DNA of 64,000 nucleotides, from contig NIVC01000032.1 in NCBI GenBank assembly GCA_002269645.1, positions 930,001-994,000 on the forward strand, in the 5' to 3' direction. How positions within the stretch are numbered: the stretch's first letter is position 1; each line of letters starts with the position of its first letter. The stretch comes from Macrostomum lignano. Lineage: Eukaryota. Made by a program: the position numbers and the translations under genes. The notes under the pieces are model-generated. The model did not search any database and was not told the origin of the DNA. It saw only the letters and a program-made list of their open reading frames with translations. Of this stretch, positions 1-64,000 are shown one piece after another.

Positions 1-500
1 TTGTGTCTTCTTTGTGGCTCCTAGAAGTATTGTGTCTTCTTTGTGTCTCCTAGAAGTCTTGTGTCTTCTTTGTGGCTCCTAGAAGTCTTGTGTCTTCTTT
101 GTGTCTCCTAGAAGTCTCGTGTCTTCTTTGTGGCTCCCAGAAGTCTTTGTGTCTTCTTGACATCTTGTGTCTTTCAGAAGTCGTGTGTCTTTCTGTCTTC
201 TTGACATCTTGTGTCTTTCAGAAGTCGTGTGTCTTTGTGTCTCCTAGAAGTCTTGTGTCTTCTTTGTGGCTCCTAGAAGTCTCGTGCCTTTGTTTCTCCT
301 AGAAGTCTCGTGTCTTCTTTGTGGCTCCCAGAAGTCTTTGTGTCTTCTTGACATCTTGTGTCTTTCAGAAGTCGTGTGTCTTTCTGTCTCCTAGAAGTTT
401 GTGTCTTCTTTTTGGCTCCCAGAAGTCGTGTGTGTTGTGTTGATTCTAAAAGTCTTTTTGTCTTCTCTGTTGCTTCCAGTATTCTAGAAGTCTTGTGCCT
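1..500. repeat. Minisatellite, ~28-bp unit (TGTGTCTTCTTTGTGGCTCCTAGAAGTC-like)
   Basis: Degenerate tandem copies visible from base 1; probably intronic to the PLK4 gene. Confidence 0.85.
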
Positions 501-621
501 TTTTGGCTGTAAAGTCTAGTAAAGTTTGGGTTGTCATATCCTCTCAATACTACTCTTGTCTCATATACGGCTTTTAATATACACAGTAGTCTAAAACTCC
601 TTTTACTTTAATCCTTCTCAG

Positions 622-1155
622 ACTTACGATCAGGTTCGCAGAATTGAAGCAGTACTGACTGGCGTCTCCGGACAGGGTGATGTCTGCTGCTTCCCGGCTA
701 CCATTGGAAAACCGCCTCAGCAGCAGCAGCAAGAGCAGCAATCTGCTACAAACAATGAAGAAGCAACGGCATCTGCTTCTGCAGCAACAGCAGCAGCAAC
801 AGCAACAAACACTGAGACGCCTTCTTCTCCTGCCCCAGACATTCTCTCTGGAGCAATCGATTCAATGCTAATTGACACTCCTCAGCAGCAGCAGCAGCAG
901 CAGCAACAGTTATTGTTAACTAGATTTCAGCCGTTAAACGATTTAGGCGACGTTAGAATCGAATTTAACGACGGCAGCCAATTGGAACTCGGCTGCTCCA
1001 GTTCCGGCAGTTTAGACCGATTAGTCTACGTTAATTGCTACGGTAAACGCCGCTTGTTCGACTCGAATCGGCTGGAGCAGTTGGGTCAGCAGTTGCCGCC
1101 GGCTGTGGCCTGTAGGATGGCGCTGTTCCAGCAGCATCTGCAGGCCAACCAATGA
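622..1155 (+). CDS. PLK4: Terminal exon of Polo-like kinase 4 (SAK): end of polo-box 2, linker, polo-box 3
   Basis: Acceptor ccttctcag|ACT at 622, open to TGA 1153-1155. FPATIGKPP matches the PLK4 PB2 end (FPIIIGRKP). VRIEFNDGSQL...LVYVN..GKRRLF...LPPAVACRMALF matches PB3 (VWVQFNDGSQL...ISYTSPNG...LPDYIKQKL). Upstream exons lie outside the window. Confidence 0.85.
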   Translation, partial: TYDQVRRIEAVLTGVSGQGDVCCFPATIGKPPQQQQQEQQSATNNEEATASASAATAAATATNTETPSSPAPDILSGAIDSMLIDTPQQQQQQQQQLLLTRFQPLNDLGDVRIEFNDGSQLELGCSSSGSLDRLVYVNCYGKRRLFDSNRLEQLGQQLPPAVACRMALFQQHLQANQ

Positions 1156-1235
1156 GCTTTAACTGCCTGTACATTCGTTTCTAAAGTACATTTAGTAGAC
1201 TTTATTTAAAGAACTTTAGAAGAACTACTATTCAA

Positions 1236-1440
1236 GGGGGGGTTGTACTCTAGTGGTTAAAGCGTCGGACTTACAACTTGAAGGTTGGGGGTTCGATTCT
1301 TGACCCGTTCGGAACAATTCGTGTCCTTGAGCAAAATACTTAACTCTGCATTGCTTCAGTTCACCCAGCTGTAAAATGGGTGCCAGCATTAGCTGGGGTA
1401 ATTGAGGCTGTGTGTGGCGACCCCCCCCCTCAGTCCCCTC
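1236..1440 (+). mobile_element. tRNA-derived SINE with CORE domain, copy 1
   Basis: A box TAGTGGTTAA and B box GGTTCGATTC, then GTGTCCTTGAGCAAAATACTTAAC...CTTCAGTTCACCCAGCTGTAAAATGGG, which resembles the MIR/CORE consensus. Further copies at ~49676 and ~58640. Confidence 0.75.
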
Positions 1441-2125
1441 ATTAATATCATTATGATTAGGATTCAATGAAACTCCTAAAGTACATTTGAGGCCGCAGTT
1501 TTTAAGTGCATTTAGTAATTTTAAGTCTTTTAAAGTACATTTAATGAACTTTTCAAATCATATAGGAGGGAACTTATTAAACACGTGCTATAATAAAAAA
1601 ATACTATATATTAGTTTCAAATTTCCTCATTTGACCTCTGAATATCAGCTGTTAGCTCAGAATTTGTCTGCATTTTGTAGTAATTTTTTTTTAATTTTCA
1701 ATATTTAGCAAAGTTTTTATAATACTACTGTGTACGCTGTTTTGCTTGATTATAATAAGTTAGTTTGCATTTTTTATTATTTCAATATAAAGCTCCGTTA
1801 CCATTTGTCCAAATGATTTTGTTATTTTTAATAGAAATATTCAACATTTTAATGCTTGGCTTGCTTTGTTTTGTAAACTTTCAGTTTGTATTAGAAATTT
1901 ACTCCGTTAATTTATTTTTTGTAGTCCACTTTCCTGTTTCAAATTGGTGCTAAAATTTGTGGGTTTTTTTTTTAAAAATTCAACTTGTAAATAAATTTGT
2001 ACATATCGCCATATATTTAATGAACAAGTCTGACAATGCCAATTCAGATCAGTAAGACTGCAGTTTTTGTCTCTGGAGCGAAGTTTTTTTTCAACATAAT
2101 TATGCATTAATGTATTGGCTGGCAA

Positions 2126-2420
2126 AGGGGCGAGCAGCTCACTCATGGGCGAACGCGTCTGACTGTCGGGTGCCACGACCCATGGTTGAATTCCGTGAGC
2201 GGTGCGCGAAAATTGTTTACAGGGGATTTGTGCTTTTCACAGCCATGAAGGCCAATCCCACCCCCCTCCTTCCTGAAAGCACAGAGTGTGAGCGTGTGTA
2301 CGAGGGCGTACAGTATTGGCGCGCTAGTTATGTTCTCAGGAGTTTGCGGAATGGGCTGGATTGCCTCAGCTCTTGGCTGCATGGTTATTGAACGGTGTCG
2401 CAGAAGGCGTTGCATTAAGG
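2126..2420 (+). mobile_element. tRNA-derived SINE, family 2 (diverged subfamily)
   Basis: B-box-like GGTTGAATTCC head. Body (GCGCGCT...CTCAGGAGT..GCGGAATGGG) is homologous to 6595-6965 (-) and related to the family-2 copies at 10085, 54821 and 62911. Confidence 0.6.
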
Positions 2421-2464
2421 TTGCCCACCGCCCTCCTTGTGAATGTTAATATTATGGCATAAAA

Positions 2465-2510
2465 TTGCACAGAGACCTGAGAGAAACCAAAGGGAGATCA
2501 GAGAGAGACC

Positions 2511-2541
<31 letters not shown>

Positions 2542-2679
2542 CCTTAGAGAGATCAGAGAGAGACCAGAGAGAGAGAACTGAGAGAAACCAGAGAGAGAGA
2601 GAGACCTTAGAGAGATCAGAGAGAGACCAGAGAGAGAGAGAACTGAGAGAAACCAGAGAGAGAGAGAGAGACCTTAGAG

Positions 2680-2723
<44 letters not shown>

Positions 2724-3445
2724 TGAGAGAAACCAGAGAGATATCAGAGAGAGACCTGAGAGAGAACTGAGAGAAACCAGAGAGATATCAGAGAGAGACC
2801 TGAGAGAGAACTGAGAGAAACCAGAGAGATATCAGAGAGAGATCTGAGAGAGATATCAGAGAGAGAACTGAGAGAAACCAGAGAGATATCAGAGAGAGAT
2901 CTGAGAGAGATATCAGAGAGACCTGAGAGAGATATCAGAGAGAGACCTGAGAGAGAACTGAGAGAGAACTGTGAGAGAGACCTGAGAGGGAGACCTGAGA
3001 GAGAACTGTGAGAGAGACCTGAGAGGGAGACCTGAGAGAGACCTGAGAGAAATATCAGAGAGAGACCTGAGAGGGAGACCTGAGAGAGACACCAGAGAGA
3101 GATCTGAGAGACCTGAAAGAAACCAGAGAGATATCAGAGAGACCTGAGAGACACCAGAGAGAGATCTGAGAGATCTCCCCCTCCCTCTTCACCCCCTCCC
3201 TCTTCTCCCCTCCCTCTTCTCCCCCTCCCTCTTCACCCCCTCCCTCTTCTCCCCTCCCTCTTCTCCCCTCCCTCTTCTCCCCTCCCTCTTCTCCCCTCCC
3301 TCTTCTCCCCTCCCTCTTCTCCCCTCCCTCTTCTCCCTCCCTCTTCTCCCCTCCCTCTTCTCCCCCTCCCTCTTCACCCCCTCCCTCTTCTCCCCTCCCT
3401 CTTCTCCCCTCCCTCTTCTCCCCTCCCTCTTCTCCCCTCCCTCTT
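2465..3445. repeat. GA-rich minisatellite followed by a CT-rich ~14-bp repeat (CTTCTCCCCTCCCT)n
   Basis: Tandem repeats read directly; purine/pyrimidine strand switch near 3175. Confidence 0.9.
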
Positions 3446-3982
3446 CTGCCGTCTGTCTCCTTTCAGAGAAATAAATATTCGGGCTAACACACACAGGGTT
3501 ACCGTTGTGCCTTCGATAAACAATGCATTATTGTTTTATTCACGGCGGCTAGAAATTGATTAAAAAAATAAAAATTAAATTCCGTAATGAATGTATTCAT
3601 CCGTTTATTATTAATAATTGTTACCCAGCTTTACTACCGTAACAGCTAATGGCCAAAACTGTATGATAACAGATTTATACGAGTATGATAAATGTTGAAT
3701 ATATGCCATTTATATATCAAATATAACCATTAATACGATTGGACAAATAAGATAGCATGAACGAGAGTAGCCATAGGCTTGATAAAATTATTAATCTTGC
3801 AAGAAGCAGACAGGGATGCATGCAATGGTGTGCGCAAGATCGTTAAAATTTGCCATCATACAATAAACTAAAAATGGGTTCAAGCCTCTCGTTGAAGTTG
3901 AAGGGTCGCTTTCAATCTTGTGAAATTTCGAGCTTGTGAAGTTTTGAGTTTGTAACTTTTCACAAAAATATATAAATATATC

Positions 3983-4665
3983 AGGGGCGCCAGCACCAGG
4001 GGCGCCAGCACCAGAGGCGCCAGTACCAGAGGCGCCACTACCAGAGGCGCCAGCACCAGAGGCGCCAGCACCAAAGGCGCCACTACCAGAGGCGCCAGCA
4101 CCAAAGGCGCCACTACCAGAGGCGCCAGCACCAGAGGCGCCAGCACCAGAGGCGCCAGCACCAGAGGCGCCAGCACCAGAGGCGCCAGGCACCAGAGGCG
4201 CCAGCACTAGAGGCGCCAGGCACCAGGGGCGCCAGCACTAGAGGCGCCAGGCACCAGGGGCGCCAGCACCAAAGGCGCCAGCACCAGAGGCGCCAGCACC
4301 AGAGGCGCCAGCACTAGAGGCGCCAGGCACCAGGGGCGCCAGCACTAGAGGCGCCAGGCACCAGGGGCGCCAGCACCAGAGGCGCCAGCACCAAAGGCGC
4401 CACTACCAGAGGCGCCAGCACCAGAGGCGCCAGGCACCAGGGGCGCCAGCACTAGAGGCGCCAGGCACCAGGGGCGCCAGCACCAGAGGCGCCAGCACCA
4501 AAGGCGCCACTACCAGAGGCGCCAGCACCAGAGGCGCCAGGCACCAGAGGCGCCAGGCACCAGAGGCGCCAGGCACCAGAGGCGCCAGCACTAGAGGCGC
4601 CAGGCACCAGGGGCGCCAGCACTAGAGGCGCCAGGCACCAGGGGCGCCAGCACCAGAGGCTCCAA
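3983..4665. repeat. 15-16-bp GGCGCC minisatellite (CCAGAGGCGCCAGCA)n
   Basis: Tandem repeat; source of the GASGA and LAPLV pseudo-ORFs. Confidence 0.9.
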
Positions 4666-5008
4666 AGCTGCAGCATGGGGGCGCCCAACATGTATAATTT
4701 TGCCAGTCTGATTACGGCCGCTTCCGTGCTTCCTCCCCTCCCCCTTGGCAACAGTCCTGTTCAGACTGCGATGCAGTGAGCAGGGAGAATTCACGAGAAC
4801 AGATCTCACTGCTACATGTAGAACATTAGCAATAGCCAGAATACATTCACAATACACCAGGAGAACCATGCTATGTTAGATAAGAAAGTAACGGCAATTT
4901 ATATGCAGCTGTCCTTAACCTGATGAATGAGTCATCGTCCCGGATGTGGATTCAAGTCAGTGCCAACAACCATGGATTTTGAGAGCAGCTATACTGCTCC
5001 CGGGAAAA

Positions 5009-12868
<7,860 letters not shown>

Positions 12869-12923
12869 CTGGGGAGTTAATTAATAGGTTAGAAAACTGT
12901 AAGTCTTGACAGCCTTAGATCTG

Positions 12924-13600
<677 letters not shown>

Positions 13601-14142
13601 GACCTTGACTTTAATTTTGGCCTTCAAATTCGCATCGTATTCTGAGTGCGCTTAAGACACAATGCGAATGCCCAGACAGCAGAAGCTGAGGACACCACCT
13701 TGGCCCTGCCTCAGCCGAAACTGGAAAGCGAAACCAGAAGCTTCTTACGTTCAAACTCTCTGGATCATCATCTTCAGGGAAAAGTTAGTCGACTTAGTTA
13801 ATGCTTAGTTAATGCTGAGGACACACCCAAACTTTAAATAAGAACGTAGTCAGAGAGACACGCAGAAAGGGTTTGAGTTGAAACTGTCTTCTGCGAAAGA
13901 CAGACACAGGTCAGTAGATTGAGTGAGGGGCAGGAGGCGGGTTTTTGGCCCTCTTACCAGCGGACTTAGGGCAGGTAGGGCGCAAGGTGAGCTTGGGCGG
14001 TCAAGAAAATGCAGTGCATTGATGACAAAAGCCTGGAAACTGTGGTGTACAGGGGCAGAACTACAGAGCGACTGACGAGCCCAAAATATTGGCACGCGCA
14101 AGCACTGCAAGAGCAGGCATTGTGAAGCTCATCTGATCTGCG

Positions 14143-17100
14143 ATGGTTCGCATTGCCGGCTTTCGCAAAGTCGTTGTCCGCTGTTGGATTTTGTTCTGTG
14201 CTGCAGTGGGGATCGCAGCAGGGGCTGCAGTGCACTTTTGCTGGCCAGAAACTGCTGGCCAACCGGCCCCAGCTGAAGCTATGCTGCTCAGCTCCAACCA
14301 TCTCAAAACTCCAGTCAATGGCGACAACGTGAACCTGACTGAGTCGCGTGTCAGGCGTCGGGTGCCCTGGTGCGGCAACACCAGGCTATTATCGCCAGTT
14401 ACCGCTCAGGTAGTCCTTGACTCAGAATTGATACCCTTATGAGATTTATCCATTTTTTCTGTATTTTCTCAAAACTGATATGCCTAATGTATAGGACAAA
14501 CTGGGCTTTTTCTATTTGATCCCCTTGTCTGTATGATCCCAGGCCTTTTGCTTGCGGACTTGGCTACAACCTGATCTGCTCTGGGTCTTCTGTTGTTGGG
14601 CCAACGCCCTACCAGATCTTCAGCTGGTGGTCACCGACCTCCTCAGCTGCTAGGTCACCGCCGCTCTCCCAGATCCGCAGCTGTTAGGTCACTGACCTCC
14701 CAGATCCTCAGCTGTTAGGTCACTGACCTCCCAGATCCTCAGCTGTTAGGTCACTGACCTCCCAGATCCTCAGCTGTTAGGTCACCGCCGCTCTCCCAGA
14801 TCCTCAGCTGCTAGGTCACCGCCGCTCTCCCATATCCTCAGCTGTTAGGTCACTGACCTCCCAGATCCTCAGCTGCTAGGTCACCGCCGCTCTCCCATAT
14901 CCTCATCTGTTAGGTCACTGACCTCCCAGATCCTCAGCTGTTAGGTCACTGACCTCCCAGATCCTCAGCTGTTAGGTCACTGACCTCCCAGATCCTCAGC
15001 TGCTAGGTCACCGCCGCTCTCCCAGATCCTCAGCTGCTAGGTCACCGCCGCTCTCCCAGATCCTCAGCTGCTAGGTCACCGCCGCTCTCCCAGATCCTCA
15101 GTCGCTGGGCCAGTCTTCCAGATACTCAGTCGCATATGCATATAACACCGTGCCGTATAGCACCGCTGGCATGAACTTTTAGCTGTTACTGACTGCAAAA
15201 CATTTGTGGATAGCTAATTTTCGAAATCACCACAGAAAACTGCAGTAAAAGCTTTCTTGGAAAAATGATTAACACAAAGCTTCAATGTCACTCACTGCAT
15301 GTACTCTGCACAAAAGGAGTTCCAATTTCTGAGCAGCCACAGAAGCAACCGAGACCTGTTGGTCTATTCGGCCTTCTACGATCCGAGACTGGCCCCCCGG
15401 AAGCCAATAATCCGTAGCACCGGAATCGCCCGCAATGTCGACATGAGTGGCCTGATGTGCCAGCTGTGGTACCGGCGGTGGTCGCAGGTGATGGTCACCA
15501 TGCAAGCTCACGTGGAACGCCTGCCAGAGGGAGACAGTCGGCGCTACCAGGCTGTGTTGATTACCTGCAGCACTTCCTCCAAGGTTGAAGAGATACCCAG
15601 TGCTGTGTCATTTGCATGGTGAGTAAAACTGTGCCTACACAGGTGAATCTGATAGCTAAAGATGCCAGCAAGATGTAAGAATCACTGCTCCGAACCAAAC
15701 CAACTGGGATCGATAACTGGTCCGACTGGTAGCACATCCCGGTCCCTCCCTTGAGAACCCCATGGCATAAAGAGGATAAAATGAGGATTTCATGAGGATG
15801 CGCGCCTCCTCGGTAATCTGAGTAGCTGCGGCCGGAGTCCTTTAATCCCGTTCGTGACTCGGGACCGCAGAGCCTCGACCAAGACTTCTTCAGTCTTTAG
15901 CGAATTCTGTCACCTAGTGTTCTCCAAGCGAAAAATTTCACATCCTCGTGGTGCTTGGCTGGTTGTTCCCTTAGACATGGGTTCCGAAGTTTGACTGTGA
16001 ACCCGACAGTAGAGGAGGTGGTGAGAAAGGTCCTTGTCGGCTCTTCGATGAGGTGAAATACCCATGTAGAAAAAGAACACAACTAATTCTTTGGACGAAG
16101 CGACCGGACGCAAGTTGCTTCCGCTTCCGCAGGTCGCACTGCGCCCAGCCCGCCGGCTTCCTCCCGGTACGCGTTCTGCCGTCAACGCCGGTCCGCAACG
16201 GCCAGTTTGCCGTGTGCATGTCGCCACTTCACTCGTTTTACGACAATGTTGATGAAGCGGTGCAGACGCTCGAGTTGAACCGCCTGTTCGGTGCCAACCG
16301 GTTCTTTGTGTATAATTTCGCATCGAGCAAGCGGGTGGCATCGCTGCTTGCCAGCAAACACGTGAGTGATGAAGTGGCACTGTGGGAACTGCAGTTAAAC
16401 ATAGTTGTTGGTGGCTACGTGTACATGAATTGCAACTCATTACCCATTGGAATTTCTGACAAGAATTGAGTTTATGTGTAGCTCTTCACTTTGTGATCTA
16501 AACTTTGTGAATTTTGTGAAGCGTCCCATTTCAGACTTGGATCTTGGATCTGCACCAGCCACCCTCCGCACCCTTTCGCACCTGCAGTATGCCAAGGACG
16601 TCACCGTCCTGCCCTTCCAACCGCCGGTAAACGTCGATAGGTGGCCACAGCCAAGCAACTACACAGTCGAAGTGAAACACTTCGCCCAGATGGCCATGCT
16701 GCAGGACTGTGTGATGCGCGCCTCTGCCAAATACGAGTTCGCTGTATTCACCGACATGAACGAGGTCGTTGTACCGAGAAGCGAGGGTCTTAGCAACTGG
16801 CGGGACCTGGTTCGAGCCCGCATGTCGGACAATAAAGCCGCTGGCCTGTCACTTCAGCACGCAGATTTCTGGCTGGAGTGGCCCGCCGATAGCGAGATGT
16901 CAGCCAACGCCACGATCTCCGGCCTGAAGCTGAGCGCTCTGCTGAAACTGCACCACGACGAGGTGCGCCTACACGGCACCCCGTCAAAGATGATCGTCAA
17001 GCCGCATTTCGTGCAACTCATGGGCGTGCAGTTGATGTGGCGGTACACCAAAGGTTGGGGCACAGAGTATGTCAACTACCGGCTCGCTGGCGTGCATCGC

Positions 17101-17247
17101 TACCGAAGCTGGAAGGACCTCGGTCCACAGGACAGCGATCAAGTTCGCGATCCGACCCTGCTGCGCTACAGGGAGCAGCTCGTTGCTAACGTTCTGCGAG
17201 CCAGGACTGCCCTGGGCCTGCCCCTGCCTATCCATATTTCTGATTGA
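14143..17247 (+). CDS. Type II membrane glycosyltransferase, GT92/DUF23-like
   Basis: Exons 14143-14409 (N-terminal TM), 15317-15618 (VYSAFYD...LMCQLWY), 16133-16361 (FAVCMSP...LELNRLFGANRFFVYN), 16588-17247 (QMAMLQDCVMRA..YEFAVFTDMNEVVVP...SKMIVKP...HRY, stop). GT-AG and phases consistent; motif order matches GT92. Confidence 0.8.
14620..15110. repeat. ~27-31-bp minisatellite (CAGCTGTTAGGTCACTGACCTCCCAGATCCT) in GT92 intron 1
   Basis: Two interleaved unit variants in tandem. Confidence 0.85.
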
Positions 17248-17599
17248 GGTGTGTATAGAGTTGCCATGTCAACAAACCTGAAAAGCTGAAACGGGTGATA
17301 TTCGAGCTCCCGACCTCCCCGTCTGGTCACACAGATTTCTGTCTATGGCTGTAAATTCAATGGATCTCAAAGACTCATGCCTTTAACACAAGGACCCTTT
17401 AATAACATCGTAACAAAGACGTCCTTTGGGTACCCTTACTACTCAAACAAAGCTAGATATGCATGTATAAGGCGTATTCGAGTAGCTCAATACTGACTTG
17501 CTTTTACTGTTTTGTAAAACAATTCTAACTCCATTGTACTCGTACTACGAATTATCAAAAACGCTTATGAATGGCAGCAGTATCTTACGTTTGAGAACT

Positions 17600-18211
<612 letters not shown>

Positions 18212-18219
18212 CTCTTACG

Positions 18220-21200
18220 ACTGTCTGTGTGTTTAGCGGGACCTGAGTTATGTTAATGCGTTACGTGGACCACGCAATTCCGGTTAAAAAATAGAGTCTG
18301 TTTTGACAACGCGAAAGGCTAGCTAGGGTTATCTTTTTGTTAACTTGACGGAATAGCCAGTTCGGGGAAACTGTGGTGGTTTACTAACTACGTTTTGGGG
18401 ACCGGGTTAGGTGGACCGCAAAAAAACAGTTGGTTTAGTTAGACCTCTTTCGTTGTAGAAAATTTATTGCTTTAAACTGTTCTTTTGAACTAATTAAAAC
18501 AGAAATTCTCAAAAAGAACAGATAAAAGGGTTACGACGTCATTTAATGAAAATATCCCAAGTTCAAACCAATTTATTTAGCATTATTAATCGGGTTAATC
18601 GGGTTAAACAAATGTACGATCGCATTAGTTAGTTGCGTCGCGTGAATACAAGAAGGTGAATGAAAATAAAGCATTTTGAAAATAAATACAGAATCATATC
18701 AAATACTAACTGTAAACTCATTAAAACTAATTTAGGTCAAAATGTATGCTTCAAATACATGTTAACAAACGTAAGATTCCATTAGTTAAAAAAGGTCATC
18801 CGAGTACGAGCCTACAAGAAGTTGAAGGGCATTTTTAATAACGACAAAAGTTACTAAAACTGAAATTAAATTGATTTGACTACATCAGTCCTATTATACT
18901 GAATGAGTTGGTGAGCAATCATATGATAAGCCAATCATTTTACCGACTTTCATCTTTTCGTTCACGCAGATGATGGCTTAATCTTCTTATTTTTCTACGA
19001 AATATTCTCCTGGACCTTCCCTGCCTCCGTGGTCCGGGACCGCTTCTGTTATTGATCTGTCATTGCCTCTCTCACGAATTTCAGCTTACTCAGCCATCGA
19101 ATCCGCTTTCGTCAGCTCAGCTCTATGATGAACCTTTCTATATTTCTCGTCAATTAGTGGTTTGAATCTTCTTTTACAGTTCGTTTTAACCTTCATCTCG
19201 GTGAAACGCAGTCAGTCTCGTCGAGCTCAGGCGAACAAAATCCACCACAGGCTCCTACAAAGGTAGAAAATAAAATTAACTGACAATCAAACAGACACAG
19301 AAATCTGTTCCAGTTGTGTCTGTAGGTTATGTGGACCACCTGAGAGCCAGAGCCTCAAACAGACAGAGAAATCTGTTCCAGTTGTGTCTGCAGGTGAGGT
19401 GAACCAACTTCTGAGAGCCAAAGCTCAAACAGACTGAGAGAGCTGCTTCAGTTGTGTCTATAGGTTATGTGGACCACCTAAGAGCCAGAGCCTCAAACAG
19501 ACAGAGAAATCTGTTCGAGTTGTGTCTGTAGGTTAGGTGGACCACCTTCTGAGAGCCAAAGCCTCAAACAGACTGAGAGAGCTGCTTCAGTTGTGTCTGT
19601 AGGTTATGTGGACCACCTAAGAGCCAGAGCCTCAAACAGACAGAGAAATCTGTTTGAGTTGTGTCTGTAGGTTAGGTGGACCAGCTACTCCAAAGCACTT
19701 CTAGGCGATAATCTGAGCCAGGAATCTCCGAGAGCCTCTCGTTACACATCCAGATGTTCTGCCTTGATGCTGGACTAGCTCACTTTCTAGGAATCTGTTC
19801 TGATTGCATTCTAACAAACTGAAGCATTCTCGGCACTAAACTTTCTCGGCGGCTCTAAGAGCCAGAGCCTCAAACAGACAGAAATCTGTTCGAGTTGTGT
19901 CTGTAGGTTAGGTGGACCAGCTACTCCACAGCACTTCTAGGCGATAATCTGAGCCAAAAGTCTCCGAGAGACTTTCGTTACACATCCAGATGTTCTGCCT
20001 TGATGCTGGACTAGCTCACTTTCTAGGAATCTGTTCTGATTGCATTCTAACAAACTGAAGCATTCTCGGCACTAAACTTTCTCGGCGGCTCTGAGAGCCA
20101 GAGCCTCAAACAGACAGAGAAATCTGTTCGAGTTGTGTCTGTAGGCTAGGTGGACCACCTTCTGAGAGCCAAAGCCTCAAACAGACTGAGAGAGCTGCTT
20201 CAGTTGTGTCTGTAGGTTATGTGGACCACCTAGGAGCCAGAGCCTCAAACAGACAGAGAAATCTGTTCGAGTTGTGTCTGTAGGTTAGGTGGACCAGCTA
20301 CTCCAAAGCACTTCTAGGCGATAATCTGAGCCAGGAGTCTCCGAGAGACTTTCGTTACACATCCAGATGTTCTGCCTTGATGCTGGACTAGCTCACTTTC
20401 TAGGAATCTGTTCTGATTGCATTCTAACAAACTGAAGCATTCTCGGCACTAAACTTTCTCGGCGGCTCTAAGAGCCAGAGCCTCAAACAGACAGAGAAAT
20501 CTGTTCGAGTTGTGTCTGTAGGTTAGGTGGACCAGCTACTCCACAGCACTTCTAGGCGATAATCTGAGCCAGGAATCTCCAAGAGCCTCTCGTTACACAT
20601 CCAGATGTTCTACCTTGATGCTGGACTAGCTCACTTTCTAGGAATCTGTTCTGATTGCATTCTAACAAACTGAAGCATTCTCGGCACTAAACTTTCTCGG
20701 CGGCTCTGAGAGCCAGAGCCTCAAACAGACAGAGAAATCTGTTCGAGTTGTGTCTGTAGGTTAGGTGGACCAGCTACTCCACAGCACTTCTAGGCGATAA
20801 TCTGAGCCAGGAATCTCCGAGAGCCTCTCGTTACACATCCAGATGTTCTACCTTGATGCTGGACTAGCTCACTTTCTAGGAATCTGTTCTGATTGCATTC
20901 TGACAAACTGAAGCATTCTCGGCACTAAACTTTCTCGGCGGCTCTGAGAGCCAGAGCCTCAAACAGACAGAGAAATCTGTTCGAGTTGTGTCTGTAGGCT
21001 AGGTGGACCACCTTCTGAGAGCCAAAGCCTCAAACAGACTGAGAGAGCTGCTTCAGTTGTGTCTGTAGGTTATGTGGACCACCTAAGAGCCAGAGCCTCA
21101 AACAGACAGAGAAATCTGTTTGAGTTGTGTCTGTAGGTTAGGTGGACCAGCTACTCCACAGCACTTCTAGGCGATAATCTGAGCCAGGAATCTCCAAGAG

Positions 21201-24200
21201 CCTCTCGTTACACATCCAGATGTTCTGCCTTGATGCTGGACTAGCTCACTTTCTAGGAATCTGTTCTGATTGCATTCTAACAAACTGAAGCATTCTCGGC
21301 ACTAAACTTTCTCGGCGGCTCTAAGAGCCAGAGCCTCAAACAGACAGAAATCTGTTCGAGTTGTGTCTGTAGGTTAGGTGGACCAGCTACTCCACAGCAC
21401 TTCTAGGCGATAATCTGAGCCAAAAGTCTCCGAGAGACTTTCGTTACACATCCAGATGTTCTGCCTTGATGCTGGACTAGCTCACTTTCTAGGAATCTGT
21501 TCTGATTGCATTCTAACAAACTGAAGCATTCTCGGCACTAAACTTTCTCGGCGGCTCTAAGAGCCAGAGCCTCAAACAGACAGAAATCTGTTCGAGTTGT
21601 GTCTGTAGGTTAGGTGGACCAGCTACTCCACAGCACTTCTAGGCGAAAATCTGAGCCAGGAATCTCCAAAAGCCTCTCGTTACACATCCAGATGTTCTGC
21701 CTTGATGCTGGACTAGCTCACTTTCTAGGAATCTGTTCTGATTGCATTCTAACAAAATGAAGCATTTTCTGCACTAAACTTTCTCGGCGGCTGTAAGAGC
21801 CAGAGCCTAAACAGACAGAGAAATCTGTTCGAGTTGTGTCTGTAGGTTAGGTGGACCAGCTACTCCAAAGCACTTCTAGGCGATAATCTGAGCCAGGAGT
21901 CTCCGAGAGACTTTCGTTACACATCCAGATGTTCTGCCTTGATGCTGGACTAGCTCACTTTCTAGGAATCTGTTCTGATTGCATTCTAACAAACTGAAGC
22001 ATTCTCGGCACTAAACTTTCTCGGCGGCTCTAAGAGCCAGAGCCTCAAACAGACAGAAATCTGTTCGAGTTGTGTCTGTAGGTTAGGTGGACCAGCTACT
22101 CCACAGCACTTCTAGGCGATAATCTGAGCCAAAAGTCTCCGAGAGACTTTCGTTACACATCCAGATGTTCTGCCTTGATGCTGGACTAGCTCACTTTCTA
22201 GGAATCTGTTCTGATTGCATTCTAACAAACTGAAGCATTCTCGGCACTAAACTTTCTCGGCGGCTCTAAGAGCCAGAGCCTCAAACAGACAGAAATCTGT
22301 TCGAGTTGTGTCTGTAGGTTAGGTGGACCAGCTACTCCACAGCACTTCTAGGCAATAATCTGAGCCAGGAATCTCCAAGAGCCTCTCGTTACACATCCAG
22401 ATGTTCTGCCTTGATGCTGGACTAGCTCACTTTCTAGGAATCTGTTCTGATTGCATTCTAACAAAATGAAGCATTTTCTGCACTAAACTTTCTCGGCGGC
22501 TCTAAGAGCCAGAGCCTAAACAGACAGAGAAATCTGTTCGAGTTGTGTCTGTAGGTTAGGTGGACCAGCTATTCTACAGCACTTCTAGGCGATAACCTGA
22601 GCCAGGAATCTCCAAGAGCCTCTCGTTACACATCCAGATGTTCTACCTTGATGCTGGACTAGCTCACTTTCTAGGAATCTGTTCTGATTGCATTCTAACA
22701 AACTGAAGCATTCTCGGCACTAAACTTTCTCGGCGGCTCTAAGAGCCAGAGCCTCAAACAGACAGAGAAATCTGTTCGAGTTGTGTCTGTAGGTTAGGTG
22801 GACCAGCTACTCCAAAGCACTTCTAGGCGATAATCCGAGCCAGAAATCTCCGAGAGCCTCTCGTTACACATCCAGATGTTCTACCTTGATGCTGGACTAG
22901 CTCACTTTCTAGGAATCTGTTCTGATTGCATTCTAACAAACTGAAGCATTCTCGGCACTAAACTTTCTCGGCGGCTCTAAGAGCCAGAGCCTCAAACAGA
23001 CAGAAATCTGTTCGAGTTGTGTCTGTAGGTTAGGTGGACCAGCTACTCCACAGTACTTCTAGGCGATAATCTGAGCCAGGAGTCTCCGAGAGACTTTCGT
23101 TACACATCCAGATGTTCTGCCTTGATGCTGGACTAGCTCACTTTCTAGGAATCTATTCTGATTGCATTCTAACAAACTGAAGCATTTTCTGCACTAAACT
23201 TTCTCGGCGGCTCTAAGAGCCAGAGCCTAAACAGACAGAAATCTGTTTGAGTTGTGTCTGTAGGTTAGGTGGACCAGCTATTCTACAGCACTTCTAGGCG
23301 ATAATCTGAGCCAGGAATCTCCAAGAGCCTCTCGTTACACATCCAGATGTTTTACCTTGATGCTGGACTAGCTCACTTTCTAGGAATCTGTTCTGATTGC
23401 ATTCTAACAAACTGAAGCATTCTCGGCACTAAACTTTCTCGGCGGCTCTAAGAGCCAGAGCCTCAAACAGACAGAGAAATCTGTTCGAGTTGTGTCTGTA
23501 GGTTAGGTGGACCAGCTACTCCAAAGCACTTCTAGGCGATAATCTGAGCCAGGAATCTCCAAGAGCCTCTCGTTACACATCCAGATGTTCTACCTTGATG
23601 CTGGACTAGCTCACTTTCTAGGAATCTGTTCTGATTGCATTCTAACAAACTGAAGCATTCTCGGCACTAAACTTTCTCGGCGGCTCTAAGATCCAGAGCC
23701 TCAAACAGACAGAGAAATCTGTTCGAGTTGTGTCTGTAGGTTAGGTGGACCAGCTACTCCAAAGCACTTCTAGGCGATAATCTGAGCCAGGAATCTCCAA
23801 GAGCCTCTCGTTACACATCCAGATGTTCTACCTTGATGCTGGACTAGCTCACTTTCTAGGAATCTGTTCTGATTGCATTCTAACAAACTGAAGCATTCTC
23901 GGCACTAAACTTTCTCGGCGGCTCTAAGAGCCAGAGCCTCAAACAGACAGAGAAATCTGTTCGAGTTGTGTCTGTAGGTTAGGTGGACCAGCTACTCCAC
24001 AGTACTTCTAGGCGATAATCCGAGCCAGGAGTCTCGAGAGACTTTCGTTACACATCCAGATGTTCTACCTTGATGCTGGACTAGCTCACTTTCTAGGAAT
24101 CTGTTCTGATTGCATTCTAACAAACTGAAGCATTCTCGGCACTAAACTTTCTCGGCGGCTCTGAGAGCCAGAGCCTCAAACAGACAGAGAAATCTGTTCG

Positions 24201-27200
24201 AGTTGTGTCTGTAGGTTAGGTGGACCAGCTACTCCAAAGCACTTCTAGGCGATAATCTGAGCCAGGAGTCTCCGAGAGCATCTCGTTACACATCCAGATG
24301 TTCTGCCTTGATGCTGGACTAGCTCACTTTCTAGGAATCTTTTCTGATTGCATTCTAACAAACTGAAGCATTCTCGGCACTAAACTTTCTCGGCGGCTCT
24401 AAGAGCCAGAGCCTCAAACAGACAGAAATCTGTTCGAGTTGTGTCTGTAGGTTAGGTGGACCAGCTACTCCACAGCACTTCTAGGCGATAATCTGAGCCA
24501 GGAATCTCCAGAGCCTCTCGTTACACATCCAGATGTTCTGCCTTGATGCTGGACTAGCTCACTTTCTAGGAATCTGTTCTGATTGCATTCTAACAAAATG
24601 AAGCATTTCTCTGCACTAAACTTTCTCGGCGGCTCTAAGAGCCAGAGCCTAAACAGACAGAGAAATCTGTTCGAGTTGTGTCTGTAGGTTAGGTGGACCA
24701 GCTACTCCACAGCACTTCTAGGCGATAATCTGAGCCAGGAATCTCCGAGAGCCTCTCGTTACACATCCAGATGTTCTACCTTGATGCTGGACTAGCTCAC
24801 TTTCTAGGAATCTGTTCTGATTGCATTCTAACAAACTGAAGCATTCTCGGCACTAAACTTTCTCGGCGGCTCTGAGAGCCAGAGCCTCAAACAGACAGAG
24901 AAATCTGTTCGAGTTGTGTCTGTAGGCTAGGTGGACCACCTTCTGAGAGCCAAAGCCTCAAACAGACTGAGAGAGCTGCTTCAGTTGTGTCTGTAGGTTA
25001 TGTGGACCATTTAAGAGCCAGAGCCTCAAACAGACAGAGAAATCTGTTTGAGTTGTGTCTGTAGGTTAGGTGGACCAGCTACTCCACAGCACTTCTAGGC
25101 GATAATCTGAGCCAGGAATCTCCAAGAGCCTCTCGTTACACATCCAGATGTTCTGCCTTGATGCTGGACTAGCTCACTTTCTAGGAATCTGTTCTGATTG
25201 CATTCTAACAAACTGAAGCATTCTCGGCACTAAACTTTCTCGGCGGCTCTAAGAGCCAGAGCCTCAAACAGACAGAAATCTGTTCGAGTTGTGTCTGTAG
25301 GTTAGGTGGACCAGCTACTCCACAGCACTTCTAGGCGAAAATCTGAGCCAGGAATCTCCAAGAGCCTCTCGTTACAGATCCAGATGTTCTGCCTTGATGC
25401 TGGACTAGCTCACTTTCTAGGAATCTGTTCTGATTGCATTCTAACAAAATGAAGCATTTTCTGCACTAAACTTTCTCGGCGGCTCTAAGAGCCAGAGCCT
25501 AAACAGACAGAGAAATCTGTTCGAGTTGTGTCTGTAGGTTAGGTGGACCAGCTACTCCAAAGCACTTCTAGGCGATAATCTGAGCCAGGAGTCTCCGAGA
25601 GACTTTCGTTACACATCCAGATGTTCTGCCTTGATGCTGGACTAGCTCACTTTCTAGGAATCTGTTCTGATTGCATTCTGACAAACTGAAGCATTCTCGG
25701 CACTAAACTTTCTCGGCGGCTCTAAGAGCCAGAGCCTCAAACAGACAGAAATCTGTTCGAGTTGTGTCTGTAGGTTAGGTGGACCAGCTACTCCACAGCA
25801 CTTCTAGGCGATAATCTGAGCCAAAAGTCTCCGAGAGACTTTCGTTACACATCCAGATGTTCTGCCTTGATGCTGGACTAGCTCACTTTCTAGGAATCTG
25901 TTCTGATTGCATTCTAACAAACTGAAGCATTCTCGGCACTAAACTTTCTCGGCGGCTCTAAGAGCCAGAGCCTCAAACAGACAGAGAAATCTGTTCGAGT
26001 TGTGTCTGTAGGTTAGGTGGACCAGCTACTCCACAGCACTTCTAGGCGATAATCTGAGCCAAAAGTCTCCGAGAGACTTTCGTTACACATCCAGATGTTC
26101 TGCCTTGATGCTGGACTAGCTCACTTTCTAGGAATCTGTTCTGATTGCATTCTAACAAACTGAAGCATTCTCGGCACTAAACTTTCTCGGCGGCTCTAAG
26201 AGCCAGAGCCTAAACAGACAGAAATCTGTTCGAGTTGTGTCTGTAGGATAGGTGGACCAGCTACTCCACAGCACTTCTAGGCGATAATCTGAGCCAGGAA
26301 TCTCCGAGAGCCTCTCGTTACACATCCAGATGTTCTGCCTTGATGCTGGACTAGCTCACTTTCTAGGAATCTGTTCTGATTGCATTCTAACAAACTGAAG
26401 CATTCTCGGCACTAAACTTTCTCGGCGGCTCTAAGAGCCAGAGCCTCAAACAGACAGAAATCTGTTCGAGTTGTGTCTGTAGGTTAGGTGGACCAGCTAC
26501 TCCACAGCACTTCTAGGCGATAATCTGAGCCAGGAATCTCCAAGAGCCTCTCGTTACACATCCAGATGTTCTGCCTTGATGCTGGACTAGCTCACTTTCT
26601 AGGAATCTGTTCTGATTGCATTCTAACAAAATGAAGCATTTTCTGCACTAAACTTTCTCGGCGGCTCTAAGAGCCAGAGCCTAAACAGACAGAGAAATCT
26701 GTTCGAGTTGTGTCTGTAGGTTAGGTGGACCAGCTACTCCACAGTACTTCTAGGCGATAATCCGAGCCAGGAGTCTCCGAGAGACTTTCGTTACACATCC
26801 AGATGTTCTACCTTGATGCTGGACTAGCTCACTTTCTAGGAATCTGTTCTGATTGCATTCTAACAAACTGAAGCATTCTCGGCACTAAACTTTCTCGGCG
26901 GCTCTGAGAGCCAGAGCCTAAACAGACAGAGAAATCTGTTCGAGCTGTGTCTGTAGGTTAGGTGGACCAGCTACTCCAAAGCACTTCTAGGCGATAATCT
27001 GAGCCAGGAGTCTCCGAGAGCATCTCGTTACACATCCAGATGTTCTGCCTTGATGCTGGACTAGCTCTGACTTTCTAAGGAATCTCGTTCTGATTGCAGG
27101 TTCCAGCTAACAAAACTGAGCCAGCATTTCTCGATGCACTAAACTTTCTCTGGCGAAGCATCTGCAGAGCCAGAGCCTCAAACAGACAGAGAAATCTGTT

Positions 27201-29046
27201 CGAGTTGTGTCTGTAGGTTAGGTGGACCACCTTCTGAGAGCCAAAGCCTCAAACAGACTGAGAGAGCTGATTCAGTTGTGTCTGTAGGTTAGGTGGACCA
27301 GCTTCTCTACAGCAATTGAGTTGCAGGCCTTGCAGCTAGCTACTTTGAGATCATCAAACGAAACTCACTTTTCTGGACTCGGTGTCGACGGATTTGCGAG
27401 CAGACTGATGATTTTCACCAGGCGATGCGGCTTCTTCGATTTCGCAGTGGCTTTTTGCGACGGTGTTTTTTTAGTTTTTATTTTAGGCTTGGCGTCCTTT
27501 TTTGCGGGTCATCATATCTTGGTTGTAGATTACAGTTTTTGGCACAATAAATTTATATATGGATGAAACTTGGAGTAAGGATTAACATTAGACCTATTAA
27601 GTATAAAAAACCGTTCTAATCTATACAATTGCAATCCTTTAGAGTTGTATAGTATGGATTATAAGTACTTTCTTTTAAACTGTCTGTGTCTGGTCTCACT
27701 ACGCCATGGTTTACGTGGACCACCCGCTTAGACATTATATATCCCTCTCTCCACTGTCTTACCTTCAGAACGCTTGCGGGTTTCCTATTGGCTGCGGTCG
27801 GTCCCATTGTTGGGGTGGATCTATCCTCCTAAGTGTTAACCAGCCAATTATAGAAAGGGAGGTCTGTCTGTCTGTCTGTTCCAACCCTATACTCCTGCAC
27901 ATGTGTTTACGTGGACCAAACAGACAGTGAGTGTTAGGCTGACTGTTAATGCGTTCTTAGTTTTACTGGGACCGCAATCAAGTCGACCTTTTGCTAGAGA
28001 GTCAGAGACCCGATCGCTAGCTAAAAGGCCCTTCTTAATTGCGTCCTCTTGATCAAATCTTTTGCATGTACATGTATGAATTGTCCTTTTCAATTAGGTA
28101 AATTGCATCTTCAACTTTGCACTTGAAAGGCTGCAGCTTAGGATCTTCTTCTTCCAAAATTGGAGGAGGATAGAACAGGATATCCCATAGTGTTTAGGAT
28201 AGAATTGGCAAGCACTTAATTCATGAAGTTGCTATTTTCTTCTTGTGTAATGGTAGAGCCTCAGAAATTCGCATTTACACAGTGTGGCTATCAAGGACCA
28301 CTGGGAGTTCTTGAGAAGTCATTGAAGAATACTATTTAAGCTTCACTTAAATATCTTTCTTGTCTCGGAGTCTTTATCGTTTGATCTGGTTCGCGAATTG
28401 GATTTCTTTACGTTGGTGTCTTACTCTGTGAGTCTGTGCTCAGAGTACGATACCGGAATTGCTGGAACTGAGCTAATTAAATGGAGTTTAAAGTTTACTG
28501 TATCAAATTCATTTCGCATACGAGGTTTCAGAATTTTTAATTAACCTGCGTACCGACTTGAATGTCAAAGAACTGAACGCATATTGTTTTAAAGCCAGTA
28601 GCGGTCATAATATGATGCCAACATGGCCCTTTGTTCGTAAGGTAATGATCTGTAAAAAAATCAGTTTTGCATTGAATCTGTGCTTAATAACTGCTATACA
28701 CAAACAGACACAAACAGACACAAACAGACACAAACAGACGATTTTCGAAAAATTTTCTAAAATTTTTCGGTTTACGTGGACCAGACTCGCTCGGTTTAGG
28801 TAGACCAGGCTGGAGGTCCAGCTAAACTGAAATGCAAATAACTTTGGAAAAAACCATGCTAGACATCCCAAAATTGCTTAAGCCTTTCTTGACCCGCCTG
28901 ACATTAATGTGAGATCCTCATCAACGTCTTAACCCCACCAGAGACAAAATTATTTGGTGGTCCACCTAAGTGGTCTACCTACACCGGTTGGTCCAGCTAA
29001 CGAGGCTACTGAACTTCCAAAAAGTCCACGTAAACACACAGACAGT
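18220..29046. mobile_element. Putative non-autonomous DNA transposon (10.8 kb) with 16-bp TIRs, subterminal TTA(C/G)GTGGACC motifs and an internal satellite
   Basis: ACTGTCTGTGTGTTTA at 18220-18235 and its exact reverse complement at 29031-29046. GTGGACC-type motifs cluster inward from both ends. (GACA)n on both sides; no target-site duplication identified. Confidence 0.55.
19288..27305. repeat. Satellite array, 236-238-bp unit (~30 copies) with interspersed ~75-bp sub-units
   Basis: Unit starts measured at 20471, 20709 and 20947 (238-bp period); units highly similar. Confidence 0.95.
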
Positions 29047-29535
<489 letters not shown>

Positions 29536-29909
29536 CAATGTTAGTAATCGAAAAATCGCTAAGCATCATTAAAAGGAACTTACGAAGCCAAGCGATCAAA
29601 CAAAAAAATGTCCAAATCACAGTGATGGATAACTGGATTCCGTTGGAGCACTTCATTTTTGTATATTGTTCATTTACTTGGAGATAATTCTGTCGCTAAA
29701 AATGACCGCACTGGCAGCACGATGCAGAGCAGAAGCGAGGTTGGTCGACACGTAGCAGATTTGACTTGCAGTGTGGAGTAAATCTGTGCGAGCGCTTTAA
29801 TAGCAATAACCTCTGCCCAGCTATCTGCTATGAGCACCCAATGGAATGCCATGTGACAGGAACTTCATCTCATTGGCTTTGGCTGCTGGCTGATGACGTG
29901 GGTGGCTGC

Positions 29910-30228
<319 letters not shown>

Positions 30229-30574
30229 AACCCTTTTAAAAATAGAAAGGGCTTACTCAGTATAGCTTGAATAAATTGACCATGAAAACAGGCGTTCAAG
30301 TTTTTTTCGGAACATTTTTCTCAGTTTTTGTGCCAATTTATCTGGAATGATTGTTCTACTCTCTTCTGAAAAGTAGTATTGCACGTGCTTTAAGGATTTT
30401 TTACTGTAATTATTAAACTTCCGTTGAGACTTAATCTGTGCTATTCATATAAATGTACCTATCATAAAATATTACCGCTATTACTAAAGCCCCTCAAACT
30501 AAAGCCTCTTCAAATGGCATGACGCCTCATCAAAGTCAATAGCACCTCATCAAGCAAGCTGGCGCCTCATCAAA

Positions 30575-30680
30575 TTATCAAATAACATGGCGCCTCATCA
30601 GATAACATGGCGCCTCATCAAATAACATGGCGCCTCATCAAATAACACGGCGTCAAATCAAATTCTTGGCACCTCATCAA
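30575..30680. repeat. Short ~20-bp tandem repeat (GGCGCCTCATCAAATAACAT)
   Basis: About 5 degenerate copies. Confidence 0.7.
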
Positions 30681-31243
30681 ATGAAAAATTCGGCCTACAA
30701 CTTTTCTGTGAAAAGTAACGAGCTCAAATCTGATTGGGTCCTAAAGATTTCGCTAGAGAACAAGTTGGATTCCTATTGGTCGAAATTAACGCCATTTTGA
30801 GGACTTACAGCAGCCATACCTTGGGACGGTGAATTTTTATAATAATAGCCGGCAGCAAAGTTGACAGACTGCTGCATGGACGCTGAGACAAATTTAATTA
30901 AAACAACACATAAGTTCAGATAAAAAGCACCAAAAATGGACAATCTAAAAGTGATTGGAGCATCCAATTTCAGCAGAGTTCCAAGCGATATCGACAATCT
31001 GAGTCACTGGCTGCTGGTAAGTTGAAAAGGAATTCATTAGAATTTATCAATAAGCGTACGTTAATCTAGTTACGTTAAAGGAACGCTAGTTCAAAAATAA
31101 TTTCCCCCGAATCGATACATCACCCAAGTCCGATCTGTTAAGTGCATCTAAGAAAGTTAATTGATTTCCTCGGATGGATATTGATCCCAAAAGACAGTAC
31201 TTATAAATTTTCTTTATTTTGTGTCTTTCTATACGATTTGCAG

Positions 31244-32512
31244 ACAACGCCGTCAACCCTCCTGTCAACTGTGACCTGCCTCACCTGGTCCTATTTGCAG
31301 TCTGGCAGCTTTATCCTGCTAGCGATATGCCTAGTAACCATTAATCTGATTGTTGTGCTAGGCAATACTTTGGTTGTTCTGGCCGCTTGTACATCGGCTA
31401 AGCTGCAAAACGCGCTGACCAGCACCTTTGTAGTGAGCCTGGCTTTAAGCGACCTTCTACTTGGCGCTGCAGTGCTGCCGTTCTCAACTGTGCACCAGCT
31501 GCTGCTCAAGCACTGGGTGTTCGGCAGCCGATGGTGCCAGATCTGGCTAGCTACCGATGTCTGGACCTGCACAGCCTCCATTCTCAATCTGGTGATTATC
31601 AGTCTCGACCGCTACCTCAGCTTGTGCCATCCGTTGAAGTATCCAAAGTTGATGAATAGACGCCGAGCTCGAGGCATGGTTGCCGGCGTGTGGATTCTGG
31701 CCAGCGCCATCAGCCTGCCCACCCTGCTGGCTGGTTCCGCGTCTAATCAGTACGAGCTAGAAAATGACGCTGACAATGATACATCGGGGGTCACCAGCGA
31801 TAAGCCAACCGGATGTCTTCGCCTGGGTCCAACATGCACCATTGCTCAGAGTGAACGGGGATACATTGTCTATTCAGCGCTTGGTTCGTTCTTCATCCCA
31901 TTTCTAGTGGTGACTTATTTGTACGCTAAGATCTGTACCGTGGTGCATCGCACTTTGCGAGCTGGACGCATGGGAACGGTCACTGTGCAGGCTCGCAGGC
32001 AATACGGAGAGCTCCGGGTGCACAGAGGCGGCGGAGGTGGCAGCGGCGGTGGCGAAGGGCAGACGGGAGCTCCGCTTTTCTCGGCTCGTTACGGTCGGGA
32101 GCTCAAAGCGGCCCGCATGCTGGCGATCATCTGCGTAGCCTTTGTTGGTTGCTGGGCGCCTTTCTTCTCTGTCTACCTGTCCGGTGCAGCCTGTCCGGGC
32201 TGCGTGCCACCCCGAGTTTTCGACTTCTGCTTCTGGCTCGGCTACCTGAACAGCGCTTTAAACCCCTTCATCTACGCGCTTTTCTCCGCTGATTACCGGC
32301 GAGCGTTCAAAGCGTTGATTGTTCGACTGTGGCGGGCCAGACCAGTTCCTGGCTTCTGCTCGAAGCGACAGAGTGGCGGCGGCGGTGTCGTTGGCGGCGA
32401 CATCGGCCGCGGGGCCAGCGGCGGGATCGCCGGCAGCAGCGGAGCGAGCAGGCTGATGATGACCACCCAGCGCGAAGGATTTGGCTCGTTTTCAGCTGAA
32501 ACTCAAGCTTAA
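31244..32512 (+). CDS. Rhodopsin-class biogenic amine GPCR, most like octopamine alpha (OAMB/OctalphaR-type) receptors; main exon
   Basis: 7 TM segments. TM3 WLATDVWTCTASILNL..ISLDRY (Asp3.32), TM5 YIVYSALGSFFIP, ICL3 ELRVHRG, TM6 KAARMLAII..FVGCWAPFF, TM7 FWLGYLNSALNPFIYALFS. Strong acceptor ttctatacgatttgcag at 31243; the start codon must lie in an upstream exon. Confidence 0.88.
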   Translation, partial: TTPSTLLSTVTCLTWSYLQSGSFILLAICLVTINLIVVLGNTLVVLAACTSAKLQNALTSTFVVSLALSDLLLGAAVLPFSTVHQLLLKHWVFGSRWCQIWLATDVWTCTASILNLVIISLDRYLSLCHPLKYPKLMNRRRARGMVAGVWILASAISLPTLLAGSASNQYELENDADNDTSGVTSDKPTGCLRLGPTCTIAQSERGYIVYSALGSFFIPFLVVTYLYAKICTVVHRTLRAGRMGTVTVQARRQYGELRVHRGGGGGSGGGEGQTGAPLFSARYGRELKAARMLAIICVAFVGCWAPFFSVYLSGAACPGCVPPRVFDFCFWLGYLNSALNPFIYALFSADYRRAFKALIVRLWRARPVPGFCSKRQSGGGGVVGGDIGRGASGGIAGSSGASRLMMTTQREGFGSFSAETQA

Positions 32513-35135
32513 GTTTTAATCCGAACTGATTTAGACTGAAGCATGTACAGAGCTAATGATTGTTGGTTTTTTTAACGCTTGCTTCCCTATTGGGAACCCT
32601 GTAAATAAATCTCCAAGAGCTACCACCATGTCTCCGACCACATGCGGTCCACGAAGCCTCTCTATCCGACCCTCGGGTTCTTTGAAACTTCACAATAGCA
32701 ATCCGGCCCGCTCAAGGTTTGTCTCTTCTCGGCTCTCTTTTCTTTTTGTATCCTCTCCTCTCTCACCTCCCATCTCTCCTCTCTCCCCTCTCCTCTCTCT
32801 CCTCTCTACCCTCCTCCTTAATCTCCCCTCTCTCTCTTCTCTCTTCTTTTTTATTCTCTACTAGTATTCCCTATCTTCTTTCCTCCTCTCTGGCGCGAAA
32901 ATATTGCGTTAGATTCTGTATCTTGCCCTTAAGTTAGAAAGGTTTTCACTTAAAAATACTTTAAAATATAATATTGACCTTGCGTTAATTGTATTTAGCA
33001 ATAGTGAACCGTGTAAGGCTGCATGCTTCTGACTTCTAACCGAGGAGGAAGACACTTGAAAGAAAAGACTGTCTTGCTAAAAAATCAAAGCATATGTCGC
33101 GCACACGAAATAAAAATCAAAAATCTATTTGCATAGCCAGATGTGTGCTCAAGAATCTCGGCATGGCGGACGTGCTAAGTGTGTCAACTAAGCTTATAGA
33201 AAGGCGAATATAAGAAAATTATTCTGAGAAGATAACTCTGCGCCCACCCCCACCCCCCTGCACACCACTTCGCATCTAACAAGGCGTGAAAGCGGAGTCA
33301 GCGACTGACATTGCGGCTCATTAAGCATGTAATATATATACACAAGAGTTAATGTCATATCCATGGCGACAGCTTTCATCCTCCACGCTTGAAAGTTCAG
33401 CTCTAGACTTAACACTACTGCAGCTGTCTCTCTATCGCATGGCTGTCTCTTCCGCTATCGCTCCCCGTTGGACAGCTGAGGGAAATCCACTTCTGACTGA
33501 CTTGGTTTTGAGCGGTTCCCATCGAGCCGGCTCTCCTACACTATGGCTGCGGCAGCGGTGCCTATCCCAAGTTCGCTCTCTTCCCCTCAATCAGATCAGG
33601 GCAACGAACTGAGTATTATTCTTCTTAGAAAGTATACAGTATATTCAGATAGTAGCTGAATCGGCCGAGTTCTCTGTTGAGTCGTTCTCATTTCTAATGC
33701 TTCCTGTTTAAGTATGTCTGTTGGCAGAAATTCAATTATAACAGCTTGAGAGCATGCAGACAATCAGTGAAAGTGTTTTATGACCTGCGTCCTTATTATC
33801 CGAAACAAGGTGCATAGGATTAAAAATGGCTTTTTTGCTGATCATAGATTTTTGAGTCAATTATTCGATGTTGCATTGTCGCTAAAGTGTGTGGCACAGG
33901 AGCATTAATCATCACTTCGAACTTCGAATGATCCGGTTTTTCTGACATTGATTAGCCTGAGCGTCACATCTGAAAAAGAAGCTTGTAACTTGCTGGCGGA
34001 ACATGCCGCAATGCTACCCTACAATCTATTATTAACCAGAAAGCCCATACAAAGAGTAAAAGCACAACACGACTCTGAACTTCCTGTGCTCTGCTTGGTT
34101 GAATAACCATAGTTGTGATTTATACGGTTCTTCATTTCCTTACAGGATTTTTTCCGGCTCAAGTTCAGCTTTTCGCCGGGCAAATAGAATGCTACTAGCA
34201 TCTTAGCCATCATCGCTTTTGCCTGCTTAATTCAAATAGTCGCAGGATCGTCTCACAACACCCATAATGTCTAATAGGCGGGTGGGTGCCATGGATAGGC
34301 AACCATGGATGGCTCGTCTGCCTTAAATTTGGGGGTGTAATTTTGCCCCACGAAGACCCCGTTCGCACCGATTGGCTACTGAAAATCCTTTAGTTGTCTA
34401 GGGTAAACTTTGTAAGCTCAGGGTCCCAGGGGTAGCACGGCATGAAGCGATTGAGCACGGTAGCACGGCACGTCGATTGAGCCGTGTAATATAACTGGAA
34501 ATGTAAAGCACTCTAGAGTATACTCCCTCAGAATGTACACCAGACTTCTTGCTCAACCTTTGGCAGTTTACAAAAACTAGCTAACCATTTTCATCAATAG
34601 ATCTAGAAAACCATAAACAGATGAAGAAGATATTGCGGTAAATACAATGAGTTGAGAGCGAGAAATTCCAAGCATTCCTACCAGTGAAGCTAGAGAGAAT
34701 TGAATTATCAAGAACGCAACAGTCAAGACCCAATGTCGATAGAAGTGTGTGGAATTTGAAGAGCTATACAGTAGGCAGAGTGAAGGAGGGGGGAGAGACA
34801 AAACTGGGCGGACAAATTGAGCTACTGGAATTGTTTAGTCACATTGGGCAGGTGGTCAGGCCATACGCCTTATTGTGTTGTGCATCTCTGGTAATTTGCG
34901 CTTGTCAAATACGTTCGTATGAGGTCTGAATGAAGCTGTTCAGAGAGTTGGGACAGAAATTTCGACTAAATGCATTCATTCTCTGTGTTTTTTCTTTCTC
35001 TCTTGCATTGCGTTGATACTTGTCCATATAACCCCAGCATGACCCCGACAATGGGCCAGTAGGAGTAGAGTATCCTGGCGCATTTCGCCTTCAGCCTTTG
35101 CTTCGAAAAGTTTAGTTGGCAGTTTTAGTCGACAG

Positions 35136-37817
<2,682 letters not shown>

Positions 37818-38011
37818 CGCGGGTTCTGTGTGAGCATGCAATCAAATAATTAGCAAGAATAAAGGCAAGGACTACTAGAGAAGTTATCGTTGCAACAAAG
37901 ATACAACGGTAACTTTTAGTGGTCCTTGACTTGAATAAGGAATTGAAGTTAAGAGTGTAAGGTACGTACTAATGCTCGTCTAGGAAGGGAATTACAGGGA
38001 ATAAGTAGAAG

Positions 38012-38122
38012 ATAATGCATGGTTTTTAGGGTTGTATTTATTTAAATCCTGAGAGCCGAGGGAGCGAGCGAGAGAGGCTCGAGGAATTTAAGTTAATACA
38101 ACACGTAAAAAGCATGCATTAC
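38012..38122. repeat. Imperfect inverted repeat (hairpin) with ~45-bp arms and a GAGCGAGCG centre
   Basis: ATAATGCATGGTTTTTAGGGTTGTATT...GAGCC pairs with GGCTC...AATACAACACGTAAAAAGCATGCATTAC. Confidence 0.7.
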
Positions 38123-39559
38123 CTCAATTAAATCGATGCTTTTAAACCCCGGGATGTATTTAGATACAACCTGCAAAACAGTTTGGACCATAGACGCTGA
38201 ATGCAGTGCAAAGAGGGGTCAAGGGGACGCAGTTCGCACAGAGCCCCCACATGTAGCATAGTGAATATCACTTTATCAAATGTCTATGGTCCGTTTTCAT
38301 CTCGTTCACTGGTGGAACTAGAAAGGATTTAAAGCGAAACATGAGAGAAGCTGCGTTTTTTTCGTTTTGTGAGCGGGTGAACTTGCGGGTTTCGCGAAAA
38401 ATACATCCCCGAAAAGCAAAGAGAGTAGCCCGCTGTGGCGTCTATGGCTTTTTTTATGACCCTGAAAGTTTGAAAGCAGGGATTTAGGAGAGAATGACAG
38501 ATCTTCTAAACAAAATTCGAAGAAAATGTTTAGGATTTTTGCTTCAGAATTGTGTTTTTTGGACTTTGCTATCGTGAAGTTGATATCAATACAGTATTAA
38601 ACAGTACATTATTTTTCTACTGTATTATACTACTTGGTTGTCGCTTGTGTTAAATAATTAAATGTATCCCGACTACCCATTCTCAATTCTAAACAAATAA
38701 TTCTCAAAAAGACACAGCATCAAATGTGTATTTATTAAATTTGAATCGGATGGTTTGCAGTTTCACGCATTGCACTTCTTTTATAATTACGAGATTAAAT
38801 AGTAGTAATTGATAAGCGGTTATACAGGCGCACACGAAAAAGGAACACAAAACTCAAACTGTTCTACTTGCTACACACTTTTATCAGTAGTAAAACAGTG
38901 TTTTTCGCTAATTTAGCTGCTAGAAGCTAAAAATGTTGTAATTAGTTCATTATATATTTTTAACTGTGAACAAAAGCGAAAAGTGCTGACCAGTTAAGGA
39001 TTGCAATTAAATATTTTATTTAGTGAAAACTACTGCCCAAATAAGACTAGCAGTAGTTCGTTACGTAAAAGTTGACACAGAATCAGAATTTTGTTTAAAA
39101 AAGATAAACTCCTGTAAATTAGATTGAGATTCAAGTTAATATTGTGATAAAGCTTCGCAACTGTGAATATCGATTTGCTGGTGAATGAAAAATGAATTTG
39201 ACTAATTACATAATTAATAAAAGGCGAATATTATCATAATAAAGCAGATTTGAATAAATACTTTGTGAGGCACGGTATCGATTAAAACACGATTAGCGCT
39301 AAGAATTAGTTTTCAGTTCTAATTAAAAAAACACAACTTAATGACACTGCAAAACACTGGCGCCAGAAGGCAAACTTTGAAATTATAGTTTTTTTTTAGC
39401 AAAGTGGCACTGCAAATATGGTAAACTCAAACAGTATCTCTATGAGTCAGTTCATCAACTACAATGTCAGGAGGCACTGAGATAAGTGTCAGTGAATGTC
39501 AGGCTCGTAAATGAGGTACAAGAACGGCCAAAGTGAGGTCCTCCTTTGAGAGCCTCCTT

Positions 39560-40300
39560 AAAAGGGTTGTCAGAGCCTTATTGAATGGGGTGTCACAGCC
39601 TCATTAAATGGGTGTCAGAGCTTCATTTAATATGGTGTCAGAGTCTAATTAAATGGGGTGTCAGAGCTTCATTTAATATGGTGTCAGAGTCTAATTAAAT
39701 GGGGTGTCAGAGCCTCATTTAATATGGTGTTAGAGCCTCATTTAATATGGTGTCAGAGCCTCATTTAATATGGTGTCAGAGCCTCATTGAATGGGGTGTC
39801 AGAGCCTCATTTAATATGGTGTTAGAGCCTCATTTAATATGGTGTCAGAGTCTAATTAAATGGGGTGTCAGAGCCTCATTTAATATGGTGTTAGAGCCTC
39901 ATTTAATATGGTGTCAGAGCCTCATTTAATATGGTGTTAGAGCCTCATTTAATATGGTGTCAGAGCCTCATTTAATATGGTGTCAGAGCCTCATTGAATG
40001 GGGTGTCAGAGCCTCATTAAATGGGACGTCAGAGCCTCATTAAATGGGGTTTCAGAGCCTCATTAAATGGGGCGTCAGAGCCTCATTGAATGGGGTTTCA
40101 GAGCCTCATTAAATGGGGCGTCAGAGCCTCATTGAATGGGGTTTCAGAGCCTCATTAAATGGGGCGTCAGAGCCTCATTGAATGGGGTGTCAGAGCCTCA
40201 TTGAATGGGGTGTCAGAGCCTCATTGAATGGGGTGTCAGAGCCTCATTAAATGGGGTTTCAGAGCCTCATTAAAAAGGGGTGTCAGAGCCTCGTTTGATG
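39560..40300. repeat. ~23-bp minisatellite (GGTGTCAGAGCCTCATTTAATAT)
   Basis: Tandem copies read directly. Confidence 0.9.
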
Positions 40301-40392
40301 AGGTACTCATGAATATATGCAGTAGTAAAATTTCTCCTTCAGTGTCCCGTTCGCACACTGTCAATAAGGCGACAACTCCTACCACCAGTGAG

Positions 40393-43300
40393 TCAGAGAG
40401 CCTGGAAAACGCTGTACTTCTCTGAGAATGATGATGGATTCATTTTCACTTGAGTTCTCCGATTGTTACCGATTTTTGCTCTCATCTCTTCCAGACTCAA
40501 GTTGCCAACGGGGTCCTTCGGTGGTGGCGAAGATGTTGTTGCTGATGCTGATGAGCCGTTTGAAGTCGCTGCCGACTGCGGTTCCTCTCGGTGCTTTGCT
40601 GGCGAAGCTTCAGCTTGATGATGCTGCTGCTGTTGCTGCCGCTGCTGCTGCTGCTGCTGCTGTGGGGTGATCGGAGCGAAGCAACTCATTATTGTGGTGT
40701 CCGTCTCTTACTGGGGTGTCCACTCATTATTGGGGTGTCCACTTCTTATTCGGGTGTCCACTCATTATTGGGATGTCCACTTCTTATTTGGGTGTCCACT
40801 CATTATTGGGGTGTCCACTTCTTATTCGGGTGTCCACTCATTATTGGGGTGTCCACTCATTATTGGGGTGTCCACTTCTTATTGGGGTGTCCACTCATTA
40901 TTGGGGTGTCCACTTCTTATTGGGGTTTCCACTCATTATTGGGGTGTCCACTCATTATTGGGGTGTACACTTCTTATTGGGGTGTCCACTCATTATTGGG
41001 GTGTCCACTTCTTATTGGGGTGTCCACTCATAAAGGTATCCTTTCGAAAAAATAACAAATTGCCCTTTTAATAAAAATGTCTGTCGCCAAAAAATAATTT
41101 GCTAACATTTTAAGCCAGTTGCAAAGTTAAAAGCAAAAAAAACCAAAAACTCTAGCCATTTTGTGCTTGTTTACTGCGGCTTAAAACTTTTTCGCATTTC
41201 TAACTCACCTCTTCTCTCTTTCCCTCTGCTATGTGTTTTTTCTAATCAAGAATGAACTCGGCACACTTTAGAATGCATAATTAATGAGAGCGTTGGTTAG
41301 TTAATTATGCAAGACTTGAGACTATATAGAGCAGAGACGGCTAGTGTAGAATGCAATTCTGCGCAAACGTTCAGAATGCAATATAATACAACCGCCAAAC
41401 TAGTCTGCCCTCGACACTCACATGTATATATTGCTAAATTAGATTTTATAAACTAACAACTGCTACCTGCACCAATAGGCCAATGCAGATTTGACTGTTT
41501 GATTAACAAGCTAGTCATGATTGCGATAAAAAGCGCAAGCTGTAGCTAATTTAGTTGCTTAAAATTAGCAATTTTGTTGCCAAGCGCTGCTGTTATAATA
41601 ACACAAAACCTGTTAGATTGAAATGGATTATAATGTTATGGATGAGCACCAAGAGGCAGGGGCGCCCACCAAGAGACAGGGGCGCCCACCAAGAGACAGG
41701 GGCGCCCACCAAGAGACAGGGGTGCCGACCAAGAGACAGGGGCGCCCACCAAGAGACAGGGGCGCCCACCAAGAGACAGGGGCGCCCACCAAGAGACAGG
41801 GGCGCCCACCAAGAGACAGAGGCGCCGACCAAGAGACAGGGGCGCCCACTTAGAGACAGGGGCGTCCACCAAGAGACAGGGGTGTCCACCAAGAGACAGG
41901 GGCGCCCACTTAGAGACAGGGGCGCCCACCAAGAGACAGGGGCGCCGACCAAGAGACAGGGGCGCCCACCAAGAAACAGGGGCGCCCACCAAGAAAGACA
42001 GGGGCGCCCACTTAGAGACACGGGCGTCCACCAAGAGACAGGGGTGTCCACCAAGAGACAGGGGCGCCCACTTAGAGACAGGGGTGTCCACCAAGAGACA
42101 GGGACGCCCACCAAGAGACAGGGGTGTCCACCAAGAAAGACAGGGGCGCCCACTTAGAGACAGGGGCGCTCACCAAGAGACAGGGGCGCCCACTTAGAGA
42201 GAGGGGCGCCCACCAAGAAAGACAGGGGCGCCAACCAAGAGACATGGGCGCCCTCCAAGAAAGACAGGGGCGCCCACTTAGAGACACGGGCGTCCACCAA
42301 GAGACAGGGGTGTCCACCAAGAGACAGGGATGCCCACCAAGAGACAGGGGTGTCTACTTAGAGACAGGGGTGTCCACCAAGAGACAGGGGCGCCCACTTA
42401 GAGACAGGGGCGCTCACCAAGAGACAGGGGCGCCAACCAAGAGACATGGGCGCCCTCCAAGAAAGACAGGGGCGCCCTCCAAGAAAGACAGGGGCGCCGA
42501 CCAAGAGACAGGGGCGCCAACCAAAAGACGGGGGCGCGTCCAGCAAATATTGGCGCCCCTGAGGGTTGCAGCCCATTCAATTAAAGCACGCTAAATAATA
42601 TTTTGTGCTGCAACTCATGCATCGGGAATCAGACAGATGAGTCATTCTCCTGAGCATTGAAGGCCCTTGAAGAGACGCGAAAAAGCATTTTTAGCTTTAA
42701 TAGTTAGATAATTGTAGGCGGTTTCACTTTTCCAATTATACCCATAGGAAAACTCGGCAGCTTAGGCAACTGAGTATAAAACTGCCATTGCACTCAATAA
42801 GTACTCAAGAGAGTCGAGAGGCCCAAGGCTATACGGGTTTAGTTTCGCAGATCAAATATCAAGTTTGGTCAAGAATTGGCAAAAAGAGCACACAGCTACG
42901 AGTATCCATAGTCGCGTCTCGGATCTGTCTTGCCTTCTATCCAACTTCGATTTTTTAGCCGAGGAAGAAAACCTAAACTGCTCAATGTTGCCTTAGGTAT
43001 ATGTATATGCATGGTGATTATGCTCACAAGGTGTTTGCCACGACTCATAGTGTTCAAATTTAGCGGCCAGAGGAATAGGGGGTAACAGTAGTTAAGTAAA
43101 TGAGCAGAGAATTGGGGATAAAGATTTCTGATCTAGGGATCTTTTATTAAACTAGGCATTGACAAATATTGGTTCTGCATTATGAAATTTTAACTTATTC
43201 TTACTTGCCGTATGATCAGTGGTTTTTTTAAAAACCAATTTTCTAAATTAGTGCATGCGCACTTGAGCATCACAAGGACTACTGAAAATAGGACGGGAAA

Positions 43301-45714
43301 CCGCTCGACTCTCTGGTTTTATGAATCCATTTTATCGTCACTGCTCCACATATTGTTACACAGTCAGCTAAGAACTACAAAATAGATTCATAAAACCAAT
43401 GAGCCGAGCCGTGCCATTTTAATGATTTTTAGGCACAGAACAAGTGCAACTGTACCTTGAATAAAAAATTACCATAGATTCCGAATTTTCTAAACAAAAA
43501 GCTTTATGAGTTTCAATAGAGCTATAAGAAAGGCAAAACATCAAAAGAGGAACATTGGGTCTGCCTCCTGTCAAAAGTGATAACCATTTTTGTGTGAGTG
43601 TGTGCCTGCGAGTATATATGACAGCGTACGTATCCGCGCACTTGTGTGCCTGCTCAGGGGAGTCGGGGGCAGCAATGCCTCTCGCCGGTTGTGCGACCAT
43701 GTCACTTAAAGTTCGCCAGGGTGCATACAGCCCCAATGCCTCTGATATATAGTACATCATAAGAGTTCCCCGCCTGCTAAGTTCACCGCGTTCCAGGAAC
43801 TAAAGACTGTCGCTGAGTGTCTGTGGTAACTGACAGAATTCTGGCTATTTGTTGAAGACTGAGACGAACTTTAATATGTCTATGGCCATAATCTTCTATC
43901 AGAAGCCTGATCAATTTTATTCAACCATAGAATAGGAAATTGGTTAGCTTAAAAATCATTGAACTTTTAGCTTCGATCGCAGCTATCAGATGCAATCAAC
44001 TGTGTGCAGTCAGGCGCATAAAATTAATTTTTGAGCTCAGCCAGCAGCCCAGCACACAGACGCAAAGAGCGTGCTTCCGAAGTCAAACAGGCGGCTCATC
44101 GACCTGCTCTGAAAAAAATGCACCTCTATTCAAGATTATGGATTTTCCGACCAGAATAAGAGAGAAGCTTCAAAGATTAGTTGCGTTAAAGCACAAAAAG
44201 CGTTCTGGATTATCGGATTAGCTATTGAGTAAAAAGCTTTAGCAGGTTTTAAAAGCGGATAAATGAAACGAATATTGATTTTACCGTCAGTTGCGGATTA
44301 CCTCTACATCTAGCGGGTTGGCGATGACTTCCTGACCTACTGGCATAACATTCTCATCTTCATCTTCTTGAGCTCGATCAGTAAATTCATTCGATGGATT
44401 AACGACGCTTTCGGCATTAGTCACCGAGCTCTCGGCGGTCTGGTCCTTCCGTGCCATTGTAGGTTTAGTGTGTGTATTTTTGGGGGCTTGCTGATGGCCA
44501 AATGTTATTGTTCACTTTACATAAATCTTGTTTGTGCCTGCTGATAGCTTGGCCGCAATCTTATCAAATTAATACTTTCCATGAAATATCGATATGAAGC
44601 TAAATTATTTCTAACATGTCATATTATGTAAGGATTGTGTCTAACATTTGAAGCCATGTAACGAATACACCAATCACATTTATGCATGGTTTATAAACAA
44701 TAAAATTTGAGCATTACATTATAACAAAACTTCTTACCACCGATTCAATTGGCTTCTCTTGTTTCTCGTCAACGCCAGCAGCAGTGGCAGATGGCTGACT
44801 GTCTGGCGTAGTGAAAGAAACTACTTCGGGCATGCTAGAATTGATGGAGACGCCATTCTCCCTGCAGTGCTTGTAGGCTTCATAGTCCACAACTAGCATT
44901 GTGACTGAGTTGGGCATTTCCTTGACTATTTCCACTACCTTTTGGTGGGAGAGATCCTCTGAAATTAGAATGCGTGTGATGAGGTCTTGATGGAACTGTA
45001 GATAACCAATATATTAAGTATTTTACTTTTTTATAATTTAAAAGTATATGTAAGGTAACTTTACTTTACAGAGATATACATTTATTTTAAACACAGTATA
45101 AAATATAACAAAAATCTAATTACCATTCAGAAACACACGGTAGTTTTAAGTTAAGTAAAGTATTTTTATTTTCTTATTTAGAAAATAATTTGATTTAAAA
45201 ACATCTACAGATGGACGCACTTTTAAACTTTACACAAAGCAACTCATAAAACTTAAATAATTTAGGTTGAAATTATTTCTTAAATAAATAGGAAACAAGC
45301 CAAGCATAGCCTTCTTAAATAATTTCGGTTACTAATTTAACTATTAGCTGTACATAATAGTAAAACTATTTTCCACAAATATCACTAACAATTTCCTTTT
45401 TAAACACCCAAATTACCCAACTCTAATTACTAATCCCGTTTCAATACAAGTGAGTAAAGTAAATTTGCTAAATATTTTTTTTATGATTTAGACCAATTTT
45501 AGTACTTACCAACGTTGACGCTGTTTACTTCAACCAGATAGTCCTTTGTTTTCAGACCGCCATGTTCAGCGGGAGAGTCTGGATCAACCTTCCCAATATA
45601 CTGGCCAGCTTTGCCTTTTTCAGCGTGCAGGTTGAATCCATAACCGGCAAATGTTGTCCACTTTTTTAGGTGACATAGGCGAGGCGGTGATAGAAAAGCA
45701 GGGTATGAAGACAT
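40393..45714 (-). CDS. NHERF/EBP50-like PDZ scaffold with a C-terminal ERM-binding tail
   Basis: Exons 45714-45510 ([47 protein letters not shown]), 44958-44738 ([10 protein letters not shown]...VTMLVVD), probable 44445-44302, and 40659-40393 ([10 protein letters not shown]...[14 protein letters not shown]-binding-like). The 5' end is uncertain. Confidence 0.82.
40700..41035. repeat. ~19-bp minisatellite (GGGGTGTCCACTCATTATT)
   Basis: Tandem copies in the NHERF intron. Confidence 0.9.
41645..42535. repeat. 20-bp GGCGCC minisatellite (GGGGCGCCCACCAAGAGACA)
   Basis: Tandem copies in the NHERF intron; source of the RQGRPPRD pseudo-ORFs. Confidence 0.9.
43590..43700 (+). mobile_element. Family-2 SINE, 3' fragment
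   Basis: GCGTACGTATCCGCGCACTTGTGTGCCTGCTCAGGGGAGTC matches the other copies. Confidence 0.7.
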
Positions 45715-47679
45715 GATAATAAAAATAAATAATTTATGTTAGCGTGGTAATAAAGTATTACACCTTGAAAACTTCGGCCGGGAGGAAGAAGACGTCATGT
45801 ACTCATGTTAAATCTTACCGGAGACGCCTTTAGAATAATTTTAAAATGCAAATAGTGGTCTAACTTTTTAGTTTATATATTGTTAAGTAATTAGAAAATA
45901 ACAGTCAAAAAGCAAGGTACGCGGATCCTGTAGAGTTTAAAAACAAAATTTGTTAATATTTTAAAAAACAAAAGCCGTAATTTACAGTCGCAAAGTATTT
46001 TTCCTTTGGATATTTCCTTAGGAAATTACTTCGGTTACTAGTGCAAAAACGACTTTTGCTGCATTTGAGTCGATTGCAATGGTATTAACTCGGGATTTTT
46101 GTGGGCCTACATGTACTTTCGATAAAGAATACAAATATAGAGATAGACATTTTTAGTTATTTTGGACTGAAAATGTATTCTGAATACTTGTAGCCAATGA
46201 TCTGGCAAAAATGCAAGAGTTAGATGACTGCGTATCATTTTTTTAATTACAGAAGTACGGGCGCGATTTACATGTAAACGTGTACTTCAGAAGTACATGT
46301 ATAAAAAAGTTTTATTTCCAAGTACAATGTGCATGTCCATTTAATTTCAAGAAAAATTCACTGTTACAAGCGTCTTATAAGAAGGGATAACAGTTTAAAT
46401 ATAGTTCTAAGCTTAGATGTTTTTTGACTAAAGTTGCGTATACCCATGCATGTACATGTAACCCGGGCTGCATGAAAACACCTGTGCAAACCCCTGATCT
46501 CTGGCCCTGAAAAGTACAGCCACCGGGTCTTGTCCCATAGATTTCCTCCGCCTCTGCGCGGTAGCTGACGTTGTGTCCAAGATCCCATTATCTAGACAGC
46601 GAGCCGGGCTACATACTGGTAGTTGTTTGAAAGTACACACTTGAAAGAAGCGTGGTCGCCACTGCATGCTGTCACCTGTGCAGGAGTACTCCCACTAACG
46701 AGACGGGACTTCCGGTCTGTAAAAGACGAAGGTTCTTGACTCCAATTGTACCAGAAATGGCCGATTAAGAGACTCTATGCGAGACATACAATTAGGAAAG
46801 TCTATATAGTCAGTGCTGGAAACGAGAGGACTTTTGCATAGGGCTCCTTTTAGCTGGTGAGGGCGGTTCCAGACTAAAATTCCCTCCCAAGCCCCAGGAT
46901 TCCAATGGTGTGGATAGTAGATAAAGACATATTAATGTCTTTCCTCCTACATGTAGATGGGTTCGATGCGGCAGGGGATTAGGGAAGTGCAGGTCCCAGG
47001 GCGATCTCTCGTGGTGCAAATTCAGAAGTATTGTTACTGCTATATGATTATTTGGTTGAATTCGGCTCCTTCTCGGTGATCTTCCACTCTGATACTCAAC
47101 TTCCATTTCATGCCCTTACAGGAAAAAATACTTTACAGACGCGGCCGACGTGCAGGGCTACTTGGCACGGTGGTCGTCGGATAGTCGCGGCGGCAGCTTC
47201 AGTCACGGACGATCAGTCCAGACGAGACGCGTCCGGGAGTTAAAGCCAAGGGAAGTACAGCTCGGCACCAAAGGGTGCAGCTGCTCAGAGCGAGGAGAAA
47301 GGTGCTCCGAACGGTTGAGTACAGCTCCGAAGGGTGGGAATGGAAACGGAACGTGGAAAGGGGGAGGGCAATGCGGAAATGGAAAGTTAAACGGGGTGCC
47401 GCTCAGGTCTCTTATTCTTATTTAATAGCCCTGAGATCACGCGTCATGCTATCATGTGAGCGTGAAACGTGATATTGAAGGCAGTGACTTGTTCTTGACC
47501 GCCGTTACCAAGCAAACCTGATGACGTCAACTGTCAGCCGCGCTGTGATTGGACGAGAAATTCGGGTGAGGTGCAGTGGAGAAAAATGATTTATGATGGG
47601 GGATTACGTAACAGGCAGGAAAAAGCTTGGGAGATAAGGGGGCCATAAAACTGTCACACGCATGAACACACGCTGCTGC

Positions 47680-48110
47680 CCAGTGCGCTTTCACATGGCT
47701 CTGCGACGCCTGTGTTAGGCTGCTGGTGAATGCTCCTCGGCGCCCTGCTGATGAACCTCGATGCGATTGTCTCCGGCAGGAGGAACCAGGCCTGACGCTA
47801 CAACCTGAAGGTGCATTCTGTGCATTCCGTCGAGCCGATCCTGCTGTACGGCATGGAGGCTGTGCCGCTAACCGGGACGCGAGAGCGAGCCCTGGACGCG
47901 CTTTACCGATCGCTACTGCGCTACGCGCTGGGCGCGCACTACCGCCTGCCGACCAACGCTCTGATGGCCTGCGCAGGAACTCCGCCCCTGAGCGCAACCC
48001 TGCGCTGGCGCCGTCAGATGCTGCTGGGCCAACGCCTACGGACCCTGCATGGATCGCGGTGCGCCCGTCCCGATTGCCCTGGCCATGCTGCACCGGCCGT
48101 AGGCGCGGGG
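47680..48110 (+). mobile_element. Degenerate non-LTR retrotransposon (LINE) fragment, C-terminal part of the RT ORF
   Basis: VEPILLYGMEAVPLTGTRERALDALYRSLLRYALGAHY...PPLSATLRWRRQMLLG is typical of the post-RT region of RTE-like LINEs; the frame is disrupted upstream. Confidence 0.7.
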
Positions 48111-48997
48111 GAGTGAGATGGGCGATAAGCATGAGTCATCACAGGGACGCAGGTATCACAGGGAAAGAAGGGAGGGTGCGCAAAAAATGTGGGGGCCCAG
48201 GACGCGCCTACATCAATCACAAAGTAAATAATGCTAAAAGCTATATAACTGATTATTATTGAAACATTGATAAACTGTTATTAAGAATGTGTTTAAACTG
48301 TGGGTATTACACCCAATTGTCTTTGTTATAATTAAAGAATGACAAATTAAAGCGTTGTTTAATATCAAATTCGTCAATTACATGTAGATGGATTAGGACC
48401 CAAACGAAACAATAAGAATCAATTTGAAATTAAATGAATCAATCAATTTAAGTAACTTTTAGGAAACGTGCAGAGAATGTAGTACACAAATGTTTATGGT
48501 TGCGAAGATTAACAACGGATAGGTTATTTTACACGAAACTGGCTTGAAAAGATTCAAGCGAGAAATAGTTTAAGAATTTTAGTCAGTAGCTACTACTGCA
48601 GAATTGTAACATCTACGTGTAGAAGAAAAGAGAAAGATTAAGTTTATAATACCTTGTGTACTTGTACGTGGTAAACATGAATAAAAATGTTGTAATACCA
48701 CACAATAATAATATTAATAATAATAATAGTAATAATAACTTACAATTCTGTACGCAGGCGTGCAATCATACACACGCTCACACAGGTGTACAGCTGCCGT
48801 GACTTTCTAATCGTCATGTACACCCTCGGTGCCTTGGGGGTTGACCCTAATAGGTGTGGATCCCACGACAACCCCCAAGCGTAAGCGCTGCTCCACTGCT
48901 CCAGTCACACACATAAAATACCTGGCTATGCATGTAAAGCCAGTCAAATTTCGTAAAGGATTTCTGTAACTACAGATCAGTAAAAACAAAAAATGTT

Positions 48998-51900
48998 TTA
49001 ACCTTTGAATACGTCGGGAGCGGAGAACAGGATGGCACAGGTGGACACGATAGTGAAGCAGGAGAACATGATGAGGCACAGCCGGTCCACAACTCTGGCA
49101 GCGAATTTCCATTCGCTTGAGATTTCGTTATCGGCAATATCGTCGGAAATTTTCTTTGTTATAATGCGAAGCTCGTTGAGAACGGCGGCTAGGTCGCCCC
49201 GGGTGCTGCACTGATGGGTTGCAGCGTGCTGCTGCTGCTGCTGGTGATGGCCGTTCGAGGAGGGCGACGGCGCTGAGGCGCCGATGCAGTTTTGAAAATA
49301 GGTCGGTGGTCCGACGCCGCCTCCGCCACGAATGTCGTCCTCCAGGTCCAGCACGTTCGCTAGAAGCGACTTCGATGATCTCTCTCGCAGTTCAAAATTG
49401 CCAGCGCCGCCGCCGACGCCGCTGCTACCGACACCGCAGTATCCGCCGCCGGCGCCGCCGAAACCTCCGCCGAATTCGCGGCTTCTTCTTCGACGCATCG
49501 TCATCGAGGAGTTTCGAAACGATGAAGTTCGAGGCTGCTGGCCGGACGCCTCTCGCGTCTTGGCGGGATTTTGCATGCACAGCACGGTGGCCAAATAGGT
49601 GCAGATCAGCTTTCGCACCTGGGAAAGAGTTTTTTTTTGCTTTTACTTAGATGTGATTATGTCTTAGAACTGTCAGGGGTTCGATTCTCGACCCACTCGG
49701 AACAATTTGTGTCCTTGAGCCAGACACTTGACTTTGAACCCCTGCTTCAGTTCACCCAGCTGTAAAATGGGTGCCAGCATTGGCTGGGGGTAATTGAGGA
49801 TGTGTGGCGACCCGGATCCTTGGACTGAACAGCCGTACGCAGCTTTCAGATGCGCTGCGCAATAGCTGCGGCTGAGCTGTCGGTTGCACATAATCACTTT
49901 TTAGTATAATTAGAACTGTGTATAGCATGCGTACAAATCCATAATTGTGTTTCAAGAGCAGAGTAGATCAAGTCTACCTTAAGACTGACACCTCTTATTT
50001 TTAGTACCTACAATTCTTCTTTGAGATATAGAAGCATGTGCCTTATTGTTGACACTTTTTGGAGTGATAGACACTTTTCTGTAAGTACGAGGGTAGACAA
50101 GCTCTTTCGTAACTGACAGTGATTTCTTGAGACAGACACGTAATGGAGTCTCAATGTCAACCGAAATAGAATCGCTTTTCTATAGAAATCGGATTCTTCT
50201 CGACCGAATTTGTCTATGGTAAGACCCCATTTAGCGCTATGCATTCTCCAGTACAGATTCTACAGTTTAAACTCCAAGATGGGCCAATCCAGCGCGTGAC
50301 CGCAGTGCTAAAGCCCCAGGTTTCAGACCATAGACTGTATAGCTGTTGCTGCTCTAGAGCATTAGCAGCAGCAACAGCTGGTGTCTATGGCCTGACCCCC
50401 CGGGGCTTTCGGGGCCTTGGAGATGGCCACTAAATACAGCTTTTATTTGCAGCCCATTTGAGGGGCTTACGCGCAGTGAATAGAATCCAATATATGTTTG
50501 CCAAAGTAATGGAGCCTTTTGTCTATGGTACAAGGCTGGCACAACGGCATTCCATATCCATTACTTTGGCACACATATCTTGGATTAAATTCAATGCGTG
50601 TTTAAAAATCTATAAATTAGCAAAGTCTGAGAATGACACATCAGGGTATTATAGAATCTGTGTTCTCTAGGCCATACTGAATGCCTTCTTTGACGACCTC
50701 TGGCTCATTTCAAAGAAAAATCCACTCTATAGCCTCCTTCAACTTTAGTTAAAAATGGTAAACGTTTCGGAACATCTTTCTTTTGAGAGCAAGACACATT
50801 ATAATCCTTAGTGAATTGCCTAATATCTAAAGATCAATGCATATACAATATTTTGTGGATTTTATTGATAGTTCGGTTCCTGTCCCAGACGTACCCAGTT
50901 CGGCACAGGGTGCGATTCAGCGTCTCTGTGATGATAGTTGAGCACGATCACCGTGAATACGACTGATAGACTGCACATGATCATGGTGCACGCAAAGTAC
51001 ATGCCTAAAATTGATTTAACAGCAGATTTTTCGTTTAGTTTTTTTAATTCTACAATTGATATTCATGCTAAATAGTTTTTATAAAAATGCTTACTGCATG
51101 TATCACTAAACAGCTTTAAACATTCACCATCTAGAAATGCACATGGAAGCAATCCGCAATCGCAACACAATCCACATGGAAGCAATCTGACATTCAACAA
51201 AAAGCCACATGGAAGCAATTCACTATTTAACAACAATCCACATGGAAGCAATCTGACATTCAACAAAAATCCACATGGAAGCAATCTTACATTCAACAAC
51301 AATCCACATGGAAGCAATCTGACATTCAACAACAATCCACATGGAAGCAATCTGACATTCAACAACAATCCACATGGAAGCAATCTGACATTCAACAAAA
51401 ATCCACATGGAAGCAATCTGACATTCAACAAAAATCCACATGGAAGCAATCTGACATTCAACAAAAATCCACATGGAAGCAATCTGACATTCAACAACAA
51501 TCCACATGGAAGCAATCTGACATTCAACAAAAATCCACATGGAAGCAATCTGACATTCAACAAAAATCCACATGGAAGCAATCTGACATTCAACAAAAAT
51601 CCACATGGAAGCAATCTGACATTCAACAACAATCCACATGGAAGCAATCCGCAATCGCAACGCAATCCACATGGAAGCAATACACTATTCAACAATAATC
51701 CAATTGGAAGAAGCTCTTTATTTCACAACAGTCCACTTGGAAGCAGCCCTTCATTTAACAACAACCCATGTGGAAGCAATTCACTATTTAACAACAATCT
51801 GCATGGAAGCAGCTCTTCATTCCACGTGATTTTCCATTTCAAACATTCTTTAAATTGCCAAACCAATAGTAGTAATAAAACAAATTCGAAATAAAACTCA

Positions 51901-54900
51901 AAACAAAAATGACAAGAAAGGTTATTAATAGTGCATAAACGGTGCCCTCCCATTGTCTCACCAATAACGGGAACCGCATCCGAAGTCGGTGGCATTGCCT
52001 CGGCCACCATCATGAGAAACACGGTCAAGGACAACAGGATAGTAACACCTGTGCTCGCCAATTCGAATGTTGTCCCAGAGCGAAGGTGAGAAACAAAGGA
52101 TATCGAAAATTAACAAAATAAATCGTTGCATTGTATTTGTGCTTTGCAACATTTATCTAAACAAAAATTTACGATTGTCTAGTCATTAATTTTACAACGT
52201 ATTTTGCGCACACCTACACTGTTCTATCGCTAGAAACGATTTATTTTAAAAAATTAAAAAAGTGTGCATGGCTGGTAAGATTGGCAGGCACGGAATGACC
52301 GGATCGTTTTGCCAAAAGTTGATTTTCAAATAAATTAAATAAAACAAATATTAATATAAAAAACGCGTTAAATTTACAGTTAAACAAAATTGACGTTGTT
52401 AGGTACTGGTATAATTAAAAGTTATTAATTATTTTGAAAATGAAAAGTCAGCAAACGATTTAAACAAAATTGTTTTTACTTGCTTTAAAACTGTTAGCTC
52501 ACCAATAAGTGGCACCGCTTCGGAAGTCTGCGGCATTGCGTCGGCCACCAGTAGTTGAAACATTGTTAACGACAACATTATTGTCACTCCTAGAGTTGTC
52601 ATTAAAATGTACTTTTACTGCAAATTATAGATTATAGCAAATTATATAGGCCATGCTACAACAGCTAGTTATGAATGGGCTTATGGTCTACTACAGTTTT
52701 AGGTAAGAACAGTGCGCAGTGCTGGGTAAGTTTTTTGTGAAAATGTTTACTTGAAATTTGTTGATCTGTTTAGAGTCTGTACCATAGAAACTCCACCTGT
52801 TAGACAGAAGTTACACACACCTGTTAGACACAAGCTACACACCTGTTAGACACAAGCTACACACTTGTTAGACACAAGCTACACACACCTGTTAGACACA
52901 AGCTACACACACCTGTTAGACACAAGCTACACACACCTGTTAGACACAAGCTACACACCTGTTAGACACAAGCTACACACCTGTTAGACACAAGCTACAC
53001 ACTTGTTAGACACAAGCTACACACCTGTTAGACACTAGCTACACACCTGTTAGACACAAGCTACACACCTGTTAGACACAAGCTACACACCTTTTAGACA
53101 CAAACTACGTGTACAAACTTGTTAGACACAAGCTACACACGGTTAGACACAAGCTACACACCTGTTAGACACAAGCCACACACCTGTAAGACACAAGCTA
53201 CACACACCTGTTAGACACAAGCTACACACACCTGTTAGACACAAGCTACACACACCTGTTAGACACAAGCTACACACACCTGTTAGACACAAGCTACACA
53301 CACCTGTTAGACACAAGCTACACACACCTGTTAGACACAAGCTACACACACCTGTTAGACACAAGCTACACACACCTGTTAGACACAAGCTACACACCTT
53401 TTAGACACAAACTACGTGTACAAACTTGTTAGACACAAGCTACACACGGTTAGACACAAGCTACACACCTGTTAGACACAAGCCACACACCTGTAAGACA
53501 CAAGCTACACACCTGTTAGACACAAGCTACACACCTGTTAGACACAAGCTACACACCTGTTAGACACAAGCTACACACTCCTGTTAGACACAAGCTACAT
53601 ACCTGTAAGACACAAGCTACACACCTGTTAGACACAAGCTACACACCTGTTAGACACAAGCTACACACATGTTAGACAAAAGCTACACACTCCTGTTAGA
53701 CACAAGCTACACACCTGTTAGACACAAGCAGAACACACCTGTTAGACACAAGCAGAACACACCTGTTAGACACAAGCTACACACTTGTTAGACACAAGCT
53801 ACACACGGTTAGACACAAGCTACACACCTGTTAGACACAAGCTACACACTTGTTAGACACAAGCTACACACGGTTAGACACAAGCTACACACCTGTAAGA
53901 CACAAGCTACACACACCTGTTAGACACAAGCAGAACACACCTGTTAGACACAAGCTACACACCTGTTAGACACAAGCAGAACACACCTGTTAGACACAAG
54001 CTACACACCTGTTAGACACAAGCTACACACCTGTTAGACACAAGCTACACACCTGTAAGACACAAGCTACACACACCTGTTAGACACAAGCTACACACAC
54101 CTGTTAGACACAAGCTACACACCTGTTAGACACAAGCTACACACCTGTTAGACACAAGCTACACACCTGTTAGACACAAGCAGAACACACCTGTTAGACA
54201 CAAGCTACACACCTGTTAGACACAAGCTACAAATCTGTTAGACACAAGCTACACACATGTTAGACACAAGCTACACACCTGTTAGACACAAGCAGAACAC
54301 ACCTGTTAGACACAAGCTAAATATAAGCAGAACCCATAAACACACGTCTCTTGCTACGAGTAAACTTCTTTTAGTTGCAGTTCCAAACTTATACGAGCAG
54401 GTGGCTATGACAAAACTCGTAGCAGGTAGATAATAGAAATGCATGCAACAGAAAGTGCTCAAGCAACAATAAATTCGATTAAATGACAAAAATATCAACT
54501 TTAAACTAAGCTTTCTATTCCGATTGTTACAAATATAAATTATAGATACCTGCTACATTACTCGATGCCAATAGATTTTTTATCGGGTTAAAAACAGCTT
54601 TTGAATTGGACTTTAGAGTAGGACTGTTAGAATAAATCTAAGCAATAGAGGAGATGAATCCATTCAAAGAATACGACAGTCAACCAAGGCAGACAGGCAG
54701 TCATGCCAACAGCCACAATTTCTAAAGTATTCGAAGATATACCAGTAATTTTAAAATCTTGCACTCAATAGCCCTAGCAAGGTGCAATCGTTGAAAAACA
54801 TCAAACTGAAAGGAACGTAAGCCCACCCAGTTGTCTGGAGCGGCGCTCTGATGTGCCAGCGGCCCAGGCTCGATTCCAAGTGCAGTTACATTAATTTGTG

Positions 54901-57900
54901 GCTACATTGTGGCTACATTGACTCTGCTCGTGAAATTAACGCTCAGCTTGAGGCCCGAACCCCAAGGCACAGTGAAGTGTACATGCCTAACGATAAATAA
55001 AGTTAGGGTCGCTGTACACTCCTGTGTGAGTGTGTGCCTGTGCAAATGACTGCGTACGTATCCGCGCGCTTGTGTGCCTGCTCAGGGGAGTCGGCGGAAT
55101 GGGGGCAGTAATGCCTCACGCCGGTTGTGTGACAATGTCGCCTACTTAAAATGCCTCTAATAAAAACGGACGCACCTAAAGAGATTTTCTCGCCAGCATC
55201 GGGCGGCAAGATGAAAGTGAGTAGCGCCATAGACGAGATGAGCACGCATGGAATGATGAGGTTAAAGCCATAGTATAGGGTCCGCCTGCGGATCTTAATT
55301 TGATATCGCAGATCTATGAACGGATGCGGGCAGCAGTCGTAGGTAATGGCGAATCTTTGACAGGGCATCTCTGCAAAGCACAGTCAGAGTTAAACAATTG
55401 CACAGATAATTTGCATAGGGTGTTGCCTTACCGAACATTTTTAAGTGCGCGTTGACGCGTCGTCAATAAGGTTATCCAAGGTGGGTTCTTTTAGAGCAGC
55501 TGGACCAGGAACCAGACGTCAAAAATAATCAAAACAGTTACTTCGTACTGCACGAAAATGAATGGGATATACCGTGCTAATTGTGCTATATATCGATAGA
55601 CAAGCTGCAAACAGATTAAACGTGAAAATTAAAATTTCAACAGTTGTGCTTGTTGAAGACATGCATTAATGTGTGCGCGTATTTGTTGAAGTACACATGA
55701 ATTTCAACTGTTCACTTGGTCAAGACCTTGCCAGAGAATCTTACCAGCCATGCTGCATACTATAGCTTTTTGCAGCCCATTTAGGCTTATACACATTGAA
55801 TTTACTCCAAGACATGTCCACATATAGTAATGGAGCTTTTGTCTATGGTAGCAAGTTTGGCACAGGTCCAACATTCCACTGCACCAATACAGGGTGACGC
55901 CAAGAATACAATCTGCTCAGTTACAACAAAAACAAAATAGCATTTCAGCATGTTCAAAACTTCACAAACAAAAGCTCCATTACTTTGGTAGACATATCTT
56001 GGATTAAATTAAATGCATGTAAGCCCAGATCTGGGCTGCAGAAAGCAATATTAACCATTTTTACATTGCACACTGATCTATGGAATGCGATTCGCCCTCT
56101 TACCGAAGCTGACTTTCTCGCCAGCATCAGGCGGTATGATGAAGCTTAGCAGAGCTAGGCAAGCCAAGAATGAGCATGGCGCTATCAAGTTGAATATGTA
56201 ATAAAGCTTTCTTCGACGGATTTTCATGAAGAATTCCAGATCTATGAATGGATAGGTGCAGCAGTCGTACAGATTACTGTGTCGAATTCCGGGAATCTCT
56301 GCAAGCCAAATGCGGGGAAGTTTTCGCACTTTGTGGACAGATTCTGCTACACCAAAAGTGCATTAGCAATCGGATAAGAAAGTTCGAAAGTTCCTTTCTT
56401 ATACTCGTAGAATTGCTCTTTTTATTGCCAATCGTTCAGATTAACAGGATCTTCTTTTGCGTAAGGAACCGCTGCAGCTAGTTAGCTGGCAAGGCACCTG
56501 GTTAACCCTTATGCTTGGGGTCTCTAGTCCTCTCCTCTGCTCTCCTTTCCTCTCCTCTCCTCTCCTCTCCTCTCCTCTCCTCTCCTCTCCTCTCCTCTCC
56601 TCTCCTCTCCTCTCCTCTCCTCTCCTCTCCACTCCTCTCCACTCCTCTCCTCTCCACTCTGCTCTCCTCTCCTCTCCTCTCTGCTCTCCTCTCTGCTCTC
56701 CTCTCCTCTCCTTTCCTCTCCTCTCCTCTCCTCTCCTCTCCTCTCCTCTCCTCTCCTCTCCTCTCCTCTCCTCTTCTCTAATCTCATCTCCTCCTTCTCA
56801 TCTCCCTTCCTCTCCTCTTTTCTCAATCTCTCCTCTCCTCTCCTCTCCTCTCCTCTCCTCTCCTCTCACCTTCTCTCTTCTAGTGTTTTTCCTCGTCTCC
56901 TTTCCCATATATCCCTTATCTGTTCTCAATTATCTTTCCTCTCTCCCCTGTTCCGGTCCGCAGTCATGCTCTAGGTTCTCTATCTGGCCCTTGAAATGAA
57001 AACGTCAGCTGACTTCTGCCTTAATCAGTGTATATTATGTGTTTAAATTAGTAAATCATCTTTTAAACTGCAAACGGAAATAGCTAAAAATAACAAATAA
57101 TAACAAAAAATCGCTAATTACCGAGGGAGAAATTATGCAATAATTAGTAGTTCGAGTTTTTTCCACAATAATTTAGCTCCGTTTTCTTCAACTAGATTTG
57201 ATCAGCCGTCTAGCATATTGGTTTAATCGTGCTAAACAAACTTTCAACAGTTGGGACAACTTCAAGCTTTCCTTAAATTAATAATTTATTCGTGTTATTG
57301 ACTCCGCGCTCGTTCGATTTGTTTTGCTTTAATGACGGATGATGGATTGATTAACCAAAAGCTCCTCTGACGGGGCCCAGCAGCCTTGTTAGACTTTTGC
57401 TTTAATCCCCCTCCCCAATACCTAGCCTCTCGTGTTCTGTTTAATTATGCAGACTCGACAACTCTGAAGCGAAAAAGCATGTTGGCTGACTGGCAGGGAG
57501 AATTATATGACAGCCTTGCAAGCAGTGTGGCTTTATAGCTGGCGCCACCAGACCTAACTGGGGCAAAAACTGGAAAAGTCCTAATTAGTTTTTAACAAGA
57601 TTTTTCTCGCGGCACTGTTGTAACTGCAAACTGTCCAAACTGTTAGACACCTGTGCAGCAGACTCGACTTGTTAGCACTCTGTCCGGGGCCTCAGTCTGC
57701 TAATAAATTGACGATGTCAGAGAGCCTAGCTGGTCAACATTTAACAACAGATTTGTGAGCGCACCCGGTAGCTAAATTAAATGCTTTCTTTGCTTAGGGT
57801 AATTCATTAAGTAAATTGATATTTGGTCAAACGGTTTTTTCAATGAATTATTCTAAACTATGTACTCAATCCGTAAACTGGACTTTCATATCAATTAGGT

Positions 57901-60900
57901 TAATTAGAAACACACAAGTTAATTTGCAACCCGAGATCGGTTAGTCAAGTAAAAAAAGCAAATGTAACAGAAAAGCAAAATTATCAAACCTTCGAGGTTC
58001 CATTCTCCGCTAGGAATGTAGGTAGAAATGTCTCCAGCCCCATTCACTGAGCAGTTTAACGGGTCGTTCAGACGCTGCTCAATCGTCACCAAGCTCTCAT
58101 TGTTGCACTTGAACCTCAAATCGACTGTGCCGCCGTCATAGGTCCACGAGCCGAATTTCAGTTTGCACACCTGGGTATCAAACGGGAACCAGGTGATGTC
58201 AATCTTGCAGGTTGAACGAAACATTCCAGGCGGTACGTAGGTCATGAGGCCCGTGTGGTCGATGACCACGTTGGTCGGATAGGTTGCATCGAACTTCTCG
58301 TCGGCGCTGTGTGAAAAAACAATGGTAGCAACTTTACAGGAATTTTGCTGGCAAAAGCAACGGCCACTTTAGTATAACAGGAAGCAATCTGGATTTTCAT
58401 ATTAGCTCATATTTCCTTTTTATTTCATCAGCTCAAGGAACTAGTATGCATCGAAATGAAATTTTTATTTCAAATATACTTGACTCAAGAAAGAGCAAAA
58501 CAAAAAGTTCTGCAAATACTACTTGTGAGTATTTAGACCTTTGGGCTTGTGAAATAAAAACAAAACAATATGAAAGCAAAATTTTAAGTACACAGCTATA
58601 TAAAATATTAATAATAATAATTGATTACACCTGCCCTAATAGGCAGATGTGCAACCGACAGCTCAGCCGCAGCTATTGCGCGGCGCATCTGAAGGCTGCG
58701 TACGGCTGTTCAGTCCATGGACTGGGGGGTCGCCACACACAGCCTCAATTACCCCAGCTAATGCTGGCACCCATTTTACAGCTGGGTGAACTGAAGCAAT
58801 GCAGGGCTGAGTGTCTTGCTCTCAAGGACACAAATCGTTCCAGTGGGAATCGAACCCCCGACCTTGGGGTATATAAAATAGAGTAGAATAGCATGCTGAT
58901 GTGCATGCTAATTTAAAAGAATGACAATCTTCACTGCCCAGATCAAATGTAATAATTTATTATCTGATGCAAAAAAATGATTCTCTTCCATCTCCGCAGT
59001 GTGTTGTTTGCAGGAAATCGGCCTCCTGTTATACTACAGTGGTCCTTGAGCAAAAGATGATTATATGACAGTCAAGACAGCCTTTTCAAATTAGCTTACC
59101 TATTGTACAGCAGAATATCCGGTTTCCAGACTCGTTTTGGGTCGATATTAATTTTTGTAACCTGCCCATATTCAGCAGGATCCCATTTAAAATGATAGTC
59201 GACCCAAGTCTGGAAAAGGAATTTAAACAAAATTGTTGAATTGTTAATGCAGGCAACATGCTCGAAATTTCTTTAGAAAAATCCAAAGCTTTGCTTATGT
59301 GTAATTACTCATATGGAAATGCGCTAAAACAACAGTTATATCGGATTCATTAATTTCCATTAAAGTACATGAAAAACGTGAAACAAACCAGTTCTGATAA
59401 TTTGTGCCGAATCTGTAGGCTTAAGTTGTTAGACAGCCAACAGCTGTGCATCTGGCAGTTGGGTCTGGGTCTTCGATTAATAAAGAAATAGACCTCCTCG
59501 ACTTGAACGGTCTTTTCCCGGATGTATATTATAATCCGCAAGTTCACAGAATATTTCTAGACTATAGTTTGTAAAGTTTTTAAACTATATATAGGATATA
59601 GAACTGTTTGCACCAACAGATGCAGGTCAATTTCACAGGAACTCACGGTTTTTGCGTGGAAAAATACAGTAGCGAGGAAGGAAGTTATTACTTTACTAGC
59701 ATTATATTGACAACGCCTCACCTTCTGAAAGTCCTCTCTCCCCTCATCTCTTCCTCTCTCCTCATCTCCTCTCTCCCTTCATCTCTTCCTCTCTCCTCAT
59801 CTCCTCTCTCCCCTCATCTCTTCCTCTCCCCTCAGCTCCTCCCTCCCCTCATCTCCTCTCTCCCCTCATCTCCTCTCTCCCCTCATCTCCTCTCTCCCCT
59901 CATCTCCTCTCTCCCCTCATCTCCTCTCTCCCCTCATCTCCTCTCTCCCCTCAGCTCCTCTCTCCCCTCATCTCCTCTCTCCCCTCATCTCTTCTCTCCC
60001 CTCATCTCCTCTCTCCCCTCAGCTCCTCCCTCCCCTCATCTCCTCTCTCCCCTCATCTCCTCTCTCCCCTCATCTCCTCTCTCCCCTCATCTCCTCTCTC
60101 CCCTCAGCTCCTCTCTCCCCTCATCTCCTCTCTCCCCTCATCTCCTCTCTCCCTTCATCTCTTCCTCTCTCCTCATCTCCTCTCTCCCCTCATCTCTTCC
60201 TCTCTCCTCATCTCCTCTCTCCCTTCATCTCTTCCTCTCTCCTCATCTCCTCTCTCCCCTCATCTCTTCCTCTCTCCTCATCTCCTCTCTCCCCTCATCT
60301 CCTCTCTCCCCTCATCTCCTCTCTCCCCTCATCTCCTCTCTCCCCTCATCTCCTCTCTCCCCTCAGCTCCTCTCTCCCTCATCTCCTCTCTCCCCTCATC
60401 TCTTCTCTCCCCTCATCTCCTCTCTCCCCTCAGCTCCTCCCTCCCCTCATCTCCTCTCTCCCCTCATCTCCTCTCTCCCCTCATCTCCTCTGTCCCCTCA
60501 TCTCCTCTCTCCCCTCATCTCCTCTCTCCCTCATCTCCTCTCTCCCCTCATCTCCTCTCTCCCTTCATCTCTTCCTCTCTCCTCATCTCCTCTCTCCCCT
60601 CATCTCTTCCTCTCTCCTCATCTCCTCTCTCCCTTCATCTCTTCCTCTCTCCTCATCTCCTCTCTCCCCTCATCTCTTCCTCTCTCCTCATCTCCTCTCT
60701 CCCCTCATCTCCTCTCTCCCCTCAGCTCCTCTCTCCCCTCATCTCCTCTCTCCCCTCATCTCCTCTCTCCCCTCATCTCCTCTCTCCCCTCAGCTCCTCT
60801 CTCCCCTCATCTCCTCTCTCCCCTCATCTCTTCTCTCCCCTCATCTCCTCTCTCCCCTCAGCTCCTCCCTCCCCTCATCTCCTCTCTCCCCTCATCTCCT

Positions 60901-61860
60901 CTCTCCCCTCATCTCCTCTCTCCCCTCATCTCCTCTCTCCCCTCATCTCCTCTCTCCCCTCATCTCCTCTCTCCCCTCATCTCCTCTCTCCCCTCATCTC
61001 CTCTCTCCCTTCATCTCTTCCTCTCTCCTCATCTCCTCTCTCCCCTCATCTCCTCTCTCCCCTCATCTCCTCTCTCCCTTCATCTCTTCCTCTCTCCTCA
61101 TCTCCTCTCTCCCCTCATCTCTTCCTCTCTCCTCATCTCCTCTCTCCCCTCATCTCCTCTCTCCCCTCATCTCCTCTCTCCCCTCAGCTCCTCTCTCCCC
61201 TCATCTCCTCTCTCCCCTCATCTCCTCTCTCCCCTCATCTCCTCTCTCCCCTCAGCTCCTCTCTCCCCTCATCTCCTCTCTCCCCTCATCTCTTCTCTCC
61301 CCTCATCTCCTCTCTCCCCTCAGCTCCTCCCTCCCCTCATCTCCTCTCTCCCCTCATCTCCTCTCTCCCCTCATCTCCTCTCTCCCCTCATCTCCTCTCT
61401 CCCCTCATCTCCTCTCTCCCCTCATCTCCTCTCTCCCCTCATCTCCTCTCTCCCCTCAGCTCCTCTCTCCCTCATCTCCTCTCTCCCCTCATCTCCTCTC
61501 TCCCCTCATCTCTTCTCTCCACTTCCTCTCCACCCTCTATTGGCTGTCGTATCAAATGTCTACCGCTATCACTACCTGGTCTTTCCGCCTCTTCCAATTT
61601 ATGTTAAATTAAACTACAGTCGTAATTAATAGTTCCGATAACAACAATGACAATCAATTATTTTGCTAGTACAGACAATGATCTATCATGGCACAACAAG
61701 CAATCAAAAGCGAGATGCCTAAAATTGAAACATGTACAAACTACAAAAGTACAAAAAAATACGTGAAAAAACACATGTTACTGTTTTTGCATCGACTCCA
61801 GCGTAAGGCACTCACCAAATCCAACCAAATGTTAGCAAACAGGATCTGGTTTTTCTCATC
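48998..61860 (-). CDS. alpha7-like nAChR alpha subunit (gene 2) with duplicated exons 7 and 8; exons 1-2 not found in the window
   Basis: Exons (minus): 61860-61816 (45 nt, [15 protein letters not shown]), 59209-59100 (110 nt, [10 protein letters not shown]), 58306-57990 (Cys-loop [18 protein letters not shown]), 7A 56298-56104 or 7B 55370-55176 (195 nt), 8A 52589-52503 or 8B 52048-51962 (87 nt), 51004-50895 (110 nt, TM3), 49618-48998 (TM4, stop). The 45/110/195/87/110 exon sizes match the CHRNA7/Dalpha6 gene structure. Confidence 0.93.
49676..49895 (+). mobile_element. CORE-SINE, copy 2
   Basis: B box GGTTCGATTC, CORE block and 3' tail shared with 58640-58870. Confidence 0.75.
50328..50393. 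mobile_element. Tiny palindromic element bounded by CCATAGAC...GTCTATGG
   Basis: Internal AGCTGTTGCTGCT / AGCAGCAACAGCT stem; the same end motif brackets 38186-38290. Confidence 0.45.
51140..51830. repeat. 33-bp minisatellite (CCACATGGAAGCAATCTGACATTCAACAAAAAT)
   Basis: Tandem copies in the intron between exon 8B and exon 9. Confidence 0.9.
51962..52048 (-). CDS. nAChR gene 2 alternative exon 8B (TM2: [28 protein letters not shown])
   Basis: cacag|GT...ATTG|gtgag; 87 nt, phase 1-1. Confidence 0.9.
52503..52589 (-). CDS. nAChR gene 2 alternative exon 8A (TM2: [28 protein letters not shown])
   Basis: ctctag|GA...ATTG|gtgag; 87 nt, phase 1-1; missed by the ORF track. Confidence 0.88.
52790..54320. 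repeat. 22/24-bp minisatellite (ACACCTGTTAGACACAAGCTAC)
   Basis: Roughly 65 copies in the intron between exons 7B and 8A. Confidence 0.93.
54821..55140 (+). mobile_element. Family-2 tRNA-derived SINE, near full length
   Basis: B-box-like GGCTCGATTCC head; highly similar to 62911-63210. Confidence 0.78.
55176..55370 (-). CDS. nAChR gene 2 alternative exon 7B (loop [11 protein letters not shown] + TM1, GEKISL)
   Basis: tttgcag|AG...TTAG|gtgcg; 195 nt, phase 1-1. Confidence 0.9.
56104..56298 (-). CDS. nAChR gene 2 alternative exon 7A (loop [11 protein letters not shown] + TM1, GEKVSF)
   Basis: cttgcag|AG...TTCG|gtaag; 195 nt, phase 1-1. Confidence 0.88.
56525..56950. repeat. (CTCCT)n and CT-rich simple repeat
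   Basis: Read directly. Confidence 0.9.
58640..58870 (-). mobile_element. CORE-SINE, copy 3
   Basis: Reverse complement of the 1236 and 49676 copies (CCCATTTTACAGCTGGGTGAACTGAAGCA; GAATCGAACCCC). Confidence 0.75.
59725..61530. repeat. CT-rich ~17-bp minisatellite (CTCCTCTCTCCCCTCAT)
   Basis: Read directly; explains the 673-aa S/P/L ORF. Confidence 0.93.
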
Positions 61861-62910
61861 CTAGAAATCAAAGAGTTGAGAGCGAAAAAGCTGCATGGTG
61901 AGAGCTATAAGGTAAAGCAAACTAGATCAAGGATGCCTGGGCTTATTTAACTGTTATGTTGGACTTGTAGAACATTTTCACCCTTTATTCTCTTACCAGA
62001 CAGTTGAATATTGAAATGGAAAAGAAGACTTTAAAAAAATTCAGAAAAAAATCGCAATGTTTTATAACCAAACAAAGCATGTATTGTATAGTGATGCAAG
62101 GTGTGTAAACTAACAAGGATCGATAGAGTCTCAGGTTAGCAGAGCAAGGAAGAATTGTAAAAAACGGGACTACAATACTATAGAATGCTTTTCTAGATAC
62201 ATTTGACCAGCCGATGACCAAAGCTGCAAGGTTAAAAACCTGCGGGAGTTCACTAATGGATAGGTATAGCAGGTTTTTCCCGTGAGTTGCAATCTAATCA
62301 ACTTCATCAGCATCCGCAAGCGCCATTATAGCCTGATATTGCAATCATTTTTGTCTCCATATATGTAAAAAAAGGTTCAACAAAAGTGGGGATTGAAAAG
62401 TGCTCACTTTGTCGTTGCATGCATAGGTAAGGGCGATTTTTGTCCAGTAATTTCTAACCTATGCTCACAAACATTCACTGCAAGCGAGACAAATCAGAAC
62501 GCAGTTTTAAAACAAAAATGCAGACTGTTATTTTTTGGCAAGACAAATGAAATTGGAAATGTTTTTACCAAATACGAAACCACTACCGAGTGTTATAGTA
62601 GAGATTAAAACAAAGCTACGAAATTTGAAAAATATAATCAACCAATGCAATTGCAGTCAGGGCAAAGATGGATTACTGACTGTGTCTAGCCACATGTTGG
62701 TGTAAATTATTTGCAATCTTTCGTCCTGAACAAGAAAAGTGAAAATGTGAGCAGTTATTGCGACATTTTGTTGTTATGAGAATTGTGCAAACACCTGTAA
62801 AACACACATAAGCTTGGAAAAAGCTTAGAGCACTCCAGTAATGCCTGTATTTGCTAACAACAAGAACTATCAAGTTTATCAATTAGGCTACCCGAGACAG
62901 CAAGCAATCA

Positions 62911-63210
62911 AGCAAAGCAGTGGTCCAGCGCGGCGCTCTGATGTGCCAGTGGCCCAGGCTCGATTCCAAGTGCAGTTACATTAATTTGTGGCTACATTGG
63001 AATCTCTGCTCGTGCAATTAACGCCCAGCTTGAGGCCCAACCCCCCAAGGCACAGTGAAGTGTACATGCCTAACGATAAATAAAGTTAGGGCCGCTGTAC
63101 ACTCCTGTGTGAGTGTGTGCCTGTGCAAATGACTGCGTACGTATCAGCGCGCTTGTGTGCCTGCTCAGGGGAGTCGGCGGAATGGGGGCCTCTCGCCGGT
63201 TGTGCGACAA
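62911..63210 (+). mobile_element. Family-2 tRNA-derived SINE, near full length
   Basis: TGGTCCAGCGCGG / GGCTCGATTCC head plus the shared body. Confidence 0.78.
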
Positions 63211-63220
63211 TGGTATATTC

Positions 63221-63313
63221 TTCTGCAGTCGGGATGCATGATATCGGTATAACACGCGAGCGCCGGTAGGCGCGAGTCGTGTTATTCCAATATCATGCAT
63301 CCCGACTGCAGAA
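63221..63313. repeat. 93-nt hairpin with perfect 24-bp outer arms
   Basis: TTCTGCAGTCGGGATGCATGATAT (63221-63244) / ATATCATGCATCCCGACTGCAGAA (63290-63313); inner TAACACG/CGTGTTA and GCGCC/GGCGC stems. Confidence 0.85.
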
Positions 63314-63516
63314 AAGTGCATTGACTAGTGTTTCCAAATAGGCTAGTTGTTTATGATCGAGAAAGACAACGCAGTCTCAGTAGAATCTGTCTAGTTCAAT
63401 TTTGTTATGTCATTTATCTCTCTCCCTCGCTGCCTTCTGATTGGCTCTCAGTTCTCGCCTCTTTCCTCGGTTGCGGACTCCACCCCACCCCCTGTCTTAT
63501 CTTACACCCCCTCCAG

Positions 63517-64000
63517 TATATTTGAATAAATATACCCGTTTAGGCCCTGCGCTTCGCTATCGTTTTTTTCCGAAGCCTCTCCAAGGCCAATCTTTAAAAC
63601 CGTACCGTTTCTCCGAGAAGACCGCTCGAGGATATCGATTCCTTCAAGAATTTATGAAGAAACTTAGTGCGAGGGCCGGTCTAAGCAAGGTCTACACTAA
63701 TCACTGTATTAGGTAAGTAAATTTCGTTTTCCGATATGGTATATAAATAGTATATAAATAGTATATTTATAAATAATAGTTTTAACTAGTTCATGTAAAA
63801 TTACTTTCCTTTGATTCTCCCACAGAGTCACTAGAGTGTGCGATCTAGACGCCGCTGGCCATTCGCTGCAAGACATAATGCTTATTACCGGTCAGAAATG
63901 TGAGAAGACGGTCAAAAGGTATTTAACCAGGTGCCGGGACCGCAGTCTGTTCAGGAGTTCCAAGGCAGTGAACTGTGCACTAAGCCGGCATATTCCAAGC
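63517..64000 (+). CDS. Crypton-type tyrosine recombinase (DUF3504-like) C-terminal exons, antisense to nAChR gene 2; runs off the window
   Basis: Exon 63517-63712 (FFPKP...FMKKLSARAGLSKVYTNHCIR), intron gtaagt..cacag, exon 63826-64000 (VTRVCDLDAAGHSLQDIMLITGQKCEKTVKRY...). Matches the YR motif YTNHxxR...IM..TGH.....Y. Confidence 0.75.

Follow-up and report, generated by a model that had tools for sequence, protein, structure and literature searches.

Can one intronic RNA stem tie together two neighbouring exon choices on the same transcript? It is not settled how a single mRNA comes to carry coordinated choices at distant alternative splice sites; the known examples are mostly put down to trans-acting factors in common or to the kinetics of transcription. 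The question is raised here by an alpha7-like nicotinic receptor gene of Macrostomum lignano, encoded on the minus strand of a 64-kb stretch of DNA that we analysed as a whole (the window). The gene product contains the Pfam domains Neur_chan_LBD and Neur_chan_memb together with the loop-C Cys-Cys, YDCC being encoded in exon 7A and exon 7B alike. Its best protein matches are alpha7-like proteins of M. lignano, as expected for a member of the clade annotated as alpha7, acr-16 or alpha6. Identity to one of these database models (P0002) was 91–98% on most exons and 86% on the last exon, and reached 98.5% for exon 7A. Judged by its sequence, in which all features tested agreed, the product is a Cys-loop nicotinic receptor of the alpha7-like clade. 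When the cytoplasmic loop specific to this gene was used as query, no NCBI model of the window gene or of a homeolog was recovered.

Exons 7A/7B and 8A/8B form two tandem homologous pairs, with equal length and phase within each pair (Table 1). As the preliminary description had proposed, the order is 7A/7B/8A/8B with one complementary arm in each inter-copy intron, read on the minus strand. The M2 pore helix is split between the two pairs, positions -1' to 4' lying at the end of exon 7 and positions 5' to 20' in exon 8. Each of the four exons is phase 1-1 with a length divisible by three, so nonsense-mediated decay is unable to enforce exclusivity, and with 733 nt between 7A and 7B and 454 nt between 8A and 8B, steric exclusion cannot operate here. 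Among database gene models, P0002 joins 7A directly to 8B, and four others (P0003, P0004, P0203 and P0005) combine 7B with 8A; none of the available gene models uses 7A+8A or 7B+8B. Read-through of both copies occurs in some database models (P0001, P0121, P0205), and two models run through all four exons.

The sequence GCATGGCTGGTAAGATT at 52266-52282 (+) has its exact reverse complement, AATCTTACCAGCCATGC, at 55737-55753. This 17-nt match had been noted before and proved correct; we found that the complementarity continues to 28 nt at 86% (52266-52293 / 55726-55753). With two mismatches tolerated, the 17-mer has just these two matches in the window (expected 0.01). On the transcribed strand, the arms sit in the introns flanking 7B and 8A, and the arm and exon coordinates confirm that the loop of 3432 nt between them holds exactly these two exons. 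The upstream arm lies 350 nt past the 7A donor and 355 nt ahead of the 7B acceptor, and carries a consensus-like 5' splice-site motif, CUG|GUAAGA. The downstream arm lies 209 nt past the 8A donor and ~217 nt ahead of the 8B acceptor. The duplex comprises 17 perfect base pairs and reaches ~24 pairs over 28 nt, with the perfect 17 nt at the outer ends of the stem and weaker pairing inward. Rfam matched no family within 48.5-59.5 kb, and nothing close to the arms or to exons 7B/8B was found among Macrostomum genomic ORFs (Logan and others).

Table 1. Exons, stem arms and repeats of the receptor locus (window coordinates).
Feature	Position	Strand	Length and phase	Description
Exon 7A	56104..56298	-	195 nt, phase 1-1	Encodes loop-C Cys-Cys, M1 and start of M2; donor UUCG|GUAAGAG
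MITE-like hairpin element	55758..56053			In 7A-7B intron; terminal inverted repeats 55758-55779 / 56032-56053
Upstream arm in pre-mRNA	55726..55753	-		5'-GCAUGGCUGGUAAGAUUCUCUGGCAAGG-3'; in 7A-7B intron
Exon 7B	55176..55370	-	195 nt, phase 1-1	Alternative copy, translation includes GEKISLG; within stem-closed loop
Transposon copy	54826..55166			Directly downstream of 7B, inside loop; others at 62918-63210 and in paralog locus L001
22-bp minisatellite	52794..54319			67 copies; ~1.5 kb of 3.4-kb loop; in 7B-8A intron
Exon 8A	52503..52589	-	87 nt, phase 1-1	M2 variant (rest of M2); within loop
Downstream arm in pre-mRNA	52266..52293	-		5'-CCGUGCCUGCCAAUCUUACCAGCCAUGC-3'; in 8A-8B intron
Exon 8B	51962..52048	-	87 nt, phase 1-1	M2 variant (rest of M2); just outside stem, 3' side

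Local duplexes were scored by seed-and-extend; whole-intron RNAduplex was dropped, as it returned meaningless helix chains (-154 kcal/mol versus -141 for shuffles). The best local duplex between the 7A-7B and 8A-8B introns (733 x 454 nt) had an energy of -48.6 kcal/mol. None of 1000 dinucleotide shuffles reached this value (-24.0 +/- 3.3 kcal/mol, minimum -38.4), and a Gumbel fit on the shuffles gave p ~4e-5. A mini-construct folded at -46 kcal/mol (z = -9.4), and when the ten pairings of introns across exons 6-9 were compared, only this stem stood out. When we scanned the whole 15-kb pre-mRNA, each arm was the other's best partner, and no second strong partner was found for either, the next-best pairings being loopy ones of -35 to -37 kcal/mol. 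Among 320 real-sequence segment pairs of matching geometry, one other locus (2308/6700) reached z <= -7; this is a transposon pair with similarity over more than 70 nt. The chance figure of ~1e-3 given earlier, based on 6 kb, is correct as arithmetic and conservative for the 733 x 454 nt intron pair. The sequence, position, stability and statistical excess of the stem are established.

That the stem forms in vivo and shifts splicing we infer, and we hold the odds to be even that it acts as a long-range intronic RNA bridge favouring 7A-8B splicing. In the pre-mRNA, the arms would pair as a long-range intronic duplex of ~-46 to -49 kcal/mol, closing a 3.4-kb loop around exons 7B and 8A and moving the donor of 7A closer to the acceptor of 8B. 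One long 7A-to-8B splice would be favoured, with both inner exons skipped together. The MITE RNA folds on itself, so the upstream arm lies effectively ~55 nt from the 7A donor. Against such a bridge, the polymerase has to cover 3.4 kb after the upstream arm before the downstream arm appears, and splicing from the 7A donor could occur in the meantime. In the terms used for Drosophila srp, 'downstream pairing' would describe the role of the stem towards exons 7A/7B, and 'upstream pairing' its role towards exons 8A/8B. The two choices would be coupled into an outer isoform, 7A+8B, and an inner one, 7B+8A, and this coupling would make functional sense, given the division of M2 over the two exons. 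More tentatively, and leaning slightly to the doubtful side, we propose that a single stem serves as shared selector for two adjacent mutually exclusive pairs, 7A [7B 8A] 8B, such that M1 and both M2 halves always come from co-adapted exons (the outer or the inner pair). The architecture of such a shared selector would be kept in two or more Macrostomum paralogs although the sequences of the arms differ, and may have arisen when the 7A-7B intron outgrew steric exclusion.

If this is true, a cis-acting stem tying one member of each neighbouring exon pair would be a simple, testable mechanism of isoform coupling, and would explain how a channel with M2 split over two alternative exons avoids mismatched halves. 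The prediction of the bridge is binary (7A with 8B, 7B with 8A) and the stem is short; M. lignano is amenable to transgenesis, which makes this a tractable case.

The stem had also been described as a switch. This part found no support, as no competing partner for either arm was found in the pre-mRNA: neither the 6-7A intron nor the 8B-9 intron yielded a second partner of the kind a bistable switch would use. A weak signal between the 6-7A and 8A-8B introns turned out to come from a purine microsatellite that matches the polypyrimidine tract of 8B.

Dscam1 and 14-3-3zeta use docking-selector pairing. As in these genes and in Drosophila srp, where exons 4.1/4.2 form a two-exon cluster with bidirectional RNA pairing (Yue et al. 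2016, PMC4691838), the receptor gene combines tandem homologous exons with an inter-copy intronic element that is complementary to a distant intronic one. In all three systems pairing loops out the unused copy and brings the chosen splice sites together, as we propose for the receptor gene. Unlike in those systems, the inter-exon element of pair 7 would pair with that of pair 8, so that one member of each cluster would be excluded at once. We found no docking site with several competing selectors, and Dscam1-type docking/selector competition was not seen for these arms.

The design had been called unusual, a view that stands in part: one stem across two duplicated-exon pairs would, if real, be new, but pairing between introns is already established as a way to loop out several exons together, for a six-exon cluster in human DST and for two exons in hTERT (PMC10790352). 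Both share with our locus complementary segments in two non-adjacent introns around several exons. In contrast to those cassettes, the exons enclosed here each have a duplicate outside the loop; skipped together, they would be replaced by these outer copies, with reading frame and protein architecture kept. The insect receptor subunit alpha6 (Dalpha6) belongs to the same alpha7-like clade and likewise has duplicated alternative exons, including an M2-coding one, in the mutually exclusive clusters 3a/3b and 8a/8b/8c (Jin et al. 2007, PMC1919356). Its clusters are far apart (ligand-binding domain versus M2), whereas those of the Macrostomum gene are adjacent and nested (M1 with the start of M2, then the rest of M2); RNA pairing between the Dalpha6 clusters is not described in that study (PMC1919356). 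Inverted Alu-like intronic pairs, which drive circular RNAs or exon skipping, also flank exons with inverted complementarity, but within the ~140 kb covered our 17/28-nt stem shows none of their extended similarity, extra copies and transposon hallmarks.

A paralog, L001, has the same exon order, 7A-7B-8A-8B, with exons ~75% identical to those of the window gene and introns that do not align with the window introns. The same two introns nevertheless contain a stem of unrelated sequence, formed by GAAUGGAUGAUCAGGGUGGC and GCCACUAUGAUCAUCCAUUC with 19/20 base pairs, 26 nt past the 7A donor and 65 nt ahead of the 8B acceptor. Its energy of -40.0 kcal/mol was reached by 3 of 1000 shuffles and corresponds to a ~4% event on a real-sequence, composition-corrected null. 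This second stem in the same intron pair lends modest support, at the level of sequence, to an RNA bridge. An apparent homology of the window arms with the L001 arms (11/17 identical, with seemingly compensatory changes) was not significant (shuffle p = 0.07) and was discarded. As a further locus, L002, is identical to L001 (0 mismatches), there is one independent paralog comparison. In the ENA contigs L003 and L004, exon 8 is single and only 54-78 nt separate the two copies of exon 7; these contigs were dropped as stem comparisons because their exon arrangement is not comparable; in such steric-hindrance exclusive exons, the same problem of 7A-7B double inclusion is solved via a very short intron. 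Paralog L005, in which exons 7 and 8 are single, was dropped as a stem test as well. It keeps only one 7B-like and one 8A-like exon, indicating that the outer exons are both present or both absent.

The genome of M. lignano is rich in repeats, and we consider it possible, if unlikely, that the stem is a neutral by-product: the 28-nt inverted match would be the relic of a transposon fragment, a template switch or an inverted micro-duplication, whether or not it pairs in RNA, with no selected role in exon choice and a coincidental position. Of the eight exact complex inverted matches of at least 17 nt in the window, six belong to obvious hairpins or copies of repeats, and one more is the transposon pair at 2308/6700, the sole other locus at z <= -7. 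Introns of the receptor gene itself hold an inverted pair of SINE-like transposons of ~230 nt (49670-49900 / 58650-58870), so that long-range complementarity arises here without design and is alone no proof of function. A relic would also fit the MITE edge 4-5 nt away from the upstream arm, the outer-end perfect pairing that weakens inward, as also seen in terminal inverted repeats, and the paralog stem being a ~4% event on the real-sequence null. However, similarity between the arms stops abruptly past 28 nt without flanking homology, and no further copies of the arms occur in ~140 kb of Macrostomum DNA (window plus loci) with up to three mismatches, so that the match does not behave as a repeat there. 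The arm flanks have no other copies within the window, and the bases immediately outside the two arms differ, giving no sign of a target-site duplication. Within the ~140 kb covered, the stem does not look like a transposon-derived inverted repeat pair. The upstream arm is not part of the adjoining MITE, since a related copy at 50446-50610 has different flanks. Nor are the arms the terminal repeats of a 3.5-kb element, as 7B and 8A, the exons in the loop, are ancient, their order being shared with the diverged paralog. A random pair would fall in exactly these two short introns at ~3e-3 of the gene's pair positions, and under neutrality one would not expect the paralog to have a stem of its own between the corresponding introns. 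If the stem is neutral after all, it provides a useful caution that repeat-rich genomes yield convincing-looking long-range pairings.

It is also conceivable, though we think it improbable, that the duplex forms with another main effect, either back-splicing of 7B and 8A into a circular RNA of 282 nt or masking of the strong decoy 5' splice site CUG|GUAAGA from U1. Complementary introns around exons are a classic driver of back-splicing (PMC10790352), but a single loop usually yields both back-splicing and linear skipping from 7A to 8B, so a circular product would add to the bridge rather than replace it. Masking draws on the G|GUAAGA of the upstream arm, which is identical to the central part of the authentic 7A donor, UUCG|GUAAGAG, the downstream arm being its U1-like complement; the L001 stem, however, has no 5'-splice-site motif, which argues against masking as the shared feature. 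Pure chance, that is a meaningless 17-nt inverted match, is very improbable even with 64 kb scanned (by arithmetic, random sequence gives ~0.1 matches window-wide and ~6e-3 in the ~14 kb of gene introns), given that no shuffle of this intron pair attained the observed energy, the complementarity runs past the 17-mer and the arms are mutually best partners.

The Cys-loop nicotinic receptor gene, delineated by its ORFs and Pfam matches, runs on the minus strand from ~63 kb to 49 kb of the window, and the proteins nearest to it are alpha7-like subunits from a flatworm, Macrostomum lignano. One UniRef model, P0002, shares 91-98% identity with most window exons and 86% with the last exon, which assigns the window to M. 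lignano or a species very close to it. P0002 is probably a homeolog or allele of the window gene, and its own locus is ~95% identical. Exon boundaries were set by splice-site inspection. As exons 7A, 7B, 8A and 8B all share the same phase, every combination is in frame, which leaves nonsense-mediated decay unable to enforce exclusivity. Exon 7 codes for the loop-C Cys-Cys, M1 and the initial M2 residues (...GEK[V/I]S[F/L]G) and exon 8 for the M2 remainder, so that the pore helix is divided between two alternatively spliced exons; we take this division from alignment, presuming the standard alpha7 M2 numbering. Further upstream lie two candidate minus-strand copies of a ligand-binding-domain exon (62660-62773 and 61813-61860), one with …QDERLQIIYTNMWLD…. 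The two copies recall exon 3a/3b of insect alpha6, and suggest a third duplicated exon pair in this gene, possibly mutually exclusive.

Duplicated exons, stem arms, intronic elements and related exon-7 copies (window coordinates unless a contig is named)
Feature	Position	Strand	Description
Exon 7A	56298-56104	minus	195 nt, phase 1-1
Exon 7B	55370-55176	minus	195 nt, phase 1-1
Exon 8A	52589-52503	minus	87 nt, phase 1-1
Exon 8B	52048-51962	minus	87 nt, phase 1-1
Upstream arm (RNA)			5'-GCAUGGCUGGUAAGAUUCUCUGGCAAGG-3', middle of 733-nt 7A-7B intron
Downstream arm (RNA)			5'-CCGUGCCUGCCAAUCUUACCAGCCAUGC-3', middle of 454-nt 8A-8B intron
MITE-like hairpin	55758-56053		22-nt terminal inverted repeats, probable TA target-site duplication, in 7A-7B intron
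Shorter related hairpin copy	50446-50610		in intron 9-10
Tandem array, 22 bp x 67	52794-54319		in 7B-8A intron
Tandem array, 33 bp x 20	51135-51811		in 8B-9 intron
(TCCTC)n microsatellite	56528-56867		in 6-7A intron, purine-rich as RNA
Exon-7 copies, contig L003	10058-10525		spacing 78 nt, read through as single ORF; exon 8 single
Exon-7 copies, contig L004	10079-10522		spacing 54 nt, read through as single ORF; exon 8 single

Exon usage in the database gene models examined fell into two combinations, 7A+8B (P0002) and 7B+8A (P0003, P0004, P0203 and P0005); neither 7A+8A nor 7B+8B occurred among them, and a few models run through several exon copies. The preliminary description had pointed to a perfect 17-nt complementarity between the 7A-7B and 8A-8B introns, which our match search confirmed: GCATGGCTGGTAAGATT at 52266-52282 (plus strand) has its exact reverse complement at 55737-55753, and no other match with at most two mismatches occurs in the window (0.01 expected). 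Extended without gaps, the match covers 28 nt (52266-52293 / 55726-55753) at 86% complementarity, and 3432 nt separate the arms. Joined in a mini-construct, the arms had a folding energy of -46 kcal/mol (z = -9.4), and the best local duplex between the two introns found by a seed-and-extend search reached -48.6 kcal/mol, a value attained in 0 of 1000 dinucleotide shuffles of this intron pair (mean -24.0 +/- 3.3, minimum -38.4). The five introns from exon 6 to exon 9 form 10 pairs, of which this one was the sole strong outlier, and in a scan over the whole 15-kb pre-mRNA the best partner of either arm was the other arm. As a real-sequence null, we assigned composition-matched z-scores to 320 segment pairs from Macrostomum DNA of matched size and spacing; z <= -7 arose at one other locus only, which consists of two transposon copies with >70 nt of similarity.

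The reading we favour, with about even weight, is that the stem is a functional RNA bridge, or loop-out. It would bring together the 7A donor and the 8B acceptor, sequester 7B and 8A and favour a single long splice yielding 7A+8B; with the stem absent, the inner exons would be usable. In terms of the srp model (PMC4691838), it would serve pair 7 as its downstream pairing and, simultaneously, pair 8 as its upstream pairing. Loop-out is an established mechanism for exon groups in DST and hTERT (review PMC10790352), and the window differs from this known kind in having one stem that would couple two mutually exclusive pairs. As no account of such a stem was found in the literature searched, coupling of this sort would be a new form. 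The earlier interpretation stood in part: the positions of arms and exons agree with a duplex looping out exactly 7B and 8A, and its stability exceeds chance, whereas the proposed 'switch' is unsupported, because no competing partner for either arm was found across the 15-kb pre-mRNA. Within the loop, ~1.5 kb is 22-bp minisatellite and 340 nt a transposon copy (54826-55166), which begins merely ~10 nt past the 7B donor site; ~82% identical copies of the same family lie at 62918-63210 and in the paralog locus L001 (2946-3269).

That the stem is a neutral relic appears less probable. Two features of the surroundings call for caution. Of the eight complex exact inverted matches of >=17 nt in the window, seven derive from transposons or hairpins, six evidently so and the seventh an 18-nt match (2308-2325 / 6700-6717) within two opposed transposon copies (2285-2395 and 6640-6960, ~75 nt at ~85%), one of which has an internal hairpin insert (6741-6930). 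The receptor gene itself carries opposed, ~88-90% identical copies of a SINE-like element (~230 nt, tRNA-like GGTTCGATTC box) in introns 9-10 (49670-49900) and 5-6 (58650-58870). Complementarity by itself is therefore no evidence of design. The SINE-like copies could pair in the pre-mRNA as a much longer duplex than the 17-mer stem, enclosing exons 6-9, and might drive the skipping of several exons or the formation of circular RNA. As for the arms, we found no similarity between them past the 28 nt, no further copies of their flanks within the window, and no extra 17-mer (<=3 mismatches) or 28-mer (<=6 mismatches) in the window and a further ~77 kb of sequence from other M. lignano loci. A gap of 4-5 nt separates the upstream arm from the MITE-like hairpin. 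We rejected the arm as a portion of that element because the related copy in intron 9-10 has unrelated flanks, which places the arm outside; as the element self-folds in RNA, the effective distance from the arm to the 7A donor is ~55 nt. Separately, the RNA of the 6-7A microsatellite is complementary to the polypyrimidine tract 5' of exon 8B (52077-52091 / 56864-56878).

In the M. lignano paralog on NCBI contigs L001 and L002, which are identical in sequence, exons are ~75% identical to those of the window gene, introns are unalignable, and the exon order 7A-7B-8A-8B recurs. The genes of P0001 and P0205 are further paralogs with four such exons. In the L001 paralog, the same intron pair, chosen beforehand, carried a 19/20-bp stem (GAAUGGAUGAUCAGGGUGGC x GCCACUAUGAUCAUCCAUUC) unrelated in sequence, its arms 26 nt past the 7A donor and 65 nt ahead of the 8B acceptor. 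Its energy of -40.0 kcal/mol was matched by 3 of 1000 shuffles, and as a comparable z-score arises in ~4% of real-sequence null samples, its support is modest. The two stems have 11/17 positions in common, with compensatory-looking differences; as this is not significant (p = 0.07), we make no claim of homology. A third paralog, L005 (NIVC01004712), has one exon 7 (7B-like, 13387-13581) and one exon 8 (8A-like, 14244-14330), lacking both 7A and 8B, so the outer exons are present or absent as a pair. Tandem exon-7 copies in alpha7-like genes on two ENA metagenome-assembly contigs (L003, L004) indicate that exon-7 duplication is not restricted to Macrostomum. Their close spacing is compatible with steric exclusion, and outside Macrostomum steric hindrance may account for exon-7 exclusion.

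Another RNA-level role for the duplex is improbable. It could possibly promote back-splicing of 7B-8A into circular RNA, or mask CUG|GUAAGA, a decoy 5' splice site within the upstream arm. The L001 stem lacks such a motif. Pure chance is a very remote explanation of the window stem, for which a Gumbel fit to the shuffle energies gave p ~4e-5.

The window also contains another nicotinic receptor gene, a more distant one (~5063-11035, minus), with exons 7 and 8 apparently fused and unduplicated, at the locus of the 18-nt inverted match described above, and an intronless ORF of 456 aa (31142-32512, plus). With visible DRY-like and NPxxY-like motifs, the latter resembles a seven-transmembrane G-protein-coupled receptor of the amine type.

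Follow-up and report, generated by a model that had tools for sequence, protein, structure and literature searches.

The window analysed here, a 64,000-nucleotide stretch of a Macrostomum lignano contig, carries on its minus strand most of an α7-clade nAChR gene, with exons 3–10 inside the window and exons 1–2 past position 64000. A reading of the letters alone (hereafter the sequence-only reading) had called the gene an α7-like nAChR, and this assignment holds: human α7 is the best PDB match in a search of solved structures (E 1.2e-111), α7 and acr-16-like proteins are the best named matches in a protein search, and the Pfam domains Neur_chan_LBD and Neur_chan_memb are both found (173–183 bits, whether the isoform is all-A or all-B). 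The ligand-binding domain has the two cysteines of the Cys-loop 13 residues apart (C-x13-C, exon 5/6), the vicinal cysteine pair of loop C (YxCC) occurs as YDCC in 7A and in 7B, and a GEK motif with a −1′ glutamate, of the cation-channel type, lies ahead of TM2 (PPDAGEK in both 7A and 7B). The gene product is predicted to be an α-type subunit of a Cys-loop receptor, putatively an acetylcholine-gated cation channel. Scans of the whole window for tRNA genes and Rfam families gave no match. The features of the gene are:

Exon 3A, 62681..62725, minus strand: 45 nt, phase 0-0, peptide DERLQIIYTNMWLDT; alternative to 3B.
Exon 3B, 61816..61860, minus strand: 45 nt; generic form.
Exon 4, 59100..59209, minus strand: 110 nt, constitutive; loop D and loop A region.
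Fused exon 5/6, 57990..58306, minus strand: 317 nt; Cys-loop (C-x13-C), loop B and loop F.
Exon 7A, 56104..56298, minus strand: 195 nt, phase 1-1; loop C (YDCC), pre-M1, TM1 and M1–M2 linker to GEKVSF-G; divergent copy.
Intron 7A–7B, 55371..56103, minus strand: 733 nt.
Exon 7B, 55176..55370, minus strand: 195 nt, phase 1-1; loop C (YDCC), TM1 and GEKISL-G; generic copy.
Exon 8A, 52503..52589, minus strand: 87 nt, phase 1-1; TM2.
Intron 8A–8B, 52049..52502, minus strand: 454 nt.
Exon 8B, 51962..52048, minus strand: 87 nt, phase 1-1; TM2; generic, near vertebrate α7.
Exon 9, 50895..51004, minus strand: 110 nt, constitutive; TM3.
Exon 10, 48998..49618, minus strand: 621 nt with the stop codon; intracellular loop, MA helix and TM4.

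The fused exon 5/6 carries an insertion of about 25 residues with two cysteines that is flatworm-specific. Exons 3, 7 and 8 each occur as adjacent copies of equal length and equal phase with their own AG...GT sites (45/45, 195/195 and 87/87 nt). The sequence-only reading had described two homologous 195-nt exons and two homologous 87-nt exons in the order 7A-7B-8A-8B, the former encoding loop C and TM1 and the latter TM2. We find the same order and content, with all four exons open, AG/GT-flanked and of phase 1-1, and the stated limits, 51962 and 56298, coincide exactly with the minus-strand 3′ end of 8B and 5′ end of 7A, respectively. The copies are well separated in sequence: 7A and 7B share 62% of nucleotides and 59% of amino acids, and 8A and 8B share 75% and 68%, with third codon positions richest in differences (36 of 64 codons in the exon-7 pair, 14 of 28 in the exon-8 pair). 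In tblastn searches every copy on its own matches nAChR proteins, at E values of ~1e-23 to 1e-28 for single exon-7 copies and 1e-10 to 1e-12 for single exon-8 copies, which excludes chance. Exon 7B is 66% identical to spider α7.

The third pair came from a BLOSUM scan with the 3B peptide, which located 3A (score 51 of 80) in the splice context ttcag...gtcagt; exon 3B is identical to exon 3 of the M. lignano paralog models P0124 and P0150. It had been proposed that the gene can make up to four subunits. Several subunits from one gene are indeed possible, but the ceiling is eight rather than four because the 3A/3B pair had been missed. Whichever copies of exons 3, 7 and 8 are combined, eight ways in all, the frame runs unbroken for 494 residues to the stop codon. 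The claim that including both copies keeps the frame also stands, 195 and 87 being multiples of 3, and since the frame survives double inclusion and double skipping alike it does not police the mRNA.

We consider it likely that these tandem diverged pairs of exons 3, 7 and 8 undergo mutually exclusive splicing, each mRNA taking one copy per pair, which would give up to eight subunits. We infer exclusivity in M. lignano, as well as the making of all combinations and its functional consequences. The choice at exon 3 would affect the N-terminal β-strand region, that at exon 7 would affect loop C, pre-M1, TM1 and the beginning of the pore, and that at exon 8 would affect TM2. 7A and 7B differ around the YDCC agonist-binding loop, along most of TM1 and at positions 1′ and 3′ of the pore, and swapping 8A for 8B alters pore positions 8′, 13′, 15′, 16′, 17′ and 20′ (Glu to Asp), so one gene could vary its agonist pharmacology, gating and ion permeation in a modular way.

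Comparison with the paralogous M. lignano locus L001 shows purifying selection on both copies of exon 7 and both of exon 8: in every case pN lies well under pS (for example 0.17 against 0.82 for 7A and 0.04 against 0.91 for 8B), with dN/dS (ω) of 0.12 for 7B and 0.018 for 8A. The 7A-7B-8A-8B order is also present at L001 and at a further paralogous locus, L007, and L007 has a second exon 3 in the same upstream position, as do Capitella and Lineus. Paralog L002 retains 7B and 8A only, having lost 7A and 8B. Between paralogs, blastn aligns the exons and not the introns; one ~240 bp element, probably a transposon, also aligns.

Judged from sequence comparison, the 7A/7B pair is old. The order 7A then 7B, with AG/GT boundaries, is found in the annelids Capitella and Owenia and in the nemertean Lineus. 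A neighbour-joining (NJ) tree of exon 7 places 7A beside the upstream exon-7 copies of Lineus and Capitella in a spiralian 7A clade (62% bootstrap), unites the Macrostomum 7A copies (92%) and shows 7A evolving faster than 7B. An exon-8 pair turned up in Macrostomum alone, the annelids and nemertean having a single exon 8; this agrees with the suggestion that each exon was duplicated separately. Because the annelid and nemertean orthologues have one exon 8, flatworms probably duplicated this exon independently of insects; on the other side, 8A and one insect α7 exon-8 variant both carry AD-x-[LM]PQTSEA-x-PL. Among parasitic flatworms 8A is the sole exon-8 type found and the pairing is 7B+8A. 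An Opisthorchis locus (L006) has two exon-7 copies with identical translation, which may be an assembly artefact. Tandem exon-7 copies are not unique to the M. lignano gene, as they also appear in public predictions for annelids, nemerteans and arthropod α7-type genes. Exon 3 pairs occur in Capitella, Lineus, ticks and insects, but a 15-residue exon is too short for their orthology to be decided.

Public gene models give a mixed picture of how the copies are used. The M. lignano model P0241 (A0A1I8HTB9) is 100% identical to this gene over exons 4, 5/6, 7A, 8B and 9; it is imperfect, being without exons 1–3 and having a conserved part of exon 10 cut out, and its choice of 7A+8B may lack a transcript basis. 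The same two exons are joined in P0122, and 7B and 8A are joined in the NCBI M. lignano paralog models P0128 and P0150 and in P0124. The Lineus RefSeq isoforms X1–X6 are all 480 aa long and differ only in which copy of exon 3, 4 or 7 they carry, each containing exactly one of 7A and 7B. These single-copy models and isoforms, like the purifying selection on all four copies, lend indirect backing to the sequence-only reading's view that the exons are probably mutually exclusive. Both exon-7 copies are present in tandem in the M. lignano predictions P0121, P0123, P0125 and P0126 and in all Amphibalanus RefSeq isoforms, and annotation alone therefore cannot settle exclusivity. Protein searches returned only ten M. 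lignano clusters for a full-length query, and no Macrostomum fragments for a 200-residue query covering exons 5/6, 7B and 8B.

The predictions that hold both copies raise the question of whether double inclusion is the normal state, giving a protein with a duplicated loop C/TM1 and/or TM2. The frame would survive, and α6 transcripts with 3a and 3b together exist in tick and silkworm. Nevertheless we regard this as very unlikely: an extra TM1 or TM2 would invert the downstream topology, the tick 3a+3b form is non-functional in oocytes (PMC13578988), each Lineus RefSeq isoform has one exon-7 copy only, and the M. lignano models with both copies also hold translated intron (as in P0123 and P0125), which marks them as ab initio artefacts. 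That one copy of each pair (for example 7A and 8A) is a relic no longer spliced into mRNA is somewhat less improbable, yet still unlikely. The faster evolution of 7A, the weak polypyrimidine tracts of 8A and 8B and the true loss of 7A and 8B in paralog L002 would fit such decay, but all four copies have open frames and AG/GT sites, and between paralogs synonymous change is saturated while non-synonymous change is low in all of them. Moreover, the public model of this very gene (P0241) uses 7A, and 8A appears in paralog models and is the one exon-8 form of parasitic flatworms. An origin of the duplicates in merged haplotypes or collapsed paralogs can be set aside almost completely, even in a genome as repeat-rich as that of M. 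lignano, with its many near-identical paralogs, and even if the identical Opisthorchis exon-7 translations are such a case. The sequence-only reading had already judged a haplotype-merging artefact unlikely, and the evidence bears it out: the copies are just 62% and 75% identical in nucleotides, their order is repeated on independent paralog contigs, and the exon-7 order recurs in three species of two other phyla.

A different question is whether the choices are free. If splicing at exons 7 and 8 were linked, so that only certain pairings such as 7A with 8B and 7B with 8A were made, the gene would yield two or three subunits instead of four or eight. TM1 and TM2 pack together within one subunit, the models with single copies show 7A+8B (P0241, P0122) and 7B+8A (P0128, P0150, P0124) alone, and paralog L002 and parasitic flatworms have 7B+8A as their fixed pairing. 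These models are, however, few, come from different paralogs and are in some cases of doubtful quality, and annelid and nemertean orthologues pair 7A or 7B with a single 8B-type exon 8, so that both 7A+8B and 7B+8B are viable in relatives. Linked choice is a real possibility, albeit one we doubt.

Returning to mutually exclusive use of the copies, several ways of enforcing it can be ruled out. Steric exclusion would need shorter introns than those within the pairs (733, 454 and 820 nt), every donor is a U2-type GT, which leaves no U2/U12 incompatibility, and exon lengths that are multiples of 3 preclude a frame shift with NMD. We also searched for docking/selector RNA pairing by sliding 30-nt windows of the 7A–7B and 8A–8B introns against the flanking introns with RNAduplex. 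No convincing pairing emerged, the best duplexes being not above expectation after allowing for ~140 windows: the best of these (−34.3 kcal/mol, z −3.4 against shuffles) sits in a palindromic transposon-like element, and its second partner is at chance level (z −0.07). The 7A–7B intron contains a palindromic MITE-like element. The candidates left for enforcement would be RNA pairing, trans-acting splicing factors or the mere loss of non-functional double-inclusion products.

There is perhaps an even chance that a broader evolutionary account is correct, in which the 7A/7B splice module is more than 500 million years old and common to flatworms, annelids and nemerteans, and the TM2 pair was added later in the flatworm lineage. 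The gene would then make up to eight subunits by mixing binding-site, TM1 and pore variants, and the M. lignano paralogs and parasitic flatworms that have only 7B+8A would represent modules resolved into fixed genes.

The mutually exclusive exons of insect α6 are a textbook example of how receptor diversity arises, and they matter for spinosad resistance. The M. lignano gene would add a module in which the agonist-binding loop C is exchanged along with TM1, a region that also contributes to α7 allosteric-modulator sites, and would extend the insect strategy of exon pairs to the loop C/TM1 exon and to phyla for which we found no published description. In the full-text literature (most subscription journals lying outside its coverage) our searches yielded no account of a loop C/TM1 exon duplicated in α7-clade genes, nor any of flatworm nAChR splicing. 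As the 7A/7B pair is common to three spiralian phyla, it offers a natural chimera set for the co-evolution of loop C, TM1 and TM2, and because M. lignano is transgenic-tractable, isoform-specific roles are testable. The 8A-type pore, the only one kept in parasitic flatworms, has residues unlike those of host α7 and may interest pharmacology. Gene models now available for M. lignano, arthropods and annelids treat the exon pairs wrongly, including both copies.

Known systems share parts of this arrangement. Human CHRNA7, the best solved-structure relative of the M. lignano protein, has exons 3, 4, 7, 8 and 9 of the same sizes (45, 110, 195, 87 and 110 nt). Each of its exons is single-copy, with no known mutually exclusive splicing of these exons, and it is without the loop-F insertion of flatworms. 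Arthropod α7-type predictions (Schistocerca, Zootermopsis, Timema, Nilaparvata, Amphibalanus and Trinorchestia) carry the loop C/TM1 exon in tandem, with several TM2 exons after it in the same gene, as in M. lignano; the arthropod exon-7 copies form their own clades in the tree, so the duplication there was probably independent, and the RefSeq models seen include both exon-7 copies together. Another likeness is to the Lineus longissimus α7-like gene (XP_064652926 and others), in which an orthologous 7A-type exon (RRRK..., GEKVSF) lies upstream of a 7B-type exon, an exon 3 pair is present and isoforms of equal length use exactly one copy. Unlike M. lignano, Lineus has a single exon 8 and an extra exon 4 pair; its isoforms are known from automated annotation alone, and we found no publication on them. 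The α6 gene of Ixodes ricinus, an α7-clade gene outside insects, shares the exon 3 pair, with variants that contain 3a+3b or 3b alone (PMC13578988), and unlike M. lignano has no reported alternatives of exon 7 or exon 8. Insect nAChR α6, with exons 3a/b and 8a/b/c (PMC1919356; PMC2064938), belongs like the M. lignano gene to the α5/6/7 clade similar to vertebrate α7. In both, the 45-nt exon 3 and the 87-nt TM2 exon are duplicated in tandem, and the variable TM2 residues include the 20′ glutamate; M. lignano has two exon-8 copies to the three of insects and, unlike insect α6 as reported, also has a duplicated exon 7 encoding loop C and TM1.

The gene model was built by using homologues from two protein searches as tblastn queries and then reading the exon borders. 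Exons 1 and 2 of this alpha7-clade nAChR gene are absent within the 64-kb window; exons 3, 7 (loop C/TM1) and 8 (TM2) are present as tandem diverged copies.

Exons of the window gene
62681-62725, minus strand: exon 3A, 45 nt
61816-61860, minus strand: exon 3B, 45 nt
59100-59209, minus strand: exon 4, 110 nt
57990-58306, minus strand: exon 5/6 (fused), 317 nt
56104-56298, minus strand: exon 7A, 195 nt
55176-55370, minus strand: exon 7B, 195 nt
52503-52589, minus strand: exon 8A, 87 nt
51962-52048, minus strand: exon 8B, 87 nt
50895-51004, minus strand: exon 9, 110 nt
48998-49618, minus strand: exon 10, 621 nt, stop included

The limits of 7A, 7B, 8A and 8B come from translation of the four candidate regions together with a check of the sequence at their edges. 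All four are preceded by AG, followed by GT and open in phase 1-1 (one base carried in, one left over), confirming the homologous 195-nt and 87-nt pairs described in the sequence-only reading, whose bounds, 51962 and 56298, are the exact outer ends of 8B and 7A. DNA identity is 62% between 7A and 7B and 75% between 8A and 8B, and protein identity is 59% and 68%, respectively; the differences cluster at third codon positions. Each copy alone matches nAChR proteins in tblastn. Exon 3A (peptide DERLQIIYTNMWLDT, borders ttcag/gtcagt), which the sequence-only reading does not list, emerged when the exon 3B peptide was used as the query of a BLOSUM scan. Taking one copy per pair, all eight combinations give an open 494-residue frame. 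The sequence-only reading proposed up to four subunits from exon-7/8 mixing; the 3A/3B pair raises this ceiling, making up to eight isoforms possible.

The predicted protein has a C-x13-C Cys-loop, and both exon-7 copies encode the loop C motif YDCC and PPDAGEK ahead of TM2. Both nAChR Pfam domains are recovered at 173-183 bits, for the all-A as for the all-B version, and human alpha7 is the top solved-structure match (E 1.2e-111), in agreement with the original description of an alpha7-like nAChR. Relative to human alpha7, a ~25-residue insertion with two cysteines lies in the loop F region (~58030-58110, inside exon 5/6); it is common to the M. lignano paralogs and shorter in Opisthorchis. 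The nearest proteins in the search come from M. lignano, a free-living flatworm. One gene model (P0241, UniRef100_A0A1I8HTB9) is 100% identical over exons 4, 5/6, 7A, 8B, 9 and parts of exon 10, and another (P0122) is a variant ~98% identical. Both join 7A straight to 8B, skipping 7B and 8A; this choice is suggestive only, because the models are imperfect, beginning at exon 4 and omitting a stretch of exon 10 that the paralogs conserve.

Two tandem exon-7-like segments occur in many predicted proteins of other protostomes. We compared three orthologous loci, from Capitella (L003), the nemertean Lineus longissimus (L004) and Owenia (L005), and in each a 7A-type exon lies upstream of a 7B-type exon, all with AG/GT borders. 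The 7A type has RRRK-LY... and ends in GEK[VL]-x-[FC], and the 7B type ends in GEKISL. A neighbour-joining tree built from the 64-residue exon-7 peptides unites the 7A copies of Macrostomum, Lineus and Capitella with two metagenomic 7A copies in one clade (62% bootstrap; 92% for the Macrostomum 7A copies alone) and places the 7B copies with generic bilaterian exon 7. This clade and the conserved 7A-then-7B order point to a single exon-7 duplication before the split of flatworms, annelids and nemerteans. The exon-7 pair appears on this evidence to be ancient and widespread in Spiralia and not peculiar to the window gene.

The most telling comparison for one-copy use is the Lineus isoform set. 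RefSeq isoforms X1, X2, X3, X4 and X6 are all 480 residues long and differ solely in which version of exons 3, 4 or 7 they include, with 7A in X3 and X6 and 7B in X1, X2 and X4. Like the window gene, Lineus has 7A/7B and an exon 3 pair, and in addition an alternative exon 4, a tandem pair (77553-77657 and 77715-77819 of L004) ~57 nt apart, of which X4 takes the alternative copy. Two exon-7 copies are also found in arthropod alpha7-type genes (Schistocerca, Zootermopsis, Timema, Nilaparvata, Amphibalanus and Trinorchestia); this duplication looks like a separate event, because the copies cluster among arthropod sequences in the tree. RefSeq isoforms of Amphibalanus (P0131, P0257-P0260) and Schistocerca (P0137, P0141) carry both exon-7 copies in tandem with exon-8 copies swapped, and are probably over-inclusive models, which would encode an extra TM1. 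In Opisthorchis (L006) exon 7 occurs twice, ~1 kb apart (52610-52801 and 53644-53835), with identical translation, which points to a duplication of very recent date or to an artefact of the assembly.

A sensitive scan found a single exon 8 in Capitella, Lineus and Owenia, of 8B type, and in the liver fluke Opisthorchis, of 8A type; the 8A type is present in every parasitic-flatworm protein recovered. From these single exons, the exon-8 duplication looks flatworm-specific and later than that of exon 7. The single exon 8 beside 7A/7B in the annelids and nemertean also supports the earlier proposal, made from exon order, that exons 7 and 8 were duplicated separately. The motif AD-x-[LM]PQTSEA-x-PL is common to 8A and one of the exon-8 variants in insect alpha7-type genes, and convergence and shared ancestry cannot be told apart on 28 residues.

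M. lignano possesses several paralogs of the window gene. Paralog L001 and its near-duplicate L007 have the same order 7A, 7B, 8A, 8B, and in L007 exon 3 is likewise present twice, each copy flanked by AG/GT; NCBI models of this paralog (P0128, P0150) join 7B to 8A. Paralog L002 (NIVC01004712.1; P0124) retains 7B (13387-13578) and 8A (14241-14330) and has lost 7A and 8B, suggesting that the alternatives have been resolved into a fixed gene, with the same pairing that is the sole form in parasitic flatworms. In predictions P0121, P0123, P0125 and P0126 both copies are run together, in some cases with translated intron between them, an error that ab initio predictors typically make with exons of this kind. 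The sequence-only reading proposed dN/dS against related genomes; against paralog L001, pN is well below pS for all exon-7 and exon-8 copies.

Divergence of the window gene from paralog L001
7A: pS 0.82, pN 0.17, omega not computable (pS saturated)
7B: pS 0.62, pN 0.14, omega 0.12
8A: pS 0.69, pN 0.03, omega 0.018
8B: pS 0.91, pN 0.04, omega not computable (pS saturated)

With synonymous change near saturation and non-synonymous change low throughout, none of the four is a dead exon on the time scale of the window-L001 divergence.

In standard M2 numbering the GEK Glu is -1', and alpha7 has Leu 9', Val 13', Leu 16' and 17', and Glu 20'. From 8B to 8A the changes are L to M at 8', V to M at 13', L to Q at 15', M to L at 16' and 17', and E to D at 20', with three more differences directly after M2. 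From 7B to 7A, 1' changes from I to V and 3' from L to F, and most of TM1, the residue following the RRR motif and the residues around YDCC differ. The -1' Glu and the outer-ring Glu are cited as setting Ca2+ permeability and conductance (PMC2064938, on Tribolium). By taking one exon per pair the gene would be able to tune agonist recognition, gating and permeation in a modular way, which is the likely function of the pairs.

How exclusivity could be enforced was considered from the exon and intron structure. Steric exclusion is ruled out at the window gene because the introns between copies are 733 (7A-7B), 454 (8A-8B) and 820 nt (3A-3B); in Owenia 7A and 7B are only ~70 nt apart, and ~57 nt separate exons 4a and 4b of Lineus. 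All donors of the window gene are ordinary GT. Policing by frame shift with decay is likewise ruled out, because every duplicated exon is a multiple of three in length. As the sequence-only reading argued, double inclusion would keep frame but duplicate a TM helix: with both exon-7 or both exon-8 copies present, the protein would gain a transmembrane segment and everything downstream would have inverted topology. A scan for competing RNA pairings found none above the expectation for scanning many windows, and the introns do not align with those of the paralogs. A tick alpha6 transcript with both 3a and 3b was non-functional in oocytes (PMC13578988). We infer mutual exclusivity in M. lignano.

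Repeats and neighbouring genes in the window
52794-54319: intron 7B-8A, minisatellite, ~67 copies of a 22-nt unit
51135-51811: intron 8B-9, tandem array, 33 nt x 20
56528-56867: intron 6-7A, (TCCTC)n array
59732-61520: intron 3B-4, tandem array, 17 nt x 105
49817-49891 and 58647-58721: introns 9 and 4, 75-nt inverted repeat, 96% complementary
54828-55106 and 62918-63189: intron 7B-8A and upstream of exon 3A, two direct copies (94-99% identical) of a ~280-bp interspersed element
~7900-8560, 17565-18246, 28954-29656 and 36942-37200: long (GTCT)n-type microsatellites with spurious ORFs (QTDRQTDR... or LSVCLSVC...)
5057-12887, minus strand: second, different alpha-type nAChR gene
31142-32512, plus strand: uninterrupted 456-residue ORF, rhodopsin-family GPCR domain 7tm_1
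16447-17247, plus strand: ORF matching glycosyltransferase family 92, 49 bits

On the transcribed strand the minisatellite unit, TGTAGCTTGTGTCTAACAGGTG, carries a branch-point-like CTAAC, then AG and GT, and therefore places dozens of splice-signal look-alikes between the exon-7 and exon-8 clusters. The 17-nt array accounts for the extreme GC skew at intron 3B-4. The 75-nt inverted repeat brackets exons 5/6 to 9 and is probably a transposon family; a related element lies in intron 4 of L002 (12235-12470). Inverted repeat pairs of this sort can favour back-splicing. The second nAChR gene, on the same strand and ~36 kb further downstream, has a Cys-loop exon, loop C YYPCC, and TM1 and TM2 within one exon; every exon is single-copy, the borders differ from those of the alpha7-clade gene, and its best matches are a rotifer protein and metagenome (ENA) proteins. 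The GPCR ORF (224 bits, DRY and NPxxY) lies between the nAChR genes and resembles an aminergic-type receptor without introns.

Full-text literature searches turned up neither a duplicated loop C/TM1 exon in the alpha7 clade nor work on flatworm nAChR splicing. As far as we found, the exon-7 pair is undescribed, although already visible in public automated annotation such as the Lineus isoforms. The one "alternative exon 7" on record, in silkworm alpha8, is a TM2/TM3 exon and belongs to a different subunit. For insect alpha6 there is good documentation of mutually exclusive exons 3a/3b and 8a/8b/8c, whose origin is placed earlier than the radiation of the insect orders (PMC1919356; PMC2064938), and exon 3a/3b was recently reported in tick (PMC13578988). 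Whereas insect alpha6 has alternatives of exon 3 and exon 8, the window gene has an exon 7 pair also.
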